Assembly: GCA_040753015.1 (NCBI GenBank)
Contig: JBFMHM010000001.1
Location: forward strand, 82,731 to 146,730
Source of the DNA: Candidatus Omnitrophota bacterium
Lineage (GTDB): Bacteria; Omnitrophota; Gorgyraeia; Gygaellales; JBFMHM01
Direction of reading: 5' to 3'
DNA: 64,000 bases
Position 1 is the stretch's first letter. Every line of letters starts with the position of its first letter. The position numbers were made by a program, and so were the translations under genes. Below the pieces are notes generated by a model. That model saw only the letters and a list, made by a program, of their open reading frames with translations. It searched no databases and was not told where the DNA came from. Below are positions 1 through 64,000 of the stretch, one piece after another.

Positions 1-299
1 CCAAAATCCCTTAAAACTAACTGCAATAATTGCACTTCGGAAAAAGCAGGATTTAAAATAAAAGCTGTCTTTATATTAGAATTAGCCTCGCTAAGGAATC
101 TTTTACACAGAGTAGTTTTACCAGCTCCAACCTCACCGGTAATTTTTATAATTCCTTTTCGCTCCTTTACTCCGTATAGCAAATGACTATAAGCTTCTTT
201 ATGTTTTTTGCTTAGAAAAAAAAAGCTTGGATCAGAAGTAACACTAAAAGGTTTTTCTTTTAAATTAAAAAAGTTTCTATACATATCTTTATCATACAT
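1..299 (-). CDS. ExeA/GspA-like AAA ATPase (type II secretion / MSHA MshM-like), 3'-partial at window edge
   Basis: Reverse translation from 299 gives MYDKDMYRNFFNLKEKPFSVTSDPSFFFLSKKHKEAYSHLLYGVKERKGIIKITGEVGAGKTTLCKRF, with a Walker A (GEVGAGKTT) and the typical ExeA N-terminus (PF..tPDp.fff.s..h.eal..L). Not in the ORF track because it is truncated. Confidence 0.6.
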   Translation of the reverse strand, partial: MYDKDMYRNFFNLKEKPFSVTSDPSFFFLSKKHKEAYSHLLYGVKERKGIIKITGEVGAGKTTLCKRFLSEANSNIKTAFILNPAFSEVQLLQLVLRDF

Positions 300-311
300 G
301 ATTTTATATTT

Positions 312-338
312 ATTATACCAATATTTATACCTTTGTCA
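312..338 (-). promoter_or_regulatory. sigma-70-like promoter for the exeA-like gene
   Basis: On the minus strand, TGACAA then a 16-nt spacer then TATAAT, about 12 nt upstream of the ATG at 299. No Shine-Dalgarno sequence. Confidence 0.35.
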
Positions 339-475
339 TTAAAAAATAATCTCGGTTGCTCATCATTATTTAACTTGTTATAATACATAAAACTTTTTTT
401 TATTAAATATAAGGGAGGATGCATGCAAATTCTAATAATCTATTTATCGCGGAATTTTTAAATACGCCATTAACT

Positions 476-1474
476 CTACCACCTAAAACCGACTCCGGCT
501 ACAACAGATAATTCCTTGTTATTTTTTAGTGCTTGCATAAATAATTGGCCATGATTATCAGGAAAAATTTTGGATAGCTTTAAGTTAACGCCTAAATCTT
601 CGCATAAATCATTTCTTAATCTAAGCTCTGCTTCGTAGTTATTTATAAATTTGCAGCTTGCGCCAAAGATAATGCTTCGAATCCTGTTTTGCTCATAAGG
701 CATTTCAAATACTATCCCTAATCTTTCATTAATCTTCCAAGAGCCAAAAATAACAAATTCTTTATTAAACGGTGCTCGGCTGCCAATACCTATTTCATAT
801 TGCAGGCCGCGCCTTGCCGGCTTTGCCACGCTTACCTTAAACTCAAAAAAAGAATTTATTTTTTTATCAAGCACATAAATAATTCTATGTCTGCCAGCAA
901 TTTCCCAAAAACCTTTAAATATAATTTCTCTCTCAATCTTTATTTTCCTTTTTAAAATTGTTTTTGTATATGTGTAGACAATTTGATTTTGCTTATTTAC
1001 CTGCCAAGCACCATTAAAAATAAGCTTATCGTGTAAATCCTTCTCTCGTGAAACAAAAAAAGTTAAACAATTATATCTATCTGTCTGCCATGCGCCAGAA
1101 ATATGTAAAATATAAAAATGGTAATTTCCCTTGGAATCTTTCATTGAAACAGAAAATCCAAGCTCATTCGATCTAGCATCGATAACTTCAGATTTAAAGA
1201 TAATCTTGCTATCTCTAAACTGGCCATCTTTATTTAAACTAAATACAATGTTATGATCCTTATCTAAAGACCAACTGCCCTTAAGCTTTATTTGCTTGGG
1301 GCAATCAGAGAAAGAAGAAAATTTAACCTGATAAATAAGATTATTATTTTTATCTATTTTATAAACTCCGTCAAGAATATTCCTAAATTTAGGAAGACCG
1401 GGGTGTTTTGCCGATTTAAAAATAAGACGATTAGATGGATCAATTTCGTAGGTTAATTTTTTATCTTTTCTCAT
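476..1474 (-). CDS. hypothetical beta-rich repeat protein
   Basis: 332-aa ORF with about six internal repeats around an aromatic G(S/A)W motif (KGSWSLDKDHN, SGAWQTDRYN, NGAWQVNKQN, KGFWEIAGRH, FGSWKINERL). No recognisable catalytic motif. Confidence 0.5.
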   Translation of the reverse strand: MRKDKKLTYEIDPSNRLIFKSAKHPGLPKFRNILDGVYKIDKNNNLIYQVKFSSFSDCPKQIKLKGSWSLDKDHNIVFSLNKDGQFRDSKIIFKSEVIDARSNELGFSVSMKDSKGNYHFYILHISGAWQTDRYNCLTFFVSREKDLHDKLIFNGAWQVNKQNQIVYTYTKTILKRKIKIEREIIFKGFWEIAGRHRIIYVLDKKINSFFEFKVSVAKPARRGLQYEIGIGSRAPFNKEFVIFGSWKINERLGIVFEMPYEQNRIRSIIFGASCKFINNYEAELRLRNDLCEDLGVNLKLSKIFPDNHGQLFMQALKNNKELSVVAGVGFRW

Positions 1475-1502
1475 CGCTAGATCATAGCATTTTTATTTTC
1501 TT

Positions 1503-1530
1503 TGAACAAGGAAGAAATTAAAGTATAATA
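1503..1530 (+). promoter_or_regulatory. putative promoter (TTGAAC, 16 nt, TATAAT) upstream of 1538
   Basis: TTGAAC aaggaagaaattaaag TATAAT lies about 8 nt before the ATG, giving a near-leaderless transcript. Confidence 0.35.
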
Positions 1531-1537
1531 ATAAAAG

Positions 1538-2467
1538 ATGAAAACTACCGAAACAATAAAAGCATGGGCATTATTAAGCCGGCTACCATTTCTTTCGGGT
1601 GGAATAGTGCCTTTTTTATTAGGCTCGCTGATTGCTTTTAAATTCCTACCTATCTTCAATCTACAAATATTTTTATTAGCCCTATTAGCTGTTATTTTAA
1701 TAATGATCATCACTAATTTTAACGGAGAAATTTATGATGTAGCAGAAGACACCTTATCAAGAAAACTTGGTAAGAGTCAATTTGGCGGCGGAAGTCAAAT
1801 GATTATAGAAAATAAGATCAAGTCAAAACATGTAAAAATTGTAAATTTTGTTTTTTTAATTATAACAATTACTATTGGCTGTGTTTTACAATTCTATTAT
1901 CAAACCGGATTATGGACGCTGCCGCTTGGAATAACCGGAATTATATTTGGATTTTTTTATTCTAAACCGCCGTTTCGCTGGGTAAAACGCGGAATAGGCG
2001 AAATAATGATAGGTTATAGCTATGGTTGGCTGCCTGTTATTGTAGGTTTTTATATACAAACTCAAACGATAATTCCAATTTTACATTGGATATCTTTACC
2101 TATTTCCTGCACAATATTCAACGTAATCCTTATTAACGAATTCCCCGACCATTTTGCTGATAAAGAAACAGGAAAGAATAATTTGACTGTACGGCTAGGA
2201 AAGAAAAAGGCTAGTTGGCTATACATATTTGTATCTTTAAGCGCTATTGCTTTATTTTTTATATCTATAAATAAAGGTGCGCCAAAACCTTCATTAATAC
2301 TTTATGTGCCTGTATGCGTATTATCTTTAATTGTATCTTTTATGATGTATAAAAGTCGATATGATGAAAAAAATACACTTGAGAAAATGTGTGCATCTAC
2401 AATAATCATAAACTTAGGCACATCATTAAGTTATATCTTAGGATTTCTAATAACTGAATTCCAATAA
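1538..2467 (+). CDS. UbiA-family prenyltransferase (integral membrane)
   Basis: 309 aa with about 8-9 hydrophobic helices. The second Asp-rich motif reads NEFPDHFADKETGKNN (N..xD..xD, UbiA type), and an earlier YDVAED region is present. Confidence 0.55.
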   Translation: MKTTETIKAWALLSRLPFLSGGIVPFLLGSLIAFKFLPIFNLQIFLLALLAVILIMIITNFNGEIYDVAEDTLSRKLGKSQFGGGSQMIIENKIKSKHVKIVNFVFLIITITIGCVLQFYYQTGLWTLPLGITGIIFGFFYSKPPFRWVKRGIGEIMIGYSYGWLPVIVGFYIQTQTIIPILHWISLPISCTIFNVILINEFPDHFADKETGKNNLTVRLGKKKASWLYIFVSLSAIALFFISINKGAPKPSLILYVPVCVLSLIVSFMMYKSRYDEKNTLEKMCASTIIINLGTSLSYILGFLITEFQ

Positions 2468-2650
2468 ATGGAAGCAAAAATAGGACATCTTAAAGTTAGT
2501 ATATTTAAGATTGAAAACAGAAGAGGATATGCTGCTGTTTGCTATAACCATCTCACTGAAGGAAAAACTGCCCAAGAAGCATATGCGCGGATGATCAAGG
2601 CATTAAACCGCACTAATAAAAAAGATCTAAAAAACCCATATAACAATTGA
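2468..2650 (+). CDS. hypothetical small protein (60 aa)
   Basis: The ORF immediately follows the upstream stop. There is no recognisable motif. Confidence 0.25.
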   Translation: MEAKIGHLKVSIFKIENRRGYAAVCYNHLTEGKTAQEAYARMIKALNRTNKKDLKNPYNN

Positions 2651-2717
2651 CAACTACCTATATTTATGTTAAACTTTTTATTATTTTAATACCCTAATTT
2701 TAAAGGAAAGGTGGGTT

Positions 2718-3878
2718 ATGGGTGAATGGATAGGTATAAATAAGCGCGCAAGACGGTGTTATGGCTTTGACGAAGTAGCACTTGTTCCGGGTAAAATTAC
2801 AATTAATCCTAATGAAGTAGATACAAATTTCATCCTTGCAGGAAAAAAAATCCGTATCCCAATAATCGCAGCAGCTATGGATGGAGTTGTCGACGTCAAA
2901 TTTGCTATTGCCATGGGTAAACTAGGCGGCCTTGCGATATTAAACCTTGAAGGCGTACAAACTAGATACGATAATCCTAGCGAAGTTTTAGACAGGATTG
3001 CCAAATCATCTCCCGAAGAAGCTACTGAACTCATTCAAAGTATTTATACCCACCCAATTAAAGAAAAATTAATCGCAAAAAGAATAGAAGAAATCAAAAA
3101 AGAAAAAGTAATTGCTGCGGTAAGCTGTACTCCTCAAAACGCGATTAAATTCGGAGAGATAGCACAAAAGGCAAAAGCAGATTTTTTCGTTATACAATCA
3201 ACGGTTACAACAATCACCCATATATCAAGCGAATACAAAACGCTCGATCTCCATAAATTTTGTAAAAAAATTAAACTACCGGTAATCATTGGAAATTGTG
3301 TCACTTATCAAACAACTCTAGAGCTACTTGAAACAGGATGCGCAGGGCTATTAATTGGTATAGGGCCAGGCGCGGCTTGTACCACCAGAGGGGTTCTAGG
3401 AATAGGCGTCCCGCAGGTAACATCAACCATCGATGCTGCCTGCGCAAGAGACTTTCATTATAAAAGAACTGGAAAATATATTCCCATAATAACTGATGGT
3501 GGAATGCGCATCGGCGGCGAAATTTGTAAAGCATTTGCTGCAGGAGCCGATGCAGTAATGGTTGGTTCTGCATTTGCAAGGGCCAAAGAAGCTCCGGGCC
3601 GTGGTTTTCATTGGGGCATGGCAACAAGCCACAGAAATTTACCTCGCGGAACACGCGTAAAGGTAGGCGTAAGCGGTAGCCTTCAAAATATATTATTCGG
3701 ACCTGCAAAAACCGATGATGGTTCACAAAACCTAATGGGAGCGTTAATGACATCTATGGGTTCACTGGGAGCAAAAAATATTAAAGAAATGCATGACGTT
3801 GAAATTATAATTGCACCATCAATTCAAACAGAAGGAAAGATCTTCCAAGCAGTACAAAAAGTTGGAATGGGAAAATAA
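2718..3878 (+). CDS. IMP dehydrogenase/GMP reductase family protein lacking the CBS pair (GuaB3-like)
   Basis: FDEVALVPGK, IIAAAMDGVVD and GIGPGAACTTRGVLGIGVPQVTS are TIM-barrel IMPDH motifs. The 386-aa length has no room for a CBS subdomain. It sits immediately upstream of guaA. Confidence 0.75.
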   Translation: MGEWIGINKRARRCYGFDEVALVPGKITINPNEVDTNFILAGKKIRIPIIAAAMDGVVDVKFAIAMGKLGGLAILNLEGVQTRYDNPSEVLDRIAKSSPEEATELIQSIYTHPIKEKLIAKRIEEIKKEKVIAAVSCTPQNAIKFGEIAQKAKADFFVIQSTVTTITHISSEYKTLDLHKFCKKIKLPVIIGNCVTYQTTLELLETGCAGLLIGIGPGAACTTRGVLGIGVPQVTSTIDAACARDFHYKRTGKYIPIITDGGMRIGGEICKAFAAGADAVMVGSAFARAKEAPGRGFHWGMATSHRNLPRGTRVKVGVSGSLQNILFGPAKTDDGSQNLMGALMTSMGSLGAKNIKEMHDVEIIIAPSIQTEGKIFQAVQKVGMGK

Positions 3879-3883
3879 AAAAT

Positions 3884-5512
3884 ATGAAAAAGGCAAAAAG
3901 ATCAGCAAAAAAAATATCCAAACCAAGATCAAAGCTAAGAAAAATCGCACCACGTATTAAAAAAAATAAAAAAATAGAAACTAATAAACCATCTTTGCAA
4001 AAAGAAACAATCCTAATCCTTGATTTTGGTTCACAATATACACAATTAATCGCAAGAAGAATAAGAGAAAGTCATGTCTACAGCCAGATTGTACCATATT
4101 CTATATCTATTGAAAAAATTAAAGAAATTAAACCCAAAGGTATAATCTTATCTGGCGGGCCTGCATCGGTTTATAAAGAGAAAGCGCCATTACCAGCAAG
4201 CCAAATATTTAAATTAGGAATACCTATATTAGGCATCTGCTATGGAATGCAGGTTATTGCTCAAGAATTTGGCGTTAAGGTTAAAACTACAGATCGAAGA
4301 GAATTTGGAAAAACTGAACTTTTTGTTGATGATCCAAAAGATATTTTCTTCAGACTTCCGTCAAATTTTACCTGTTGGATGAGCCATGGAGATTCAATAA
4401 CTAAACTTCCATCTGGTTTTATCAGCTTAGGGCATACTTTAAATACATCTTTTACAGCTATTGCAAACCGCTCAAAAAGAATCTATGGAGTACAATTCCA
4501 TCCAGAAGTAGCCCACACGACAAAAGGCAACGAAATACTATCAAATTTTCTATTTCAGGTATGTTCATGCCGCGGAAACTGGTTAATTAAATCATTTATA
4601 AAAGACTCTATAGAAAATATTAGAAATACAGTCGGTAATAAATCTGTTGTCTTAGGATTAAGCGGAGGAGTTGATTCCTCAGTAGCAGCATCGCTTCTTT
4701 ATAAAGCAATAAAGAAAAATTTGAGGTGTATTTTTATAAATAACGGGCTCTTAAGAGATGGTGAAGCAGAAGAAGTAAAAAGGGTATTTAAAGATGAATT
4801 AAAAATGAACCTTGACTATGTCGATGCTGAAAATAGATTTTTAAAAAGACTCGAAGGTATAATAGACCCTGAAGAGAAAAGAAAAATAATCGGCGAGGAG
4901 TTTGTCAGAGTTTTCGAAGAAAGGGCGCGAAAATTCAAAAAAGCATCTTTTCTCGCGCAAGGTACACTTTACCCGGATGTTATTGAGTCAACCGGCATAA
5001 AAACACACCACAATGTCGGAGGTATCCCAAAAGACCTAAAATTACAACTAATTGAACCACTACGCGATCTTTTTAAAGACGAGGTTAGAGAGATAGGTAA
5101 AGCATTAGGCCTTGCAACTGAAATTATTAACCGGCAGCCATTTCCCGGCCCAGGCCTAGCTGTCCGTATAATTGGGGAAGTAACACCTGAAAGGCTTAGA
5201 TTATTAAGGCATGCCGACAAAAAGGTAAATGAAATATTAAAATCATCTCAAGTAGATACTCCTATATGGCAATCATTTGCTGTGCTTTTGCCGATAAAAA
5301 CTGTCGGAGTTATGGGAGATGACCGCACTTATGAAAATGTTATCGCTATACGCTGTGTAAGCTCAAGCGATGGCATGACTGCTGACTGGGTAAAACTACC
5401 TTACGAAATTCTGGAAAAAATCTCAAACCGTATTGTTAACGAAGTAAAAGGAATAAATCGAGTAGTCTACGACGTATCTACTAAACCTCCTGCAACTATT
5501 GAGTGGGAATGA
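3884..5512 (+). CDS. guaA: GMP synthase (glutamine-hydrolysing)
   Basis: ILILDFGSQYTQLIARRIRE marks the GATase domain and GLSGGVDSSVAA the ATP-PPase P-loop. The C-terminal dimerisation region ends ...PATIEWE. An unusual 40-aa Lys/Arg-rich extension precedes the conserved start. Confidence 0.9.
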   Translation: MKKAKRSAKKISKPRSKLRKIAPRIKKNKKIETNKPSLQKETILILDFGSQYTQLIARRIRESHVYSQIVPYSISIEKIKEIKPKGIILSGGPASVYKEKAPLPASQIFKLGIPILGICYGMQVIAQEFGVKVKTTDRREFGKTELFVDDPKDIFFRLPSNFTCWMSHGDSITKLPSGFISLGHTLNTSFTAIANRSKRIYGVQFHPEVAHTTKGNEILSNFLFQVCSCRGNWLIKSFIKDSIENIRNTVGNKSVVLGLSGGVDSSVAASLLYKAIKKNLRCIFINNGLLRDGEAEEVKRVFKDELKMNLDYVDAENRFLKRLEGIIDPEEKRKIIGEEFVRVFEERARKFKKASFLAQGTLYPDVIESTGIKTHHNVGGIPKDLKLQLIEPLRDLFKDEVREIGKALGLATEIINRQPFPGPGLAVRIIGEVTPERLRLLRHADKKVNEILKSSQVDTPIWQSFAVLLPIKTVGVMGDDRTYENVIAIRCVSSSDGMTADWVKLPYEILEKISNRIVNEVKGINRVVYDVSTKPPATIEWE

Positions 5513-8500
5513 GCTTTGTCCATTTACATGTTCATACACAATTCAGCTTACTTGATGGCGCCTGCCGCTTAAAAGATTTATTTAAAAAAGCTCAAGATTT
5601 TAAAATGCCCGCCCTTGCAATTACTGACCATGGTAATATGTTTGGCGCAATCGATTTCTATCTTGAAGCAAAAAATTTTAATATAAAGCCAATTATTGGC
5701 TGCGAAATATATATTGCCCCTGGTTCACGCTTCGATAAAAAATTGAGCGCAAGCAAATCAGGTAATACCCGCGAAGAAGCTTCATACCATTTTATCCTTT
5801 TAGCAAAAAACGAGGCTGGCTACAAAAACTTAATGAAATTAGTCAGCATCGGCTATCTGGAAGGATTTTATTATAAACCAAGAATTGATAAAGAAATTTT
5901 AAGCGCACATTCTAACGGCCTAATTGGCCTATCTGCATGCCTAAAAGGGGAAATTCCTCAGGCCCTGCAATTTGATAATTTTAATGATGCGCTAAAAATT
6001 GCTGATGATTTTAGTGCTATATTTGGAAAAGGAAATTTTTATCTCGAGCTACAGGAAAATGGAATTAGAGAACAAAAAAAGGTAAATATCGATCTTTTAA
6101 AAATTGCGAAAAAATTATCGCTGCCAGTTGTTGCAACAAATGATGTGCACTACATAACAAGAGAAACCGCCAAAGCGCACGATGCTCTTTTATGCGTTCA
6201 AACTCAAAATGTCTTAAGCAATTCGAATCGTCTAAAACTTGAAACGGATGAATTTTATTTTAAAAGCGCCGAAGAAATGAAAAACCTATTTAAAGATTAT
6301 CCTCAAGAGATTATTTCTAATACACTAACTATTGCTGAAAGCTGTAATTTAAAACTAGACTTTTCTGAAACTCACTTACCAAAATTTGAACAAGACCAAT
6401 TCTCAAGTAACGAAGAATTTTTAAAGGATTTATGTCTCAAGGGCCTTACAAAAAGGTTCGATAAAATCACTCCGCAAATAAAGGAACGGCTTGACTATGA
6501 ATTAGAAGTTATTAATAAAACAGGATTTATAAGCTACTTTCTAATTGTCTGGGATTTTGTTAATTACGCAAAAAATAATAATATATCCGTCGGCCCAGGC
6601 AGAGGTTCAGCATCAGGCAGTTTAGTTAGTTATTTATTAAACATTACGGATATTGATCCTTTAAAATATGGCTTACTATTTGAAAGATTCCTAAATCCCC
6701 AACGTATAACTATGCCTGATATTGATATTGACTTCTGTTACGAAAGAAGACAAGAAGTAATTAATTATGTGACTAAAAAATATGGGCAGGAGAATGTTGC
6801 TCAAATTATAACTTTTGGAACTATGCAAGCGCGTGCAGCAGTGCGCGATGTAGGCAGAGTTATGGGCTTAAGTTATGCCGACGTCGATAAAATTGCAAAA
6901 ATGATACCACCCGATCCAGGCATCGATTTATCTACCGCGATAAAATCAGAACCCGAGCTAGAAAACATACAAAAAAATGACCCTAATATCAACCAATTAA
7001 TTGAAACAGCGCTCGCCCTTGAAGGCTTAAATAGGCATGCGTCAGTACATGCTGCAGGAGTTCTTATCGCAGATAAAGCATTAACAGAATATACGCCTTT
7101 GTATAAAACTTCTGACGATCAAATTACAACCGGCTATTCAATGGGAATATTAGAAAAAATCGGCTTATTAAAAGTTGATTTTCTGGGCTTACGGACATTA
7201 ACTGTTATTGAAAAAACCTTAAAGATTATTGAACAAACAAAAAATAAAAAAATCTCAATTAACGATATTCCTCTTGACGATAAAAAAACGTTTAGGCTTT
7301 TGGCCAGTGCGGAAACCTATGGTGTTTTTCAGCTGGAAAGTTCGGGAATGAGGGATCTTCTTAAAAAATTAAATCCTGATAGATTCGAAGACTTAATTTC
7401 TTTACTTGCGCTTTATAGGCCTGGGCCTATTGGTTCTGGAATGCTCGATGATTTTATGCAGAGAAAACATGGTAAGATACCGATAAAATATGACCACCCA
7501 AAGCTTGAGCCTATTTTAAAAGATACATATGGCATAATAATATTCCAAGAACAGGTTATGCGTATTGCAAGTGAACTTGCCGGATTCAGCCTTGCCCAAG
7601 CAGATTTGCTTCGCCGAGCAATGGGTAAAAAAATTCCTGAAGTTATGGAAAAACAAAGGATTGATTTTGTTAAAGGCTGCCATAAAAATACAATTGGTGA
7701 AAAACTTGCTAATAAAATATTCGATCTTATGGAATATTTTTCCGGCTACGGTTTTAATTTAAGCCATAGTGCTGCTTATGCAATGATTTCTTATCGCACA
7801 GCATATCTTAAAGCAAACTACTTAGTTGAATTTATGGCCGCGCTTCTAAATAGCGAAAAAAATAATACTGATAAAATTGTTGAATATGTTAGCGAAGCAA
7901 GCCGCTTAAATATAAATGTATTGCCTCCGGATATAAATGAAAGTTTTTCTGATTTTACTGTCATTAACGAAAAAACGATCCGCTTTGGCTTATTGGCAAT
8001 AAAAAACACAGGGGAGGGTGCGATAGAATCAATTGTTAAAGCAAGAGATGATGGAAAATTTAAAACTCTTGAAGACTTATCCCAAAGAATTGATTTAAGA
8101 CTTGCTAACAAAAAAGTTTTAGAGAGCTTAATCAAATCTGGGGCATGTGATTCTTTTGGGCTTTATCGCGCGCAATTAATGATGATACTTGAAGAAGTGC
8201 TTGCTAAATCGCAACGGCTAAACCGCGAACGCGATAAGGGGCAGCTTAGTTTGTTTGACTTTAATATTGACGTAGTAAAAACACCCAATGTGCAAGAATG
8301 GCCAAGTCAACAATTGCTTGCATTTGAAAAAGATTTCTTGGGTTTTTATATAAGCGACCACCCGCTAAACAGCTATTCAAGCACAATTAAAAAATTCAGC
8401 ACACCGCAAATAAACAAGCTTCCCCAACTTAAAGACGGCCAAGATATAAGAATCATTGGCCTAATTTCAAAAATCAAGCATACACTAACACGAGCAAAAA

Positions 8501-8940
8501 GCGAAAAAATGGCGATAATTAGGATAGAAGATTTATCGGGAAATGTTGAGGTTTTAGTTTTTCCAAAAACTTTTAATAAGACTCAAAATAATCTTGGCGC
8601 AAATAACATTGTAGTTGCGTCAGGAAAATTAAACCTAAAAGAAGATTCGCCTAAAATAATTGCTGACGATATTGTGTTGTTAGATGATGCCTTTAGGCTG
8701 ATATCGGGAATCAACATTAGAGTAAAAACACTTACCGAAGATACCCTACAAAATATTAAACAAAGGCTTTCGCTGTTTCCGGGAAAAACTCCAGTGAACC
8801 TATTAATTGAAAATAATCACCCAGAAAAAAAATGCGTCCACATCCGCGTTGGACAAAACCTTTATGTAAACCCAAGCGAAGACTTAATTAGCCAGTTAGA
8901 AAGCTTTATTGGCGAAGATCACCTAAGCTTCTCTTTGTAA
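5503..8940 (+). CDS. dnaE: DNA polymerase III alpha subunit
   Basis: 1145 aa. FVHLHVHTQFSLLDGA is the PHP domain. The polymerase core (GPGRGSASGSLVSYLL, ITMPDIDIDF) and a C-terminal OB fold are present. Confidence 0.92.
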   Translation: MGMSFVHLHVHTQFSLLDGACRLKDLFKKAQDFKMPALAITDHGNMFGAIDFYLEAKNFNIKPIIGCEIYIAPGSRFDKKLSASKSGNTREEASYHFILLAKNEAGYKNLMKLVSIGYLEGFYYKPRIDKEILSAHSNGLIGLSACLKGEIPQALQFDNFNDALKIADDFSAIFGKGNFYLELQENGIREQKKVNIDLLKIAKKLSLPVVATNDVHYITRETAKAHDALLCVQTQNVLSNSNRLKLETDEFYFKSAEEMKNLFKDYPQEIISNTLTIAESCNLKLDFSETHLPKFEQDQFSSNEEFLKDLCLKGLTKRFDKITPQIKERLDYELEVINKTGFISYFLIVWDFVNYAKNNNISVGPGRGSASGSLVSYLLNITDIDPLKYGLLFERFLNPQRITMPDIDIDFCYERRQEVINYVTKKYGQENVAQIITFGTMQARAAVRDVGRVMGLSYADVDKIAKMIPPDPGIDLSTAIKSEPELENIQKNDPNINQLIETALALEGLNRHASVHAAGVLIADKALTEYTPLYKTSDDQITTGYSMGILEKIGLLKVDFLGLRTLTVIEKTLKIIEQTKNKKISINDIPLDDKKTFRLLASAETYGVFQLESSGMRDLLKKLNPDRFEDLISLLALYRPGPIGSGMLDDFMQRKHGKIPIKYDHPKLEPILKDTYGIIIFQEQVMRIASELAGFSLAQADLLRRAMGKKIPEVMEKQRIDFVKGCHKNTIGEKLANKIFDLMEYFSGYGFNLSHSAAYAMISYRTAYLKANYLVEFMAALLNSEKNNTDKIVEYVSEASRLNINVLPPDINESFSDFTVINEKTIRFGLLAIKNTGEGAIESIVKARDDGKFKTLEDLSQRIDLRLANKKVLESLIKSGACDSFGLYRAQLMMILEEVLAKSQRLNRERDKGQLSLFDFNIDVVKTPNVQEWPSQQLLAFEKDFLGFYISDHPLNSYSSTIKKFSTPQINKLPQLKDGQDIRIIGLISKIKHTLTRAKSEKMAIIRIEDLSGNVEVLVFPKTFNKTQNNLGANNIVVASGKLNLKEDSPKIIADDIVLLDDAFRLISGINIRVKTLTEDTLQNIKQRLSLFPGKTPVNLLIENNHPEKKCVHIRVGQNLYVNPSEDLISQLESFIGEDHLSFSL

Positions 8941-8978
8941 GTTCTTGTGCTATAATAAAAAATAAAAAAGGAGGGTAT

Positions 8979-9089
8979 ATGAGTTGGGGATTGTTTGGAC
9001 AAATCGTATTACTAATAATTATATTTTCTTTTGTAAAAACATTTGTGAAATGTATGCACGACACCTGCTGCATAAAGTGTAAAAAATAA
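8979..9089 (+). CDS. putative small Cys-rich membrane peptide (36 aa)
   Basis: Hand-translated as MSWGLFGQIVLLIIIFSFVKTFVKCMHDTCCIKCKK. AGGAGG sits 5 nt upstream and a TATAAT at 8951. It is not in the ORF track (under 60 aa). Confidence 0.3.
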   Translation: MSWGLFGQIVLLIIIFSFVKTFVKCMHDTCCIKCKK

Positions 9090-9091
9090 TT

Positions 9092-9361
9092 ATGCAAATA
9101 AAAATTGAGCAATTAAGCGAAGAAGAATTGAAAAAGCGAAAAGTTCCATCTTGGCCGATATGGGAAAAAGAAATATCCACTTTTGACTGGCATTATGACG
9201 ATATGGAAGAGTGTTTATTTCTTGAAGGCGATGTTACCGTTACAACGAAAGACGGCAAAAGCGTAAATATTAAGCCCGGCGACTTCGTCACCTTCCCAAA
9301 AGGTTTATCTTGTAGTTGGAATATAAAGAAACCAGTTAAGAAATATTATAGGCTGTTCTGA
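9092..9361 (+). CDS. cupin-fold protein (DUF861/cupin_3 family)
   Basis: WPIWEKEISTFDWHYDDMEECLFLEGDVTVTTKDGKSVNIKPGDFVTFPKGLSCSWNIKKPVKKYY matches the cupin_3 pattern end to end. Confidence 0.7.
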   Translation: MQIKIEQLSEEELKKRKVPSWPIWEKEISTFDWHYDDMEECLFLEGDVTVTTKDGKSVNIKPGDFVTFPKGLSCSWNIKKPVKKYYRLF

Positions 9362-9375
9362 AGCCATGCCTAACT

Positions 9376-9539
9376 CTGCTAAGAAAAATATCGAGTGTTT
9401 TATAGCGAGAAATTTTTTTAGCGTTTAGAGTTTGGCATAGTTATTTTGAATTTGCAGTTGTACTTGTAGGGACAGGCCTGTGTGCCTGTCCGAAATAATG
9501 AGATTGAAGAATAATTAAGTTGTGTGTGCCCCCGGAATT
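9376..9539 (+). repeat. 165-nt repeated leader element, copy 1, with conserved hairpin GTAGGGACAGGCCTGTGTGCCTGTCC (9466-9491) and 3' CCGGAATT site
   Basis: About 80% identical to 10175-10340. The 5' and 3' thirds are near-identical and the centre has indels. It lies directly upstream of the CDS at 9573. Confidence 0.7.
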
Positions 9540-9548
9540 TCTTATAAT
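9529..9548 (+). promoter_or_regulatory. CCCCCGGAATT operator-like site abutting a -10 TATAAT
   Basis: CCGGAATT at 9532-9539 and TATAAT at 9543-9548. AGGAGG and the ATG follow at 9573. Confidence 0.45.
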
Positions 9549-9572
9549 CTAGTATTATCTGTAAGGAGGAAG

Positions 9573-9998
9573 ATGAGAAAACTAATTAAGCATAAGAATG
9601 TTTCAGAATCAACAGATTTAGCAAGTTTAGTTAATAAAATATATGAACAGTTGGTTAGTCTGGAGAAAAAAGTTGATACATTAATCAATCGGTCTTCAGT
9701 TAGCACCCATAATAGCGGTGATCGTTTCCAAAGGGCTAATTCGCATTTTAGGCGCTCTGATCGCTTTCAAGGGGCAAGATATGAGGAAAGACCCAGAGAA
9801 ATAAATTTTACGCAGGCGGTTTGCGCAGAATGTGGTAAAGAATGCGAAGTTCCTTTTAGGCCCACAGGAGATCGTCCAGTATATTGTAGCGATTGTTTTT
9901 CGGTGCGTAATGATTCTGGATCATCTAGAGGAAAATTCAATAATAATAAGAGAAAGGGTTCATTTTTCCGAAGAAGAAAAGAGCACTCTCGATCTTAA
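9573..9998 (+). CDS. zinc-ribbon protein, Arg/Lys-rich (CxxC-x17-CxxC)
   Basis: The start is revised to MRKLIKHKN, with AGGAGG 6 nt upstream; the track ORF begins at 9522. The sequence contains CAECGKECEVPFRPTGDRPVYCSDCF, RFQ/RR repeats and a basic tail. Confidence 0.5.
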   Translation: MRKLIKHKNVSESTDLASLVNKIYEQLVSLEKKVDTLINRSSVSTHNSGDRFQRANSHFRRSDRFQGARYEERPREINFTQAVCAECGKECEVPFRPTGDRPVYCSDCFSVRNDSGSSRGKFNNNKRKGSFFRRRKEHSRS

Positions 9999-10174
9999 TG
10001 TTGCTTGCTTGCTCGCCTCGCGGCGAAGCCGAGGGCCGGCAGGGAGGCAGGTGTTCCCGGAATTCTAGGATTAATAACCCGATGGCAAAGATAAAGCTAG
10101 ATTTGCACAACAAAAACTCCGGCCGAATCTTTGTGCATTTTAGGTTTTAGGCCGTTTTTCGGCCATGTCGAATT

Positions 10175-10340
10175 CTGCTAAGAAAAATATCGAGTGTTTT
10201 ATAGCGAGAAATTTTTCTAGCGATTAGAGTTCGACGAAGTTGCATTTGTAGGGACAGGCCTGTGTGCCTGTCCGAAATGATTGATATTCGGATGATGGAA
10301 TAATTAAGTGTCGTGTCCCCGGAATTAAATTTCCGGAATT
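10175..10340 (+). repeat. 165-nt repeated leader element, copy 2 (hairpin at 10248-10273; inverted CCGGAA-6-TTCCGG at 10319-10336)
   Basis: See copy 1. Tandem TTACCAAACAAA(R)TATAAT modules follow at 10352-10371 and 10409-10427, then AGGAGG and the ATG at 10460. Confidence 0.7.
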
Positions 10341-10459
10341 TCAAAAACCTATTACCAAACAAAAATATAATATCTAATAAATTGTTAGGTAAAAATAACT
10401 TGATTTTTTTACCAAACAAAGTATAATTTTATTAGTTAAATGTTTGGTAAGGAGGATGT

Positions 10460-10774
10460 ATGAGCGTTATTAAGGGTGTATTAAAAGAAGAGCTACAAAA
10501 TTCTCTCGATATGCTGAAGGGATATAAAAGAGAGATAGTCAAAATAAAAGGCTGTCTTGTTAGGAAAAAAGTTGGTAAACATTATTATTACTACTTGGCT
10601 AAGAGGCAAGGAAAAAAGATAAAGTTTACATACAAAGGTCCGATTTCAGAAGAGATAAGAAAAGCCTATACTCAGCAAAGAAAAATGCTTAATAAATATA
10701 AGAAATTATTACTACAGGTTAAAAATCAAATTAAATTTATAAGGAGAGCTCTGCGTGGAAAAGAAACAGCGTGA
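10460..10774 (+). CDS. hypothetical small basic protein, partner of the downstream nucleotidyltransferase-fold protein
   Basis: 104 aa, Lys-rich. It overlaps the next ORF by 20 nt, so the two are translationally coupled. Confidence 0.5.
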   Translation: MSVIKGVLKEELQNSLDMLKGYKREIVKIKGCLVRKKVGKHYYYYLAKRQGKKIKFTYKGPISEEIRKAYTQQRKMLNKYKKLLLQVKNQIKFIRRALRGKETA

Positions 10775-11453
10775 GTTATGCCTTGAAATATTAAGACGGT
10801 TTAATGAATCTGGTATACTTGAAAATTTTATTTTAATCGGTAGCTGGGCTGCATATTTCTATAATGAATATTTTTCAGGTACTTCGTATTTAGATCGCCT
10901 CGCTGTAAAAACCAGAGACATTGATTTCTTAATTGATAATCCTCGAAAAATAAAAAGAGATGTTAATATACCCAAGCTCCTTGAAGATTTAGGTTTTATT
11001 GTTATATATAAAGGCAGCGGAGGATATATAAAATTAGATCACCCTGATTTGCTACTTGAATTTTTATCTCCTGAATTAGGTAAAGGCACAGGCAAGCCAA
11101 TACCTCTACCAAAATTAGGAGTAAATGCTGTTGCGCTAAGATTCTTAAGTTTTTTATCTAGTAATACAATTGAAGTTAAGGTTGAGAATTTCTATGTAAC
11201 TTTACCTCACCCAGCTAATTTTGCCTTACATAAATTGATTATTTTCCAACGTAGGTTTAAAGAAGAAAAAGCGCTAAAAGATAGAAATACTGCGATTGAA
11301 GTTTTAAAAGCTTTGATTAATAAGGGCGAGTCAGATACAATTAAGCAAGTTTTTGATTCAATGCCTAAAAAATGGCAAAACAAAATAGTTAATGGCTTAG
11401 ATAAAAACCAAGATAAGAATATATTAATCATATTGCAAAAAATAATTAAATAA
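10755..11453 (+). CDS. putative minimal nucleotidyltransferase-fold protein
   Basis: LIGSWAAYFY...TRDIDFLID fits the pol-beta superfamily G[SG]x(n)DhD pattern. The assignment is tentative. Confidence 0.4.
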   Translation: MEKKQRELCLEILRRFNESGILENFILIGSWAAYFYNEYFSGTSYLDRLAVKTRDIDFLIDNPRKIKRDVNIPKLLEDLGFIVIYKGSGGYIKLDHPDLLLEFLSPELGKGTGKPIPLPKLGVNAVALRFLSFLSSNTIEVKVENFYVTLPHPANFALHKLIIFQRRFKEEKALKDRNTAIEVLKALINKGESDTIKQVFDSMPKKWQNKIVNGLDKNQDKNILIILQKIIK

Positions 11454-11463
11454 GAGTAAGTCA

Positions 11464-11547
11464 TGCAAATAAAAATTGAAAGATTAAGTTATAATGTGTT
11501 GATAGAATTAATGTTACGCAGAAACGACACTGGATTTCTATGCTAGA
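11464..11547 (+). pseudogene. truncated duplicate of the cupin gene 5' end
   Basis: atgcaaataaaaattga is a 17/17 match to 9092-9108, and attaag follows after 3 mismatches. It translates MQIKIERLSYN... and stops after 27 codons. Confidence 0.4.
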
Positions 11548-11678
11548 GAAAAAAGTGTTGCGTCAATTGCCAGGTAAAGGCCGCAGTGTGCATTACGATT
11601 TAGCCTGGCCAGAGAATAAATCGTGAAGAGGTAAAATTTAGTGTTAAAATAAAGGGGAAATAATTATAGTAGCTGTCC

Positions 11679-11731
11679 CCGGAATTTCCCGGAATTCCTA
11701 GATTGCTGCTTAGTTTTTCAAATGGTATAAT
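11679..11731 (+). promoter_or_regulatory. partial third copy of the leader-element 3' end (tandem CCGGAATT, GGAATTCC) plus extended -10 TGGTATAAT
   Basis: aataattatagtagctgtccccggaatttcccggaattcc parallels the 3' ends of copies 1 and 2. TGGTATAAT lies at 11723-11731, upstream of 11790. Confidence 0.5.
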
Positions 11732-11789
11732 AAAGAAAATTTGCTAGGCTTAATGAAAACAAAAACTTTCTTAAATTGGAAATAAAGTT

Positions 11790-12401
11790 ATGAGTGAAAT
11801 TATTTATATTCTCACAAATGAAGCGATGAGTGGCTATGTAAAAATCGGTAAAACAACCAATAATCTTGAGCAACGGGTTAGAGAATTGAGCGCGTCAACA
11901 AGCGTTCCATTGCCTTTTACGGTTTTTTATGCTTGCACAGTAAAAAATGCTCAATTTGTTGAACATCAACTTCACGATGCTTTTGATGATAATCGTGTCA
12001 ACCCAAAAAGAGAATTTTTCCGAGTCGCTCCAGAACGAGTAGTCGCGGCTCTAAAGCTTGCAGAAATTGAGAATATAACACCAAAGAAAGACTTTGTTGA
12101 ATCTAAGGAAGATCAGGCGGCATTAAATGCCGCAAGAAAAATAAGAAGTAGATTTAACTTCGAAATGGTAAAAATTCCCGTAGGAGCTGAATTGTATTTT
12201 AGTCGCGATGAAAGCAGTAAGGCAAAAGTCATTGATACGCGTACCGCCAATTCTATTGAATTTAACGGAAAAAAAACAAGTCTATCTCGTTCAGCCCAAA
12301 AAATACTCGGCTATCAATACGGTGTATCAGGCACAGATTACTGGATGTATGAAGGCGAGACGCTCGATGAGCGCCGCAGGAGATTTGAAAGCGGAAAATG
12401 A
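11790..12401 (+). CDS. T5orf172/MUG113 (GIY-YIG-like) domain protein
   Basis: The N-terminus IIYILTNEAMSGYVKIGKTTNNLEQRVRELS...PLPFTV...EHQLHDAF matches the T5orf172 domain pattern. Confidence 0.6.
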   Translation: MSEIIYILTNEAMSGYVKIGKTTNNLEQRVRELSASTSVPLPFTVFYACTVKNAQFVEHQLHDAFDDNRVNPKREFFRVAPERVVAALKLAEIENITPKKDFVESKEDQAALNAARKIRSRFNFEMVKIPVGAELYFSRDESSKAKVIDTRTANSIEFNGKKTSLSRSAQKILGYQYGVSGTDYWMYEGETLDERRRRFESGK

Positions 12402-12405
12402 TTTT

Positions 12406-13449
12406 ATGAAAACTAAATCTTTAAATAGAAACTTACACAAAGCAAGCCAAGCCAAAAAAGACGAGTTTTATACTCAACTTGCCGATATTGAAAATGAATT
12501 GAAATATTATAAAGATCAATTCCGCGGTAAAGTAGTTTTTTGCAACTGTGATGATCCTAGAGAAAGTAATTTCGTCAAATATTTCAGCATGAATTTTGAG
12601 CATTTAGGGCTAAAAAAATTGATAGCCACACATTATAAAGAAGCAAATTTATTTTCCCAAGAACCGCCTTATAAATTAGAATACACAGGCGATAAAAATG
12701 GTAATCGCACACCTGATCCAAGTGAGTTTATGACTGAGATGATAGGAACGGGCGATTTTCGTAGCGTGGAGTGTATTGAACTACTCAAAGAAGCGGATAT
12801 TGTTATGACTAATCCGCCATTTTCGCTGTTTCGTGAATATGTTGCACAGCTCGTGAAGTACAAAAAAAAGTTTTTGATTATAGGCAATACAAATTCACTA
12901 ACCTATAAAGAGATTTTTAAGCTAATTAAAGACAACAAGCTCCGTACTGGTTACACGAATTTTAATGTAGGAATGTTTTTTATTGTGCCAGACGATTGGG
13001 AGCATTTTCATCATATCGATGAAGATGGCAAGAAAATTGTGCGTGTCTCAACTTCGTGTTGGTTTACGAATCTTGTAGTTGAGAAGCATAAGCAAGATAT
13101 CACTCTTTATAAGAAATATTCACGTAAAGAATATCCAAAGTACTACAATTATGATGCAATTAACGTAGACAAATATACCGACATACCTTGCGACTATGAC
13201 GGTGCGATTGGTGTACCCATTACTTTCCTTGATAAATATAATCCGGAACAATTTGAGGTTATTGGTTTGGGTATATCTAATTCAGGGATAGAAATTGGAG
13301 TTAAACCATATAAAGAGGAACATAAAAAATACAGAAGAGAAGTTCAAAAAAGAGGTGCAGTTGATGGTGATTTATATATGATTAAAAATGGAATTGTTGA
13401 TGTTCCTTACGCTCGAGTTATTATAAAAAACAAGAAGGTGAAAAAATAA
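12406..13449 (+). CDS. N6-adenine DNA methyltransferase (EcoRI-methylase-like family, NPPF motif)
   Basis: The start is revised to MKTKSLN, 4 nt after the upstream stop; the track ORF begins at 12208 in an overlapping frame. The sequence contains DEFYTQ..., CNCDDPRESNFVKYF and DIVMTNPPF (motif IV). Confidence 0.7.
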   Translation: MKTKSLNRNLHKASQAKKDEFYTQLADIENELKYYKDQFRGKVVFCNCDDPRESNFVKYFSMNFEHLGLKKLIATHYKEANLFSQEPPYKLEYTGDKNGNRTPDPSEFMTEMIGTGDFRSVECIELLKEADIVMTNPPFSLFREYVAQLVKYKKKFLIIGNTNSLTYKEIFKLIKDNKLRTGYTNFNVGMFFIVPDDWEHFHHIDEDGKKIVRVSTSCWFTNLVVEKHKQDITLYKKYSRKEYPKYYNYDAINVDKYTDIPCDYDGAIGVPITFLDKYNPEQFEVIGLGISNSGIEIGVKPYKEEHKKYRREVQKRGAVDGDLYMIKNGIVDVPYARVIIKNKKVKK

Positions 13450-13450
13450 T

Positions 13451-14557
13451 ATGAAAATTGAACTACACAAAATTAAAATTCATAGAGTGATAGCGGGCTA
13501 CAAAGATAGCGCAGAAGAAGGCGTAGTGGCTTATGATGGTAAACTTGATATTCGTCCAAAATATCAGCGTGAATTTGTGTACAAGGAAAAACAACGTAAT
13601 GCCGTAATCGAAACCATCAAAAACAGCTTTCCACTGAATGTGATGTATTGGATGATCAGAGAAGATGGTGGCTACGAAATGCTAGATGGCCAACAGCGCA
13701 CTATCAGTATCGGTCAATATGTGAATGGCGATTTTTCACTGAACGACCGGTTTTTTCATAATCTGACCAAAGAAGAGCAAGATAAAATTTTGGATTATGA
13801 ATTGATGATTTACTTTTGCGAAGGCACGGATAAAGAGCGATTAGACTGGTTCACGGTCATCAATACATATGGGGAAAAAGTGAACGAACAAGAAATTCGC
13901 AACGCGGTTTACACGGGGCCATGGCTCTCGGATGCTAAATTAAAGTTTAGCAAATCAAATTGCGCGGCATATCTTTTGGCAAATGACGGTGGGCAATTGG
14001 TAAACGGTTCGCCGATCCGCCAGGAATACTTAGAAACTGCACTTTCTTGGATAAACGATGGCAAAATAGAAGATTATATGGCCAAGCATCAGCATAAAAA
14101 AAATGCTGATGAATTATGGCAATATTTTCAGGATGCTATTGCATGGACAAGAAAGACGTTTACGCATTACCGCAAGGAAATGAGTAGTGTACAATGGGGC
14201 GAATTGTATAACCAATTCAAAGACAAAAAACTCAACGCCAATAAACTCGAAGCTGAGATTAAAGAGCTAATGCAAGACGAAGATGTTACCAAGAAATCAG
14301 GTATTTATCCATATGTTTTAACGCGGCAAGAAAAACATCTCTCAATACGCGCGTTTAATGACAAAATGAAGCGCGAAGCATACGAAAGGCAAAAAGGTAT
14401 TTGCCCACACTGCAAAAGCGAGAACAAGAAAAAGAAATGGGAAATTGAAGAAATGGAGGCCGACCATATTACCCCTTGGCATGAGGGTGGAAAGACAACC
14501 ACAGAAAATTGTCAAATGTTATGCAAGCAATGCAACCGGACTAAGTCTGGAAAATAA
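13451..14557 (+). CDS. DUF262 (ParB/GmrS-like) - HNH fusion endonuclease
   Basis: The N-terminal DUF262 hallmarks are QREFVY, LDGQQRT and DWFTVINTYGEKVNEQEIRNA. The C-terminal canonical HNH is CPHCKSE...ADHITPWHEGGKTTTENCQMLCKQCNRTK. It starts 1 nt after the methyltransferase stop. Confidence 0.7.
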   Translation: MKIELHKIKIHRVIAGYKDSAEEGVVAYDGKLDIRPKYQREFVYKEKQRNAVIETIKNSFPLNVMYWMIREDGGYEMLDGQQRTISIGQYVNGDFSLNDRFFHNLTKEEQDKILDYELMIYFCEGTDKERLDWFTVINTYGEKVNEQEIRNAVYTGPWLSDAKLKFSKSNCAAYLLANDGGQLVNGSPIRQEYLETALSWINDGKIEDYMAKHQHKKNADELWQYFQDAIAWTRKTFTHYRKEMSSVQWGELYNQFKDKKLNANKLEAEIKELMQDEDVTKKSGIYPYVLTRQEKHLSIRAFNDKMKREAYERQKGICPHCKSENKKKKWEIEEMEADHITPWHEGGKTTTENCQMLCKQCNRTKSGK

Positions 14558-14561
14558 AAGC

Positions 14562-15260
14562 ATGAATTCATTTAAAGGCGTTATCTATACGGTTTTGAAA
14601 AAAATTAAAAATTTGATTATTGGATTTTTAAGATGGGTGCATAGAGTAGCAAAATTTCTAAATAAACACGCAAAGATTAGGTGGCCAGAGACCATGATGG
14701 CTGTGGCTAATATAATTCTTGCAATAGTAACTTGGCGTTATGTCGTTCTTACTAAATACATCGTTCAGCAACAAATAAATCAAACTAACCAACAAAAAGA
14801 GCAATTTGAGTTGGTTAATAGAGCTAAGGTGTGGTTTCAAGGCTTATCAGGAGATATACAAAAAGGAAATTTATTATTTATTAATTCTGGCAATTTGCCA
14901 GCAAAATATTGTAAATTTTTATGGAGAATAGTTAAAGTAGATGGTGAACAAGTTTTACAAGAATTTAAGGAACAAAGTAATATAATCAAAATTGATAGCC
15001 TTGATCAAGAAGAGATTTTTTCACTCCCATATTCTTCGAATTTTAGTCTAAAAGATCAGATTGTTTTTCTTGTTGTCGTATGGAAATATAGTGGAAAAGG
15101 AATAGAAGATTCGACCCCAAAAGAAAAAGTTCTACTATGGAATATTGACCAGAAGCCTAATGCAGCATGGGTTATTCCATCTTCTAGTATGGGCTCGAAT
15201 CATGTAAGCACACTGGATGCTATAAAGAAAGAATTAAGATCTGCTTTAGATAAAGAATAA
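14562..15260 (+). CDS. hypothetical membrane-anchored protein
   Basis: The start is revised to MNSFKG, 4 nt after the HNH stop. One TM helix (MMAVANIILAIVTWRYVVL) is followed by a 150-aa soluble domain. Confidence 0.45.
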   Translation: MNSFKGVIYTVLKKIKNLIIGFLRWVHRVAKFLNKHAKIRWPETMMAVANIILAIVTWRYVVLTKYIVQQQINQTNQQKEQFELVNRAKVWFQGLSGDIQKGNLLFINSGNLPAKYCKFLWRIVKVDGEQVLQEFKEQSNIIKIDSLDQEEIFSLPYSSNFSLKDQIVFLVVVWKYSGKGIEDSTPKEKVLLWNIDQKPNAAWVIPSSSMGSNHVSTLDAIKKELRSALDKE

Positions 15261-15350
15261 GATAACAAGCAATAAGTAAAAAAGTAAAATGGGGGCGTTT
15301 CTAATTTTTAAAAAAATAAACGTCCCAATTTTCTAACACCGTTTTATTTT

Positions 15351-16268
15351 ATGTTTGATCAAGTTAATATTCCAGATGAATTTATTACAGAAAAAATTTC
15401 TTGGGAAGAAATAAAGAAGATCTTTGGTAAATTTAGTGATCAATGGATTTTTCGCGGGCAAAGTAATGATAGCATTCCAGAATCTATTCTTTATCGAAAT
15501 GAAAAATGTCTCAATTACGGCTCCGAAGAAGAAAGAGCTATAAACGATTTTAAAAATGAGATTGATAAGTATCCCGGTGTCGAATGTAGCCCGGTAACAA
15601 AAGTTGATTGGTTATGTTTGATGAGGCATTACGGCTATCCTAGTAGAATTCTAGATTGGACGAGTTGTCCGTACATAGCAACTTTTTTCGCATTTAAAGA
15701 AGATAAAATTAATTCTGGAGCACCTGTTGTTTGGGCTGTAAACAAGGATTGGCTAAAATATTGGGCTATTCGTAGAATAAAAACTATAGAAAAATATATA
15801 AATTGCACAGAAACTGATTTAACAACAGATGAATGTTTCAATGATATATTTATATTTAATAATGATTATTTGAATTTTGTATATCCATTTTTACCGAGTA
15901 GTAATATTTCAAAATCAGGTAGAATCTCTAAACAAAAATCAGTATTTTTGTGCCCAGGAAATCCCATTAGGGATTTTATGACTAACCTATGTTGCGAGTT
16001 TAGTTCACAAAATAATATAAACAGAGAAATATCCGATGGTTTGATTAGTCAATTCACAGATGAAAAAAATAAATATATTTATAAATTACGAATTAATATT
16101 GAAGATAAAGATAAAATCATAAATGATCTGAAAAATAAAAATATAACAGAGCACAGTCTATCTTTAAATCCACATTCTCTTGATGAAGCCGGTAAAAAAT
16201 TTAAAGAAATGGCACTAAAAAGAGACGAATATTGGCGTAATTGGCTATCAGAAGAAATAAATATATGA
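15351..16268 (+). CDS. FRG-domain protein
   Basis: WIFRGQSNDSIPESILYR...DWLCLMRHYGYPSRILDWTSCPYIATFFAF contains the FRG-domain signature motifs. Confidence 0.6.
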   Translation: MFDQVNIPDEFITEKISWEEIKKIFGKFSDQWIFRGQSNDSIPESILYRNEKCLNYGSEEERAINDFKNEIDKYPGVECSPVTKVDWLCLMRHYGYPSRILDWTSCPYIATFFAFKEDKINSGAPVVWAVNKDWLKYWAIRRIKTIEKYINCTETDLTTDECFNDIFIFNNDYLNFVYPFLPSSNISKSGRISKQKSVFLCPGNPIRDFMTNLCCEFSSQNNINREISDGLISQFTDEKNKYIYKLRINIEDKDKIINDLKNKNITEHSLSLNPHSLDEAGKKFKEMALKRDEYWRNWLSEEINI

Positions 16269-16284
16269 GAGAGGCGGGAGACTG

Positions 16285-17037
16285 ATGACCCAATATTATA
16301 ACTCAAAACGAAAATATAATTTGTATACGCCAAACGGCGCGGAGGCGTATAAACTTAGCCGCTCGCAAATTGAGCTTTACATAAATTGCCCAAGATGTTT
16401 TTATCTCGATAGAAAACTTGGTGTGGGAAGACCGCCGGGGTTTCCTTTTGCCTTAAATAGCGCAGTCGATATCCTTCTTAAAAAAGAATTTGACCTATTG
16501 CGGGCAAACGGCGAGGCTCACCCGTTAATGAAAAAATATAAAGTAGATGCAATTCCTGCAAAACACCCTGACCTTGAAGATTGGCGAAATAATCGAAAGG
16601 GAGTGCAATATTTGCATAAGCCGACTAATTTTCTTATTACTGGCGCAATTGACGACTTATGGGAAAACTCCGCTAAAGAATTTATCGTTGTGGATTATAA
16701 GTCTACTGCGAAAGCAGAAGAAATTGTTGAGCTTAAAGAAGACTGGCAAGATTCATATAAACGCCAAATGGAAATATATCAATGGCTTATTCGTCAAAAT
16801 GGGCATAAAGTATCCAACACAGGTTATTTTGTATATTGCAACGGGAAAATAGGCCAAGATAAGTTTGACGGAAAACTTGAATTTGATATTGCGCTAATTG
16901 CACACGTAGGCAAGGACGATTGGATAGAAGGCGTTATTAAGAATATCCACTGCTGCTTGTCTAAAGACGAAATACCGCCTGCTGATAAAAACTGCGACTA
17001 TTGTGCTTATCGTGAATCAGCCAATATGGTTCGTTAA
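16285..17037 (+). CDS. PD-(D/E)XK nuclease, Cas4/RecB-like, with Cys clusters
   Basis: The N-terminus has CPRC and the centre has GAIDDL...VVDYKST (D..D/E.K). The C-terminus carries HCC...CDYC, a possible 4Fe-4S site as in Cas4. Confidence 0.55.
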   Translation: MTQYYNSKRKYNLYTPNGAEAYKLSRSQIELYINCPRCFYLDRKLGVGRPPGFPFALNSAVDILLKKEFDLLRANGEAHPLMKKYKVDAIPAKHPDLEDWRNNRKGVQYLHKPTNFLITGAIDDLWENSAKEFIVVDYKSTAKAEEIVELKEDWQDSYKRQMEIYQWLIRQNGHKVSNTGYFVYCNGKIGQDKFDGKLEFDIALIAHVGKDDWIEGVIKNIHCCLSKDEIPPADKNCDYCAYRESANMVR

Positions 17038-17045
17038 AAGCGATA

Positions 17046-17525
17046 TTGCAAATGAATAAAATCAAAAAATATTTATGTTGGTTGGGTGGTGGCATAGCCA
17101 CTGTTCTTTGGTATATCTTTGCCGAAGGATGGCTTATTTTAATGGTTGACTTATTCGGGTTTTTTGGTTCAACGATAATCGTAACATTAGTTACGGTTAT
17201 TTTATCATGGCTTATTATCTATGCATCTAAAAACTCTAGTAAACTTGATCGCCTGCAGAATTGGTTAGTAGGCAAAGAAGGCGACCTATCTAAAAAAGCG
17301 CAAGCAGCAATGAAAAGCGGTAAGATATTAGTTGTAGCTAATACGGCAATTTTTTTAGGGCCAATGGTTGCTACATTTTTGATGCTTATGATGGGAATCA
17401 AAGCTAAGAAAGTTTATATTTATTCTATTTTTTGTGCTTTACTATGCGCAATTGTCTGGTGCGGGCTTTACTCGGGCATATTTTGGGAAATTCATAAAAT
17501 ATTTCACAAACCACCAATTACATAA
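17046..17525 (+). CDS. hypothetical small membrane protein (3-4 TM helices)
   Basis: 159 aa. It starts 8 nt after the upstream stop and is hydrophobic throughout. Confidence 0.5.
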   Translation: MQMNKIKKYLCWLGGGIATVLWYIFAEGWLILMVDLFGFFGSTIIVTLVTVILSWLIIYASKNSSKLDRLQNWLVGKEGDLSKKAQAAMKSGKILVVANTAIFLGPMVATFLMLMMGIKAKKVYIYSIFCALLCAIVWCGLYSGIFWEIHKIFHKPPIT

Positions 17526-17527
17526 AA

Positions 17528-17683
17528 ATGCAAACCATTACTGCAAAAGAAATGAGAAAGTTAGATGCTTTGGCGACAAGCCGATACGGAATTCCCAGCT
17601 TGATTCTGATGGAAAATGCGGGAAGATCAGCCAAAGAAGAAGCCTTAAAGATGCTACCAAAAAATGCGCCAAGAAAACAGTAA
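17528..17683 (+). pseudogene. truncated N-terminal fragment of NAD(P)H-hydrate epimerase (nnr/yjeF_N)
   Basis: MQTITAKEMRKLDALATSRYGIPSLILMENAGRSAKEEALKML matches the YjeF_N start pattern (T..EMR..D..A....GIP...LMENAG). It stops at codon 52, before the GxGNNGGDG motif. Confidence 0.45.
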
Positions 17684-17785
17684 CCTTTGGCTTATTGAAA
17701 AAAGGCTTGATTAAAAAACAAGCAAATAAATTTACCGGTGGGGTAGTAGTTGGAGATATTTCCCTCCCACAAAATTAAAGGGGCT

Positions 17786-18568
17786 ATGAAAACAGTTATA
17801 TTTTATTTTTCCGGGACAGGAAATTGTTTGAAGGTTGCGCAGGATATTGCCGCAGGACTTAAGGATACCGAAATTATCGCTATTCCTAAAGTAATCGATG
17901 AAAGCGAAATTTCTACCAAGGCAAATAATGTCGGAATAATTTATCCTGTTTACATGTTCGGAATGCCTTTAATTCTTAGCCGGTTTATAAAAAAACTTAA
18001 ATTTAATAGTGCTCAATATATTTTTAGCGTGGCAACATACGGCGGAATGATGGGAAGCACGCTTATACAAACAAAACGAGAACTCAAAAAACAGGGGATA
18101 AAATTATCCGCGGGATTTGGCATAAAGATGCCGGGAAATTATACGCCGCTTTACGGAGCATTGCCTTTAGATAAACAAGAAAAAATGTTCGCGAAAGAAA
18201 ATGAGAAGATTAAGCTTATTTGCGAAATCGTGAAAGCATCTAAAGAAGCACCTATAGAAAAAGGTTTAATTCTCGAAAATCTGTTACTAAGCGGTATTAT
18301 TTACAACGTTTGTTCGCCACAGATACCCAGCATGGATAAATCTTTCTGGGTAAATGATAAATGTAACAGCTGTGGCATCTGCCAAAAAGTTTGCCCGGTG
18401 AAGAATATTAAAATTGTAGACGCAAAGCCAGCGTGGCTAGGTAAATGCGAGCAATGTATGGCATGTTTACAGTGGTGCCCCAAAGAAGCAATCCAATACG
18501 GCAAAAGGACAATCGGACGCAAACGCTATCATCATCCGCAAATATCTCTAGACGATATTATTTTTTAA
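17786..18568 (+). CDS. EFR1-family ferrodoxin (flavodoxin-like domain plus 2x[4Fe-4S])
   Basis: The start is revised to MKTVIFYFSGTGNCLKVAQ; the track ORF begins at 17750. Two cysteine clusters are present: CNSCGICQKVCP and CEQCMACLQWCP. Confidence 0.6.
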   Translation: MKTVIFYFSGTGNCLKVAQDIAAGLKDTEIIAIPKVIDESEISTKANNVGIIYPVYMFGMPLILSRFIKKLKFNSAQYIFSVATYGGMMGSTLIQTKRELKKQGIKLSAGFGIKMPGNYTPLYGALPLDKQEKMFAKENEKIKLICEIVKASKEAPIEKGLILENLLLSGIIYNVCSPQIPSMDKSFWVNDKCNSCGICQKVCPVKNIKIVDAKPAWLGKCEQCMACLQWCPKEAIQYGKRTIGRKRYHHPQISLDDIIF

Positions 18569-19738
18569 ATGGAAAATAATAGATTTATTGTCCATGTTGA
18601 TATGGACGCATTTTTTGCAAGCATAGAACAGCGCGATAATCCTGTATATCAGGGAAAACCAGTTGTTGTTGGCGCCAACCCAAAAGCAGGTAACGGCCGT
18701 GGTGTTGTTTCAACCTGCTCTTACGAAGCAAGAAAATTTGGCATACACTCCGCAATGCCAATTTCAATTGCTTATCGAAAATGCCCAAATGCAATATTTG
18801 TGCCAGTTAATTATTCAAAATATGTTGAAGTTTCCAACCAAATTGTTGATATATTTAACACATTTTCTCCGGATGTTGAACAAGTAAGCATTGACGAGGC
18901 ATTCATAGATATTAGCGACACATATAAACTGCATCATTCTGCCCATCAAACTTGTGTTGAAATGAAAAAGCAAATAAAAAAAGAAACCGGCTTAACTGCT
19001 TCTGTTGGCTTAGCGCCCACTAAAATGGCAGCGAAAATTGCATCAGGGCTTAAAAAACCAGATGGCCTAGTTGAAGTAACAAAAGATAAATTGCTTAATT
19101 TTCTTTGGCCCCTTGATGTTGACAAATTGTGGGGCATAGGAGAAAAAACAAAAATTGCTCTAAACCAAATGGGGATTTATAAAATAAAAGACCTGGCCCA
19201 AAAAACCAAAAATGAACTTATTAGTGTATTCGGCAAAAACGGAGCTTGGTTTTGGGAGGCAAGCCATGGCATAGATGAAAGCGAAGTTATAAGCGAACAT
19301 CAGACAAAATCAATCAGTAACGAAACTACATTTGAAAAAGATACCTCTGACAAAACAGAAATAGAAAGAGAGCTTGCCTGGCTTTGCGAGCTTGTCGCAA
19401 GCCGCCTGCGAAAAGAAATGTTTAAGTGCAGAACAATTACTTTAAAAATCCGCCTTGAAGGATTTCAAACTTATACACGCGCAAAAACAGTTGCAGAGCC
19501 AACTAACTTTCCTGAAATTCTAATTAAAGAAATAAAACAGCTTCTTGAGAACTTCAAACTGAACGATAAAAAGGTAAGGCTTTTAGGGGTGCGCACCTCA
19601 AACTTATCTAATGCCTCTGATGAACTTCTTTTTAAAACTAACGATGAAATAAAAAAAGAAAAAGTAAACAAAGCCGTAGATAAAATAAAAAATAAATTTG
19701 GCAAAAGTTGTATTTTGCGCGCAATTAGCGTAAAATAA
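18569..19738 (+). CDS. dinB: DNA polymerase IV (Y-family)
   Basis: FIVHVDMDAFFASIEQRDNP, SIDEAFIDIS and a little-finger domain are present. Length is 389 aa. Confidence 0.88.
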   Translation: MENNRFIVHVDMDAFFASIEQRDNPVYQGKPVVVGANPKAGNGRGVVSTCSYEARKFGIHSAMPISIAYRKCPNAIFVPVNYSKYVEVSNQIVDIFNTFSPDVEQVSIDEAFIDISDTYKLHHSAHQTCVEMKKQIKKETGLTASVGLAPTKMAAKIASGLKKPDGLVEVTKDKLLNFLWPLDVDKLWGIGEKTKIALNQMGIYKIKDLAQKTKNELISVFGKNGAWFWEASHGIDESEVISEHQTKSISNETTFEKDTSDKTEIERELAWLCELVASRLRKEMFKCRTITLKIRLEGFQTYTRAKTVAEPTNFPEILIKEIKQLLENFKLNDKKVRLLGVRTSNLSNASDELLFKTNDEIKKEKVNKAVDKIKNKFGKSCILRAISVK

Positions 19739-19761
19739 ACTATAAAGATTACGAGGTATAT

Positions 19762-20244
19762 ATGCAAATTATAATAATGTATTATTCGAGGTCAGGCAAT
19801 ACTGAAAAATTAGCACACGAAATTGCAAAAGGCGTAGAGAAAGTAAAAGATATAAAATGTATAATAAAACCTTCATCAGCTATTACAAAAGACGACCTTA
19901 TAGCATCAGATGGCATAATTGCTGGCTCTCCAGTATATTTTGGCACAATGGCAGCAGAATTAAAACAAGTATTCGATAAATTTGTTGCAATACGCAAACA
20001 AATGGGTGATAAAATAGGCGCGGCATTCGCAACTTCCGGAGATAATTCCGGAGGCAAAGAAACAACGCTTATTTCAATCATACAAGCAATGCTAATATAC
20101 GGCATGATAATTGTAGGTGATCCGCTTGATGCAACCGGCCATTATGGGGTAAGCTGCACAGGCGCGCCGGATAGCAAAACCTGCCAAAATGCGTTTAAGC
20201 TTGGCAAACGCGTTGCAACTCTAGTAAAAAAATTAAAAAGCTAG
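19762..20244 (+). CDS. flavodoxin-family protein (WrbA/NADPH-FMN reductase-like)
   Basis: IIMYYSRSGNTEKLAHEIAKG is the flavodoxin FMN-binding loop. Length is 160 aa. Confidence 0.6.
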   Translation: MQIIIMYYSRSGNTEKLAHEIAKGVEKVKDIKCIIKPSSAITKDDLIASDGIIAGSPVYFGTMAAELKQVFDKFVAIRKQMGDKIGAAFATSGDNSGGKETTLISIIQAMLIYGMIIVGDPLDATGHYGVSCTGAPDSKTCQNAFKLGKRVATLVKKLKS

Positions 20245-20246
20245 TA

Positions 20247-21458
20247 ATGTTTTCCTCTCCTGAATTAATTTCTCCAGCTGGCAGCTGGGCGTCACTACAA
20301 AGCGCAATAAAAGCTGGCGCAGACGCAGTTTATTTTGGTATAAAAGAATTAAATATGCGCGACTCAGCAGATAATTTCGATGTGCTTGAGATAAAAAAAA
20401 TAATGCAATTACTGCACAGCAATCAGAAAAAAGGCTATCTAACCCTAAACTGCCTTATTTATAATAATGAAATAGAAAAGCTAGAAAAAATTTTAGCGCA
20501 TGCTAAAGCTGCCAAAGTTGATGCAATAATTGCCTGGGATATGGCAGTAATAGAACTTGCCAAAAAATTTAACATACCTATACACCTATCAACACAGGCA
20601 AGCGTTTCAAATTTTCTTTCATTAAAGTTTTTCGTTAATCTTGGCATTAAAAGAATAGTTTTAGCCAGAGAATGTTCTCTTGCTGATATAAAAAATATGG
20701 TTGCTAAAATTAAGGCGTTTAAATTAGATTGCCAAATTGAAACATTTATTCATGGGGCAATGTGTGTTAGTATTTCAGGCAGGTGCCTATTGTCAGAGCA
20801 TGCCTTTGATAAATCAGCAAATAGAGGAGAATGCCTACAACCATGCCGTAGAGAATATTTGATTAAAGATAGTGAATTAGGCGATGAATATAATTTAGGC
20901 AAAAACTATATTCTTAGCACAAAAGACCTCTGCACAATTAATTTTATTGATAAACTAATAAAAGCAGGTGTAAGCGCATTTAAAATTGAGGGAAGAATGC
21001 GTTCTCCAGAATATGTCAGCACAGTCACTTTTACTTATCGGCAAGCAATTGATGCATTTTTTAAAGGTAAGCTAAATGCTGCATTAAAAAAATCATTGCG
21101 AAATAAACTAAAAACTGTTTTTAACCGCGATTTTGATGAAGGCTTTTATTTGTCACCTCCTAAAGAAACAGGCATTCCTAATGGCACAAGTGATTATGAA
21201 AAGATTTTTATCGGTGAAGTAAAGAATTTTTATAAGCGCATAAATGTTGCAGAGGTCTTGCTCTATAGCGGTAAAATTTCTCTAGGTGATAAAATACTAA
21301 TTTTTGGTAAAAAAACACCTGCTTTATTTATAAAAATTTCTGAACTGCAAATAGAACATAAAAATGTAGAAAACGCACAAAAAGGAGATTTAGTTGGAAT
21401 AAAAGTAAAATCTCCACTTAAGCCCAAAGATAAAGTTTTTCTATGGAGAAAAAAATAG
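20247..21458 (+). CDS. peptidase U32 family protein
   Basis: LSTQASVSNFLSLKFFVNLGIKRIVLARECSL, the E..C..C motif (CLQPCRREY) and a C-terminal barrel are present. Confidence 0.8.
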   Translation: MFSSPELISPAGSWASLQSAIKAGADAVYFGIKELNMRDSADNFDVLEIKKIMQLLHSNQKKGYLTLNCLIYNNEIEKLEKILAHAKAAKVDAIIAWDMAVIELAKKFNIPIHLSTQASVSNFLSLKFFVNLGIKRIVLARECSLADIKNMVAKIKAFKLDCQIETFIHGAMCVSISGRCLLSEHAFDKSANRGECLQPCRREYLIKDSELGDEYNLGKNYILSTKDLCTINFIDKLIKAGVSAFKIEGRMRSPEYVSTVTFTYRQAIDAFFKGKLNAALKKSLRNKLKTVFNRDFDEGFYLSPPKETGIPNGTSDYEKIFIGEVKNFYKRINVAEVLLYSGKISLGDKILIFGKKTPALFIKISELQIEHKNVENAQKGDLVGIKVKSPLKPKDKVFLWRKK

Positions 21459-21481
21459 AAGTGTTATAATAGCACAATAAT

Positions 21482-21949
21482 ATGAACAAAAAACTAAGTC
21501 AATTAATTATGGTATGGTTTTTGCCGCTAATAATTTTTGGTGGTTTATTTTTTTCGCTATTAGGCTACATTGTCTTTTTAATGATGATTTTTATGTTAAT
21601 TTTATCTTACTTTAAGGGGAGATTTTGGTGCTGGAATTTATGCCCGCGCGGAGCATTTTTAGATTTAGCCTTGAGTAAATTTAGCCGTAAAAATAAATTT
21701 CCAAAAATATTTTCTAGCATAAAGTTCAGGTGGGCTTTTTTTGCATTATTTATGTCGTTTTTTATTTTCCAATTAATCATCGCGCCTAAAAACATATATG
21801 CAATTGGCTTTGTATTTGTAAGAATGTGCTTATTAACTACCCTAATTGCAATTTTACTTGGCATTCCTTTATTAGAACGCGCATGGTGCATAATTTGCCC
21901 AATGGGCACACTGCAACACAAAATCTCACAATTAAATAAAAGAAAATAG
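21482..21949 (+). CDS. hypothetical membrane protein with two CxxCP motifs
   Basis: Four TM helices. CWNLCPRGAF and CIICPMGT suggest a metal or Fe-S site. Confidence 0.45.
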   Translation: MNKKLSQLIMVWFLPLIIFGGLFFSLLGYIVFLMMIFMLILSYFKGRFWCWNLCPRGAFLDLALSKFSRKNKFPKIFSSIKFRWAFFALFMSFFIFQLIIAPKNIYAIGFVFVRMCLLTTLIAILLGIPLLERAWCIICPMGTLQHKISQLNKRK

Positions 21950-21967
21950 CTAAAAAACAGATTTATC

Positions 21968-21996
21968 TTGACTTCGTAACCTTTTGATGATACAGT
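21968..21996 (+). promoter_or_regulatory. sigma-70-like promoter for hup (TTGACT, 17 nt, TACAGT)
   Basis: TTGACT tcgtaaccttttgatga TACAGT is followed by an 84-nt leader to the hup ATG. Confidence 0.4.
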
Positions 21997-22080
21997 AGTT
22001 ATCGTAAATAAGCCCCTCGTTCCGACACTTGCCTTAACTCGGGGTCAATTTTACAAACCGAAATTGAGAGGACTAAAAAA

Positions 22081-22353
22081 ATGACAAAAAAAGATATTGT
22101 AATAAAAATTAGCGAGCAAACTGGGTTAAAACAAATTGATGTAAAAAAAGTAGTGCAAAAAACTTTTGACACTATAGTTGATGCATTATCAAAGGGCGAG
22201 AAGATTGAATTGCGTAATTTTGGCGTATTTAAGACAAAAGAGCGCCGGGCGCGAGCTGGTAGGAATCCCCGTACAGGCGAAATCGTCCCTGTACCCGCAA
22301 GAAAAGTAGTCGTGTTCAAATCTGGCCTTGTAATGAAACAACAAACAAAATAA
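22081..22353 (+). CDS. hup: DNA-binding protein HU
   Basis: 90 aa. ELRNFGVFKTKERRARAGRNPRTGEIVPVPARKVVVFKSG is the HU arm. Confidence 0.9.
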   Translation: MTKKDIVIKISEQTGLKQIDVKKVVQKTFDTIVDALSKGEKIELRNFGVFKTKERRARAGRNPRTGEIVPVPARKVVVFKSGLVMKQQTK

Positions 22354-22371
22354 TCCCTTCTTAGTAAATTA

Positions 22372-23619
22372 ATGTATACTTCACCCAGAGGAACGCAAGA
22401 CAGGATAGGTCAAGATTTAACCGTTTTAAGATTTATAGAAAAACAGGCCCGCCAAATTTTTAAAAAATATAATTACAATGAAATCTCAACCCCAATAATT
22501 GAAGAAGAAAAACTTTTCATGCGTTCGCTTGGTAAAACTACAGAAGTTGTAAAAAAACAAATGCTCACAATCAAAAAAAGCGGAGAAACACTTGTGCTTA
22601 GGCCTGAAGCGACTGCTGGTGTAATCAGAGCTTATCTAGAAAATAACCTTGATAAATGCGGCGAATTCACTAAATTATTTTATATTGGCCAAATGTACCG
22701 CGGAGAACGGCCACAAAAAGGCCGACTACGAGAATTTTATCAATTCGGCGTTGAGGCAATAGGCAGCAGTAGTCCATTTATTGATGCTGAAGTAATTGCA
22801 TTAGCCAGTCAAATCCTTGATAACATAAATGTCTGCGGATACAGAATCATCATAAATACGCTTGGCTGCTTAAATGATAAAGATAAATTTGCACAAATTC
22901 TTAAGAAAATATTATCTACAAAAATAAAAATATTTTGCCCAGACTGCAAGCGCCGTATAAAAGAGAATGTCTTTCGTGTGCTTGACTGTAAAAATGAAAC
23001 ATGTAAAGAAGCAGTAAGAAATTTAAATATCAACAGAAAAGATTATCTTTGCAATGACTGCCAGAACCATTATGAAAGCGTAAAAGATAATTTAAAACAA
23101 ATTGATATAGGTTTTGAAGAAGATATTTGCTTGGTCCGCGGGCTTGATTATTATACAAAAACTGTATTTGAAATTAAACATGCCTCGCTGGGGTCACAAG
23201 ATACACTTGGTGCAGGCGGAAGATATGACAACTTGGTTCAAGAGCTCGGAGGAAAACCTACTGCAGCAGTTGGCTTTGCTTTCGGTATCGAACGTGTAAT
23301 TTTAGTCAGCGATATAGCTGAAAAAATCAAGGATCAGGAAGAAAAATTACGAGTATTTATTGCATGCCTTGGAGACAATGCATTAAAGTGTGGATTTAAA
23401 TTACTGCAAAATTTGAGAAAAAATAATATCAACGCAGAAGCTGATTTACGCCAGAGTTCTTTAAAATCTCAAATGCGCCAGGCGAATAAATTAAATGCAA
23501 GATTTGTTATAATTATCGGGGATAATGAACTAGAAAAAGGAACCGTAGTATTAAAAAATATGGCTTCGGGAGAACAGAAAGAAATAAAGAAAGAAGAATT
23601 GATAGGAGCAATATGTTAA
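22372..23619 (+). CDS. hisS: histidyl-tRNA synthetase
   Basis: PRGTQDRIGQD, LRPEATAGVIRAY, the class II motifs GGRYDNL, and a C-terminal anticodon-binding domain are present. Confidence 0.88.
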   Translation: MYTSPRGTQDRIGQDLTVLRFIEKQARQIFKKYNYNEISTPIIEEEKLFMRSLGKTTEVVKKQMLTIKKSGETLVLRPEATAGVIRAYLENNLDKCGEFTKLFYIGQMYRGERPQKGRLREFYQFGVEAIGSSSPFIDAEVIALASQILDNINVCGYRIIINTLGCLNDKDKFAQILKKILSTKIKIFCPDCKRRIKENVFRVLDCKNETCKEAVRNLNINRKDYLCNDCQNHYESVKDNLKQIDIGFEEDICLVRGLDYYTKTVFEIKHASLGSQDTLGAGGRYDNLVQELGGKPTAAVGFAFGIERVILVSDIAEKIKDQEEKLRVFIACLGDNALKCGFKLLQNLRKNNINAEADLRQSSLKSQMRQANKLNARFVIIIGDNELEKGTVVLKNMASGEQKEIKKEELIGAIC

Positions 23620-24998
23620 GAACACATACATGCAATGAATTAAATATAAATAATCTAGATAAAGAAGTTATTTTATGCGGTTGGGTACACAGAAGAAGGG
23701 ATCATGGAAAATTAATTTTTATTGATTTAAGAGATAGATACGGAATAACTCAAGTTGTATTTTTCCCAGATAAAAAAAACCCCATCCTTTATGAAAGGGC
23801 TCAAACATTGCGTTCGGAATTCGTAATATCTGTTAAGGGTAAAGTTGGAAAAAGGCCAAAAGGTAACGAGAACCCAAATATTGCTACAGGTGAAATCGAG
23901 CTTCAATCGCTAGAATTACAGATATTAAATACCTCTGAAACTCCGCCATTTGAGATTGATGAAAATCTAGATATAACAGAGGAACTTCGCTTAAAATATC
24001 GCTATCTTGACTTAAGGCGCTGTAATGTTTTAAATAATCTTATAACCAGGTCAAATGTTTGCAATATAATCCGCAAAATACTTTTAAAAGAAAATTTTGT
24101 AGAAGTAGAAACGCCAATTTTAACCAAGTCTACGCCTGAAGGTGCGCGCGATTATCTAGTGCCATCAAGATTAAACCCAGGACATTTTTATGCCCTGCCG
24201 CAATCTCCGCAGTTATTTAAACAAATCCTTATGGTAGGCGGAATGGATCGTTATTTTCAGATTGCGAAATGTTTCCGCGATGAAGACTTAAGAGCAGATA
24301 GGCAACCAGAATTTACACAGCTCGACCTAGAAATGTCATTTGTCGATGAAAACGATATCTATTGTATAATTGAAGAAATTTTTAAACAAATTTTTAAACT
24401 GGTAAAAGGCATTGATATAAAAACTCCGTTTAGGAAAATAACATATGATGAAGCAATATCAAAATATAATTCTGATAAACCAGACCTGCGGCCTGAGACA
24501 AAAGAAGAATTTAGTTTTACATGGATCGTAGATTTTCCGCTATTTAAATACAATGAAGATGAAAAAAGATGGGAATCCGAACATCATCCATTTACAGCAC
24601 CAGCAATCGAAGAATTAGATAAACTGTGCCTGGATGATCTATCGAAAATAAAATCCCGCTCTTACGATCTTGTATTAAACGGCCAAGAGATTGGATCTGG
24701 ATCAATCAGGATACATAGTCAAGATTTACAAGAAAAGATTTTTGAAATAATTGGTATAAATAAAGAAGAGGCAAAAGTAAGATTTGGATTTATGCTTGAG
24801 GCGTTTAAATATGGCGCGCCGCCGCATGGAGGTTTTGCTTTTGGACTAGATAGACTACTTGCAATTCTTTGTAATTCTGAGACTATAAGGAATGTGATCG
24901 CATTCCCAAAGACACAGAAAGCAGCATGCTCCATGACTGAAGCCCCAAGCACAGTAGACATAAAACAATTAAAGGAATTAGGAATTGATATAAAGTAG
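23613..24998 (+). CDS. aspS: aspartyl-tRNA synthetase, short form lacking the GAD insertion
   Basis: The N-terminus is LRTHTCNEL...WVHRRRDHGKLIFIDLRDRYGITQVV. Bacterial-type motifs FRDEDLRADRQPEFTQLDLEMSF are present. Only about 12 residues separate SDKPDLRPE and FSFTWIVDFPLF, where E. coli has a 130-aa GAD domain. Length is 461 aa. Confidence 0.85.
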   Translation: MLRTHTCNELNINNLDKEVILCGWVHRRRDHGKLIFIDLRDRYGITQVVFFPDKKNPILYERAQTLRSEFVISVKGKVGKRPKGNENPNIATGEIELQSLELQILNTSETPPFEIDENLDITEELRLKYRYLDLRRCNVLNNLITRSNVCNIIRKILLKENFVEVETPILTKSTPEGARDYLVPSRLNPGHFYALPQSPQLFKQILMVGGMDRYFQIAKCFRDEDLRADRQPEFTQLDLEMSFVDENDIYCIIEEIFKQIFKLVKGIDIKTPFRKITYDEAISKYNSDKPDLRPETKEEFSFTWIVDFPLFKYNEDEKRWESEHHPFTAPAIEELDKLCLDDLSKIKSRSYDLVLNGQEIGSGSIRIHSQDLQEKIFEIIGINKEEAKVRFGFMLEAFKYGAPPHGGFAFGLDRLLAILCNSETIRNVIAFPKTQKAACSMTEAPSTVDIKQLKELGIDIK

Positions 24999-25018
24999 AG
25001 GCACATACGAGGAGAATT

Positions 25019-25267
25019 ATGAAAAATATAAATATATTTTTGTTAATGATGTTCACTGTACTGCTTGTATCGGGTTGTCTTATGCGGACTTATTCTATAA
25101 AAAAAGAACGTGTTGATCAAACTATATCTGGCAACTGCGGTTATATTACAGGAACTCCCAGCGATAAAGAAAAACAGCCGTCAAATAAAACACATCGCCA
25201 GATAAATATATTAGAGATAGAATTAGGGCCGCACAACATTGATGGAACAACTAATACAATAAAATAA
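25019..25267 (+). CDS. small lipoprotein
   Basis: The signal peptide MKNINIFLLMMFTVLLVSGC ends in a lipobox Cys. Confidence 0.45.
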   Translation: MKNINIFLLMMFTVLLVSGCLMRTYSIKKERVDQTISGNCGYITGTPSDKEKQPSNKTHRQINILEIELGPHNIDGTTNTIK

Positions 25268-25272
25268 TTTTT

Positions 25273-26637
25273 ATGCAAAGATTGCTTCCGGAAAGTAAAA
25301 ATAAAATATCTACGCTTATTGGATATTTTATCCTGCTAACATCAGCCTATCTTTTAGGTTTTAACATGCTTGTTGTGTTTTTTATTATTGGTATCCTAAG
25401 CTACCTATGGCTTTCATCTAAAAAAATAAAATATAACTTATATCAGTTTAGTCTTTTAATTTTACTCCTTCTTTTCGCAAGCAAGTTAATTATAGAAAAT
25501 AAGCTTTCGGCATACTTTATTCCAATTTCTGCAATTGCAATGTTAGCTACATTATTATTCAATAACCTCAATATTGCATTTTTAATGACAATTATATCAT
25601 CCATACTAGTATCACTTTTTATTAGAAGCGATCTTTACTTATTTTTAATATTCTTAATTTCTGGCATCACGAGCGTTATCCTAAGCTTTAAGGCGAGAAG
25701 GCGCATACAAATTATAAATGCAGGGATCATAGTTGGGATAGTTCAAGTTATATGTATTTTATTTGTTAATGATTTTCAAATTTTAGATTTTAAGCGCTCG
25801 ATTCTGCCTAGTATATTAAATGGCTTCTTATCAAGTATTTTTGTTCTAGGTACATTGCCAATTTTTGAATATCTATTCGGCGTTTTAACTGATATAAGTT
25901 TATTAGAACTGACCGATTTTAATCATCCTCTGCTAAAAAGACTTACATTAGAAGCACCCGGCACATATCACCACTCGCTTATTGTAGGCAATCTTAGCGA
26001 AGCTGCTTGTGATGCAATAGGGGCCAATTCTCTTTTGGCCAGGGTAGGCGCATACTATCACGATATTGGCAAACTAGCCAAACCTGAATATTTCAACGAA
26101 AACCAACTTAAAACAAATAAACATGATAACATTTCTCCGAATTTAAGCAGGATGATTATCATGAACCATGTTAAAGAAGGCATTAACCTTGGAAAAAAAT
26201 ATAGGATTAATCCTATAATCTCAAGTTTTATTGAACAGCATCATGGCACAAGCATGATCTATTATTTTTATCGCAAAGCGCAAGAAACGGGATTAGATAA
26301 GAATATTAAAGAAGATGCGTTTAGATACCAAGGGCCGAAACCAAAAACTATTGAAACAGCGGTCGTTCTTTTGGCAGATTCTGCTGAAGCTGCAACTCGC
26401 GCAATAGAAGATCCAACTCCTTCAAAAATTCAAGAAACGGTACATAAAATAATTAATAATAAATTTACTGACGGCCAACTTGATGAATGCGAATTAACCT
26501 TAAAAGACTTAGAAAAAATTGCCAAAACTTTTATCCGCCTTCTTAATGTCGTATATCATACAAGAATAGAATATCCTGATGAAAATAAAGCTGCAAAACA
26601 TACAGAAAAAAATTTGCCTAAACCAAAAAATAATTAA
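25273..26637 (+). CDS. 7TM-receptor HD/HDIG phosphohydrolase (PgpH/YqfF-like)
   Basis: Seven N-terminal TM helices. The HD domain reads HHSLIVGNLSEAACDAIGANSLLARVGAYYHDIGK. Confidence 0.75.
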   Translation: MQRLLPESKNKISTLIGYFILLTSAYLLGFNMLVVFFIIGILSYLWLSSKKIKYNLYQFSLLILLLLFASKLIIENKLSAYFIPISAIAMLATLLFNNLNIAFLMTIISSILVSLFIRSDLYLFLIFLISGITSVILSFKARRRIQIINAGIIVGIVQVICILFVNDFQILDFKRSILPSILNGFLSSIFVLGTLPIFEYLFGVLTDISLLELTDFNHPLLKRLTLEAPGTYHHSLIVGNLSEAACDAIGANSLLARVGAYYHDIGKLAKPEYFNENQLKTNKHDNISPNLSRMIIMNHVKEGINLGKKYRINPIISSFIEQHHGTSMIYYFYRKAQETGLDKNIKEDAFRYQGPKPKTIETAVVLLADSAEAATRAIEDPTPSKIQETVHKIINNKFTDGQLDECELTLKDLEKIAKTFIRLLNVVYHTRIEYPDENKAAKHTEKNLPKPKNN

Positions 26638-27031
26638 TGAGGCAATAAAAAAGTTAGAGAAAATTAAATTATTTAAAAACTATTCATTTTCAGTTTCGCT
26701 TATTTCTAATAATCAAATAAAAAAAATAAATAAAGATTATCATAAAAAAAATTATCCTACAGATGTACTTAGCTTTGAAATAAACCAACCTGAATTTATT
26801 AAAAAGAAGGTAAAAGTCTTCGATGGCGACATCATAATATCTGTTGATACCGCAAAGGATAATTCTAAAATCTATAATAAAAGCATAGAAGAAGAAATTT
26901 TACTTTATATTATTCACGGCATATTACACCTAACTGGTTTTAACGATAAAACAAGGAAAGAGGCAGAAATAATGCATAAAAAACAAGAAAAAATTCTAAA
27001 TAAAGTTATAAAGATTAAGAATCAAGGATAA
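26579..27031 (+). CDS. ybeY: rRNA maturation RNase YbeY
   Basis: PTDVLSF...IIHGILHLTGFND is the H..H.....H zinc motif. The first ATG in frame overlaps the upstream gene by 59 nt, so the true start may lie downstream. Confidence 0.8.
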   Translation: MKIKLQNIQKKICLNQKIINEAIKKLEKIKLFKNYSFSVSLISNNQIKKINKDYHKKNYPTDVLSFEINQPEFIKKKVKVFDGDIIISVDTAKDNSKIYNKSIEEEILLYIIHGILHLTGFNDKTRKEAEIMHKKQEKILNKVIKIKNQG

Positions 27032-27774
27032 TGGCTATTGTTAAGACTGAAGCGTTTGTATTAAATAAAAAAGATTTACGCGAAACAAGCATACTAGCGA
27101 CTTTTTTAACAAGAAATTTTGGTAAAATAAAGGGAGAACTAAAAGGTATAAGAACAACCCCTAAAAAATTCGGCTCAAGCCTTGAAATCGGCTCTTTAAA
27201 TGAAATTGTTTTTTATCAAAAACGTAGCCTTATACACCTAATTGATCAATGTGATTTAAAAGAAAGTTTTGATTTTATAAAAACGAATCATAAAATAATG
27301 TCTTTAGCATTTTATTTAATTGAATTAATTGACCTAATCATGCCGCTTGAAGAAAGAAATGAAGCTGTGTTTGATTTATTAAATAAGAGTTTAATTGCTT
27401 TATCAACAAAAGATGCGCTTAATTCACTGCATATATTCCAAATTAAACTATTAAAATTATCGGGGTTTAAACCTCATATTGACTCTTGCTTGTCATGCAA
27501 CAACGATATCGGGCAAAACTGCGCTTTATTCAGTTTAAGGTTAGGCGGGCTGCTTTGTCAAAATTGTTCCACGCGGGATAAAAATGCAAATCCAATTCTT
27601 GGAGGTACTATTGCATCTTTAAAACATATCGAAAAAAGTGACTGGCCAGGATCACTTCGCCTTAAATTAATGCCTGCTATACATAATGAATTGAATAAAC
27701 TCTTATTTAGTTTTTTTGATTTTCATTTAGAAAAACATCCTAGAAGTATAAAATTTTTGAAATATGCTGAATAA
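27031..27774 (+). CDS. recO: DNA repair protein RecO
   Basis: An N-terminal OB fold (AIVKTEAFVL) and a C-terminal zinc site (CLSCN...CQNC) are present. An ATGG overlap couples it to ybeY. Confidence 0.8.
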   Translation: MAIVKTEAFVLNKKDLRETSILATFLTRNFGKIKGELKGIRTTPKKFGSSLEIGSLNEIVFYQKRSLIHLIDQCDLKESFDFIKTNHKIMSLAFYLIELIDLIMPLEERNEAVFDLLNKSLIALSTKDALNSLHIFQIKLLKLSGFKPHIDSCLSCNNDIGQNCALFSLRLGGLLCQNCSTRDKNANPILGGTIASLKHIEKSDWPGSLRLKLMPAIHNELNKLLFSFFDFHLEKHPRSIKFLKYAE

Positions 27775-29485
27775 ACAAGTTGCAGATATATTTAATGAAA
27801 TAGCTAAAATTCTTGAGCTAAAAGGAGATAACGTATTTAGAATACGCGCCTACGGACGGGCTGCATTAAATATTGAATCGCTTGATGAAGATTTAAAAAA
27901 AATAGTAGATGAAGATAGGCTAGATAAAATCCCAGGGGTTGGCAAAGACCTGGCTGAAAAAATTAGGGAAATCGCAAAAACTGGAAAATTGAAATCTCTA
28001 GATGAATTAAAAAGAACCGTTCCTTACGGCCTTATCGAAATGTTAGATATACCTGGTATTGGACCAAAAAAAATAAAACTATTTTATGATAAATTAAAAA
28101 TTAAGAACATTGGAGAACTTCAAGAAAAGGCAAAAACCAAACAACTCCTAAAACTAGAAGGCATAAAAGAAAAAACAATTTATAACATTTTAAAAGGAAT
28201 TGAAATATTTAAAAAGGGCAAAGAGCGAATGCCACTAGCAACTGCAATAAAAATTGCAAATGAATTTATTGAAGAGTTAAAAAAAATACCATATATAAAA
28301 AAAATTATGCCTGCTGGCTCTCTCCGCCGTTGTAAAGAGAGTATTCGCGATATCGATATTCTGGTAATTTCAAAAAAACCTCACGAAGTTATGGATGCAT
28401 TTACAAAATTACCACAGGTTACTCGAATTATTGCCAAAGGCCAAACGAAATCATCTGTCTTAACAAGCGACAATACTCAAGTAGACCTACGAGTCCTAGA
28501 AGAGAGCTCTTACGGCGCAGCTTTAATTTATTTTACTGGATCAAAAGAATTTAATATAAAACTGCGGCAACTTGCAATTAAAAAAAATTTTAAAATTAAT
28601 GAATATGGCATATTCTCTGCGAAGGGGAAGAATAATAAACGAATTGCCGGTAAAACAGAAGAAGAATTATTTAAAACGCTTGGGCTTAAATATATTGAAC
28701 CAGAATTAAGAGAAGACCGAGGAGAAATTGAAGCAGCGCAAAAAAATAAACTGCCGAAACTAATTGAACTTAAAGATATAATCGGTGACTTTCATGTGCA
28801 TTCAAAATGGTCTGACGGTAAAAGCACAATCCAAGAAATGGCCGAAACGGCGCAAAAATTAGGGCTTAAATACATTAATTCAACGGACCACTCTAAAAGT
28901 CTAAAAATTGCGCGCGGATTATCAATAGCAGACTTAAAAAAGAAAAGAAAAGAAATTGATAAATTAAATAAAAAAAACAAGAATTTCAACATTCTTTTTG
29001 GCACAGAAGTTGATATTGATAGCAATGGAAAAATAGACTATCCAAATGAAGTTTTAAAACAGTTTGATGTTGTTGTTGCAGGAATTCATACGGGCTTTAA
29101 GCAATCAAGAGAGAGGCTTACAAGAAGAATAGTTATGGCTTGCCAAAATAAATATGTCCATATAATTGCTCATCCCAGCGGCCGGCTTTGGGGACAAAGA
29201 GAAGCCTATGATTTAGATTTTGAACAAATACTAAAAATATGCAGCGAAACTAATACAGCCCTAGAAGTCAGCGCATCTCCGAGCAGGCTTGACCTTAATG
29301 ATATAAATGCCCGAATGGCCAAAGAAAAAAAAGTAATGCTAGCTATTGGAAGTGATTCACATATTTATGAACAATTAACTTCACTAAAATTTGGCATAAT
29401 GGTGGCCCGGCGCGCATGGTTAGAAAAAAAAGATGTCTTAAATACCTTAGAGGTTAATGAATTATTAAGGAGAATTAAAAAATGA
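27764..29485 (+). CDS. DNA polymerase X family protein with C-terminal PHP domain
   Basis: ADIFNEIAKILELKGDNVFRIRAYGRAA (HhH), GSLRRCKESIRDIDILV (NTase), and the PHP motif HVHSKWSDGK are present. Confidence 0.85.
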   Translation: MLNKQVADIFNEIAKILELKGDNVFRIRAYGRAALNIESLDEDLKKIVDEDRLDKIPGVGKDLAEKIREIAKTGKLKSLDELKRTVPYGLIEMLDIPGIGPKKIKLFYDKLKIKNIGELQEKAKTKQLLKLEGIKEKTIYNILKGIEIFKKGKERMPLATAIKIANEFIEELKKIPYIKKIMPAGSLRRCKESIRDIDILVISKKPHEVMDAFTKLPQVTRIIAKGQTKSSVLTSDNTQVDLRVLEESSYGAALIYFTGSKEFNIKLRQLAIKKNFKINEYGIFSAKGKNNKRIAGKTEEELFKTLGLKYIEPELREDRGEIEAAQKNKLPKLIELKDIIGDFHVHSKWSDGKSTIQEMAETAQKLGLKYINSTDHSKSLKIARGLSIADLKKKRKEIDKLNKKNKNFNILFGTEVDIDSNGKIDYPNEVLKQFDVVVAGIHTGFKQSRERLTRRIVMACQNKYVHIIAHPSGRLWGQREAYDLDFEQILKICSETNTALEVSASPSRLDLNDINARMAKEKKVMLAIGSDSHIYEQLTSLKFGIMVARRAWLEKKDVLNTLEVNELLRRIKK

Positions 29486-30354
29486 GGAAAAACATTTGGA
29501 TATCTTTTATATTACTATTATTGGCAATTAATTGTTTTGCACAAACGGAAGAGCCAACATTATACCGTCAAAGAGAAATGATGCTAGGAACTTTTGTTGA
29601 GATAGTTTCACCAGATAAAAATGCAATAAAAACTGCATTTAGTGAAATAAAACGTTTAGAAGATATTACAACTAAGTTTAAAGAGGGAGCTGATATCTAC
29701 GAGCTAAATAAAAAGCGCTCTTTAAAAGTGCAACCAGAAACAATCGAGATAATTGAAAAAGCAAAATATTTTTATGATCTAACTAATGGCGCATTTGATA
29801 TCACGGCGGAGCTTGGCAAGAAGTCAAGAGGGCTTAGCGCAATTATAATTGATAAACAAAATCAAACTGTTACCCTAAAAGATCCTAACATAAATATTGA
29901 CTTAGGTGGAATTGGTGATGGCTATATTTTGGATAAAGTTGTTGCACTAGTGAAGAAACAAGGCGTAAGTTCAATGCTTATAAATGCTGGAGGAGATATT
30001 TACTGTTTAGGAAAAAAGTCAAAAGATAAACCTTGGGAAATTGGTATACAAAATCCTTATATAGAAAAAGATGTCTTGAAAATTATATCTTTGGAAAATA
30101 AAGCAATAACTACTTCCGGAACTTATCAACAACCAAAGCACATAATTAATCCAAAAACGGGTAAACCAGCCCAATCAAATATCGTGTCAGTAAGCATTAT
30201 TACGAATGATTGCATAACCGCAGACGCCTTAGCAACAGCGGCTTTTGTTTTAGGAAAAGATAAAGCTCTAAAAATGATATCTGCTATAGGCGGTAAAAAA
30301 ATAGACGCATATATTTATACAAAAAAAGATATAATAAAAATAATGAATGGATAG
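29482..30354 (+). CDS. apbE: FAD:protein FMN transferase ApbE (lipoprotein)
   Basis: Signal peptide. IDLGGIGDGYILDKV and the C-terminal DALATAAFVLG match ApbE. Confidence 0.75.
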   Translation: MRKNIWISFILLLLAINCFAQTEEPTLYRQREMMLGTFVEIVSPDKNAIKTAFSEIKRLEDITTKFKEGADIYELNKKRSLKVQPETIEIIEKAKYFYDLTNGAFDITAELGKKSRGLSAIIIDKQNQTVTLKDPNINIDLGGIGDGYILDKVVALVKKQGVSSMLINAGGDIYCLGKKSKDKPWEIGIQNPYIEKDVLKIISLENKAITTSGTYQQPKHIINPKTGKPAQSNIVSVSIITNDCITADALATAAFVLGKDKALKMISAIGGKKIDAYIYTKKDIIKIMNG

Positions 30355-31183
30355 AAAATTAACTATTGAAGATATCCTGTCGTTAAAAGGCAAGCGAAAA
30401 ATTACCATGCTCACCGCCTATGATTACCCGTTTGCATCAATAATTGATGAAGCGGGAGTTGATATAATTTTAGTAGGGGACTCTTTAGCAAATGTTGTAC
30501 TTGGACTTAACAGCACTACCGAAATCGGAATGAGCGAAATGTTGGTTGCTGCAAAAGCAGTTACACGCGCTGTAAAAAAATCTCTCGTCGTTGGTGATAT
30601 GCCTTATGAGGCATATCAATTAGGTAAGGGCACATCGCGATATGCCCCTACGGTTAACGCAAGACGCTTTATCGATGAAGCAAAATGTGATGCGATAAAA
30701 CTAGAATGGTTTGATAATTGTATCGAAGTAACTCGTGAAATTATAAAAGAAAATATTCCTGTTATGGGGCACATCGGGATTACTCCGCAAACCGCTGATA
30801 AATTAGGCGGGTTTAAAGTGCAAGGCAAAGATATCGAAAGTGCAAAAACATTAATTGATGAAGCGAAAAAATTAGAAGACGCTGGCTGTTTTTCAATTGT
30901 CTTAGAATGCATTCCAGATACTGTTTCAAAAATAATTACATCTAAGCTATCAATACCAACGATTGGAATTGGTGCAGGTTTAAATTGTGATGGACAAGCG
31001 CTAGTTACCTATGATATACTTGGTTTGTTTAAACGCTTTCAACCAAAATTTGTTAAACAATACGTAGATTTATCGAAAGAAATTGAAAAAGCAGTAAATG
31101 ATTTTAAGCTTGAAGTGGAATCACAAAAATTTCCCGATAAAGCTCACAGTTTTAATTCAAACATAAAAGAAAAAGACTTATAA
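30347..31183 (+). CDS. panB: 3-methyl-2-oxobutanoate hydroxymethyltransferase
   Basis: ITMLTAYDYPFASIIDEAGVDIILVGDSLANVVLG and GHIGITPQ are present. Confidence 0.88.
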   Translation: MDRKLTIEDILSLKGKRKITMLTAYDYPFASIIDEAGVDIILVGDSLANVVLGLNSTTEIGMSEMLVAAKAVTRAVKKSLVVGDMPYEAYQLGKGTSRYAPTVNARRFIDEAKCDAIKLEWFDNCIEVTREIIKENIPVMGHIGITPQTADKLGGFKVQGKDIESAKTLIDEAKKLEDAGCFSIVLECIPDTVSKIITSKLSIPTIGIGAGLNCDGQALVTYDILGLFKRFQPKFVKQYVDLSKEIEKAVNDFKLEVESQKFPDKAHSFNSNIKEKDL

Positions 31184-31192
31184 ATTTTTACA

Positions 31193-32491
31193 ATGGAAAA
31201 AATAATTTCATTATGTAAACGCCGGGGTTTTATTTTTCAAGGGTCAGAAATTTATGGCGGCCTTGCAAATACTTGGGATTATGGCCCACTAGGCGTAGAA
31301 TTAAAAAATAATGTAAAACGCGCTTGGTGGAAGGCAAGCATTTATGACCGCTTTGATATGTATGGGCTAGATAGCGCAATTTTAATGCATCCAAAAACTT
31401 GGGAAGCATCAGGCCACACAAAAAACTTTTCAGATATTTTAGTAGATTGCAAGACGTGTAAAAAACGCTTACGGGCCGATAAGATTAAAGGAATCTGTCC
31501 GGAATGTGGCGGCAAAGAATTTACAGAAGGCCGGCCGTTTAATTTAATGTTTAAAACCGAGATTGGCGTAGTTAGCGACGCAACATCAATTGCTTATCTT
31601 CGCCCAGAAACTGCCCAAGGAATATTTGTAAACTTTCTAAATATACTTGATTCAATGCATCCAAAACTTCCTTTTGGAATTGCCCAAATTGGAAAATCTT
31701 TCCGCAATGAAATTACTCCGGGAAATTATACCTTTCGCACGCGCGAATTCGAACAAATGGAAATTGAATATTTCGTTAAGCCAGAGGCTGCGGAAAAATA
31801 TTATAATGAGTGGATAGAATCAAGATTCAATTGGTATACCAGTTTAGGTATAAAAAAAGAAAACTTAAGGATTAGGCCGCACGAAAAAAATGAACTTGCA
31901 CACTATGCTCTTGCCTGCTCTGATATTGAATATAAATTCCCCTTTGAAGGCGGAGATTGGCAAGAGCTTGAAGGAATTGCCAACCGTACAGATTTTGATT
32001 TAAAACAACATTCTGAATTCAGCGGAAAGAAATTAGAATATTTCGATGAGGCAACGAAAGAAAGATTCTTACCTTATATTATAGAACCTTCTGGAGGAGT
32101 TGACCGGGCAACGCTTGCATTCTTAGTTGATGCGTATTGCGAAGAGGAAGTAAAAGAGGCAACGCGAGTAGTCCTAAAATTGCACCATAAACTATCCCCA
32201 TATAAAATTGCTGTTTTTCCACTTTTGAAAAATAGGCCGCAAGTAGTTGAGCTTGCAAAAAAAATCGCACTTGATTTGAAAAAATATTTTATTACAATTT
32301 ATGATGATACTGGAGCAATTGGAAAACTTTACCGCAGGCAAGATGAAATAGGAACGCCTTTTTGCGTAACAGTAGATGTGCAATCAACGGAAGATCAAAA
32401 AGTTACAATTAGAAATCGCGACACAATGTTACAAGACAGAATAGATATTAATAACTTAAAAAAATATTTTGAAGAAAAAATAATTATATAA
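31193..32491 (+). CDS. glyQS: glycyl-tRNA synthetase (alpha2 type)
   Basis: RRGFIFQGSEIYGGLANTWDYGPLG and FRNEITPGNYTFRTREFEQME are present, with a C-terminal anticodon-binding domain. Confidence 0.88.
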   Translation: MEKIISLCKRRGFIFQGSEIYGGLANTWDYGPLGVELKNNVKRAWWKASIYDRFDMYGLDSAILMHPKTWEASGHTKNFSDILVDCKTCKKRLRADKIKGICPECGGKEFTEGRPFNLMFKTEIGVVSDATSIAYLRPETAQGIFVNFLNILDSMHPKLPFGIAQIGKSFRNEITPGNYTFRTREFEQMEIEYFVKPEAAEKYYNEWIESRFNWYTSLGIKKENLRIRPHEKNELAHYALACSDIEYKFPFEGGDWQELEGIANRTDFDLKQHSEFSGKKLEYFDEATKERFLPYIIEPSGGVDRATLAFLVDAYCEEEVKEATRVVLKLHHKLSPYKIAVFPLLKNRPQVVELAKKIALDLKKYFITIYDDTGAIGKLYRRQDEIGTPFCVTVDVQSTEDQKVTIRNRDTMLQDRIDINNLKKYFEEKIII

Positions 32492-32546
32492 ATGTAGGAA
32501 ACGGTTTACAAACCGCTCCCTACGCAAATTGAAAGGGGCAGAAAAA

Positions 32547-35276
32547 ATGGCAACAAAAAAATATGTTTACTTCTTTGGTGGTGGAAAAGCAGATGGTAAC
32601 GCAAGTATGAAAAATTTACTCGGAGGAAAAGGGGCAAATCTAGCTGAAATGGCAGGACATAAAGATTTAAGGCTTCCTGTTCCGCCCGGTTTTACAATTA
32701 CAACTGAAGTTTGCACATATTACTATAAAAATGGAAAAAAATACCCAAAAGAATTAAAAGCCCAAGTGCAAAAATCTCTGGCTAAAGTCGAAACTTTAAT
32801 GGGTAAAAAATTTGGCTCAACCGAAGACCCACTTTTAGTTTCAGTGCGTTCTGGCGCAAGAAAATCAATGCCGGGTATGATGGAAACAGTTTTAAATGTC
32901 GGCCTTACAGAAAAAACAATACCCGGATTAATTAAAAAAACTGGCAATGAAAGATTTGCCTATGATGCCTACAGAAGGCTTCTTACAATGTACTCTGATG
33001 TTGTTATGGAAAAAGCAGCAGGCATTGAACCAAAAAGCGATCATTTAGGTATTCGTAAACAACTTGAAAAAATAATGGATACGGTTAAAGAAGAAAAAGG
33101 TTGTACACAAGATACTGACTTAACTGTTGAAGATTTAAAAAAAATTTGTTCTGCCTACAAATCAAAGATTAAAGAAGTTCTAGGTAAAGAATTTCCTGAT
33201 GACCCCTATTTGCAACTTTGGGGTGGCATTGGCGCAGTGTTTGCATCATGGAATGGCAAAAGAGCAATTTCCTATCGCAAAATCGAAGGCATACCAGAAG
33301 AATGGGGCACAGCAGTAAACGTGCAATCTATGGTGTTTGGAAACATGGGCAATGCATCCGCTACTGGTGTTGCATTCAGCAGAAATCCAGCAAATGGTGA
33401 GAATAAATTTTACGGAGAATATCTAATTAATGCTCAGGGTGAAGACGTTGTTGCTGGCATTAGAACTCCCGCGCCAGTAAACGAAGATTCAAAAAATGAA
33501 CAAAACAAAGCATTGACTAGCCTAGAAAAAGCAATGCCTAAGCTCTATAAAGAATTGTTCGAAATTAAAAAACGCCTCGAGAATCATTATCGCGATATGC
33601 AAGACATTGAGTTTACAATTGAAAATGGCGTACTTTATATGCTGCAATGCCGCGTTGGAAAACGCAACGGGCCTGCTGCTGTTAAAATGGCAGTAGATAT
33701 GCATAAAGAAAAATTCATTTCAAAAGAAGAAGCTGTATCTAGAGTAACACCGTCACAGCTTGATGAATTGCTCCATCCAATGATCGACCCAAAAGAAGAA
33801 TTGAAAGTTAAACCGCTTGCAAAAGGGCTTCCTGCAGGCCCAGGTGGTGCTGTTGGCATGGCTGTGTTTAATGCAAAAGATGCTGTTGAATGGGCAAAAC
33901 AAGGTAAAAAAGTAATTTTAGTGCGTGAAGAAACAAACCCTGAAGACGTCGAAGGCATGCGTGCAGCACAAGCAATTCTTACATCGCGCGGCGGCATGAC
34001 ATCGCACGCAGCGCTTGTTGCCCGTGGTTGGGGAAAATGCTGCATTGTAGGTTGTGGCGCATTAGAGGTAGACGCACATAAAAAAGAATTACACGTAGAT
34101 GGAAAAATTATCAAAGAAGGAGGCTGGCTCACATTAAACGGCACAAAAGGCGCTGTTTATGAAGGCAAGCTTGCAATGATAGATGCAACCGAAGAAAATA
34201 AACTGCTTAATGATTTTTTAAAACTTGCTGATGGTATTCGTAAACTTAAAGTCCGGACAAATGCTGATACTCCAGAAGATGCAAAAAAAGCCCGCGCCTT
34301 TGGAGCAGAAGGCATTGGCTTATTTAGAACCGAACATATGTTTTACGGTGCTGGTTCTGATGAACCGCTTTTTAAACTTCGTAAAATGATTGTTTCATCA
34401 ACACAAGAAGAGCGCCAAAAAGCAGTTGATGAATTATTTCCTCACGTAAAACATGATATAAAACAAACGCTTGAAGCAATGGCAGGTTATCCTGTAACTA
34501 TTCGACTACTTGATCCGCCGCTTCATGAGTTTATTCCAAAAGAAAAAGATAAACTAGAAGAGCTCGCAAAAAGCTTAAATATTACAATGGAACAGCTTGA
34601 AAAACGCGCAGAAGCATTACACGAATCAAACCCAATGATGGGCCACCGCGGGGTAAGGCTTGGCGTAACCTATCCAGAAGTAACTAAAATGCAAGTACGC
34701 GCAATTCTAGAGTCTGCAGCAGAGTTAGTAAAAGCGGGATTAAAAGTTGAGCCAGAAATAATGATTCCTGTTGTCTGCGATAAAAAAGAGCTTGATAATC
34801 AATATACACTGATTACTTCCATATATAAAGAAGTTCTTGCAAAATACGGAATGAAGAAACTTAATTATATGGTCGGCACAATGATTGAAATTCCGCGCGC
34901 AGCCTTAATGGCAAGCGAAATCGCTCAAAGCGCTGAATTTTTCTCATTTGGCACAAATGACTTAACACAAATGACTTTTGGTTTTTCAAGAGATGATATT
35001 GGCGGGTTTTTGCCAGATTATCTGAATAAAGGAATCTTGCCGGGTGATCCATTCCAAAGTATTGATAAGAATGGCGTAGGTGAATTAATTGATATCGGCA
35101 TTAAACGCGGAAGAAAAACAAAACCAAACTTAAAAATAGGCATCTGCGGTGAACATGGCGGCGAACCACAATCGGTTGAATTCTGCCACAAGGTTGGAAT
35201 GAATTATGTCAGCTGTTCGCCGTTTAGAGTGCCAATTGCGCGCCTAGCAGCTGCACAAGCAGTATTGAAGAGGTAA
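32547..35276 (+). CDS. ppdK: pyruvate, phosphate dikinase
   Basis: The start is revised to [13 protein letters not shown]; the track ORF begins at 32529. The catalytic His region reads [15 protein letters not shown], the C-terminal PEP-utilising domain has GICGEHGG, and the length matches. Confidence 0.92.
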
Positions 35277-35277
35277 C

Positions 35278-36099
35278 ATGGAAGCGATACGCGCTTACCT
35301 TAAAGAAATAAAGAATATCCCTCTTCTTAAACCTGAGGAAGAAATTGAACTTGCAATAAAAATTAAAAAAGGCAATAAAGCCGCGCGTAAAAAGATGATA
35401 CAGTCAAACCTACGGCTTGTTATTAATGTTGCAAAGCGCTATATTCATTTTGGCGTTCCTTTAATGGATTTGATAGAAGAAGGGAATATAGGGCTAATGA
35501 GAGCAGTAGACAAATTTAATCATAAAAAAGGATTTCGCTTCTCTACTTATGCAACATGGTGGATAAGACAAGCAATAACACGTTTTATTGCCGATCATGG
35601 TAAATTAATCCGTGTTCCTGTTTATATGAACGATCAGCTCGTGCAATGGAAAAAGACAATTAATGATTTAAAACAAAAGTTAGGCCGTGAACCATTACAA
35701 GAAGAAATAGCAAAAAAAATGCAAGTACCAATATCAAAAGTAGAAGAAATTAGCAAATGGGTCATTAAAACAGGTTCCCTAGAAGCCCCTATTGGCGACA
35801 ACGAAGAAGGCCAAATTATAGACCTCGTTGAAAATACCCAGGTAGCCAGCCCAGACGAAGAAGTAACCAAGCTTTTAAAACATGAACGTATAGGTAATTT
35901 ATTAGCAAAGGTAACTGATAAAGAAAAAAAGGTTCTAAATCTACGATTTGGCCTAATCGATCAAAAACCAATGACGCTTGCACAAGTAGCTAATAAACTT
36001 AAAGTTTCTCGTGAACGAATAAGGCAAATCGAAGAAAATGCACTTTCAAAATTAAAAAACATGATAAATCAAGAAAATAGAGAACAAAAGGTATATTAA
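35278..36099 (+). CDS. RNA polymerase sigma-70 family factor (group 1/2-like, short)
   Basis: Region 2 reads [37 protein letters not shown]. Region 4 reads [15 protein letters not shown]...[20 protein letters not shown]. Confidence 0.85.
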
Positions 36100-36100
36100 A

Positions 36101-36634
36101 ATGAGCAAGCAATCTGATTTTAAAAAATATATTCGTAATATACCCGACTTCCCGAAAAAAGGAATAATTTTTCGCGATATTACTACGTTAATTGAAAATA
36201 AAATTGCTTTTAAAAAAGCAATTGACTTAATGGCGAAACAATTTAAAAATGTAAAAATTGATAAAGTTGCTGGCGTTGAAGCGCGAGGGTTTATTTTTGG
36301 CGGGGCAATTGCCTATAAGCTAGGTGTTGGTTTTGTACCAATCAGAAAAAAAGGGAAACTTCCATATAAAACTAAAAGCATTAGCTATTCGCTAGAGTAC
36401 GGCGTAGATACTTTAGAAATACATGAAGATGCAATTAAAAAAGGCGAACGAGTTTTAATTATCGATGACCTTTTAGCAACCGGGGGTACAGTAAAAGCAG
36501 TTTGCGATTTAATTGATAGTGTCGGCGGAAAGATCATTGGTATAGAGTTTTTAATTGAGCTTGTTGATTTAAAAGGCCGCCAGAAATTAAGCAAATATCC
36601 GATTGTTTCATTTGTTGAGTTTGAAGGCGAATAG
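36101..36634 (+). CDS. apt: adenine phosphoribosyltransferase
   Basis: FRDITTLIENK and VLIIDDLLATGGT (the PRPP motif) are present. Length is 177 aa. Confidence 0.88.
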   Translation: MSKQSDFKKYIRNIPDFPKKGIIFRDITTLIENKIAFKKAIDLMAKQFKNVKIDKVAGVEARGFIFGGAIAYKLGVGFVPIRKKGKLPYKTKSISYSLEYGVDTLEIHEDAIKKGERVLIIDDLLATGGTVKAVCDLIDSVGGKIIGIEFLIELVDLKGRQKLSKYPIVSFVEFEGE

Positions 36635-36635
36635 C

Positions 36636-36743
36636 GCCCCCGTAGCTTCAGCCAAAGGCTGATAGGATAGACTAAGTTATGCCCCCGTAGCTTCAGCCAA
36701 AGGCTGATCCGCCTCTGGCGGACAATAGGATAGACTAAGTTAT
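36636..36743 (+). repeat. two tandem partial copies of the tRNA-Arg 5' half with palindromic inserts (45-nt and 63-nt units)
   Basis: Unit 1 (36636-36680) reads GCCCCCGTAGCT, then the hairpin TCAGCCAAAGGCTGA, then TAGGATAGACTAAGTTAT. Unit 2 (36681-36743) is the same plus an extra hairpin, TCCGCCTCTGGCGGA. The tRNA acceptor, D-stem and D-loop parts are identical to the downstream tRNA. Confidence 0.7.
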
Positions 36744-36816
36744 GCCCCCGTAGCTCAATAGGATAGAGCAGCGGTTTCCTAAACCGCGCGCGGGCGTTCG
36801 AATCGTCCCGGGGGCA
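36744..36816 (+). tRNA. tRNA-Arg (anticodon CCT)
   Basis: Folded by hand. Acceptor GCCCCCG/CGGGGGC, D-arm GCTC-AATAGGATA-GAGC, anticodon arm GCGGT-TTCCTAA-ACCGC, a 4-nt variable loop, T-arm GGGCG-TTCGAAT-CGTCC and discriminator A. No CCA is encoded. Confidence 0.8.
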
Positions 36817-36878
36817 CATAAATACAGAATTAAGAGTTAAGAAATAAGAATTAAGATAAAATCAAATACAAATAATTT

Positions 36879-37520
36879 ATGTTTGATTTACACACGCATT
36901 CAATATTAAGTGATGGGCATTTACTTCCAAGCGAAGTTGCCCGTCGATATGAAGAAAAAGGTTACAAAATAATTGCCATAACCGACCATGTTGACCGTTC
37001 AAACATAGAATTTGTCTGCAGTTCAATTCTAGAGTTCACAAATTCATTTAGGAACAATAAAATTAAAGTTTTACCAGGAGTAGAACTCAGTCACATTCCA
37101 CCTGACCAGTTCCTGCCGCTTGCAGAATATGCTCGTTCCCGTGGAATAAAAATTATTATTGGCCACGGAGAAACTATAGTTGAGCCGGTAATCCCCGGCA
37201 CAAATCGCGCAGCAATTCAAGCTGATGTAGATATTTTAGCCCACCCCGGATTAATTAGTAAAGAAGATGTAAAACTTGCTGTAAAAAAAGGCACATTTTT
37301 AGAAATTACTTCCCGCCGCGGCCACTCATTAACTAACGGACACATTGCAAAACTTGCTTTAAAATATAAAGCAAAAATTTCTATTGACTCCGATTCCCAC
37401 GGCCCAGAAGATATCTTAAATCCCGAAGACAAATTAAAAATCGCTCAAGGCAGCGGCCTATCCTTAGAACAAATAGCCCTCGCTTATAAAAATTTAGAAA
37501 ATTTTCTAAAAAATAAATAA
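36879..37520 (+). CDS. PHP-domain metal-dependent phosphoesterase (histidinol-phosphatase family)
   Basis: MFDLHTHSILSDGH, ITDHVD and HPG are the PHP His/Asp motifs. Confidence 0.65.
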   Translation: MFDLHTHSILSDGHLLPSEVARRYEEKGYKIIAITDHVDRSNIEFVCSSILEFTNSFRNNKIKVLPGVELSHIPPDQFLPLAEYARSRGIKIIIGHGETIVEPVIPGTNRAAIQADVDILAHPGLISKEDVKLAVKKGTFLEITSRRGHSLTNGHIAKLALKYKAKISIDSDSHGPEDILNPEDKLKIAQGSGLSLEQIALAYKNLENFLKNK

Positions 37521-37609
37521 TCTGTGGTATAATATATTGCAAAAATAAGAGGATATTAGAATGCCTGAGATATCAAGATTTTATTGAGCCATTAAATTAG
37601 GAGAAGGCA

Positions 37610-37876
37610 ATGATAGATTTAAAAAAAGCAGAATATTTAGGTGATTACAAAATAAGACTTACTTTTGAAGACGGTAAAAGTGGCGTAGTTGACTTTGCGT
37701 CTTATATTGATAAAAAAGGAGTCTTTAAAAAATTCGAGGATTTATCTTTTTTTAAAAATTTTGTTATTGATCCTGAAGTTAAAACACTTATGTGGGGGAA
37801 TGAAATTGATATAGCACCTGAAATACTTTATTCTCAAGCAACCCACTCTTGTCTTCCAAAATGGATGCAGAGTTAA
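37610..37876 (+). CDS. DUF2442-family protein
   Basis: EYLGDYKIRLTFEDGKSGVVDFASYI is the typical DUF2442 N-terminus. Confidence 0.55.
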   Translation: MIDLKKAEYLGDYKIRLTFEDGKSGVVDFASYIDKKGVFKKFEDLSFFKNFVIDPEVKTLMWGNEIDIAPEILYSQATHSCLPKWMQS

Positions 37877-37889
37877 CCCGGAGGAGAAA

Positions 37890-40445
37890 ATGAAAAAAAT
37901 ATTTTTTAGTTTGGTTGTTTCTATAACTTTAATTTGTTTGGGCACTATGTCCGCTGATGCACAAATCAAGAAACAACCTTATAATACAAAAGGTAATCCC
38001 GTGGCTATGCCAAGGCTTTCTATGGAAATAAGTTTACAAAATCAAAATCAACAAGCAATCAATGAAATTCGCGCGGGGCAGCCATTTAATATTCGTGCGA
38101 TCGTAACAAATAGCGGTAACGCTGAAGGTAGAATAACGCGACTTGAACTTTCAGATAATGGGCAGCGTATTAATCCACCGCTCAATACAATTGAAGTTCA
38201 AAATAATGGCCGTATGCCTTATAAAGCAACTAGTTGTGAAGTAATTATTCGTAATATAGTTATTCAGCAACAAGGCCAGCATACAATAACTTTACAACTA
38301 CGAGATGGCAATAATAACATTATCCCGGGTAATAATTCAGTTCCTTTACAAGTAATCGCCCCACAAGTTCAGCAACCAGCCGGAAGAGCTAGTATTGATA
38401 TTATTGATCCCATAGAAATAAATCCTAATCCCCTACGACCTGAGGATATATTTATTATTAATATTAATGCAAGAAACTTTGGTGCCGCGCACGGAATAAT
38501 AGAAAGAGTAGAAGTTACAGATAATTTTAATGTTATTCCTAACCTAATTCTTAATGTTAATGCACAACACGGACGCATCGTAATTCCTAACGATAATCAG
38601 AGTTACCCAATTTCGGTTCAATGCCAGCCGTTACAAACAGGAAGACATACAATACGTGTTAGATTTTTTTACAGCAGTGCTGCAGAACATCAAGAACATA
38701 TTTTTGATAGTCCGTACTCTGATCCAGTTATTCTAGAAATATCTGAACCGCAAGCACAGCCAAGCTTTGATAATCCCCAGCCTAGAATAATTGCGATAGC
38801 ACCAAGTCGCCCCAGTATCAATGAACCTTTTGGCGTAACTACAAGAATTACAAATTCCGGCAATGGTCCAGCTACAATAACTATGTCACGAATCTTTGAA
38901 GGCGATAATACTATTGGCACTAATAATGAAAGATTTGAAATAAACCCCAATATTACTATTAATAAAAATATAGCTTGCCAAGGTATAAGGCATCCCGGCG
39001 AACATACTATAGTTACTAAATTTTTTGATATTAATAATACGCCTATTTCAAGCGAACCGTTTACTTTTAATGTTATAGCAGCTAATTTTAACGAATCTTC
39101 TATATCGCGAGCTAGCCATTCAATCATTGCGAATCAATTATTTACAGTAACAGCAAACATTACGAATTCTGGAAACGGCCTAGGTACAATAAATACATCG
39201 ACAATTTTGTTACCAAACGGCAACCCTATAAGCACAGGAAGAAATGTATCACAACGTATTAATATCAAACCAGGCGAAACTGTTACTAAAGATATACAAT
39301 GTTTTATTATGCAGCAAGGTGAATATGATATAATTTTGGAACTAACTGACTCTAATAATAATGTTTATCGAAGCACGCCATTTCATATTGTCGTTGAACC
39401 TGCGCCACAAAGATTACCTAATCTTTCTATTGCCCGCGTATTTGCTACGATAGAAAACCGAGAAATCGATATAGTGCCGTCCAATACACCTTTTACTATT
39501 TCTATCGTAGTAAGCAATAGAGAAGGACAAGCAGATGGAATACTCTCTAATATCGAAATCAGAGATAATAATGCAATAATACCCTTGCCTGCGCCAAATC
39601 GTAATGTAACTGTTACTCGCGGCCAAGAACTAACTATACCAATCCGTATTCCAAACGGCATACAACAACCTGGTGAGCATAGGATAATGGTAACCCTTAT
39701 CGATAACAATAATAATTCTATTCCCGGCAATAATTTAGTTGCTCTACAAGTCCAAGAAGCACCTCGGCCACAGCCCCAGCTTGCTATATCTAACATTGCC
39801 ATAACAAATTTACAAAATCAGCCAATTAACTCCATTATCGCAGGCCAGCCTTTTAATATTGCCGTAACCGTAAATAATTCAGGCAACGCAGAGGGTGTTA
39901 TACAACGGGCGGAAGCGATAGATAACAATAATCTCATGAATCCGCAACCTCAAGTTAATCTTTCGAATAATGGACGCATTCCCGCTGGTGAACGAAATTA
40001 TAGAATAGAGTTTCTTAATGCAATAATTCAAAATCCCGGACCTCATCAAATCAACGTAAGGCTTACTGATTCAAGTGGAAATAGATACGATGTTAACCCG
40101 ATTATCCTACAAGTCCAAGAAGAACCCCGGCCAGAGGTTATAATTAATTCTGTAACTGCTACAGCTAATATCAACCTAAGAGATAGGCCCCAACCAGTTA
40201 CAGTAAATATTGAAGCAAGAAGCAATAATGCTCCTAGTACAATTAATGTAGAAATATTAGACCCGGATAACAACAGGCTAGAATTAGTTAGAAACATATT
40301 GCTTAATGTAAATGTAGATACCAGAGTACCACCAATAACAACATCACAAAACGCCCCTAGATCAACAAGACAAGTAAGGATTATAATCACCAGAGAAGAT
40401 AACACTGTTATTTTTGATCAACAGATAGATATTGCAAATCAATAG
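37890..40445 (+). CDS. secreted multi-domain CARDB-like repeat protein
   Basis: Signal peptide MKKIFFSLVVSITLICLGTMSADAQ. At least seven modules each contain a (T/V)N(S/F)GN(A/G)xG(R/T/V)I strand (NSGNAEGRI, NSGNGPATI, NSGNGLGTI, ...). The modules are separated by LQVQEAPRP-type linkers. Confidence 0.65.
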   Translation: MKKIFFSLVVSITLICLGTMSADAQIKKQPYNTKGNPVAMPRLSMEISLQNQNQQAINEIRAGQPFNIRAIVTNSGNAEGRITRLELSDNGQRINPPLNTIEVQNNGRMPYKATSCEVIIRNIVIQQQGQHTITLQLRDGNNNIIPGNNSVPLQVIAPQVQQPAGRASIDIIDPIEINPNPLRPEDIFIININARNFGAAHGIIERVEVTDNFNVIPNLILNVNAQHGRIVIPNDNQSYPISVQCQPLQTGRHTIRVRFFYSSAAEHQEHIFDSPYSDPVILEISEPQAQPSFDNPQPRIIAIAPSRPSINEPFGVTTRITNSGNGPATITMSRIFEGDNTIGTNNERFEINPNITINKNIACQGIRHPGEHTIVTKFFDINNTPISSEPFTFNVIAANFNESSISRASHSIIANQLFTVTANITNSGNGLGTINTSTILLPNGNPISTGRNVSQRINIKPGETVTKDIQCFIMQQGEYDIILELTDSNNNVYRSTPFHIVVEPAPQRLPNLSIARVFATIENREIDIVPSNTPFTISIVVSNREGQADGILSNIEIRDNNAIIPLPAPNRNVTVTRGQELTIPIRIPNGIQQPGEHRIMVTLIDNNNNSIPGNNLVALQVQEAPRPQPQLAISNIAITNLQNQPINSIIAGQPFNIAVTVNNSGNAEGVIQRAEAIDNNNLMNPQPQVNLSNNGRIPAGERNYRIEFLNAIIQNPGPHQINVRLTDSSGNRYDVNPIILQVQEEPRPEVIINSVTATANINLRDRPQPVTVNIEARSNNAPSTINVEILDPDNNRLELVRNILLNVNVDTRVPPITTSQNAPRSTRQVRIIITREDNTVIFDQQIDIANQ
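40134..40445 (+). repeat. 312-bp segment identical to 41553-41864 (shared 3' end of the two CARDB-like genes)
   Basis: Compared base by base, with a constant offset of 1419. Only the stop codons differ (TAG versus TAA). Confidence 0.8.
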
Positions 40446-40478
40446 ATAGTACGTAAGATTATAATGAATGGAGGCTGC

Positions 40479-41864
40479 ATGAAAAAAATATTTTTTGTTT
40501 TTGTTGTACACGTAGTATTAACTTGTTTAATTAATACTACAGCATACTCACAAGGAATTTTAAACCAAGATAACCAAAATCTTATTATTAATTCAGTTAT
40601 TATTGATCCTCAAATACCAGAGGCTAACCAACTTTTTAATATAAATGTTGAATTAAAAAATATTGGTAAGCAAAATCTTACTTTTGATGTCATAGAAGCA
40701 CAGACCCAACCCGAAGGAGTTATTTGGCGTCTAAGCTTTCCGAATGCAAGAACCATATCTCCAAAAACTAGTTTTTATTCCGGGCTAATTGAATGTCGTC
40801 CATTAGTCAATTCCGGGAAGCGAACATTAACAATAGTTGTAAAAAGTAGGAATAGAATAATTACACAAAAAAATATTGAAATAAAAGTTAGAAATGCAGC
40901 TGGGCCACTACTTTCAATTACTAATGTAATCGCTAGTCCTATTAATCAAAATCAGGGTTTTACCGTCACGGCTACAGTAAGAAATAGCGGGAATGCCGAA
41001 GGACGTATTATATCTACAACACTGCGAGCACAAGGAAATAATTTTATACTACAAAATAATATTGATAGGCTTGTAAGATCGCGATCAGAAGAACAAATTG
41101 AAATACGTTCACCAAATGGTTTTCCTACTCCAGGATTCAAAAATATGCTTTTAATTATTGAAACTGCCGATAACGCAAGAATACCTCCATTTCCTTTTGT
41201 AATAGAAGTTATTGAAACCAGAGCGCAAATTGGAATTATTAATCCTATTGAGATAAATCCTAATCCCGCTAACACAGGACAAGCATTTGATATTCTTACA
41301 AGAGTGCAAAATATCGGAAATGAAGGAGGAAGCATACGACACTTAATCGTAACGGATAACAATTTTCATCTTTTTGATGAAAGACCCAATGAAGTTATTC
41401 CCGCGGGTGAAAATCGAGTAATTACAACACGTATCCAAAACGGCATTCAAAATCTCGGCCCGCACCAGGTAAGCGTGCGCCTAACTGACTCAAATAATTA
41501 TCTCCATACCAGTAACCCAGTTATTATCCAAGTCCAAGAAGCACCTCGGCCCGAGGTTATAATTAATTCTGTAACTGCTACAGCTAATATCAACCTAAGA
41601 GATAGGCCCCAACCAGTTACAGTAAATATTGAAGCAAGAAGCAATAATGCTCCTAGTACAATTAATGTAGAAATATTAGACCCGGATAACAACAGGCTAG
41701 AATTAGTTAGAAACATATTGCTTAATGTAAATGTAGATACCAGAGTACCACCAATAACAACATCACAAAACGCCCCTAGATCAACAAGACAAGTAAGGAT
41801 TATAATCACCAGAGAAGATAACACTGTTATTTTTGATCAACAGATAGATATTGCAAATCAATAA
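40479..41864 (+). CDS. secreted CARDB-like repeat protein, paralogue of 37890-40445
   Basis: The start is revised to MKKIFFVFVV, with GGAGG 5 nt upstream. The signal peptide, NSGNAEGRI and NIGNEGGSI modules, and a C-terminal 104 aa identical to the upstream gene are present. Confidence 0.65.
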   Translation: MKKIFFVFVVHVVLTCLINTTAYSQGILNQDNQNLIINSVIIDPQIPEANQLFNINVELKNIGKQNLTFDVIEAQTQPEGVIWRLSFPNARTISPKTSFYSGLIECRPLVNSGKRTLTIVVKSRNRIITQKNIEIKVRNAAGPLLSITNVIASPINQNQGFTVTATVRNSGNAEGRIISTTLRAQGNNFILQNNIDRLVRSRSEEQIEIRSPNGFPTPGFKNMLLIIETADNARIPPFPFVIEVIETRAQIGIINPIEINPNPANTGQAFDILTRVQNIGNEGGSIRHLIVTDNNFHLFDERPNEVIPAGENRVITTRIQNGIQNLGPHQVSVRLTDSNNYLHTSNPVIIQVQEAPRPEVIINSVTATANINLRDRPQPVTVNIEARSNNAPSTINVEILDPDNNRLELVRNILLNVNVDTRVPPITTSQNAPRSTRQVRIIITREDNTVIFDQQIDIANQ

Positions 41865-42131
41865 CATTGAAGCTGACTTTAAAAAATTTTATATATTTTA
41901 TAAAAAAAACTTGACAATATCAATTTAATATGATAAAAATTAAATATAATATATAATTTTAAACACTAGAGATAACTTAAATTATGGCAGAAAGGAGGGA
42001 TGAAAAAATCTTTTTCTTAAAGATTATGCGCCTAGAGTTATCAAAATCTAGTGATATATAAAAGAAAATACCTTAGGGTTTAACCCTAGTTCTAAAATAT
42101 AACAAACGTTTTTTTAATGTGGAGGATTCAA

Positions 42132-43784
42132 ATGAAAAAAAGTTTATTAATCGCATGTTTAGCGATACTTGCATTTATCGCTATAACTATGCCCTCATAC
42201 GCCGCTGTGCAAAATATTAAGCTAAGCGGTGATTTGTTGATGAGAGGCATCTCTCGCTGGCAATTTGATTTTGTCGGTGACAAAACTGATGACGGAGCAA
42301 CCGTAATGGCTGGCGCAGGGGCTTGGAATGAAAATGGTCAAAATTATTTTATGACAACTGCCAGAGTAAGACTTGATGCTGATTTAACTGATAATGTTTC
42401 TGCAACTGTTAGAGTTCTAAATGAAAGAAAATGGGGTAACAAAGGAACTGATTCAAATCATGCTAATGGAAACCCTGGCTATAAAGCAGGAAGCGGTATC
42501 GATACTAATGATGATAATGTTAGGATTGATCTTGCTTATGCCACGTTAAAAGAATTCCTTTATGCACCATTAACATTAACTATCGGCCGGCAAAGAATGC
42601 AATTCGGCAATGGCATGATTGTTGGTGATTGGGATACAAATCTTGCCGCAACAACTGGTTATGCTACAGCACCTAACCCATCAACAGTAGCTCAAGCTGG
42701 CGGCCCACAAGGCGCTGTTATGAACAGATGGGGCAATTTTGGTTATTATAATCCTGCTCCTGATTTAAGCGAAGATAAATCGTTTGATGCAATCAGAGCA
42801 ACTATTAATTTAGATCCTTTAACAATGGATCTTTTATATGCAAAGTTAGATGAACAAGATCCTGCATTAGCCGATGATCTCGATCTCTGGGGTTTAAATA
42901 CCGGCTATAAGTTTGATTTACCTATACCATTTTTTTCTGAAATTTATTATTTTGGAAAATACCGTGGTAAAGATTATGTTAATGATGATACCGGTGTACT
43001 CTCAGCAGCAGCCGGCGCTACCCGTGAAATCAATAAAAATGATCAAGTACATACGCTCGGTGCAAGAGTGAGCCTCGATCCAGCTGAAAATCTTAATGTT
43101 CAATTTGAACTTGCTGGCCAGGTTGGTAGATACAATCCTCGGTTAGATCCAAATGATAGTGGTGCTTCTACTGTAAATGGTGTAGCAAGAGCTGCATGGG
43201 CAACTGAATTATCTGTTAATTATGATATACCAAAGTGGAAATTCAACCCAAAATTTATGGGTAGTTATGCATTTTTCTCTGGTGATCCGAAAGCAGCTAA
43301 CAGAGATCCTTCTATCGCCCCTGTCGCAGGAAATGCAGCATCATCAACTTCAGGCGCAGAAACATATAATGGATGGGATCCAATGTTTGAAAATCAAACA
43401 TTTGGCCATATTGCCAATGCTTTATTCAAACAAACCAATATGCACATATGGATGCTAAAAAGTTCCTTTACGCCATTACAGGATATCAATGTTGACCTTG
43501 GCTATAGCTATTACAGATTAAATAGGGGTTTTAATCAAGGTGATAGAGTTATCTTAAATGGTTTATTTGGCGGCCGTGCATATTTTATGAATGCACACGA
43601 TCATCTTGGACAAGAACTCGATGCAAACATCACTTACGACTACACTGAAGATGTTCAATTCGGGCTATTAGGAGGATTATTCTTCCCCGGAAATGCATTT
43701 ATGGAAAGTGGTAACGGTGGGCAATTCTTAACAAACCACAAAACAGCATCTGAAGTTATCGGTTCAATGAAAGTAACCTTCTAA
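42132..43784 (+). CDS. putative outer-membrane beta-barrel protein (porin/alginate-export-like)
   Basis: The start is revised to MKKSLLIACLAILAFIAITMPSYA, with GGAGG 6 nt upstream. The body has alternating amphipathic strands rich in Gly, Asn, Tyr and Asp. The C-terminal ...SMKVTF ends in Phe, as in an OMP beta-signal. Confidence 0.55.
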   Translation: MKKSLLIACLAILAFIAITMPSYAAVQNIKLSGDLLMRGISRWQFDFVGDKTDDGATVMAGAGAWNENGQNYFMTTARVRLDADLTDNVSATVRVLNERKWGNKGTDSNHANGNPGYKAGSGIDTNDDNVRIDLAYATLKEFLYAPLTLTIGRQRMQFGNGMIVGDWDTNLAATTGYATAPNPSTVAQAGGPQGAVMNRWGNFGYYNPAPDLSEDKSFDAIRATINLDPLTMDLLYAKLDEQDPALADDLDLWGLNTGYKFDLPIPFFSEIYYFGKYRGKDYVNDDTGVLSAAAGATREINKNDQVHTLGARVSLDPAENLNVQFELAGQVGRYNPRLDPNDSGASTVNGVARAAWATELSVNYDIPKWKFNPKFMGSYAFFSGDPKAANRDPSIAPVAGNAASSTSGAETYNGWDPMFENQTFGHIANALFKQTNMHIWMLKSSFTPLQDINVDLGYSYYRLNRGFNQGDRVILNGLFGGRAYFMNAHDHLGQELDANITYDYTEDVQFGLLGGLFFPGNAFMESGNGGQFLTNHKTASEVIGSMKVTF

Positions 43785-43815
43785 TTAATCAGAAGGAAGC
43801 AATTTATCCCCCGCA

Positions 43816-43847
43816 GAGTTTCTGCGGGGGATTTTTTATTGACAAAA
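43816..43847 (+). terminator. rho-independent terminator
   Basis: CCCCCGCAGAG-TTT-CTGCGGGGG is followed by ATTTTTTATT. Confidence 0.75.
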
Positions 43848-43888
43848 TCTATTGTAGTATATACAATAAGAATAAAGAGAGGAATCAA

Positions 43889-44206
43889 ATGCAGAATGAT
43901 GATGAAATAAAAGAAGGTAAAATATTTGCCTTAATGGGTTATTTGTCAATACTTTGTTTGATTCCGCTTATTCTCAAGAAAGATAATAAATTCGTTTTAT
44001 ATCATGCTAAGCAAGGGCTCGTTATATTTATTATTGAACTAATTCTTATGCTTATAGGAATTTTACCATTTATTGGCTGGCTAATAAGTGTTTTAGGAAC
44101 ATTTTTATGTATGTTAATTTCACTATATGGTATTATTGAATGTTTAATAGGAAACTACGTTAAAATTCCTCTGGTTAGCTATATTGCTTCAAAAATTGAT
44201 TTATAA
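43889..44206 (+). CDS. DUF4870-family small membrane protein
   Basis: ALMGYLSILCLIPLILKKDNKFVLYHAKQGLVIFII matches the DUF4870 (F)HAKQ signature. Confidence 0.6.
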   Translation: MQNDDEIKEGKIFALMGYLSILCLIPLILKKDNKFVLYHAKQGLVIFIIELILMLIGILPFIGWLISVLGTFLCMLISLYGIIECLIGNYVKIPLVSYIASKIDL

Positions 44207-44208
44207 TA

Positions 44209-44685
44209 ATGAATAAAATGAAATTATTAATATTTGTATTATCTACGGTTTTTTTATTTATTAATCCTTATATTTCTTATAGCGAAAAAGCGAAGGACTT
44301 GCAAGCAGTGGTTAGTGAAAACATAACTAATGCAAGATCCCTAAAACAAGAAATTGAATCATTAAATAATTCCTTAAATTGCCAAAGTTTAACAAAAATT
44401 AAATTAGCTTATAAAACACTTTATTCTAAATTTGGCCTGTACGATAAAGAGTTAACTGATTTACTACAAGTATTAATAAACCTGCAAGGCATAGCTCAAA
44501 AAGTTGATGGCCTGTCAAACGGCCTACTTTTACTTACAGTAAGAAATAGCATCGCAAGCGACCTCGATCTATTAAAAAATAATATCTTTAGTATTGAACT
44601 AAATACACTCTTCAAAAAATATCTATTATTAATTAGCTCTCTATTGATTACCCTAATTATCTATTTATACTTTAGAAAACGCTAA
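44209..44685 (+). CDS. hypothetical protein with N- and C-terminal TM helices
   Basis: 158 aa, with a signal/anchor sequence plus a C-terminal TM helix. It starts 3 nt after the upstream stop. Confidence 0.4.
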   Translation: MNKMKLLIFVLSTVFLFINPYISYSEKAKDLQAVVSENITNARSLKQEIESLNNSLNCQSLTKIKLAYKTLYSKFGLYDKELTDLLQVLINLQGIAQKVDGLSNGLLLLTVRNSIASDLDLLKNNIFSIELNTLFKKYLLLISSLLITLIIYLYFRKR

Positions 44686-44687
44686 TA

Positions 44688-45020
44688 ATGGAGTTTGATA
44701 AACGCTCGATCAAGGTTGAATTTTTTAAATCAAGCGGCCCTGGTGGACAGCATAAGAATAAGAAAAAGACTGCTGTGAAGCTTACCTATATACCCACAAG
44801 GGTAACTATCAGAGAAACTCGAGAGCGCTCCCAAACCCAAAACCTCAAAAATGCTCTAAACAAGCTCGATATCAAACTTAAAAAACTGCACAAAAAGGGG
44901 AAAAAGAGGGTAGCAACTAAACCTACAAAAATATCCAGAGAAAACAGACTAAAATATAAAAAATTCATTAGCAAAAAGAAAAAGATGCGGCTAAAAAATA
45001 TTAAACTAGATAATTTATAA
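44688..45020 (+). CDS. arfB: ArfB-like ribosome rescue factor (GGQ peptidyl-tRNA hydrolase domain with basic tail)
   Basis: KSSGPGGQHKNKKKTAV is the GGQ motif. The Lys-rich C-terminal tail is typical of ArfB/YaeJ. Length is 110 aa. Confidence 0.65.
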   Translation: MEFDKRSIKVEFFKSSGPGGQHKNKKKTAVKLTYIPTRVTIRETRERSQTQNLKNALNKLDIKLKKLHKKGKKRVATKPTKISRENRLKYKKFISKKKKMRLKNIKLDNL

Positions 45021-45051
45021 TCTTTGTAGTATAAATAAAAAAGGAGGCTAT

Positions 45052-45333
45052 ATGTTATGTTGTTGTGCAATTATGCCTATAATAAAGGCAGTATTTATGC
45101 TCGTATTGGCTTTTTTTGTATTCTTGGCTGTAAGTAAAACAGAGTTAAAAGGCCTGAAACTATTTGGAAAAATCTTAGGGGTTATATTATTAATATTGGC
45201 AGGATACATGATTGCCATGAATGTATGTTCGCGCATGTCAAATGGCCGATGCCCAATGAAATACAATAAAGATAAAGGTAATATTCATATGAAAATGCAT
45301 CACCAACAAATGATACAGCAAGAAGTAAAATAA
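45052..45333 (+). CDS. hypothetical small membrane protein with His-rich C-terminus
   Basis: Two TM helices, followed by HMKMHHQQM. AGGAGG lies upstream. Confidence 0.4.
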   Translation: MLCCCAIMPIIKAVFMLVLAFFVFLAVSKTELKGLKLFGKILGVILLILAGYMIAMNVCSRMSNGRCPMKYNKDKGNIHMKMHHQQMIQQEVK

Positions 45334-45352
45334 ACAATAAATAAAAGTAGAA

Positions 45353-45392
45353 TTATCTATAGGCATCCATAAATTGGGTGCCTATTTTTATA
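45353..45392 (+). terminator. rho-independent terminator
   Basis: ATAGGCATCC-ataaatt-GGGTGCCTAT is followed by TTTTTAT. Confidence 0.55.
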
Positions 45393-45730
45393 TTGCTTTA
45401 CTTCCTATAATATATCTTATGTTAACTACGATAAATAGCAATATATTCCATAACACATTGTTTTATAAGGATTTATGTAATTGTAGGGATTTCCTGTTAA
45501 TAAGCACTTCTTGGCTTACTGAGACTTACTTATTCTTAACAGGCAAGCTGCTATCTCTTTACATTTAATTTAGTTATGAATAATCTGTTATCTTATCTAA
45601 ACTTACTTTTATTTCACTTACCCTAACTTACTTATTATTTCAAAAAAATCTACCTCTGGCTGGTACCAGAAAGTATATACTCTAAATCGCCGTTTGTTAA
45701 GTTTATTTTCAAAAAAGATGGTATATATTA

Positions 45731-46033
45731 TTAAGTAATAATAGCAATTTGAATTAGTGATAAATCAATACCACCTGTAGGCTCTACTGAAGCCATTTTG
45801 GTACCAGATTGACCTGGATTTGGTAAGGCTTTTTGGGCTTGATTGGCTATAATTTCTAGTGCTTCTTGACCGCTAGGATTACCCGCAACCAACTGCGCAG
45901 TATCCGGCTTAACCCCGGCTTTAAGAAGTTTGGTTATAGCTAGATTCGTAAACATATTAATAAATTGTTTTATATCCTTTCCTAGCACAAGTATCTGCCT
46001 GGTCAGGAGCGCCGGGGGTGACGTGCCAGTCAC
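45731..46033 (-). CDS. hypothetical ORF overlapping the 3' end of the giant gene (possibly a frameshifted continuation)
   Basis: 100-aa ORF that overlaps 45957-51140 by 77 nt in another frame. No motif is recognised. Confidence 0.2.
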   Translation of the reverse strand: MTGTSPPALLTRQILVLGKDIKQFINMFTNLAITKLLKAGVKPDTAQLVAGNPSGQEALEIIANQAQKALPNPGQSGTKMASVEPTGGIDLSLIQIAIIT

Positions 46034-49000
46034 GACCCTCTTTACCTCTGTTAAAGAATTGTTGAGTTAGGCGGATGATTTGATAGTGATCTAGGTCTGT
46101 ATTTTCAAGTAATTCGTGGAGGATATATTCGTCAATTAAGTCATTTGGTAAACCATTCACTCCCTCCCTTTCACTTAAATATTGTATTAGATTAATTGCA
46201 AGAGCACTTTCAGCGCCTAAGAAGTAACGGTTAGGGCTTTCTACTTCGGCGTTAAACCAGTTAAATGGACAAGTTTCAGCTTCAGGCAGACCGAAGGCCT
46301 CGCCAGTTTTTAGTGGCGGGCCGCGTAAGCGATTGAGTAAACCTTGCGCGTCTTGTTGTGACATGCCTGCGTTGATCAATAAAGCTTCTATTTCAGCCCC
46401 TCTGTTATCCAACAACGCCTGTATTCGCCTATGCGCTAAAACAACAACTTCGCGGTTATCTTGTGCTACTTGGCTTGAGTTTGCCTTGATTGCTTCCCTC
46501 TTCCGCGCAAGTTCCTCTTCGCTGTAGCCACGCGATATTTCGCCGGTAGGAGTTTTAGTCCTCGCGTTATTAATATCGCGAATTATTCTCTCTATATCAT
46601 TTCTGACTTCCCTAGAACCTCGATTAAAAGCTGTTTCTAATGCAGGTAATGCTACTTTGCCGATTTTAATAAGGGATTCGATCGCAGAGTCGCGAACAGT
46701 AGGATCTTTCAAACACTCAATTAAAGACTCAACTGCTGGCCGACCGGTTTTAATAAGTGCTTCTCTGGCGTTATAGCGGACAGACCCATCCTCATCCTTC
46801 AAACATTTAATCAAAGGCTCAACTGCACGAGGATCGCCGATTTCGCCAAGGGCTTTGATAGCGGATTGACTGAGCAAATTGTTATCATATCTCAAGCATG
46901 CAATCAGACGCTCGACTGCTGGCCGACCAATTTTAATAAAGGCCTTAACGGCAGCTTGACGAACATTTTTATCCTCATCTCTCAGACACACAATTAGAGG
47001 ATCGACTGCCGGCTGGCCAATTTTAGCAAGGGCCTGGGCAGCTGCGTGGCGGATATCTTCGTTTTCATCTCTTAAGCACGTAATTAACGGTTCGACTATC
47101 AATGGATGACGACTCTCGCCAAGATTACGAATAATAGATTTGCGATCTGTTTCATCATCGGGATTAAGAAAACTGACCTGCCTTGCAACATCTTCTGGCA
47201 TCCCCAAATTACTTAAAAGTGTAATTAACCTACCCGTATCTATCATTAGATTTAGGAGATGAGGCGCATTAACTCTAGTAAAATCCAAATTAGTATGTGA
47301 TAATATATTGATTAAATTTCTACGCCAAGTAGCCCATTGTTCAATTTCTGGATTAAATGAGCGTTTTAATAATTGTAATAAATGTTTGTCCATAAGTTTT
47401 CGAGCTTCATCAGTACTTATCGCAGCTTCGGCATACGCAATTAAATCATTCACAACGTATGCATTACCTCTTTGCGCTAGAATGACAAGGATATCTTCTA
47501 TGTCATCCTTTGCCCGGGAAAGCCGCCATAATCTTTTACACTGTTCCTCTGTAAAATTTTTAGGATGATGTTCTGCTATTTGTCTAAGGCTAGTAGATAT
47601 TTCAGCGCTATATTTTGTAGTTTCTTGTTTATGTAGTCGGATAATTTGTAGTACCTTACGCATAGTATTTTTCGACTCTATTAACTCTAGGTATTCCAAC
47701 ATTACATCAATTGCCTTTAACCTCCCCAACTCAGCAATTGCATCTTTGCGCGCTTGATCTAAGTCAGTGCGTAAAGCAATAAGCACACGAAAGTCTGCTT
47801 TTAGTTTATGCCAATTATCATCAGTAGTTTCGATGATTTGAGCACATCTTTTAACTGCTTGCTCTCTTTGGCCTTTAGTCAAGTCGGCTGCAAGTAACAC
47901 GCCAGTTAGCTGGAATTCAAGCTCTGTGTTATATTCTTGAGGCCGTGTTTTAATAAGCGCCTCATGGAGTTCTCTTGCTTGATCTAGCGCTTCTACTGCC
48001 GGGCCGAGAAGAATACGTTCTGCTAATCTGCGTGAGTCTTGATCATATAGCTGTTGATTATGAACCATAACATCAAGCGTGCCTACTGCTTTAGGCTGGT
48101 TTATTCTAGCTAAGAGCAATGATAAAAATTCAACGCATCTTATTTTATCCGATAAGTCATAACCAGCTACAGCTAATCTAGGCTGGTTTTGGCCTAGTGT
48201 ATTAACAAAAATAGCTATTGCCTGAGGTTCTTGTACGGTTATAAGCTCTACCAAAAGATCAAAAGCAACAATGCCTTTATCTTTGGCAAAGCCTGCTAGT
48301 GCCTTAACAACATCTGCTGGTAGACGGCCAAGCATACATATATCCGAGACTCTTCTTAGTTCTCTTGCGTATATCTGTTGCGGTGAGTCACTATCTGTTG
48401 TTCTTGCTATAGCTGCAGCACTGGCTTGTTGTTTTAATTCTTGCAGCTTATTATAACTTCTACTAAGTTCAGTTTGTATTGCTTCTATGTCATCAATACT
48501 CTTTTGAAAGCTTATAGTTTGTGTTTGGCCTCTAGTTATAGTTCCTTGTTGCCTTATTGTATCTACTAAAACAATAAGCCTAGCTACAGTAGCAAGCCCA
48601 GCAATCTTATCTTCAGTTTTCATATGGGTTCTAATAGCAGCAATGTAAGGCTTGTATCTTCTTGTTTCCATCATATGGGCAAGAACATAACAAGATAATG
48701 GTAGATTAGCAAGGACTTCTTCAGTAAGCATTCCTTTGTATTGAGCAAGGCAAAGCCTAGCCCTTGCAGAGTCTAAAAAACTTAGCCAAGTTATTAGGCT
48801 TACCACATCATCAGAAGTCCTGGCAAAGCTTTTCATAAATACTAAAGTTGCTGTTTCTGTATCTAAGTAAGTGAGTAATTCTAATACAGCTGGTTGTATA
48901 TCTAACTGTCTTGTGAGATTAATTAGCATCTTAACAGCTTGCTCTCTATCACGGTTAGTACTCATAAGCAGCGCTGTTTGGCTAAACGCTTCTTGTCTTT

Positions 49001-51140
49001 GGGAATTAGTAAGACAAGTTGCTTCTTGAAGCAATGTTCTTAGCCTTTGAGCAAGCGGTAGGTTTGTAACAGGCCAGGCTCTATTTCTTAGAGAGAACAT
49101 ATCCATAACTCGTCTGGCTATACCTAATTTTTGCGGTTTTTCTTCATTTTCTGATGCTTGAGCTTCTGGAACAGCTAAAGCAGTTGTTGGTGCTATTACT
49201 TCAACAACATAATCTTCAGATAAAATACCAGCTGCTTGTAATTGTAATTCTGACCGTCTTTCATCTGTTATGGCCTCTGTAACAACAGCTAATCCTGGCG
49301 TAGATAGTTCAGCATTAGTTACAAATATTGGCCTGTTGGCAATATACCTTAAGTTCCAACCAAGCTGGCCAATAAAATAACTAACCCTTTGAGCTGACGT
49401 ACCACTATCTGCTATTCTTGTTTCACTAACGCTTTCTATAGGTAAATGTTCACATAAATAAGTAAATAAATCTTGCTTGAGATTGTCTGTAGTAACGCTT
49501 TCAATAATAACACTAGTCAAATATTCAAAAACTAGCTTAAGATAATCCGCGGAAGGAACATTCAAACTATCAAGCACGCCTCTTGATAAAAGAGCGGTTT
49601 CTTGGCCGACATAATTCAAACCAGCTTCAAGAATTAATCTTTGTTCATAGCTACCACCTCTACTTGCACGAATCCTACGGTCAAAATCTAACAATGTATA
49701 TGCTAAATGCCTACGCTTCTGTTCTGAATAAGCTAGGCCCTTGGATAAGTCTAGGTCTTGAAGAATTGCATTAGATGTTTGAGGAACACCAGCTATTAAA
49801 ATTATGGGATAATGAACCTCATCAGAAACAGCCATATACATCTCACCAGTTTTTAAGAACCTCTCTGCTGCGCCTTTGTAACTACCACTAGCTAAAACTC
49901 TACCTAGGTCTCTTTCTAACCTTTCTTGTCCTAGATCTACTCTTACATTAATACCAGCATCTTGAATATATGTACCCAGACGCATTGATCCATTTGCAGT
50001 TACACCAGGAAAGTTTTTAGGATCAAAACCTACACCCCCACTCACATAACTTCTCCTGATATTCGCCTTTAGCTCTTCATTGTAGTTAGTCTTAGTAAGG
50101 TGGTATTCCCCTTGCTTAACAGAATCTAAATAAGCAGCAAAGATTTGTTCTTTTGTTACAGGCTCTTTGGAGATTAGGCCGTTTAGGTTATTGGTGTTGA
50201 TTATTGAAGAAAAGGCGTTCTTCAGTTCGTCCGTTCGCTGGTTCGTCAGTTCTTCTAACTTTTCGCTTTGACTTTTCCCGCCTGAGGCGGGTCCGCCTTT
50301 GGCGGATACGTTTTCTTTGTACCACTTCGCAAGAATAATTGCATTGTATATTTGTCTTAAAGGCTCATATGATGGATCATGGTTTACTTTATAGGTTAGG
50401 TTAGGAAGTATTAGTTCTTTTAGTTGAGCTTCGCAGTAGGATTGTAACTCTTGGTTGTTATCAAACTCCCCCTTTATCCCCCTCTTTGGTAAAGAGGGGG
50501 TCTGGGGGAGTTGTAGATACTCACTTTCCAGTAACACTTTCAGTGTTGATTTGGTAATTACACAGCTTCCTTTACCGTCTTCGTATACTTCTGCTTTGTC
50601 TGGGACTATCCAGACACGGAAGGTTGTGGGGATAGATACAGTTCGACTGTTCTTCAGTTCGTCAGTTCGTCGGTTAGATAATTGTTTTGCCTTGGCAAAC
50701 ACACGTTCCCAATAGGTAGTTGCTCCAGTAGATAATCCGGGAAATAGGCTAAAGGCTGTGTCTTTCTTAAGCTTTAGGTCTAGGAGTAGTAGATGCTTGC
50801 CCATGTCTGTGTAGGATAGATTAGTTCCTGTGAGCCTGTTAGGTTGGTTTGGGTTAAGGTTAACCCAGAATTCAGAGTCTTGTATGGTTAGAGCGGTTAG
50901 GAAGTAGTTTATGTTGGTTTGTAGATCTTTACGTTGGTCTAGGGAAAGAATGGTGCCTTTGGGGATGTTTAGATTGAATTGGATACCTGTAGGGACAGAC
51001 CCGTGTGTCTGTCCAAATGTTATGCCTAACAATATAGGCGCCTGTAAGGGTGCGGTAACCGTACCCTGAATAAAACCCAAGCCTATTTGGCTAAAAGCTA
51101 GCGTAAAAATTAAAACCACAGAAACTATACGACGTATCAT
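45957..51140 (-). CDS. giant secreted protein (1727 aa) with PBS-lyase-type HEAT repeats
   Basis: Signal peptide MIRRIVSVVLIFTLAFSQ. The long all-alpha body has at least six HEAT-like repeats of the pattern PLI.CL.DED..VR..A..AL.KIG.PAV. Duplicated TDELKN motifs and Gly/Pro-rich in-frame palindrome segments are present. Confidence 0.7.
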   Translation of the reverse strand: MIRRIVSVVLIFTLAFSQIGLGFIQGTVTAPLQAPILLGITFGQTHGSVPTGIQFNLNIPKGTILSLDQRKDLQTNINYFLTALTIQDSEFWVNLNPNQPNRLTGTNLSYTDMGKHLLLLDLKLKKDTAFSLFPGLSTGATTYWERVFAKAKQLSNRRTDELKNSRTVSIPTTFRVWIVPDKAEVYEDGKGSCVITKSTLKVLLESEYLQLPQTPSLPKRGIKGEFDNNQELQSYCEAQLKELILPNLTYKVNHDPSYEPLRQIYNAIILAKWYKENVSAKGGPASGGKSQSEKLEELTNQRTDELKNAFSSIINTNNLNGLISKEPVTKEQIFAAYLDSVKQGEYHLTKTNYNEELKANIRRSYVSGGVGFDPKNFPGVTANGSMRLGTYIQDAGINVRVDLGQERLERDLGRVLASGSYKGAAERFLKTGEMYMAVSDEVHYPIILIAGVPQTSNAILQDLDLSKGLAYSEQKRRHLAYTLLDFDRRIRASRGGSYEQRLILEAGLNYVGQETALLSRGVLDSLNVPSADYLKLVFEYLTSVIIESVTTDNLKQDLFTYLCEHLPIESVSETRIADSGTSAQRVSYFIGQLGWNLRYIANRPIFVTNAELSTPGLAVVTEAITDERRSELQLQAAGILSEDYVVEVIAPTTALAVPEAQASENEEKPQKLGIARRVMDMFSLRNRAWPVTNLPLAQRLRTLLQEATCLTNSQRQEAFSQTALLMSTNRDREQAVKMLINLTRQLDIQPAVLELLTYLDTETATLVFMKSFARTSDDVVSLITWLSFLDSARARLCLAQYKGMLTEEVLANLPLSCYVLAHMMETRRYKPYIAAIRTHMKTEDKIAGLATVARLIVLVDTIRQQGTITRGQTQTISFQKSIDDIEAIQTELSRSYNKLQELKQQASAAAIARTTDSDSPQQIYARELRRVSDICMLGRLPADVVKALAGFAKDKGIVAFDLLVELITVQEPQAIAIFVNTLGQNQPRLAVAGYDLSDKIRCVEFLSLLLARINQPKAVGTLDVMVHNQQLYDQDSRRLAERILLGPAVEALDQARELHEALIKTRPQEYNTELEFQLTGVLLAADLTKGQREQAVKRCAQIIETTDDNWHKLKADFRVLIALRTDLDQARKDAIAELGRLKAIDVMLEYLELIESKNTMRKVLQIIRLHKQETTKYSAEISTSLRQIAEHHPKNFTEEQCKRLWRLSRAKDDIEDILVILAQRGNAYVVNDLIAYAEAAISTDEARKLMDKHLLQLLKRSFNPEIEQWATWRRNLINILSHTNLDFTRVNAPHLLNLMIDTGRLITLLSNLGMPEDVARQVSFLNPDDETDRKSIIRNLGESRHPLIVEPLITCLRDENEDIRHAAAQALAKIGQPAVDPLIVCLRDEDKNVRQAAVKAFIKIGRPAVERLIACLRYDNNLLSQSAIKALGEIGDPRAVEPLIKCLKDEDGSVRYNAREALIKTGRPAVESLIECLKDPTVRDSAIESLIKIGKVALPALETAFNRGSREVRNDIERIIRDINNARTKTPTGEISRGYSEEELARKREAIKANSSQVAQDNREVVVLAHRRIQALLDNRGAEIEALLINAGMSQQDAQGLLNRLRGPPLKTGEAFGLPEAETCPFNWFNAEVESPNRYFLGAESALAINLIQYLSEREGVNGLPNDLIDEYILHELLENTDLDHYQIIRLTQQFFNRGKEGRDWHVTPGAPDQADTCARKGYKTIY

Positions 51141-51143
51141 TTA

Positions 51144-51191
51144 ATTCTCTCCGTATGTTCCCGTGGCTTATAATAAAGTATACACTATAAA
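51144..51191. repeat. 48-bp exact direct repeat (promoter/5'UTR of the giant gene), copy A
   Basis: ATTCTCTCCGTATGTTCCCGTGGCTTATAATAAAGTATACACTATAAA is identical at 55413-55460. Confidence 0.8.
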
Positions 51192-51222
51192 TACATATAT
51201 TTCAAGGCAATACGAATTTCGT

Positions 51223-51579
51223 TTACCCAGTAATATTTTCGTAGTGATTTAGGCGGTTTTGAGATAGATCTTCGTTAAGCACAATACATATTGCATCAAT
51301 GCGGCACGCTCCATTATATTTATTAATTACAACGTAAGTATTAACATTTTTTATGAGTTTCTTCATTTTTCGTTTATCAAGAGTCTCTTCTGGGCTGCCA
51401 AAATCCTTACCTATTTTTGTACGCACCTCAACAAAAACAAGAACACCTCTGTGTGTAGCGATTAAATCAATTTCTAAGTAGGGAGTTTTATAATTTTGAT
51501 CGACGACTTTATAACCTTTAGCTGTTAGATATTTTCTTGCAATATTTTCACCAATACGGCCGATTTCAACGGTTTCCAT
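51223..51579 (-). CDS. yraN: YraN family (UPF0102) endonuclease-like protein
   Basis: IGENIARKYLTAKGYKVVDQNYKTPYLEIDLIATHRGVLVFVEVRTK matches UPF0102. It is adjacent to comM, as in many bacteria. Confidence 0.7.
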   Translation of the reverse strand: METVEIGRIGENIARKYLTAKGYKVVDQNYKTPYLEIDLIATHRGVLVFVEVRTKIGKDFGSPEETLDKRKMKKLIKNVNTYVVINKYNGACRIDAICIVLNEDLSQNRLNHYENITG

Positions 51580-51580
51580 A

Positions 51581-53113
51581 TTATTCTTGTTTATTTTTCG
51601 GTCGGTATTGCAATGCCTCGGCTATATGTTTTACACCTATCTCCTCGCTATTATCCAAATCTGCAATTGTGCGTGCTACTTTTATTACTTTAAAATATGC
51701 CCGCGCAGAAAGTTGAAAAGTTACTGCTGCCTGATTAAGCAATTCTTTTATTTCTTTTGAAAGTTTACAATATTTTTTAATATGTTTATTGCGCATCTCT
51801 GCATTTACAAAAATGTCATCATTTATAAACCGTTCTTTCTGTATTTGGCGTGCTTTAATTACTCTTTCCCTGATTTTTTTCGACTGCTCTTGCGATTGAG
51901 CCTGTTCTGACTCTGAAAATTCTTTAATATCAACTACCGGTACCTCAACGTGCAAATCAATCCTATCTAAAAGCGGCCCAGAAATTCGCTTAGCATATTT
52001 TTTAATTTCTCGGCTGCTGCAGCTGCAAGCTTTTTTAGGATGATATAAATATCCGCACGGACAAGGGTTGGCTGAAGCAACTAATGTAAAACGTGATGGA
52101 AAAGTAACTCTATTCTTACTTCTTGAAATAGTTAAAAAGCCGTCTTCTAATGGCTGGCGCAAAACTTCCAGCACTGAACGCGGAAACTCATTTAGCTCAT
52201 CTAAAAATAGTACCCCTCTATGCGCCAAGCTTACATCGCCTGGCTGCGGATAAGTACCCCCTCCTATTAAACCAACGCGCGATGTTGTGTGATGTGGGCT
52301 ACGAAATGGAGGCAATTTTATTAGAGAACCTTGCGCTGGCATATGACCTGATGCTGAGTACATTTTAGTTACCTCCAAAGATTCACCATCAGTTAGTGGC
52401 GGTAAAATTCCCGGAAGTGCGCGCGCCATCATTGTCTTTCCAGAACCCGGACTTCCTACCATAAATAAATTATGCCCACCGCTTGCAGCAATCTCTAATG
52501 CTCGCTTTGCTTGTTCTTGGCCTAAAACCTCGGCCATATCAAACTCGACCTGCGCATCTAACTCTATCGTTTTTGTTTCTCGATATTTAACTGGCGCAAG
52601 CTTAACATTTCCCATTAAATAAGCAACAAGCTCGCTCAAATTTTCCACGCCATAGATATTTATTCCCTCAACTATTGCTGCTTCATTAGCAGAAGCTTTA
52701 GGCAAAAATATATTTTTGATACCGTTTTCTTTTGCAAATAAACTTAAGAGCAACGCTCCTTTTACATGGCGCAAAGATCCATCTAGTGATAATTCACCAA
52801 AAAACAGACTATCCTTTGGCAAGGCAACATCTAAAGTTAAACTTAAAATACCAACCGCAATTGGCAAATCATAAAACGACCCTTCTTTAGGAACATCCGC
52901 AGGGGCTAAATTAACAATAATTCTTTTTGCCGGAAAATCAACGTTTGAATTTATAATTGCCGTACGCACACGCTCTTTACTCTCATCTACAGCTTTAGTA
53001 GTTAAACCAACTATTTCAAAAATCGGCAGGCCGCGTAAGGCAACATTAATTTCTACATCTATTGCAATAGTTTGAAGCCCTAAATTTGCCGCTGACATTA
53101 CTTTAATTAACAT
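51581..53113 (-). CDS. comM: Mg-chelatase-like AAA ATPase YifB/ComM
   Basis: An N-terminal Lon-like domain, Walker A GSPGSGKTM, a CPCG zinc motif and the C-terminal domain are present. Length is 510 aa. Confidence 0.88.
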   Translation of the reverse strand: MLIKVMSAANLGLQTIAIDVEINVALRGLPIFEIVGLTTKAVDESKERVRTAIINSNVDFPAKRIIVNLAPADVPKEGSFYDLPIAVGILSLTLDVALPKDSLFFGELSLDGSLRHVKGALLLSLFAKENGIKNIFLPKASANEAAIVEGINIYGVENLSELVAYLMGNVKLAPVKYRETKTIELDAQVEFDMAEVLGQEQAKRALEIAASGGHNLFMVGSPGSGKTMMARALPGILPPLTDGESLEVTKMYSASGHMPAQGSLIKLPPFRSPHHTTSRVGLIGGGTYPQPGDVSLAHRGVLFLDELNEFPRSVLEVLRQPLEDGFLTISRSKNRVTFPSRFTLVASANPCPCGYLYHPKKACSCSSREIKKYAKRISGPLLDRIDLHVEVPVVDIKEFSESEQAQSQEQSKKIRERVIKARQIQKERFINDDIFVNAEMRNKHIKKYCKLSKEIKELLNQAAVTFQLSARAYFKVIKVARTIADLDNSEEIGVKHIAEALQYRPKNKQE

Positions 53114-53963
53114 AAAATTTTGCTCCTTCTTGCTGTATTAAACCCTTTATTTGCATAATCGAGATTGCACTGCTAATTTGCGAGGCAGAAACTTTAAGTT
53201 TACGTGCTAACACATCTATTTCTTGCGGCTCATTTTTTAATGTTTCAATTATGCTTGCCTCTAATTTGCTTAAATCTTGATTACCTGAGCGCGCATCTTT
53301 AGTAATAGTATTTGTTATTCCATAATGCAATAGTATATCCTCAGCAGAACTTACAACACTTGCCCCTTCTTTAATTAATTGTAATGTACCATAAGAAACA
53401 CTGCTGTTAATTGGCCCGGGAACACTAAAAATTTTTCTTTTAAATTTTTTAGCAAAACCTGCAGTAATTAATGAACCACTATTTTCGCCTGCTTCAACAA
53501 CTAACGTGCCTAAAGAAAGCCCGGCAATAATCCTATTTCTTTGTGGGTATGTCCAAAGCTGAGGTAGGGTAGCGCCTTCATATTCTGAAATAATTAGGCC
53601 ATTATTTTTCAAAATTTGAGTGTATAAATCTTCTTGGTATGCCGGGTGAATCATATTAATACCGCAAGGCATAACAGCAATAGTCCTACCTCCTCCCTCA
53701 AGGGCTGCCTTATGCGCTGTTGCGTCAATCCCATACATGAATCCTGATACTATTGTTACGCCTAAAGTTGCAATTTCAGAGACTATCTTTTGCGTAGCCT
53801 GTTTGCCATAAGTAGTCATCTTGCGAGAACCAACAACTGCTAAGCAATTTACAAAAATTTCTGAATCTAGTTTGCCTTTATAGTAAAGCTGCTTGGGAGG
53901 AGATTTTATCGTTTTAAGTAATGTGGGGTATTCTGAATCGCTAAATTTAACAACACCTTGCAT
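53103..53963 (-). CDS. dprA: DNA processing protein DprA
   Basis: The Rossmann-like domain reads LAVVGSRKMTTYGKQ...GLIISEYE...PQRNRIIAGLS. A C-terminal winged-helix-like domain follows. Length is 286 aa. Confidence 0.8.
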   Translation of the reverse strand: MQGVVKFSDSEYPTLLKTIKSPPKQLYYKGKLDSEIFVNCLAVVGSRKMTTYGKQATQKIVSEIATLGVTIVSGFMYGIDATAHKAALEGGGRTIAVMPCGINMIHPAYQEDLYTQILKNNGLIISEYEGATLPQLWTYPQRNRIIAGLSLGTLVVEAGENSGSLITAGFAKKFKRKIFSVPGPINSSVSYGTLQLIKEGASVVSSAEDILLHYGITNTITKDARSGNQDLSKLEASIIETLKNEPQEIDVLARKLKVSASQISSAISIMQIKGLIQQEGAKFYVN

Positions 53964-54002
53964 AGAGATTTTTTATCACACAAATACCGCTATGTCAAGG
54001 TA

Positions 54003-54509
54003 TTATAAAGATATTTTTTTAATATCTAGAGACTTGCAGAGCAACAATAATGTATTAAGCGTAATATTCTTTTTGCCCTCTTCAATTTTTGAAATATCCG
54101 GCTGATCAATACCGGTAACCAATGCTAAGTCCTTTTGACTTAAACCTTTCTCTATGCGCGCAATTTTAATTGTTTTTCCAATATTTAAAAATGATATTGG
54201 TACTGCCCCTTTAAATGTATGTTTTTTTTGAATACCTTTTTTTTCCAAAAGTTGATCGTAAACAGTTTGCCACCACTGCCGAAAATCTGATTTCTTTTCA
54301 ACTTTAATCCAATATAATTTTACCCTAGTCCAATTTTTAATAAATTCGTCTTTGGAAATAACAGAAAAAATTATTTTTGGCTCATCACATCGAGAAAATA
54401 AATTGACCAAGCGAATAATAAATTTAGGATGATTTGGATCTTTAAGAATTACTTTGGTTTCCTTTAAGGCCTTATCATTTAAGTCCCAAAAATATTTCGA
54501 TATATCCAT
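54003..54509 (-). CDS. XRE-family HTH protein with N-terminal domain of unknown function
   Basis: The C-terminal HTH reads IARIEKGLSQKDLALVTGIDQPDISKIEEGKKNITLNTLLLLCKSL. Its ATG overlaps the stop of the upstream gene (ATGA). Confidence 0.6.
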   Translation of the reverse strand: MDISKYFWDLNDKALKETKVILKDPNHPKFIIRLVNLFSRCDEPKIIFSVISKDEFIKNWTRVKLYWIKVEKKSDFRQWWQTVYDQLLEKKGIQKKHTFKGAVPISFLNIGKTIKIARIEKGLSQKDLALVTGIDQPDISKIEEGKKNITLNTLLLLCKSLDIKKISL

Positions 54510-55219
54510 TATTCAATTTCCTCCGCCATAAATTTTTTGACTTCGTTTTCTAGATAAATAATCATTTCTCGAGAATCAAAGTTTTTTATATAAATATCCA
54601 TATCAAGTAAATCAAATTTCAAATCCTGTCTAGAAAATGTTTGATACCAGTAAATCATGCCTCTTTGAATCTGACGGGGCAGTGTTTTTAAAAATAAATG
54701 CAGCGGCTCAATTTTCTTTGAAAGCATATAAATATCAAAAACATCTCGCGCTTTTCTCCTGCCCTCCATTATCTCAGCACCCACATCATTTTCTTTTATG
54801 CTTAAACCCGTAATAGTTGTGATTTTTTGCAAATAGATAATTTTCACATCGTAAACAGGCACTCCATCAAAATATTTTATTTTAGGTTTATCAAAAATAA
54901 CATCTTCAACAAAATCAAGTTTTAGGGATCTTTTTGTGCTTTTTATCGGGACAGAATAAAATCTCACTTTAGCCATATTTGGAGCTATAAACTCTGATTC
55001 AAGCTTTATATTAAGCCTTGTTTCTTTTTTAAATTCTTTTACAATCTCATTTATCTCTTTTACATCATATATCGGTGAAAAAAAATCCAAATCAACAGAA
55101 AACCTGTGATACAAATAATAAAGTTCGAGTGCGGTTCCACCCGTAAGTGCGAATGTTTTTGTTTTTTTCGCAAAAATATTTAAAATCTTATGCTGTAATT
55201 GCCTATTTTCCTTATCCAT
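54509..55219 (-). CDS. AbiEii-like nucleotidyltransferase (type IV toxin family, DUF1814)
   Basis: KTFALTGGTALELYYLYHRFSVDLDFF matches the AbiEii GGTAL...R.S.DLDF motif. Length is 236 aa. Confidence 0.65.
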   Translation of the reverse strand: MDKENRQLQHKILNIFAKKTKTFALTGGTALELYYLYHRFSVDLDFFSPIYDVKEINEIVKEFKKETRLNIKLESEFIAPNMAKVRFYSVPIKSTKRSLKLDFVEDVIFDKPKIKYFDGVPVYDVKIIYLQKITTITGLSIKENDVGAEIMEGRRKARDVFDIYMLSKKIEPLHLFLKTLPRQIQRGMIYWYQTFSRQDLKFDLLDMDIYIKNFDSREMIIYLENEVKKFMAEEIE

Positions 55220-55295
55220 ATCATCATAATTTTTATAGTTTATAAACTATATCTAATATAGAGTATAAACTATATTTTATGTTTTGTCAAGTTCT

Positions 55296-55460
55296 AATTT
55301 ACACAAGACTCCCCTTTCTTCGTATATTTTTGCTTCGTCTGGTACGATCCAGACACGGAAGATTGTGGGGATAGATACGGTTCGACTGTTCGTCAGTTCT
55401 TCAGTTCTTTTGATTCTCTCCGTATGTTCCCGTGGCTTATAATAAAGTATACACTATAAA
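55296..55460 (-). pseudogene. degenerate 5' remnant of a giant-gene paralogue: promoter copy B plus an internally deleted coding fragment
   Basis: 55413-55460 is identical to 51144-51191. 55300-55412 is about 85% identical to 50560-50680, which encodes ...EELTNSRTVSIPTIFRVWIVPDEAKIYEE, compared with NSRTVSIPTTFRVWIVPDKAEVYED in the intact gene. The first 450 nt or so of coding sequence are missing. Confidence 0.5.
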
Positions 55461-55519
55461 CTCAAAATTTTGCACTTTTTCTCTTTTATTTTTAATAATA
55501 TATTATATAATTTACTATT

Positions 55520-56935
55520 ATGCCAATTACACTAAAATTTTGTGGTGGAGCACGCACTGTCACTGGCTCCATGCACTTACTAACTGTAGACAGAGTAAAA
55601 ATTTTAATTGACTGTGGCTTATTTCAAGGCAGGCGCGATGAATTTTTTGCGGTAAACTCTGAATTTCCTTTTGAACCTTCAGGAATAGATAACTGTATTA
55701 TATCCCATGCCCATATTGACCACTGCGGAAATTTTCCAACTTTAGTTCGAAAAGGGTTTCGTGGAAAAGCCTATCTTACACCTCAAACGCGCGATCTCTT
55801 ACGCTACATGTTACCAGATTCTGGACATATACAAGAAGAAGATATTAAATATGTAAATAAAATTAATCGCAGACGAGGATTGCTTCCTCGTTGGCCGCTC
55901 TATACACAAGCTGATGCAGAAAAATCTTTAAAATTTCTTAGGCCAATTGAATACCGCAAAACTATCGATATAGCCAAGGGTACAGGCCTTACTTTATATG
56001 ACTCCGGGCATATCCTAGGCGCATCAATTCCTGTAATTGATATCGAAACTAATAAAGGAAAAATTAGAATTGCTTATGCTGTGGATCTTGGCCGGCCAAA
56101 CCTACCTTACTTAAAGAATCCGGAGATTCCTGAAGATATAGATTACATTATAATAGAAAGTACTTATGGCGGAAAATCACACTCTGCTATTGAAACCGCT
56201 GAGAAAAAATTAGAAATTGCAATAAATAAGACTGTAAGACGCGGTGGAAAAGTTATTATACCTGCATTCGCGTTAGAAAGATCTCAAGAAGTTTTATATT
56301 TCATTGCGCGACTTTTTAAACATAAAAAAATCGAAGATATACCTGTATATGTTGACTCTCCGCTTGCAGTAGATATCACAAAAGTATTTATGAGCCATTG
56401 GGATTATTTTGATGAGGAAACCAGAAATACTTTTCAAAAAGAACTAGGACCGCTTTCGCACCATAATATAAACTATATATCCAATGTGAATCAATCAAAA
56501 AAACTAAATGACAAGAAAGGCCCAATGATTATAATCTCTTCATCGGGAATGTGTGAAAACGGGCGTATATTGCACCATCTAAAAAATAATATCGAAAACC
56601 CTTACAACACAATAATCGTAGTAGGCTTTATGGCAAAAGATACTTTAGGTAGAAAAATTGTTGATAAAAAACCTTTCGTCAATATTTTTGGCAGGCCTTA
56701 TCAATTAAACGCAGAAGTAGTATTAGACGATGCCTTTAGTGCTCACGCTGATAGAGAATATCTTGTTAAATATATAAAAGAATGCCGTAAATACGGAAGG
56801 CTTAAAAAAATATTCATTGTTCACGGTGAACCTAATCAATCTGATGAACTCAGAAAATCATTAAAATCATTAAACCTGCGAGTCTCTGTACCTGAAAAAA
56901 ATGAAGTAGCATTTCTTAATGCAAACCAGAAATAA
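55520..56935 (+). CDS. beta-CASP family ribonuclease (MBL fold, RNA-specificity domain)
   Basis: PITLKFCGGARTVTGSMHLLTVDRVKILIDCGLFQG and HAHIDHCGNFP match the family. The C-terminal beta-CASP His motifs are present. Confidence 0.78.
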   Translation: MPITLKFCGGARTVTGSMHLLTVDRVKILIDCGLFQGRRDEFFAVNSEFPFEPSGIDNCIISHAHIDHCGNFPTLVRKGFRGKAYLTPQTRDLLRYMLPDSGHIQEEDIKYVNKINRRRGLLPRWPLYTQADAEKSLKFLRPIEYRKTIDIAKGTGLTLYDSGHILGASIPVIDIETNKGKIRIAYAVDLGRPNLPYLKNPEIPEDIDYIIIESTYGGKSHSAIETAEKKLEIAINKTVRRGGKVIIPAFALERSQEVLYFIARLFKHKKIEDIPVYVDSPLAVDITKVFMSHWDYFDEETRNTFQKELGPLSHHNINYISNVNQSKKLNDKKGPMIIISSSGMCENGRILHHLKNNIENPYNTIIVVGFMAKDTLGRKIVDKKPFVNIFGRPYQLNAEVVLDDAFSAHADREYLVKYIKECRKYGRLKKIFIVHGEPNQSDELRKSLKSLNLRVSVPEKNEVAFLNANQK

Positions 56936-56937
56936 AC

Positions 56938-57708
56938 TTACTCTTTAGACTCTTCTTTTTTTATACCACTAACTTTTTCTTCTAACATTGCTTGTAATTG
57001 CTTTCTACCTGCTTCAAACTGTCTGCTTACATCAATGAATTTTAAATTCAAATCATCGTATTTTTCTTTTAAAGCAATAAATTCTTCTTTCGAAACCCAC
57101 TGGCTTTCTTCCTGTTTCTTATTCATATCAGCAATCATATCTTGATAACCCTTTATTTGGCTAGAATAAGAATCAATATCTCTCAAATTATTTTCTATCT
57201 TTAATCTTAGATCACTAATCTCATTAATTTTTACCTTAATTTCTTTATCTTTTAAGCCTGCGCTATCTACGGCTTCTCTTAATTCTTTATTTAGCTTTAC
57301 ATTTTTTGAAAATTCTTTTTCTAGCTCTGCCTCTTTATTTTTTAGAGTGCTTTCTAACTCTATAATTTTTTCATTAGCTTTTTTAAAACGCACTTCATCA
57401 TTCACAACCCATTCCTTTTGTTTCAATAATTCATTTTTGAATTCTAAATTTACAGCTTCTAAATTTTTTAATTGTTTTTGTAAATTATTAAGTTCTTGTG
57501 ATTTTTTTTCTAATTCATTTTTTAATCCATCGGCTTGACGTTCAACCCTTAAAATATGATCTTGGTCAGAATAGATCTTTTGTCTATTATCTTGTTTTAT
57601 ATATCTTGACTTATCTCTCTTTCTGTATTTTTTATCTTCTAGAGATAATGCATATATTACAATAGCGATTACTCCAATAATTAATATTGAAAATAAAAAG
57701 GGCATCAT
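56938..57708 (-). CDS. membrane-anchored coiled-coil protein
   Basis: An N-terminal TM helix is followed by about 200 aa of heptad-like Lys/Glu/Leu-rich sequence. The start is revised to the internal MMPF to avoid a 62-nt overlap. Confidence 0.45.
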   Translation of the reverse strand: MMPFLFSILIIGVIAIVIYALSLEDKKYRKRDKSRYIKQDNRQKIYSDQDHILRVERQADGLKNELEKKSQELNNLQKQLKNLEAVNLEFKNELLKQKEWVVNDEVRFKKANEKIIELESTLKNKEAELEKEFSKNVKLNKELREAVDSAGLKDKEIKVKINEISDLRLKIENNLRDIDSYSSQIKGYQDMIADMNKKQEESQWVSKEEFIALKEKYDDLNLKFIDVSRQFEAGRKQLQAMLEEKVSGIKKEESKE

Positions 57709-57715
57709 AACTCCT

Positions 57716-58666
57716 TCAATAAATTGTCTTTTTCGGCTTAATATGAATACCAGCCAAATGGTCGAGCCCATAATCATCTTGAATCCAGCCGTTATCTAAA
57801 TCACATTCTTGCATAATCCTTTTTGCATCTTCATACTCTACGGAATTAATACGCCGGTTAATCTGCGAATAATTCATGGCTTTATAATATGGCGTATATT
57901 GACTCATTAGGCTAATATGAATATCTTTTGAAACCTTCTTTGTAATAAATCTCATAATTTCATATGTACCAGAAACATTATCAGGTAATACTAGATGCCT
58001 TATTATCATGCCTTTTTGCATAACATCATTTTTATTAAATTTTACCACGCCTACTTGCTTATACATCTCAATGACAGACTCTTGATTATGTTTTGGATAA
58101 TCAGGCGCGGAAGAGTATTTTATAGATTGATCTTTATCGGCATAGCGCATATCTACTAAATAAATATCTATAACCCCATCCAAAAGCTTAATTACATCTT
58201 CAAGTTCATAACCACTTGTATTATAAACTAATGGAATTTTAAGCCCAGCATCAATCGCTAGAACTAAAGCTTCTAGAATTTGCGGCATAAAATGTGTAGG
58301 AGTTACGAAATTTATATTGTGGCAACCTTGTCTTTGCAATTCAATCATATAATCAGCTAATACATTAATCGAAATTTCCTTACCTTTATCTAATTGGCTA
58401 AATTTATAATTCTGGCAATATACACATTTTAAATTACAATGAGAAAAAAATATTGTACCTGATCCATATGTGCCAGAAATTGGCGGTTCCTCACCGAAAT
58501 GCGGCGCATAACTATAAACAATGGGCAGCCTACCAACCCGACAAAATCCTCTATCGCCTTTTAGCCTATTTACTCCACAGCGACGCGGGCAAATTGAACA
58601 TTTTTCTAAAAGGCTAAGCGAAAAATCACGGCGTTGCTCTAGTATCTTTTTTGTTAATTTCTTCAT
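57716..58666 (-). CDS. radical SAM protein (AmmeMemoRadiSam-type / PflA-like)
   Basis: The N-terminus has CSICPRRCGVNRLKGDRGFCR. The CNLKCVYCQN triplet is the CxxxCxxC SAM cluster. Confidence 0.72.
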   Translation of the reverse strand: MKKLTKKILEQRRDFSLSLLEKCSICPRRCGVNRLKGDRGFCRVGRLPIVYSYAPHFGEEPPISGTYGSGTIFFSHCNLKCVYCQNYKFSQLDKGKEISINVLADYMIELQRQGCHNINFVTPTHFMPQILEALVLAIDAGLKIPLVYNTSGYELEDVIKLLDGVIDIYLVDMRYADKDQSIKYSSAPDYPKHNQESVIEMYKQVGVVKFNKNDVMQKGMIIRHLVLPDNVSGTYEIMRFITKKVSKDIHISLMSQYTPYYKAMNYSQINRRINSVEYEDAKRIMQECDLDNGWIQDDYGLDHLAGIHIKPKKTIY

Positions 58667-59177
58667 AGTACCGGTTTCTAATTTCGTTAAATATCTTAAT
58701 ATATTCCTGGCTTGTATAATCCGAATAAGTCAAAGGATTAGGATTAAACGTATTATTTTTAAAAGTAAGCGTTATTTCAGCAAAAATACCCCGGTTTAGA
58801 TAGATCCGATGCGAATAATTTTTTGTTGTTGCAAGAATCAGCTTTGCAAGGTCTATGTATCCAGGATCAATATTAATCGAACGCCTAGCTCCTATAGCCA
58901 ACTTTTGCTCTATTTTATTCGTAAAAATCTTTATACGGCTTATATCTTTGGGATTAATTAATTTTTTGAAAGAGGCAAACTTACGAATCAAATTTTTCCC
59001 AAACTCATCCTCATAATACTTAGTATAGATAAAAGCTAAATCATTTGATTCAAAATCAACCCGGCCAAATTTATTTTCGAGTATATTCTTAGCCTTTGTA
59101 TAATAATTTTGGTTACGAAAAATAAAACCGCAGATTAATTTTGTTTTATTAGGCAGGAAAATCTCACCCATTAACAC
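58626..59177 (-). CDS. hypothetical protein (possibly DUF4416 family)
   Basis: 183 aa. The N-terminus is PNKTKLICGFIF. It is translationally coupled to the downstream radical SAM gene. Confidence 0.4.
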   Translation of the reverse strand: MLMGEIFLPNKTKLICGFIFRNQNYYTKAKNILENKFGRVDFESNDLAFIYTKYYEDEFGKNLIRKFASFKKLINPKDISRIKIFTNKIEQKLAIGARRSINIDPGYIDLAKLILATTKNYSHRIYLNRGIFAEITLTFKNNTFNPNPLTYSDYTSQEYIKIFNEIRNRYYEEINKKDTRATP

Positions 59178-59509
59178 AAATTTTGTTTAATATATTCGGC
59201 TATTTTTTGTTGGTCGGTTTTCTTAATATCAGTAAAGAAAATTGCGATATGATTATCGCCGTCTGAATCAACTTCAGTTCTTACTACAACGCCAGAACAT
59301 ATTATCTTCTTATTGGCGCTTGACGGTAAAAACATTATAATTTTAAGCTTTGTCATCAGCTCAAAATGCTTACTTACTCGGCAATATAAACCAGACGCGC
59401 TAATATTTCTACTTTCGGCTTCGACGTCAAAACCTTCAAGTAAAAGTTTTAGGGGCATATCCTGATTGAGCCGTGGATATACCCTTCTCTCTAAAAAACT
59501 ATTCTTCAT
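59171..59509 (-). CDS. PilZ-domain protein
   Basis: RRVYPR (RxxxR) and NISASGLYC (D/NxSxGG) are the PilZ c-di-GMP binding motifs. Confidence 0.6.
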   Translation of the reverse strand: MKNSFLERRVYPRLNQDMPLKLLLEGFDVEAESRNISASGLYCRVSKHFELMTKLKIIMFLPSSANKKIICSGVVVRTEVDSDGDNHIAIFFTDIKKTDQQKIAEYIKQNLC

Positions 59510-59530
59510 TATCTTATTCCTGCCTATTAC

Positions 59531-59701
59531 TTAGGCTTTACTGGCAGATTTCTTCTGTTTTTCAGCGAATTTTCCATAGCAAGATTTACTACAATAATAT
59601 TTGCTATTTCTATAATAACGCTTAATTTTTTTAATACGCTTATTGCAAGCCGGGCAGTTAGTTACAACCGCCGCTGTCTCTTTCGCTGCTTCTTCGGGCA
59701 T
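59531..59701 (-). CDS. putative small zinc-ribbon protein (56 aa)
   Basis: Hand-translated as MPEEAAKETAAVVTNCPACNKRIKKIKRYYRNSKYYCSKSCYGKFAEKQKKSASKA. AGGAGG lies 6 nt upstream. It is not in the ORF track. Confidence 0.35.
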   Translation of the reverse strand: MPEEAAKETAAVVTNCPACNKRIKKIKRYYRNSKYYCSKSCYGKFAEKQKKSASKA

Positions 59702-59794
59702 ATACTTCCTCCTCTATAATTCATAAAATATTATTTGTATAAATATTATAATACAAATATATACAGCTAATTATTTAATATTATACCAAATTAT

Positions 59795-60478
59795 TCATCT
59801 CGGTTCAAATGAGATTATTATATCGAAAAACTCTTTGTCTTTACCCAGCTCTTTAGGAAATGATTGAAATGGCGATGCATTCCTAACTGACCTAGAGCCT
59901 GCCTTCTTTAAATTATTAGGTAAACTATTTATGCTATCTTCTATAATTTCTATATCTAGAATTTGGCCGATATTTGATATAGAAAATACTAAGCGAACTT
60001 CACCAGTTAAGCTTCTTTCATTATAAAGTTCTTGATAAGCAGAGTGCCTAATCTTTTCCCATATTTCAAAATAATATTTATTAAGCTCTGTTGGGTTTCT
60101 CCTGTATTCACTTTGGATATTGGTCAAATTTACGGCTTGTGCCATAGGCGGTTTTGATTCTACTTTAGGCTCAAGTAGTACGGTCTCAAGTTTTGCCTTG
60201 ATTATTTCTTGAGGAATTTTAGATAATATAAGCTTTTCTTGTTTAGGTTTAATATTATCGAGCGAATCTTTTTCTTTATAAACAGAAAATTGTTTTTCTT
60301 TATTAATAAAGCAATAACTTACTTCGATTTTCTTATCGGGAATAAAAGTAAACTGCCTAAATATAGGCATACGCCAAATAATCGCTCCATGAGCAATCAC
60401 TGAAATCCCAATCATTATTTTAAACAAATTTTTTGCATCCATTATCTTAATTAATATCGCTTTGCCTCTGCCCGGCAA
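59795..60478 (-). CDS. TM-anchored protein with TonB-C-like C-terminus; candidate Rhs immunity protein
   Basis: An N-terminal TM helix is followed by the C-terminal segment TGEVRLVFSISNIGQILDIEIIEDS. It lies immediately downstream of the Rhs toxin gene and overlaps it by 32 nt. Confidence 0.45.
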   Translation of the reverse strand: MPGRGKAILIKIMDAKNLFKIMIGISVIAHGAIIWRMPIFRQFTFIPDKKIEVSYCFINKEKQFSVYKEKDSLDNIKPKQEKLILSKIPQEIIKAKLETVLLEPKVESKPPMAQAVNLTNIQSEYRRNPTELNKYYFEIWEKIRHSAYQELYNERSLTGEVRLVFSISNIGQILDIEIIEDSINSLPNNLKKAGSRSVRNASPFQSFPKELGKDKEFFDIIISFEPR

Positions 60479-63400
60479 CCGCTATACCAGACATACCATA
60501 GCTGCCATTAATTCCATAAAGAGAAGTTGAAACTAAATAAGAAGTAGACCCGTGTGATAATGTAGTAGTAAAAGCCCCTACCGCACTCATGCCACCAGCC
60601 ATCAAAGTATTAAACGTTGCCTGATGACAAGTTGCTGTCCAAGGCATACCCCAAATAACACCTTTTGTCGGATCTAATAAGCTAAATTGAGCAGAATCAA
60701 CAAGAACACCATTAACATTAACCAAAGCATTTACATGTCTTATACCTAAAATATTAAACGTCTTTCCCAAAAATGGAACTTGACCAAAAGCAGCATCCGA
60801 CGTAACTAACCCTTGCTCCACAAAAGAAACTTTAGGATTAAGACCATTATGTGTTCTTATATAATTAGCTCCTGTACCCCCCAAATTATCTGGATTTAAT
60901 GTTTCTTTACCATATTCCATTATCGCCCCTTGTTGATTTTCTACCTTTGTATAGTTTGGGCCCGTATAATTTGCTGGCATAGTTATAGATGATAAACCTA
61001 TAAATAATGCAGAGGATAAAGCCGTATGCGATACTAGAGATGAAAAAAAATCAGCAAACCTAGGAGACATCCCCAATACATCATCAAAAAATTCTTTAGC
61101 AAACCATCTTACAAATTGCCTACCTATTCCAGTGTCCAATAATGCTGTTGCTCCGGCTGCAGCAGCTCCTGCAGTAAGTGCCACTGTAGCAAATCCAAAT
61201 TTTGTAATTAAAGGTGCAAACGATGGAACAAGTGCAACAGTTACTATAGCAAGCACAGCAGCAATAAGTGGTTTAAAAATTTTTTTCCAAAAATCCTTCC
61301 ATCCTAATCCAGTTGGATCTGTGTATTTTAACGGATTGTTTCTACAATAACTATAGCGATTGAAATCTTGTGGATCGTAAATCTTCTGAGTAGTTGGATC
61401 CGGAGTAATAAATCTTGCTAATTCTGGATCATAATATCTTGCTCCGTAAAAATATAAACCAGTATTATCAAGCTCTCTACCATTAAATTTATAATTCGTA
61501 AGGTTATCACCTTCTTCTTTTGCACTCAATCCATACGGATAATATTCATTAAGCTGAATAATTTCGCCTTGATCATTGGTAATAATATTTGAAGATCCTA
61601 AATGATCTCCGTGATAATATCTACGCGATATTAAACCTGACCCAGAAATAACTGAACATATTTTTTGCAAACCAAGGAAAATATGATTAGTTAAAACTGT
61701 ATCCTCATTTTTTGAATTAACTTCGTATAAATCACCCACATAAATAGTCGAATCTAAAATCTGGCCATTACTATTTATCAAATTTTTCTTATATCTTCCC
61801 CCATCTGAATCATAATAAAAACGTGCAACAACAGGCTGCTGTTCTTTTATTAGCTGCCCCGGAGCACTACAACGGATCAAATATCCCTTGCCAAGATTTA
61901 ATCGTGCATTAATTTGTGTTTGCTCAAATTGAGCTTGTTGATTATCAAACATGTATAGTGCCTCTATTAGATTATTTCCCGATAACTTAAAGTTAGCGCC
62001 AATAAAATTATACTGAGAAACAAAATTCACCTGAACCTGTTCATCAGGAATTCTGCCTCTAATGTGTACAACCTTAGGAACATTTGACGATATATAAATA
62101 AAATATCCTCTCCCGTATTCGAGTGAATTAAATTGATTATATATCACATCTTTTACAAAATGTTCGTAATTTTGTGTATAGGGATTAAGCCGCGAAACTT
62201 GAAGATAATCGCTTAGACTCAATTCATTAAGCACAGAAGTTACCGCTAAATCATTTGGAATAACACTTAAAGAAAATGTATTCCATCCTGGATTAAGAGT
62301 AACCTCAACAGTTTTTTCTAGTTGCTGTTCATTGCGCACTTCAACAAGTCGATTATTAACATCATAATCATAAGCGACTATAATTTGATCATTTAACAAC
62401 TTAGATTTTAAATTACCATTATAATCATATATAAAATTTCTTCCATCAGATAAAGATGTAAGCGCATGAGGCCCTCCATAAGATAGACCATTTCCTAAAT
62501 TCGGGAGGCCTTGTTTATCGTAAGAATAGTTTAAATAATTATTGCGAATCATGTTTCCTATTGAATCATAACGATAATCAATAAGCCCATAAGAAATTCC
62601 GTCTGCTTGTATAAGACGATTTAAAGAGTCATATCGGAAGCTTTGAGTATTAGTATGTATCTTATCCTGTATCTGAGTAATATTACCAACAGCATCAAAA
62701 ACATAAGTCAAATCCTGAAGTATGCGATTATTTTGATTTCGCGAAATCAAATGTTCTAATCTAATCGTATTTGGATTATAAGCGTATTCTCTTATATCGC
62801 CATTACCATATACAACACGGCTAATCTGCCCCAATTGGTTATAGTCAACTTCTTGCACATATTGAATATCATCACTAGCCACCCCGATTATTTGCCCTGT
62901 AACCGAATCATATGTATACCTTATTGTTGTATTGTCTGGGTAAATCAAAACTTTGGGTTGGCTCAATGCGTCAAACGTACGCCTCATTTCATATTGATTG
63001 GAATCTATTGTTTTTATTGTCCTTATTTCACGACCTAAAGCATCATAAAAAAATTCAACTTGACCATCAGGATATTCTATTGTCGAAATACGACCAATAG
63101 AATCTTGTTTCTGAATATCATCATATATATGTGTTGCTAAAATTGTTGGGTTATTTTGATTTGTAGAATCTCTCTTTTGCATTAAACGATTAAGTTCGTC
63201 ATACGCGAATTCAATAGTTTGCCCTTTTGCATCAATCTGGGCAACAAGGTTCCCAGCCAAATCATAACTATAATTATATAACCCCATATCCGAATCAATC
63301 ATTCTAATCTTCCTGCCCAAAGAATCGTAGGTAAAAATAATTTGATTGTTCTGATTATCTATTGCTTGGACTAAATTATTTTTTGTATCATATAAATAAG

Positions 63401-64000
63401 AAGTTCTATAATTTTCTACCGCACCACTATCAGGATTAACATAATGTTCCGTAATTTGAATTATCCTATTATATGCATCAGTTGTAAAAACAGTAGAATT
63501 CCCGTTTTCATCAATAATAGTTTTACTAAAACCATCATAATTTACACTTGATGAGCTATTGTCTGCATTTAGCGTTCTTATTACTCTCCCAAGCACATCA
63601 TAATCAATAACAATATGCGGCTGACTCAAATCTGGCTCTGAAAATTGGCCTTGGGGATCAAAGGAAAAATATGGCACATATTTCTCCTTCACTCTTCCTT
63701 GATAATCAAAAGTTTGCGTATCTTGAATTATATAACGGCTTTGATGAGTATTTGGATCGTTTTGCGCAGGAACCTTCGTTTGAATAAGCCTACCTAAACC
63801 ATCAAAAAAAGAAACAATCGTTAAATAGTTATTAAGATCAAAGTGATCTATATGATCTTTTTTAATTTTTTTAATAATTTTTGTCGGAGTCTCGCCTAAA
63901 CAATACTCATAGATTGCACTAGGATTATCTTCTGTATCAAAAGGCCCAATAACTTTAACAAGCCTACCCAAAGCATCATAAATATTACGACTTATCTGAT
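60447..64000 (-). CDS. Rhs/YD-repeat protein with novel hydrophobic C-terminal toxin domain (5'-partial; continues beyond window)
   Basis: Many YD repeats are present (YDSLGR, YDALGRE, YDYNGN; the frame stays open to the window edge with ...YDALGRL). The Rhs core reads GARYYDPELARFITPDPTT...YCRNNPLKYTDPTGL. About 290 aa follow, beginning with 2-3 predicted TM helices. Confidence 0.8.
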   Translation of the reverse strand, partial: QISRNIYDALGRLVKVIGPFDTEDNPSAIYEYCLGETPTKIIKKIKKDHIDHFDLNNYLTIVSFFDGLGRLIQTKVPAQNDPNTHQSRYIIQDTQTFDYQGRVKEKYVPYFSFDPQGQFSEPDLSQPHIVIDYDVLGRVIRTLNADNSSSSVNYDGFSKTIIDENGNSTVFTTDAYNRIIQITEHYVNPDSGAVENYRTSYLYDTKNNLVQAIDNQNNQIIFTYDSLGRKIRMIDSDMGLYNYSYDLAGNLVAQIDAKGQTIEFAYDELNRLMQKRDSTNQNNPTILATHIYDDIQKQDSIGRISTIEYPDGQVEFFYDALGREIRTIKTIDSNQYEMRRTFDALSQPKVLIYPDNTTIRYTYDSVTGQIIGVASDDIQYVQEVDYNQLGQISRVVYGNGDIREYAYNPNTIRLEHLISRNQNNRILQDLTYVFDAVGNITQIQDKIHTNTQSFRYDSLNRLIQADGISYGLIDYRYDSIGNMIRNNYLNYSYDKQGLPNLGNGLSYGGPHALTSLSDGRNFIYDYNGNLKSKLLNDQIIVAYDYDVNNRLVEVRNEQQLEKTVEVTLNPGWNTFSLSVIPNDLAVTSVLNELSLSDYLQVSRLNPYTQNYEHFVKDVIYNQFNSLEYGRGYFIYISSNVPKVVHIRGRIPDEQVQVNFVSQYNFIGANFKLSGNNLIEALYMFDNQQAQFEQTQINARLNLGKGYLIRCSAPGQLIKEQQPVVARFYYDSDGGRYKKNLINSNGQILDSTIYVGDLYEVNSKNEDTVLTNHIFLGLQKICSVISGSGLISRRYYHGDHLGSSNIITNDQGEIIQLNEYYPYGLSAKEEGDNLTNYKFNGRELDNTGLYFYGARYYDPELARFITPDPTTQKIYDPQDFNRYSYCRNNPLKYTDPTGLGWKDFWKKIFKPLIAAVLAIVTVALVPSFAPLITKFGFATVALTAGAAAAGATALLDTGIGRQFVRWFAKEFFDDVLGMSPRFADFFSSLVSHTALSSALFIGLSSITMPANYTGPNYTKVENQQGAIMEYGKETLNPDNLGGTGANYIRTHNGLNPKVSFVEQGLVTSDAAFGQVPFLGKTFNILGIRHVNALVNVNGVLVDSAQFSLLDPTKGVIWGMPWTATCHQATFNTLMAGGMSAVGAFTTTLSHGSTSYLVSTSLYGINGSYGMSGIAVAGQRQSDIN

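Follow-up and report, generated by a model that had tools for sequence, protein, structure and literature searches.

A 48-bp direct repeat around dprA-comM-yraN in an Omnitrophota genome, and its probable origin in the stub of a many-copy gene family

We analysed a perfect 48-bp direct repeat in a 64,000-nucleotide stretch of the Candidatus Omnitrophota MAG AB1755 (hereafter the window), one copy of which heads an intact gene for a 1727-aa protein, here termed the giant gene, and the other a short remnant of related coding sequence. The MBL-fold and ComM proteins encoded here show 100% identity to AB1755 proteins from a contig of 417,111 bp. This arrangement is likely to reflect the stub of another member of a many-copy family, left by ordinary decay beside an inserted toxin–antitoxin (TA) module, upstream of an ancestral dprA-comM-yraN operon. 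The repeat would then consist of the −10 box, 5′ UTR and ribosome-binding site (RBS) from the 5′ end of the family genes, with copy A heading the intact gene and copy B the dead stub of a different family member. Of that second gene, the start codon and codons 2-157 would be gone and codons 158-188 preserved, with truncation at the beginning of the AbiEii/Xre module, which has a promoter and putative operators of its own. Throughout, the operon would have stayed in place between the two copies: its downstream flank presumably gained the intact family gene (~5.6 kb), and its upstream flank the TA module and a family gene of which only the stub now survives (together ~1.5 kb).

The repeat itself is real. 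Its two copies agree at 48 of 48 positions on the minus strand, as the initial annotation had claimed, and are spaced 4.27 kb apart in direct orientation. A search allowing up to three mismatches returned two sites in total (51144 and 55413), and at the same tolerance the repeat was absent from dinucleotide-preserving shuffles (0/100), by which chance is excluded as its source. With BLAST the alignment grows to 55 bp (51137-51191 versus 55406-55460; 96% identity); the two differences are the start codon, in which ATG is replaced by AAG (55409-55407), and one base of the spacer. The promoter of which copy A forms part reads TTGAAA-17-TATACT, a 10/12 match to the consensus with the −10 box TATACT at 51182-51177. 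When the core of the UTR, CCACGGGAACATACGGAGAG, was used as a pattern, a metagenome scan gave two matches, both in an unrelated, apparently coding stretch unlike the window and attributable to chance, and viral contigs gave none. The features discussed below are collected in the table.

Table. Features of the window around the two copies of the repeat
Feature	Coordinates	Strand	Remarks
Conserved non-coding stretch, right anchor	45403..45640	-	Directly after yraN in relatives L006 and L007
74-aa ORF	45731..45955	-	Begins within the stop of the giant gene (TAATATG); C-terminal ...EPTGGIDLSLIQIAIIT* is the GGIDL tail of the family
Intact giant gene, 1727 aa	45957..51140	-	Signal peptide, ~370-aa N-domain ending RRSYVSGG, unrelated middle, C-terminal HEAT repeats
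Stub-homologous part of giant gene, codons 158-188 (RTDELKNSRTVSIPTTFRVWIVPDKAEVYE)	50578..50668	-	Family-invariant W177, I178, P180
Copy A of the 48-bp repeat	51144..51191	-	−10 box, 5′ UTR and RBS GGAGAG of the intact 1727-aa gene
−35 box TTGAAA of the copy A promoter	51200..51205	-	Outside the 48-bp repeat
dprA-comM-yraN operon, probably ancestral	51223..53963	-	Own conserved promoter just upstream of dprA (~53964-54010)
UPF0102/YraN	51223-51579	-	Labelled by Pfam, NCBIfam, PADLOC
ComM/YifB	51581-53113	-	Labelled by Pfam, NCBIfam, PADLOC
DprA	53103-53963	-	Labelled by Pfam, NCBIfam, PADLOC
168-aa protein with C-terminal Xre-type HTH (HTH_3)	54003..54509	-	Putative antitoxin and repressor; not AbiEi
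AbiEii-family nucleotidyltransferase toxin	54509..55219	-	PF08843 at 3.1e-17, above the curated cut-off; 19 PADLOC AbiEii profiles
AbiEii's own promoter TTGACA-17-TATACT (55290-55262) and operator-like repeats	55234..55290	-	11/12 consensus
Coding stub, probably dead	55285..55412	-	AAG in place of ATG (55409-55407); lacks codons 2-157; in-frame match to codons 158-188 at 55407-55317, followed by indels
Copy B of the 48-bp repeat	55413..55460	-	−10/UTR/RBS; TGCAAA (3/6) at the −35 position
Beta-CASP MBL-fold RNase gene, conserved left anchor	55520..56935	+	In L007 ~220 bp from dprA

Abutting copy B, the segment 55317-55407 aligns with 50578-50668, i.e., codons 158-188 of the giant gene, at 90% identity (82/91); a weaker, gapped similarity runs on to ~55285 and stops at the −35 box of the TA promoter. 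The stretch 50669-51136, equivalent to codons 2-157, is without a counterpart next to copy B, a loss of ~468 nt. The initial annotation had come near to these values, giving a fragment of ~110 nt at 85% identity to codons ~150-190 and a deletion of 450 nt. It had further interpreted the fragment as the relic of a second copy of the giant gene, of which one part stands, namely that a paralogue was largely removed here, and the other does not: in its 30-aa translation the stub agrees with AB1755_05820 at 28 of 30 residues and with AB1755_06550 at 26 of 30, both encoded in the same genome as the window, versus 24 of 30 for the adjacent giant gene. Moreover, four of the six amino acid differences between stub and giant gene are states present in intact paralogues, which random decay of a giant-gene copy would not recreate. 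The comparison thus supports the view that copy B heads the remnant of a giant-gene paralogue stripped of most of its gene, rather than a copy of its neighbour. The 3′ tail of the stub (KGSCV-like) is closer to the giant gene than to AB1755_05820, so the source paralogue would be either outside the recovered set or a mosaic. Three synonymous and six non-synonymous substitutions separate the stub from the giant gene, too few to tell decay from selection; the missing start codon, the deletion and the indels suggest that it is non-functional.

These observations bear directly on the simplest alternative, a local segmental duplication in which the adjacent giant gene had its promoter and 5′ end copied and the extra copy decayed in place, for example via tandem duplication of a unit running from the TA pair through dprA-comM-yraN and the promoter to the 5′ end of the giant gene, with subsequent loss of the first operon copy. 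Such an origin would account for the direct orientation, the 4.27-kb spacing, the perfect 48 bp and the giant-like tail of the stub. However, among the paralogues compared the neighbour is not the nearest to the stub, at least three further rearrangements would be needed, and the coding part has diverged by 10%, as against nothing in the promoter part; we hence consider it unlikely. The contrast between the 48/48 identity and the adjoining fragment, with 9 of 91 positions diverged, is of moderate significance only (Fisher p = 0.019). The perfect identity may best be understood if the promoter/UTR segment is kept uniform across the paralogues, by gene conversion or constraint, and it would not then point to a recent local duplication.

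The genes between the copies had been correctly labelled as yraN, comM, dprA, HTH and AbiEii, in agreement with Pfam, NCBIfam and PADLOC. An AbiEi antitoxin upstream of the toxin was not found; the partner is encoded downstream and matches Xre-type HTH models only in the same three resources. The pair resembles the AbiE type IV TA/abortive infection systems (AbiEi-AbiEii) in its AbiEii nucleotidyltransferase, the stop/start overlap of its genes and a promoter with inverted repeats, and differs from them in having the 168-aa Xre HTH protein downstream in place of a COG5340-type AbiEi upstream. About 40 nt upstream of the AbiEii start codon lies the consensus promoter listed above, overlapped and followed by two 23-nt repeats with operator-like TATAG-N8-CTATA palindromes (55234-55279). 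From this layout, the TA pair would be transcribed from its own, autoregulated promoter.

It had instead been proposed that the AbiEii/HTH pair lies under a promoter borrowed with copy B. A functional version of this idea would have copy B kept intact because it drives the AbiEii/Xre pair or a short regulatory RNA, and several features agree with it: copy B is oriented towards AbiEii, a further promoter-like site is present upstream of it (55526-55497), and its 48 bp are perfect beside a diverged fragment. Yet the repeat supplies a −10 box, UTR and RBS and lacks the −35 box: copies A and B have the −10 box in common, the corresponding −35 position of copy B matches the consensus at three of six bases, the site offers no complete −35/−10 pair at 16-18 nt spacing, and a promoter scan makes no call there. 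Given the 11/12 promoter and palindromes of AbiEii itself, the borrowed promoter is not supported, and promoter capture in general appears quite unlikely. As for an RNA product, a structured regulatory RNA from the stub transcript was considered and dismissed, its predicted fold being no better than that of shuffled sequences (z = −0.62). Rfam searches of the whole window returned a single tRNA above the gathering scores, and when the stub and the 45-46 kb region were scanned permissively, no family matched and only sub-threshold noise was obtained.

Comparison with relatives L006-L011, which are ~75% identical in DNA, indicates which parts of the locus are old. All keep dprA-comM-yraN, and two short contigs, L006 and L007, also reach the flanks. 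Bases 1-28 of L007 correspond to the start of the MBL-fold RNase gene, and its gap of ~220 bp between that gene and dprA contains neither a TA pair nor a stub. On the other side, the tails that follow yraN in both L006 and L007 match window positions 45633-45403, i.e., sequence that here lies beyond the giant gene. The MBL-dprA spacer is occupied by a PemK TA pair in L006, by AbiEii/Xre in the window and by none in L007. Parsimony over these two short contigs suggests that the giant gene (5.6 kb) and the stub with the TA pair (1.5 kb) are lineage-specific insertions flanking a conserved operon. The spacer is in this respect like TA-insertion hot spots, in that its content varies and the stub breaks off where the TA module begins; it is unlike them in that the truncated gene is itself apparently a lineage-specific arrival and carries a second, internal deletion.

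This synteny also changes the meaning of the "4.2-kb block" that had been treated as a unit bounded by the duplication: the operon within it is conserved in the relatives, and it is the flanks that appear to be inserted. The exact direct repeats on both sides might otherwise suggest an integrated mobile element, with the copies as att-like ends of a yraN-comM-dprA-HTH-AbiEii island. We regard this as extremely improbable: between the repeats Pfam detects YraN, ComM, DprA, HTH_3 and AbiEii only, with no recombinase or integrase; there is no empty site, the core operon occupying the same place in L007 and L006 without the repeats; and the repeat would represent an expression signal of a gene family rather than a core common to both insertion boundaries. 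Direct repeats around housekeeping genes thus need not mark a mobile block, as in this case the block would be ancestral and the flanks new. A separate motif, TCTGGTACCA, was also weighed as an att-like site and set aside; the giant-gene insertion has two occurrences at its 3′ end, the 5′ junctions have none, and the relatives have one after yraN.

An assembly artefact, in which a short-read assembler misjoined the flanks through a multi-copy 5′ module and at least one junction is false, had been named at the outset as the outcome that would overturn the observation. The concern is a legitimate one for this genome, as five of the nine AB1755 family members are "partial" proteins and the examined ones begin inside the shared N-domain, so that the repeat does break the AB1755 assembly. 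Against it at this locus, the assembled order, from the MBL gene through dprA-comM-yraN to the 45.6-kb region, is that of L007 and L006; the other path through the 48-bp repeat would close the conserved operon into a 4.27-kb circle of its own; and the stub is set apart by sequence divergence and indels, and is hence not a collapsed copy. A misassembly is accordingly very unlikely.

The preferred explanation, a stub of another family member, rests on the existence of a large family to which the giant gene belongs. Its members typically display a signal peptide, a ~370-aa N-domain ending at the motif R-x-Y-(F/V)-S-G-G, a variable, unrelated middle and a short GGIDL tail. The giant gene has both the signal peptide and the conserved N-domain: its residues 1-370 align with 16 family members over the succession of motifs FWVNL ... 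VWIVPD ... LRQIY ... R-x-YFSGG, with the invariant positions including W92, V93, N94, L95, W177, I178, P180, L261, R262, Y265, G368 and G369. Of this N-domain the stub retains the most conserved core, VWIVPD, alone. The GGIDL motif of the window is located on the separate 74-aa ORF overlapping the stop of the giant gene; the frame of that ORF is open from 46033, and one frameshift would join the two. In AB1755_02240 and AB1755_02660 the equivalent protein is a single ORF ending in GGIDLS-x-V-(E/Q)-IT, and downstream of the giant gene lies the ORF for the family tail rather than one for an immunity protein.

At least nine members with a near-identical N-terminal module are encoded in AB1755. 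Among them AB1755_02660, AB1755_05820 and AB1755_02935 are complete, and AB1755_02240, AB1755_03435, AB1755_04260, AB1755_04905 and AB1755_06550 lie at contig ends. Compared with three paralogues of the same genome, the giant gene shows 81/99/97% amino acid identity that ends at residues 370-372; likewise, over the final part of the N-domain several AB1755 paralogues are 81-99% identical, three of them within 90-99%, and past the motif they are unrelated. In a second genome, that of Ca. Zapsychrus exili, two paralogues have ~1.07 kb of 5′ coding DNA in common at 80% identity, as well as ~160 nt of non-coding DNA upstream of it (76%), so that there, too, the shared segment reaches beyond the start codon. 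An indexed search recovered 91 matches, nearly all from Omnitrophota and with very diverse C-terminal domains, and an exhaustive phmmer search ~7,100 clusters at 50% identity; the C-terminal domains of the family include kinase, methyltransferase, TPR, ankyrin, receiver, radical SAM, TIR and deaminase domains. Neither Pfam nor NCBIfam has a model for the family, and solved structures include no relative of it; an N-domain scan of genome contigs gave two distant members only (30% identity), and viral contigs contained no close relatives of the N-domain or of AbiEii. Literature searches returned no description of an N-domain/GGIDL family, which likewise goes unmentioned in the keyword-matched passages of a 2026 preprint (10.64898/2026.06.07.730766) devoted to very long proteins of Omnitrophota. 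Minor in itself, the stub is thus useful as a marker leading to a large Omnitrophota family, in which near-identical 5′ modules are joined to unrelated payloads and the repeats repeatedly break short-read assemblies.

The organization of the family recalls the polymorphic toxin loci of the Rhs, CdiA and MafB types with displaced gene fragments (Zhang et al. 2012, PMC3482391): in both, a single genome carries many copies, a conserved module ends at a sharp motif beyond which the paralogues have unrelated ends (here at residues 370-372), and truncated fragments remain. What remains differs, being in this window a 5′ stub with promoter and UTR and in those loci a 3′ orphan toxin cassette. Further differences are that HEAT repeats are the only domains found in the giant gene, with no toxin domain at its C-terminus, that no downstream immunity gene was recognised, and that no known secretion-system marker is attached. 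We do not claim the giant gene as a member of the polymorphic toxin systems.

A more far-reaching interpretation of the stub is that promoter, UTR and N-domain together constitute a portable 5′ module, which gene conversion maintains in a uniform state and which acts as a recombination handle when payloads are exchanged or seeded at new sites. On this view such an event, and not random decay, would have left the stub behind as its footprint, a reading prompted by what survives in it, namely the promoter/UTR segment together with VWIVPD, the best-conserved core of the N-domain. We rate this interpretation as rather unlikely. Were it true, it would imply an Omnitrophota-wide, polymorphic-toxin-like diversification of secreted or surface proteins built on an undescribed N-terminal domain and the GGIDL tail, in a phylum whose members are thought to be predators or parasites of other microbes; and should gene conversion prove to keep the 5′ modules alike, and payloads to be exchanged by means of them, the family would add a new case of secreted proteins that diversify in a modular way. 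In the Neisseria pilE/pilS and Borrelia vlsE systems, a single promoter-bearing expression site is accompanied by silent cassettes without promoters. The family shares with them the near-identical segments in several copies, suggestive of gene conversion, and departs from them in that here the readable intact member has its own promoter, and the sole defective copy observed is a stub that keeps a partial promoter and no gene.

Gene order in related genomes provides the frame for reading the two copies of the 48-bp direct repeat (51144-51191 and 55413-55460), which are identical and form a match that BLAST lengthens to 55 bp at 96% identity. With three mismatches allowed, the window holds this sequence at these two sites only, 0 of 100 shuffles yield any, and pattern scans of metagenome and viral contigs with the UTR core gave only two chance hits; the exact duplication reported in the initial annotation is thus borne out, as are its labels for the minus-strand genes between the copies (AbiEii, an Xre-type HTH protein, DprA, ComM and YraN). 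The dprA-comM-yraN order is the same in contigs of the nearest available relatives, L006 and L007 (ComM 84-85% identical in amino acids; DNA ~75%), and in the more distant L008-L011. At the very start of L007 are the initial 27 nt of a divergent gene for the MBL-fold RNase, with 26 of 28 bases matching window 55546-55519 and encoding MPITLKFCG as in the window; its dprA starts ~220 bp from there, with neither toxin-antitoxin (TA) pair nor stub, the family-gene remnant that adjoins copy B in the window. L006 bears a different TA pair (antitoxin plus PemK) in this spacer, which makes the MBL-dprA spacer a variable, recurrent TA site. In another related contig, L003, a gene for a DUF4143-like ATPase lies directly upstream of the MBL gene.

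The dprA promoter region is kept in the window, L006 and L007, with the similarity setting in immediately at the HTH stop codon. At the other end, 65-190 nt past yraN, L006 and L007 have DNA matching window 45633-45403 (72% over 235 nt, E = 6e-27), which in the window lies on the far side of the giant gene and of the 74-aa ORF trailing it. From the gene order in both relatives, the window thus has two extra segments: ~5.6 kb from yraN to the 45.6-kb region, with the promoter, giant gene and tail ORF, and ~1.5 kb from MBL to the dprA promoter, with the stub and TA pair. By parsimony over two short contigs, the block would be ancestral and its flanks new, pointing to gains rather than losses. 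A misassembly joining the wrong flanks via the 48-bp repeat is argued against by the agreement of the window's order with the synteny of the relatives, and by the alternative threading of the repeat, which would leave the conserved operon as a separate circle of 4.27 kb. In principle, RecA-dependent loss of this 4.27-kb segment between direct repeats of 48-55 bp is conceivable.

Alignment of the copy B region with the 5' end of the giant gene recovers, next to the exact 48 bp, 90% identity (82/91) between 55317-55407 and 50578-50668, i.e., codons 158-188 of the giant gene (ORF 45957-51140, minus strand); gapped similarity peters out near 55285. Copy B lacks an equivalent of ~468 nt of copy A (50669-51136, codons 2-157) and has AAG in the start-codon position (55409-55407). 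Within small margins, these values agree with the fragment and internal deletion first proposed. The fragment translates in frame to TEELTNSRTVSIPTIFRVWIVPDEAKIYE, and its nine nucleotide differences from the giant gene comprise 3 synonymous and 6 nonsynonymous changes. With one more codon upstream, the 30-residue peptide (RTEELTNSRTVSIPTIFRVWIVPDEAKIYE) matches AB1755_05820, a protein of the same genome, at 28/30 positions, AB1755_06550 at 26/30, and both the adjacent giant gene and AB1755_04905 at 24/30; AB1755_05820 is overall only 53% identical to the giant-gene N-domain. Among the six replacements, D->E, K->T, K->E and E->K also occur in intact paralogues and only T->I and V->I are private to the stub, a pattern that a local duplicate decaying at random would not give. 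Hence, the relic is indeed a family stub, but not, as first thought, of a second copy of the neighbor: the residue pattern indicates that it was derived from, or converted by, another family member. The 3' tail of the stub is more like the giant gene (KGSCV), so that the true donor would be a mosaic or absent from the recovered proteins. The stub itself is a pseudogene, a real but ordinary finding.

The family in question is extensive. Residues 1-700 of the giant gene retrieve 91 proteins, nearly all from Omnitrophota, whose similarity is confined to the N-terminal 40-55% of the query and that end in kinase, methyltransferase, TPR, ankyrin, receiver, radical SAM, GGDEF, TIR, deaminase or HEAT domains. 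With residues 1-385 as the query, exhaustive phmmer searching recovered 7,100 representatives of 50%-identity clusters at E <= 1e-3 and 6,457 at E <= 1e-10. An alignment of 17 members reveals a signal peptide, a ~370-aa N-domain with invariant residues in FWVNL, VWIVPD and LRQIY and terminating in R-x-Y-F-S-G-G, an unrelated middle part, and GGIDL/GGIDF near the C-terminus. The N-domain is covered by no Pfam or NCBIfam model; its predicted structure is moderately confident (pLDDT 73, pTM 0.71), and comparison of this model with solved structures found no relative. We found no description of the N-domain/GGIDL family in the portions of the literature available. A single frameshift would join the tail ORF to the giant gene. 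The protein collection includes neighbors encoded on the same contig but lacks the exact 1727-aa product, so that the gene may perhaps have been annotated as a pseudogene.

The MBL-fold beta-CASP protein of the window (55520-56935) and its ComM are 100% identical to proteins from a 417,111-bp contig of the Candidatus Omnitrophota MAG AB1755. This source genome codes for at least nine members of the family. Five of the nine are "partial" proteins, and those examined start within the N-domain, implying that the shared 5' module breaks assembly. The giant gene shares 81%, 99% and 97% identity with three paralogues through residues 370-372; past this boundary, their sequences are unrelated to it. 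Likewise, two paralogues of Ca. Zapsychrus exili (GCA_030765585.1), both amid housekeeping genes, have in common ~1.07 kb of 5' coding DNA (80%) reaching a K-Y-F-C-G-G motif and ~160 nt of upstream non-coding DNA (76%); there, the shared part thus passes the start codon upstream. The window also features a second case of neighboring genes with one common module: the adjacent CARDB-domain genes 37890-40445 and 40464-41864 share a 351-bp direct repeat at their 3' ends (40094-40444 and 41513-41863, 97.7%). A further direct repeat of ~180 bp (80%) links 9363-9539 and 10162-10326.

Principal features of the locus and its relatives
Feature	Coordinates	Strand	Description
Copy A promoter		-	TTGAAA-17-TATACT, ~35-nt UTR with GGAGAG, ATG; promoter scan
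Copy A -35 box, outside repeat	51205-51200	-	
AbiEii own promoter	55290-55262	-	TTGACA-17-TATACT, 11/12
Tail ORF, 74 aa	45731-45955, frame open to 46033	-	Starts inside giant-gene stop (TAATATG), ends in GGIDL tail
MBL-dprA spacer, window	54003-55219		AbiEii + Xre
MBL-dprA spacer, L006	106-659		Antitoxin + PemK
MBL-dprA spacer, L007	29-248		None
AB1755 family members			Window giant gene; AB1755_02240, _02660, _02935, _03435, _04260, _04905, _05820, _06550

The repeat begins within the promoter spacer and contains the -10 box, UTR and RBS. Copy B has TGCAAA (3/6) at the -35 position, was not called by the promoter scan and is probably inactive or weak. The proposal that AbiEii borrows this promoter is unlikely, given that -35 match and the near-consensus promoter of AbiEii itself. 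Two 23-nt repeats with TATAG-N8-CTATA palindromes overlap and then follow the latter, a layout expected if the HTH partner autoregulates; the TA pair is probably transcribed from its own repressible promoter. The module has the AbiEii toxin of AbiE without the AbiEi partner. Folding of the stub transcript showed no unusual structure, and it has no Rfam match. The contrast between 0/48 differences in the repeat and 9/91 in the coding fragment (Fisher p = 0.019) would fit a promoter/UTR held uniform among paralogues.

The most likely history comprises four inferred steps, listed without order: a family gene, bringing its own expression signals, would have arrived downstream of yraN; another would have arrived between MBL and dprA; the start codon and codons 2-157 would have been deleted from the MBL-dprA copy; and this copy would have lost all that followed about codon 194, at the place where the AbiEii/Xre module starts today. 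The family is like Rhs/CDI/Maf polymorphic toxin loci (PMC3482391) in its sharp motif-bounded junction, many copies and leftover fragment; unlike them, it is without the defining toxin-immunity pair, and what is left over comes from the 5' end of the gene, not the 3' end. Hence, we note a resemblance without claiming membership. Separately, the window codes for a large protein that has RHS repeats and a DUF6443 domain (60447-63971, minus strand; 1174-aa ORF) and ends near the window edge.

Around the giant-gene 3' end, a purine-rich non-coding stretch (GGGTAAGTGAAGTAAAAGTAAG...; no Rfam match) is conserved in the window (45403-45640), L006 (3562-3792) and L007 (3165-3290), with 72% identity between L006 and the window and 91% over 108 nt between L006 and L007, above their ~75% to the window across the operon. 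This stretch may represent an RNA not yet described or a regulatory region. Two copies of a palindromic motif, (A)ATCTGGTACCA(AA), lie close to the 3' end of the giant-gene insertion (45661-45670 and 45799-45808), and L006 (about 3506-3521) and L007 (about 3103-3118) each have one shortly past yraN; near-matches in the window number 6 against 1.3 expected. Elsewhere, tRNA-Arg(CCT) (36744-36817) is preceded, within 36636-36817, by two partial copies of its 5' end (GCCCCCGTAGCTTCAGCCAAAGGCTGAT...), which appear as exact repeats of 28-31 bp and may be footprints of integrations at this tRNA gene.

Follow-up and report, generated by a model that had tools for sequence, protein, structure and literature searches.

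A toxin-first cassette of an AbiEii/DUF1814-family nucleotidyltransferase and a two-domain XRE protein, a putative toxin–antitoxin module in Omnitrophota

The window, a 64-kb stretch of DNA from an Omnitrophota genome, contains a self-contained cassette of ~1.3 kb with two genes. The first encodes a nucleotidyltransferase (NTase) of the AbiEii/DUF1814 family, and the second a protein in which a novel N-terminal domain precedes an XRE helix-turn-helix (HTH). The cassette is probably a mobile, autoregulated, toxin-first toxin–antitoxin (possibly abortive-infection) module in which the novel N-terminal domain acts as the neutraliser. Judged from sequence, the partner most likely represents a new antitoxin family for a known toxin family, encoded in an inverted operon. 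DUF1814/AbiEii toxins are among the most abundant phage-defence and toxin–antitoxin families. An earlier note on this DNA had suggested a variant toxin–antitoxin or abortive-infection module, a reading now supported at the bioinformatic level by the catalytic residues, the conservation of the pair, the non-AbiEi partner and the palindromic operators. The cassette and its genes are as follows:

54001..55300, minus strand: whole cassette (promoter, operators and two genes), delimited by blastn borders and unshared flanks
54509..55219, minus strand: AbiEii/DUF1814-family nucleotidyltransferase, putative toxin, 236 aa (PF08843, PADLOC AbiEii models)
54003..54509, minus strand: two-domain XRE protein, putative antitoxin and autorepressor, 168 aa (ORF, sequence)

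Both ORFs proposed in the earlier note are present on the minus strand, with the NTase gene first, the XRE-protein gene second and base 54509 shared between them. The note had read the junction as an ATGA overlap, which does not hold for the window: the NTase stop and the XRE-protein start overlap by 1 base in GAATAATGG (TAATG, read GAA-TAA-TGG). ATGA is the junction of 52 of the 61 related loci in which both genes can be called, and TAATG that of 6. The absence of an AbiEi gene upstream was correctly noted, as 300 nt without an ORF lie 5' of the NTase gene and are followed by a divergent beta-CASP metallo-beta-lactamase gene. The reported neighbours dprA and comM are also found 3' of the cassette, as genes for DprA and a ComM-type Mg-chelatase-like ATPase, together with a UPF0102 gene. 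Public proteins 100% identical to both products belong to a Candidatus Omnitrophota genome assembled from a metagenome. NCBI names the NTase (P0121) 'nucleotidyl transferase AbiEii/AbiGii toxin family protein', and the XRE protein is annotated "helix-turn-helix transcriptional regulator".

The partner protein has two domains, in agreement with the novel N-terminal domain and C-terminal XRE HTH first described for it:

54237..54509, minus strand: N-terminal five-helix domain, residues 1-91, Trp/Phe-rich, without a known family
54006..54197, minus strand: C-terminal XRE/Cro-C1 helix-turn-helix domain, residues 105-168

The HTH was detected at residues 114-163 with the Pfam profile HTH_3 (E=1.4e-12), while residues 1-105 matched nothing in Pfam, NCBIfam or PADLOC. 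The AbiEi models of Pfam and PADLOC did not retrieve the partner, which was matched by XRE HTH models only; weak matches of its HTH to the NCBIfam MqsA and HigA models were also found. AlphaFold2 modelled the 168-aa protein as two domains (mean pLDDT 87) joined by a disordered linker at residues 94-101, and the N-terminal domain alone as five helices (pLDDT 87, pTM 0.73). A Foldseek comparison of this domain with viral models returned no match. The XRE protein has more than 360 full-length homologues, but when the N-terminal domain was searched exhaustively with phmmer in 1.84 billion cluster representatives, only 66 proteins were retrieved. We examined 33 of these 66 representatives, and in every one long enough the domain is N-terminal and followed by an XRE HTH. 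The aromatic residues Y6, W8, F30, F48, F56, W60, W67, W79 and W80 of the domain are invariant, as is the pair R40-C41.

The two genes are conserved together. Scanning one genome per species with a partner-protein profile yielded 70 loci, mostly in Omnitrophota; the rest are in Elusimicrobia, Nitrospirae/Thermodesulfovibrionales, WOR-1, Goldbacteria, Ratteibacteria, FCPU426 and bins labelled Planctomycetia. The NTase gene lies directly upstream on the same strand in 58 of the 61 loci with both genes callable. The 66 domain-bearing representatives include a second subfamily, whose N-terminal domain is ~31% identical. A metagenome scan with this subfamily detected 80 loci, of which 71 had enough upstream sequence; in 68 of the 71 an NTase matching the window-family profile (E about 1e-40) is encoded directly upstream. 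The reverse search gave the same picture, as all six NTase-seeded look-ups on long contigs (6/6) showed a 167-172-aa HTH gene immediately downstream. In total, more than 130 independent loci contain the pair, across two divergent subfamilies and in both search directions, with the overlap conserved. The order opposite to the canonical AbiEi-AbiEii arrangement, as pointed out from the sequence at the outset, is conserved in these loci.

Pairwise identities of the NTase and of the N-terminal domain are correlated (r=0.96 overall; 0.81 and 0.93 within subfamilies), and the two genes are therefore inherited as a unit. We detected at least six independent NTase deletion derivatives with an intact downstream gene (L013, L027, L047, L054, L060 and L061). 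As the partner protein was the entry point to most loci, this asymmetry between broken NTases and intact partners is biased, and it was down-weighted. Orphan partner genes (L092, L115) sit among VapBC-, Phd/Doc- and ParE/RelE-like genes, recognised by eye from translations.

Upstream of the NTase gene, the following regulatory elements were identified:

55262..55290, minus strand: sigma-70-type promoter, TTGACA (55290-55285), 17-nt spacer, TATACT (55267-55262), 11/12 matches
55257..55274, no strand assigned: putative operator O1, TATAGAGTATAAACTATA, imperfect 18-bp palindrome over the -10 hexamer, 0 mismatches to TATAGnnTATAnnCTATA
55234..55251, no strand assigned: putative operator O2, TATAGTTTATAAACTATA, perfect 18-bp palindrome between the -10 hexamer and the start codon, 0 mismatches to TATAGnnTATAnnCTATA

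This promoter obtained the best score of the region in the promoter scan (11/12), while the best internal candidate for the antitoxin gene had only 9/12 matches, no more than shuffled sequence. An exact TTGACA precedes the NTase gene in 46 of the 53 subfamily-1 loci. O1 and O2, spaced 23 bp apart, were detected also as a direct repeat, and nowhere else in the 64-kb window is TATAGnnTATAnnCTATA matched perfectly. A pair of such sites with a spacing of 22-23 bp was found in 46/53 related loci, the background frequency being 0.12 hits per kb. In the second subfamily, 38 of 40 loci have another perfect palindrome, TACTACTTATAAGTAGTA, located between TTGACA and the -10 hexamer, and the recognition helix begins differently (QQYVS, compared with QPDIS). 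Since the operator changes together with the HTH, the partner likely binds its own promoter as a dimer, for which we consider this good indirect evidence. The presence in each subfamily of its own palindromic operator inside the TTGACA/-10 promoter likewise points to autorepression, in which the XRE protein would regulate its own operon via the palindromes.

The same features could be read differently, with the XRE protein as a purely transcriptional controller of a toxic or defensive NTase, like the C proteins of restriction-modification systems, and with the N-terminal domain as a sensor of a phage or stress ligand. The HTH is most similar to the controller proteins C.BclI, C.Esp1396I and C.AhdI (and also resembles HipB), two adjacent palindromic operators over the promoter are reminiscent of C-boxes, and the long C-terminal extensions of some family members, for which 411-1249 aa are recorded, look like added sensor modules. 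However, the toxin would be translated before, and coupled to, its sole regulator, which would make entry of the cassette lethal unless neutralisation took place at the protein level. Furthermore, the divergence of the NTase is followed by the N-terminal domain no less closely than by the HTH (r 0.96 vs 0.94), and a protein-level antitoxin is known for every studied DUF1814 toxin (PMC11375011). We therefore consider a role in transcription only rather unlikely, and favour a partner that is both antitoxin and autorepressor.

The NTase belongs to the AbiEii/DUF1814 family. It matched Pfam PF08843 (AbiEii) over residues 17-170 with 63.7 bits (E=3.1e-17), the gathering cut-off being 22.5 bits, and 21 PADLOC AbiEii models also retrieved it; no specific model was found in NCBIfam. 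Its N-terminal motif sequence, LTGGTALELYYLYHRFSVDLDFF, carries LTGGTAL...HRFSVDLDFF, so that the GGTAL...R.S.DLDF-type motif on which the first identification as AbiEii-like had been based is present and is borne out by the profile search. Four motifs have been defined in AbiEii, and mutation of their residues abolishes its toxicity (Dy et al., PMC3985639). According to the definitions in PMC3985639 (motifs I and II, hG[G/S]...R-x3-DhD; motif IV, +DxxD), the equivalent residues are:

Motif I: AbiEii G49/G50; NTase G27-G28 (within L25-T-G27-G28)
Motif II: AbiEii R63, D67, D69; NTase R39, D43, D45
Motif III: AbiEii K173, R180; NTase K132, R154
Motif IV (+DxxD): AbiEii D192; NTase R158-D159-V-F-D162
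55085..55105, minus strand: motif II codons, R39-F-S41-V-D43-L-D45, with the metal-binding Asp and the Ser at the phospho-acceptor position (sequence)
54734..54748, minus strand: motif IV codons, R158-D159-V-F-D162 (invariant columns, motif of PMC3985639)

The residues of motifs I-IV are invariant in the 33 close homologues of the subfamily-1 alignment, the invariance of R158 applying to these 33 sequences only. The NTase of the second subfamily is only 34% identical. Across 96 unique pairs from the two subfamilies, G27, G28, R39, S41, D43, D45, K132, R154, D159 and D162 are each at least 95% conserved. The earlier note had named missing catalytic residues and a pair not conserved together as grounds for abandoning its proposal; the residues are present and conserved, as is the pair. 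Ser41 is located two residues before D43, with the spacing of AbiEii R63/T65/D67/D69. The feature used to recognise type VII systems, a Ser/Thr two residues before the first catalytic Asp, is thus provided by S41 in R39-x-S41-x-D43. By the structural superposition of the respective authors, the AbiEii phospho-acceptor T65 corresponds to MenT3 S78 and MenT1 T39 (PMC11375011; bioRxiv 10.64898/2026.01.19.700257).

The solved structure nearest to the NTase by sequence is 4O8S/4OK0 (E=1.2e-6, family profile). We take this protein, whose PDB entry title reads just 'Putative', to be JHP933 of Helicobacter pylori. It is a distant relative all the same: both proteins contain GxTAL...RFSxDLDF and KARDxFD, and the spacing from the motif III lysine to the motif IV aspartate is ~11 residues longer in the NTase than in 4O8S. 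The PDB sequence search that reached 4O8S/4OK0 did not reach the MenT and AbiEii structures, and the residue equivalences given above are accordingly derived from motif spacing and published work and not from a computed alignment. The similarity of the NTase to the experimentally studied AbiEii and MenT toxins is thus remote.

The surroundings of the cassette suggest that it moves as a unit. When positions 53800-55600 of the window were compared with 74 related loci by blastn, DNA similarity was confined to 55300-54001, beginning at the -35 hexamer and ending with the stop codon of the second gene. None of the window neighbours (DprA, ComM, UPF0102, beta-CASP and others) was found at any related locus, and 152 of the 212 neighbouring ORFs are singletons. 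The NTase-seeded loci are flanked by unrelated genes with housekeeping roles (gyrA, dxs, pyrimidine and shikimate genes) and, in one case, by a restriction-modification system. Unrelated flanks and similarity that stops at the borders indicate that the cassette is most likely mobile. As DNA similarity ends at the cassette borders, the adjacency to dprA and comM is incidental. A functional tie of the module to these genes was considered and rejected, as no related locus has them as neighbours. No copy of the cassette was detected in plasmids by tblastn or in a scan of IMG/VR viral contigs. Carriage on mobile elements thus finds no support in these searches, and the location of the cassette gives no indication of a role in addiction or phage defence.

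A setting among housekeeping genes and not on mobile elements would also suit a benign NTase, for example an enzyme that nucleotidylates small molecules or antibiotics or one that modifies RNA as a housekeeping function, accompanied by a dedicated transcription factor. DUF1814 proteins without linked antitoxins exist (PMC3985639), and the toxicity of the NTase is itself putative, deduced from its sequence. On the other hand, patchy occurrence in several phyla between unrelated flanks characterises selfish or defence modules rather than enzymes of metabolism. The conserved toxin-critical motifs, the tight gene overlap, the strong autorepression architecture, the recurrent NTase deletions and the toxin–antitoxin-island neighbours argue in the same direction, making a benign enzyme rather unlikely. 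Chance adjacency of unrelated or mis-called ORFs can practically be dismissed, being refuted by the conservation of the pair and its overlap in both search directions, by the hundreds of full-length homologues of both proteins and by their confident AlphaFold2 models.

If the cassette is a toxin–antitoxin module, its closest counterparts on the toxin side are AbiE of Streptococcus agalactiae and Lactococcus and MenAT1/3/4 of Mycobacterium tuberculosis. It shares with them the PF08843 toxin, the four motifs, the Ser at the phospho-acceptor position, the bicistronic operon and the inverted repeats over the promoter, which would fit autoregulation by the partner. However, in known pairs the regulator gene precedes the NTase gene (Dy et al., PMC3985639), whereas here the toxin comes first. 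The partner is neither a COG5340/AbiEi protein, which consists of a winged HTH and a C-terminal domain, nor MenA1-like; the MenAT literature recognises three antitoxin families for the DUF1814 toxin (PMC11375011). In contrast to AbiEi, it combines a C-terminal XRE HTH with an unrelated five-helix N-terminal domain. With its overlapping genes and two palindromes over -10 and +1, the locus has a layout that would allow negative autoregulation as in AbiE, but neither the repeats nor the binding domain are of the AbiE kind: the 18-bp palindromes of the cassette suit a dimer, whereas AbiEi operators are 23-bp repeats bound by monomers. By definition (Dy et al. 2014; PADLOC), AbiE has AbiEi immediately upstream; this was looked for at the locus and is not found, so the cassette is not an AbiE member as defined.

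In gene and domain order, the cassette corresponds to toxin-first type II systems, in which the antitoxin gene comes second and its product carries a C-terminal XRE HTH besides a distinct toxin-binding domain. Like MqsR/MqsA and HigB/HigA, it has the toxin gene first and a two-domain antitoxin candidate whose N-terminal domain would be free for the toxin, and its HTH, like those of MqsA and HigA, would bind palindromes in its own promoter. Unlike in MqsRA and HigBA, the putative toxin is a nucleotidyltransferase and not a RelE-like RNase, and the N-terminal domain is not the zinc-binding MqsA domain but one without a detectable relative. The only description of a comparable arrangement that we found in the literature is a computational count in Pseudomonas aeruginosa, where abiEii-HTH_XRE and abiEii-higA pairs were called unclassifiable and purely predicted (PMC9424990). 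The abiEii-HTH_XRE pairs have an XRE-type HTH gene instead of AbiEi, as here, a likeness by description only. None of the 66 cluster representatives bearing the N-terminal domain could be assigned to Pseudomonas.

What the two proteins do, from toxicity and the tRNA target to DNA binding and the way of neutralisation, we infer as follows. From the sigma-70 promoter, the two genes would be transcribed into one bicistronic message with coupled translation. Its homology to MenT1, MenT3 and AbiEii suggests that the NTase would add nucleotides to the 3' acceptor ends of tRNA and so stop translation. A dimer of the XRE HTH, bound to the two 18-bp palindromes covering the -10 hexamer and the transcription start, would repress the operon. 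The novel helical N-terminal domain would neutralise the NTase, most likely by direct binding. Because this domain has no relative of known function, the neutralising role is argued only from co-occurrence and from analogy with MqsA/HigA-type antitoxins.

Alternatively, neutralisation could proceed through induced autophosphorylation of the conserved Ser41, as described for unrelated antitoxins of this toxin family. Several unrelated antitoxin families neutralise DUF1814 toxins by inducing autophosphorylation at the equivalent Ser/Thr, and three unrelated antitoxin types, MenA1, MenA3 and AbiEi, have this effect (PMC11375011; bioRxiv 10.64898/2026.01.19.700257). Given this precedent and the conservation of S41, autophosphorylation of Ser41 is a plausible outcome. 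A more specific and tentative proposal, which we hold to be possible but doubtful, is that the N-terminal domain is a structurally unprecedented, DUF1814-dedicated antitoxin that induces Ser41 autophosphorylation, and thus a fourth fold converging on the type VII mechanism. If so, its fusion to the XRE HTH would couple toxin control and operon repression in one polypeptide. Variants extended at the C terminus by 400-1250 aa would in that case act as sensor-coupled antitoxins and provide Omnitrophota and neighbouring uncultivated phyla with a switch dedicated to phage defence or stress.

Whether induced autophosphorylation is a universal means of controlling DUF1814/AbiEii toxins is a question in the field, to which the cassette adds an unrelated partner family in the opposite gene order. 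The gain is incremental, as toxin–antitoxin modules swap partners freely and a new pairing is unsurprising in principle. Nevertheless, the partner offers a small helical domain without known relatives and clean, subfamily-specific operator sequences, and the cassette extends what little is known of toxin–antitoxin systems and defence in Omnitrophota, Elusimicrobia and uncultivated lineages related to them. It is relevant to specialists in toxin–antitoxin systems and phage defence and to annotators of uncultivated phyla. Current defence-system finders that depend on AbiEi would overlook the cassette and list its NTase as an orphan AbiEii.

Finally, a few carriers of the N-terminal domain possess extra C-terminal extensions. 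A Pfam scan of three such proteins gave no match for the extensions. The total lengths of the extended proteins range from 296 to 1249 aa.

Immediately upstream of the putative toxin–antitoxin cassette lies a sequence related to the 5' end of a giant gene that is encoded further along the same window. The elements concerned are as follows:

45957..51140, minus strand: the giant gene, a 1727-aa ORF
55317-55471: a 155-nt partial copy of the giant-gene 5' end, immediately upstream of the cassette
51172-51189 and 55441-55458: the operator-like site AATAAAGTATACACTATA, one per copy of the duplicated giant-gene promoter

The 155-nt copy shares ~90% identity with two separated pieces of the giant-gene 5' end, the first (51137-51202) comprising the promoter, RBS and start region and the second (50578-50668) being an internal segment ~470 nt deeper into the gene. 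The minus-strand sequence of the copy is ...TEELTNSRTVSIPTIFRVWIVPDEAKIYEE, versus TDELKNSRTVSIPTTFRVWIVPDKAEVYED in the giant gene, and the ATG of the latter is replaced by AAA. This split match and the altered start codon suggest that the sequence is a decayed duplicate of the giant-gene 5' end with an internal deletion. The real 5' end and its copy flank the block yraN-comM-dprA-cassette. The giant-gene product itself carries HEAT/PBS-lyase-like repeats close to its C terminus, which correspond to 90-93-nt DNA repeats at 46704-47029 (plus-strand view). Short GTTCNTCA repeats with an 8-nt period, encoding (T)DELKN motifs, are found near the 5' end of the gene.

Both copies of the giant-gene promoter contain AATAAAGTATACACTATA, which corresponds to the cassette operator motif with two mismatches. 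Several related loci have operator halves identical to one of its half-sites (TATAGTGTATA when read on the opposite strand). Five matches to the operator motif were found in the window, two of them the true operators, against 0.76 expected. The AATAAAGTATACACTATA sites may be chance matches in AT-rich DNA.

At the other end of the cassette, only 39 nt separate the stop codon of the partner gene (the putative antitoxin) from the start codon of dprA (53963-54003), and no terminator-like site was predicted. Transcription from the cassette promoter may thus continue into dprA-comM-yraN in this genome.

In some family members, the partner is lengthened to 411-1249 aa, retaining the N-terminal domain, the XRE core and the upstream NTase gene. 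Such extended partners are encoded at

4001-7750 of locus L057, in a Goldbacteria genome bin
4001-5308 of locus L059, in FCPU426

and further examples are the proteins P0245 and P0255. The extensions of the three proteins scanned (P0245, P0250 and P0253) had no Pfam match. These extended proteins may represent sensor-fused antitoxins.

Partner genes also occur as orphans, lacking the upstream NTase gene, at two loci:

1994-4215 of locus L092
3800-4323 of locus L115

Both lie within clusters of what appear to be other toxin–antitoxin pairs, recognized by eye in ORF translations rather than by family search: RHH with PIN, Phd-like with Fic/Doc-like, and ParD/ParE-like.

Follow-up and report, generated by a model that had tools for sequence, protein, structure and literature searches.

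The architecture closest to that of the protein described here is found in the Rhs/YD-repeat polymorphic toxins (Zhang et al. 2012, PMC3482391) and in the fused TcB-TcC 'BC cocoon' of ABC complexes. For one Rhs effector, Tse5 (PA2684) of Pseudomonas aeruginosa, the encapsulated C-terminal fragment forms pores in membranes (PMC10684867). A further group comprises the periplasmic toxins that act on lipid head groups (Lipocone, Colicin M-like and papain-like acyltransferase tips); these are paired with BamE-like immunity proteins, which, in their membrane-anchored form, are the commonest immunity proteins of such toxins (Burroughs, Nicastro & Aravind 2025, PMC12419801). We analysed a locus of an uncultured Candidatus Omnitrophota bacterium, located at the end of a stretch of 64,000 nucleotides (the window), that encodes an Rhs protein with a C-terminal domain (CT) unlike the toxin tips described so far.

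An Rhs cocoon protein with an exchangeable tip

An open reading frame on the minus strand ends with a TAA stop codon at 60447-60449 and extends past the end of the window, with no in-frame stop up to position 63998. The following features were recognised within it:

60447..64000, minus strand: gene encoding the Rhs/YD-repeat protein, 3' two-thirds, cut by the window end (open frame, RHS_repeat)
61833..62318, minus strand: insert within the Rhs shell, about 160 aa long and containing two 'NPGWN.F.L...G.GY.I' units, matching no Pfam family
61305..61619, minus strand: Rhs-associated core, a putative aspartyl autoprotease plug that ends with DPTGL (TIGR03696)
60450..61304, minus strand: CT, the 285 aa after DPTGL, member of a rare Rhs-tip family (profile searches, AlphaFold)
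61137..61301, minus strand: hydrophobic helices of the CT, residues 2-36 being strongly TM-like and residues 38-56 Ala/Gly-rich and borderline
60981..61136, minus strand: helical module of the CT, an amphipathic helix followed by a long helix (residues 81-108) (conservation table)
60450..60833, minus strand: alpha/beta subdomain of the CT (conservation and AlphaFold model)

The part of the gene within the window corresponds exactly to residues 957-2139 of a protein of 2139 aa (P0008) from a Candidatus Omnitrophota MAG. In the full-length protein Pfam recovers SpvB, FG-GAP, TcdB_toxin_midN and RHS domains, the N-terminal part being encoded outside the window, and P0008 is a large Rhs cocoon protein with a TcB/TcC-like architecture. 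The repeats are also recovered from the window alone (PF05593, E 1.9e-30; TIGR01643 matches as well), as is the Rhs-associated core (TIGR03696, 77.8 bits versus a cut-off of 32.5, residues 810-889 of the listed ORF). Both the identity as an Rhs polymorphic toxin and the canonical core ending with DPTGL, as put forward in the original prediction, are upheld by these matches. Autoproteolytic cleavage at the core is established for Rhs proteins and on this basis we place the putative cleavage site just before the G of GWKDFW.

Searches with the CT retrieved 65 cluster representatives (E<=1e-3) among 1.84 billion proteins. All members with sufficient upstream sequence are located after an Rhs core of the form NNPxxxxDPxG, and the domain measures 250-300 aa. 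The carriers are diverse: i) proteins with SpvB/TcdB domains; ii) proteins with DUF6531; iii) proteins with Laminin_G_3 and PT-HINT; and iv) short 'mini-Rhs' proteins with a Sec signal. The shell insert recurs in other carriers of the family, and at two loci (L014, L015) the CT occurs in orphan cassettes. The occurrence on different carriers and in orphan cassettes is a hallmark of a swappable toxin tip. Of the features by which Rhs polymorphic toxins are recognised, an RHS/YD shell, a DPxGL core followed by a variable tip, and exchange of the tip together with orphan cassettes were found; a cognate immunity gene directly downstream was not found in the window.

Sequence and structure of the C-terminal domain

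The CT had been described as some 290 uncharacterised residues, and this description holds for the 285 aa found, which are residues 1855-2139 of P0008: the CT matched zero Pfam families at E<=10, no sequence in the PDB, and within NCBIfam (E<=1) only NF005913 at chance level (E 0.16, 10.6 bits versus a cut-off of 382). Nor does it resemble the known toxin families of nucleases or deaminases. AlphaFold yielded a confident model (pLDDT 86.7, pTM 0.85) in which the CT forms one compact unit, and this model had no fold match among solved structures. By its sequence, the CT is a member of a rare, partly hydrophobic and previously undescribed family of polymorphic-toxin domains.

The hydrophobic segments appear as helices in the model. 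The Kyte-Doolittle (KD) maxima over 19 residues are 2.33 for the first, strong segment and 1.67 for residues 38-56, and residues 86-104 are weakly hydrophobic (KD 1.45). Most members of the family have one strongly hydrophobic segment and none have one after residue 108. The hydrophobic stretches that had been quoted in support of a domain rich in TM-helices are present, but the label itself was overstated, as only residues ~9-33 are strongly hydrophobic (KD 2.3). The helical module that follows is the most conserved part of the family, charged residues included; conserved within its amphipathic helix are T58, G61, R62, E71, F73, D74, D75, G78, M79 and P81. It is joined to unrelated, partly low-complexity C-termini in about 14 representatives, an arrangement that would suit a self-sufficient membrane-active module (e.g. 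a pore former) as well as an enzyme.

The C-terminal end had been seen as a Gly/Ser-rich tail devoid of motifs. This could not be maintained, as the tail lies within the conserved alpha/beta subdomain, which spans CT residues 158-285. Here H190 (60735-60737) is invariant (43/43 sequences), and a motif Cys/Ser226-His227-Gln228 (60621-60629) is located at the N-terminus of a helix. Position 226 is Cys or Ser in all 45 CT sequences, H227 is present in 37 of these and replaced by Gln in seven, and Q228 is kept in 39/45. G238 and G264 are invariant, Y263 is found in 43/45 sequences and G267 is conserved too. As to position 226, its conservation could simply reflect a helix N-cap.

Genetic context of the homologous domains

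In ten of the 12 other distinct loci (L001, L005, L010, L011, L014, L015, L016, L017, L019 and L020) the gene directly 3' of the CT encodes a small protein bearing either a signal peptide or a lipobox, and often overlaps it. These proteins carry one or two 'GM..EE[VF] … F(K)xGxL' units and constitute a recurrent family, partnered with CTs at 41-59% identity. They appear weakly BamE-like, with all scores below curated thresholds: the neighbour at L017 matched Pfam BamE with E 6e-4 (20.0 bits versus a cut-off of 23.2), BamE chains made up 7 of the 10 weak matches of the neighbours to the PDB (E 0.39-1.3), and hhalign gave a probability of 0.3% for a relation to E. coli BamE. The signal peptides of the neighbours may only reflect protection of the producer while Sec-exported forms cross its periplasm.

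We found no homologue of this candidate immunity family in the six frames of the whole 64-kb window, and locus L012 likewise has no immunity gene. The toxin copy in the window lacks an adjacent immunity gene of the kind typical for the family.

Possible modes of action

The reading that we favour overall, and consider about evenly poised, is that of an Rhs cocoon with a rare envelope-acting toxin tip, to which the neighbouring TonB-family gene is unrelated. The Rhs core (…DPTGL) would cleave off the 285-aa tip, and after delivery the hydrophobic helix or helices of the tip would insert into the target cytoplasmic membrane from the periplasmic side. The tip would then damage the envelope, most likely as a membrane-embedded enzyme whose substrate is a membrane lipid or a lipid-linked precursor of the cell wall, and two conserved polar clusters (T58/R62/E71/D74/D75 and H190/Cys-or-Ser226/H227/Q228) would take part in the reaction. 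Catalysis is favoured by the conserved polar residues of the CT, including the invariant H190 and the strict Cys/Ser at a helix N-terminus. Since no relative of known chemistry was found, either by fold or by sequence, the case for an enzyme is drawn entirely from this conservation pattern. In a more far-reaching version, which we deem unlikely, the tip would found a new fold, namely a membrane-embedded Cys/Ser-His (+ Asp-Asp/Arg) enzyme directed at envelope lipids or wall precursors and without linked immunity. If this were true, the protein would serve a host-dependent or predatory bacterium as a weapon against other species and not as a kin-discrimination toxin.

A membrane-disrupting tip, as proposed in the original prediction, is possible and is one of two live mechanisms. 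The CT would then be a non-enzymatic pore former or ionophore, like the Tse5-CT, and its hydrophobic and amphipathic helices would enter the inner membrane and dissipate the membrane potential, with the alpha/beta part as an accessory. Such a role, which we rate as somewhat unlikely, is suggested by three hydrophobic helices, of which one is strong and two are marginal, by the Ala/Gly-rich helix and Gly-rich C-terminus, by the recurrence of the helical module with unrelated or low-complexity C-termini and by the fact that no enzyme fold was detected, and Tse5 provides the precedent of an Rhs-encapsulated pore-forming tip (PMC10684867). However, the CT is not similar in sequence to any PDB chain, and the strictness of H190 and Cys/Ser226 over 45 sequences would not be expected of an accessory domain. 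An integral membrane protein typically confers immunity to pore-forming colicins and ionophoric CdiA-CTs. Imm-CdiI, for example, is given as a two-TM protein (Zhang et al. 2012, PMC3482391), whereas the recurrent neighbours of the CT are soluble secreted proteins or lipoproteins.

The same neighbours bear on the idea that the hydrophobic half is an entry or translocation module for a cytoplasmic enzyme formed by the alpha/beta domain, the layout known from CdiA-CTs and colicins. The neighbours carry signal peptides or lipoboxes and would therefore not meet a cytoplasmic toxin. The helical module is indeed modular, as it combines with different C-termini, and the Cys/Ser-His motif points to a hydrolase or transferase, but AlphaFold returns a single compact unit instead of two independent domains, and it is the helical module that is most conserved, down to its charged residues. 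This makes the layout improbable.

Very improbable is that the CT is no toxin and instead serves as a membrane anchor or structural module at the C-terminus, by which the Rhs protein would be held at the envelope of the producer. It carries a hydrophobic helix, and the immunity gene is absent at the window locus and at L012, in line with an anchor. Against it stand the position of the CT after the autoproteolytic DPxGL site, its exchange among unrelated Rhs carriers and presence in orphan cassettes, its usual pairing with a small variable secreted protein, and the conservation of its polar motifs.

The gene downstream of the Rhs gene

Directly downstream of the Rhs gene two features are relevant:

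59795..60442, minus strand: TonB-family gene, 215 aa (100% identical to the NCBI product)
55520..59701, strand not specified: housekeeping block, given as context only (Pfam; same order in L008)

The encoded protein consists of an N-terminal membrane helix with S14-x3-H18, a linker rich in Lys, Pro and Glu, and a weak TonB_C domain. S14 and H18 (ISVIAHGAII) are invariant across the three orthologues, and match the S-x3-H motif of TonB, which we take to be defined after S16/H20 of the E. coli protein. The predicted TonB-C-like fold reflects a real similarity, but one that stays below the curated cut-offs (PF03544 19.1-19.2 bits versus 24.6, TIGR01352 15.9 versus 27.1). The orthologues align from the Met of the NCBI start, ATG 60442, and this start implies a gap of 4 nt after the Rhs stop and zero overlap. 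The overlap of 32 nt that had been reported required an upstream TTG (60478) and arose artificially because the longest ORF had been chosen.

The orthologues P0006 and P0007 (the orthologues have identities of 54-65%) each directly follow a gene for a TonB-dependent receptor, and locus L009, which holds a TonB orthologue, lies within a cobalamin-uptake cluster. At L008 the same downstream gene block is found, with the receptor in the place of the Rhs gene and no Rhs gene there. The block, comprising genes for a Zn-ribbon protein, a PilZ protein, DUF4416, a radical SAM protein, a coiled-coil protein and a beta-CASP nuclease, is 62-97% identical at the amino-acid level between L008 and the window, the short Zn-ribbon match reaching 97% and the other genes 62-91%, and is not part of the toxin system. 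Judging from these comparisons, the downstream gene is an ordinary TonB homologue and one of the conserved genes of this neighbourhood. The candidacy of its product as cognate immunity protein or periplasmic partner, which has in its favour a membrane anchor that puts it in the right compartment to face an envelope toxin and by a position directly 3' of the Rhs gene on the same strand with a 4-nt gap, from which co-transcription is probable, is scarcely credible and was rejected, as the orthologues follow receptors (one of them in the same block without Rhs), its helix holds the TonB motif, it is not similar to the genes after homologous CTs, and those CTs are paired with the different, recurrent family.

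Comparison with described systems

The downstream protein resembles TonB in its membrane helix with S-x3-H, its charged, Pro-containing linker, its TonB_C-like end and its receptor-linked orthologues, and differs in that its TonB_C score is below the Pfam and TIGRFAM thresholds.

The Rhs protein has RHS repeats, a DPxGL core, a swapped tip and orphan cassettes in common with the Rhs polymorphic toxins, and SpvB, an FG-GAP beta-propeller, the TcdB middle region and Rhs in a single chain with the BC cocoon. Unlike in the described Rhs toxins, the tip matches none of their toxin domains and, in this copy, the immunity gene is not adjacent.

With Tse5 the protein shares the Rhs cocoon, a hydrophobic and largely helical tip and a presumed action from the periplasm on the inner membrane. 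No similarity in sequence or structure between the CT and the Tse5-CT was found, nor a match to any PDB chain. The CT has twice the length of that tip, its conserved alpha/beta part contains a His and a Cys/Ser-His motif, the carrier is TcB/TcC-like whereas Tse5 is of the PAAR-linked T6SS type, and the neighbours within the CT family are secreted proteins or lipoproteins.

As compared to the toxins acting on lipid head groups, the conserved residues of the CT do not appear to follow the pattern of Lipocone, a four-helix cone in which His (H2), Glu (H3) and Asp (H4) are conserved, the BamE similarity in the CT family is sub-threshold and the window locus has no such neighbour. H190, D203 and C226 follow a permuted papain-like order and secondary structure (strand, next strand, helix N-terminus), which is a resemblance at the level of the motif only: no profile or fold similarity was found to any family member of the NlpC/P60-LRAT/PLAAT acyltransferases. 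What the CT family and these toxins have in common are polymorphic tips, some of them on Rhs proteins, hydrophobic or membrane-associated helical domains in which acidic and basic residues are conserved, and, as neighbours, small lipoproteins or signal-peptide proteins with a weakly BamE-like 'GMxxxxV … W.Y … F..G.L' pattern.

The Rhs gene and the distribution of its tip

Features of the Rhs gene in the window:
60447-64000, minus strand: Rhs reading frame, TAA stop at 60447-60449, open in frame to the window end (no stop up to 63998)
60450-61304, minus strand: C-terminal domain (CT, the tip) of 285 residues, directly after DPTGL
61833-62318, minus strand: insert of ~160 aa in the Rhs shell that matches no Pfam family and contains two 'NPGWN.F.L … G.GY.I' units

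The reading frame encodes RHS repeats (PF05593, E 1.9e-30) and an Rhs-associated core ending in DPTGL (TIGR03696, 77.8 bits with respect to a cut-off of 32.5). Its product is identical to residues 957-2139 of a protein of 2139 aa from the representative library, in which CT spans residues 1855-2139 and the N-terminal part carries SpvB, FG-GAP and TcdB_toxin_midN domains. The insert is also found in other carriers of the family (P0024, P0027, P0028, P0032 and P0047), where it immediately precedes the final repeats of the Rhs shell; it may serve as an external binding domain. The tip was not matched by any Pfam family, even at E ≤ 10, the sole NCBIfam match at E ≤ 1 was at chance level (NF005913, E 0.16), and the PDB sequences gave nothing above chance, either with the single sequence or with the 45-sequence profile as query. 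These searches connected the tip to no known nuclease or deaminase toxin family, and the original prediction of an Rhs protein with an uncharacterised tip holds, its toxicity being presumed.

Among 5.8 billion proteins, the word-indexed search recovered only four relatives of CT (52-59% identity), and only 9 proteins when queried with the 45-sequence family alignment. When 1.84 billion cluster representatives were searched exhaustively with the profile, 65 relatives had E ≤ 1e-3, of which 15 reached E ≤ 1e-30. No matches were obtained by tblastn against plasmid and phage collections. The named sources of the family are Omnitrophota, Planctomycetota and Nitrospirae MAGs. An NNPxxxxDPxG Rhs core precedes the tip (250-300 aa) in all members with enough upstream sequence, and the carriers are of the following types: i) SpvB/TcdB/Rhs; ii) DUF6531-Rhs; iii) Laminin_G_3-Rhs with a PT-HINT domain; and iv) a 'mini-Rhs' of ~450 aa, in which a Sec signal peptide is followed by no more than the last Rhs repeats/core and the tip (P0002, at 10001-11353 of locus L001; P0026; P0037). 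The latter composition suggests a Sec-exported short form that is incapable of building a full cocoon. In some carriers, such as P0013 and P0017, a pretoxin HINT (intein-like) domain lies inside the Rhs region, just ahead of the final repeats.

In two loci (L014, 2182-2724; L015, 3507-4880), orphan Rhs-CT cassettes of the family follow a main Rhs gene and the signal-peptide gene next to it. This is the classic organisation of Rhs arrays. Given the varied carriers and the orphan cassettes, CT behaves as a swappable polymorphic-toxin tip. In the Planctomycetota loci, repeated short ORFs that start with 'MDRPYRLEAEDTCYHIT…' and have Y1 transposase-like N-termini (L010, 6795-6977 and 8167-8349; L011, 4800-5024) flank the toxin and neighbour genes, which hints at the involvement of mobile elements.

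Anatomy and conservation of the tip

With the 45-sequence alignment AlphaFold yielded a confident model of CT (mean pLDDT 86.7, pTM 0.85); with only 5 aligned sequences the result was unusable (pLDDT 33). The model comprises five helices within the first 108 residues (numbered from the start of CT), a variable linker, two beta-hairpins (158-171 and 189-203) and four C-terminal helices. The predicted fold matches no solved fold in the PDB (nothing found by Foldseek; best E 0.8, TM below 0.2), and the comparison with BFVD gave no match.

One segment is strongly TM-like (residues ~9-33, KD hydropathy 2.3), residues 38-56 are Ala/Gly-rich with a borderline value (1.67) and residues 86-104 have a weak one (1.45). 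Segments with KD ≥ 1.6 were present in 27 of the 37 family sequences with sufficient N-terminus, usually as a single one, and in none after residue 108. The tip had been described as TM-helix-rich, which is therefore an overstatement: the one strong segment stands, but the others are borderline or weak.

Conservation among the 45 sequences marks out two polar clusters. The first (T58, G61, R62, E71, F73, D74, D75, G78, M79 and P81) lies on and around an amphipathic helix. The second includes H190, at the start of a strand and conserved in 43 of 43 sequences, and a helix N-terminus at which position 226 is invariably Cys (32) or Ser (13); next come H227 (37/45, with mostly Gln in the others) and Q228. 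G238, Y263, G264 and G267 are conserved as well. The first module of the domain (profile positions ~3-120) is joined to unrelated, partly low-complexity C-termini in ~14 representatives, and the tip is therefore modular.

The downstream TonB-like gene

The gene downstream of the Rhs gene had been proposed to overlap it by 32 nt and to encode a TM-anchored protein with a TonB-C-like fold as a plausible cognate immunity or periplasmic partner. The overlap arises from the TTG at 60478 that starts the longest ORF; the NCBI product (215 aa, 100% identical, from a Candidatus Omnitrophota bacterium MAG, locus tag AB1755_00750) starts at the ATG at 60442, the Met from which both orthologues align as well, and this start leaves a gap of 4 nt after the Rhs stop. 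The protein does begin with a membrane helix, in which S14-x3-H18 does not vary among the orthologues; this motif is characteristic of TonB transmembrane helices (S16/H20 in E. coli). The protein also has a charged linker and a TonB_C match that stays below threshold (19 bits, cut-off 24.6).

The orthologue in L008, a locus of a related genome (65% identity), lies 47 nt after a TonB-dependent receptor gene (product ending in …FYGGFRLNF), and the one in L009 (54%) belongs to a cluster for cobalamin uptake and salvage, where a Plug/TonB_dep_Rec gene precedes it. Moreover, window positions 55520-60442 correspond to L008 1257-6182, a conserved Omnitrophota block with the gene order tonB-like, small Zn-ribbon, PilZ, DUF4416, radical SAM, coiled-coil and beta-CASP nuclease (62-97% identity, where 97% is the short Zn-ribbon match and the others are 62-91%), and the Rhs gene sits at the position that the TonB-dependent receptor has in L008. 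These contexts identify the TonB-like gene as conserved housekeeping context. As it also lacks similarity to the genes downstream of homologous tips, a role as immunity gene is rejected and the gene should not carry that annotation. In a scan of the Rhs/TonB junction, promoter-like sites were not above, and three terminator-like sites only slightly above, the shuffled expectation.

The window genes near the Rhs locus are housekeeping genes, except for one pair. The pair and a large gene beyond it are:
54003-55219, minus strand: AbiEii-type nucleotidyltransferase toxin (236 aa) and adjoining HTH-domain gene (168 aa)
45957-51140, minus strand: 1727-aa protein, with C-terminal HEAT/PBS-lyase repeats as the only recognisable domains

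The AbiEii/HTH genes form a pair of the type IV toxin-antitoxin or abortive-infection kind, which interrupts a block whose other genes are syntenic with L008.

Genes downstream of homologous tips

We surveyed the neighbours of the tip in 12 further, distinct loci with members of the family. A gene for a small signal-peptide/lipobox protein lies directly downstream in 10 of the 12, often overlapping the Rhs stop. These proteins contain one or two copies of the unit 'GM(S/P/T/N)x(E/D)(E/D/Q)(F/V) … (W/Y)xY … (V/L)xF(K)xGxL'.

Downstream neighbours of the tip, by locus:
L010, L011, L014, L015, L016: two units, ~205 aa
L001: one unit (BLASTP E 5e-8 with respect to L010)
L005, L017, L019: one unit, lipoproteins
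L020: one unit, signal peptide, no lipobox
L013: a different lipoprotein
L012: none

The two-unit and one-unit groups align with each other at E 2.4e-4 (hhalign, probability 44%). A likeness of the neighbour family to BamE is suggestive at the sequence level, below thresholds: Pfam BamE matches the L017 neighbour at E 6e-4 (20.0 bits, below 23.2), BamE accounts for 7 of 10 weak PDB profile matches (E 0.39-1.3), and hhalign against E. coli BamE gave a probability of 0.3%. A six-frame HMM and phmmer search of the 64-kb window for this family gave nothing better than E 0.03. The immunity gene that is missing next to the toxin, in the window as in L012, may be encoded elsewhere in the genome or be lost, or the toxin may be aimed at other species. 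Omnitrophota have been proposed to live as predators or in dependence on a host (10.64898/2026.06.07.730766; PMC12419801); if the missing immunity gene reflects interspecies use, the tip would be a concrete effector candidate for this poorly understood lifestyle.

Possible mode of action

By analogy with established Rhs biology, the Rhs core would free the tip, which is presumably toxic. If the exported partners in the other loci serve as immunity proteins, the tip would be active either in the periplasm or on the inner membrane's outer face. Burroughs et al. [quoted passage not shown] The exported, weakly BamE-like partners fit that context, and we therefore tentatively favour, at somewhat under an even chance, a membrane-embedded enzyme with a membrane lipid or lipid-linked precursor as its substrate. 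The main rival, a pore former like Tse5 (PMC10684867), we regard as less likely, and a translocation module that delivers a cytoplasmic enzyme ranks third.

Rhs proteins are a general delivery chassis, and every additional tip family may bring with it a new antibacterial mechanism and a new target. The present family joins a membrane-inserting helix to a conserved, catalytic-looking motif and, if it is an enzyme, would add new envelope-targeting chemistry.

Comparison with known systems

The Rhs system type is well known. The CT family and its fold, by contrast, seem not to have been described before: Pfam, NCBIfam and the PDB gave no relative, and a literature search for the motif DTGEGRQ gave no match. 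At the motif level, the order of His (strand), Asp (next strand) and Cys (helix N-terminus) resembles that of the permuted NlpC/P60-LRAT/PLAAT enzymes, with local strings RHVNALVNVNGVLVD and TCHQATFN in CT next to RHWAIYVGDGYVVH and NCEHFVNE in PLAAT3 (sequence checked against PDB 4DOT). Profile alignment of the CT family with PLAAT3 gave a probability of 0.14% (hhalign), and kinship to these enzymes is an unconfirmed lead. As for the carrier, the 2139-aa Omnitrophota protein shares the domain set SpvB/FG-GAP/TcdB_toxin_midN/Rhs with the fused TcB-TcC 'BC cocoon', and its predicted architecture is that of such a cocoon.
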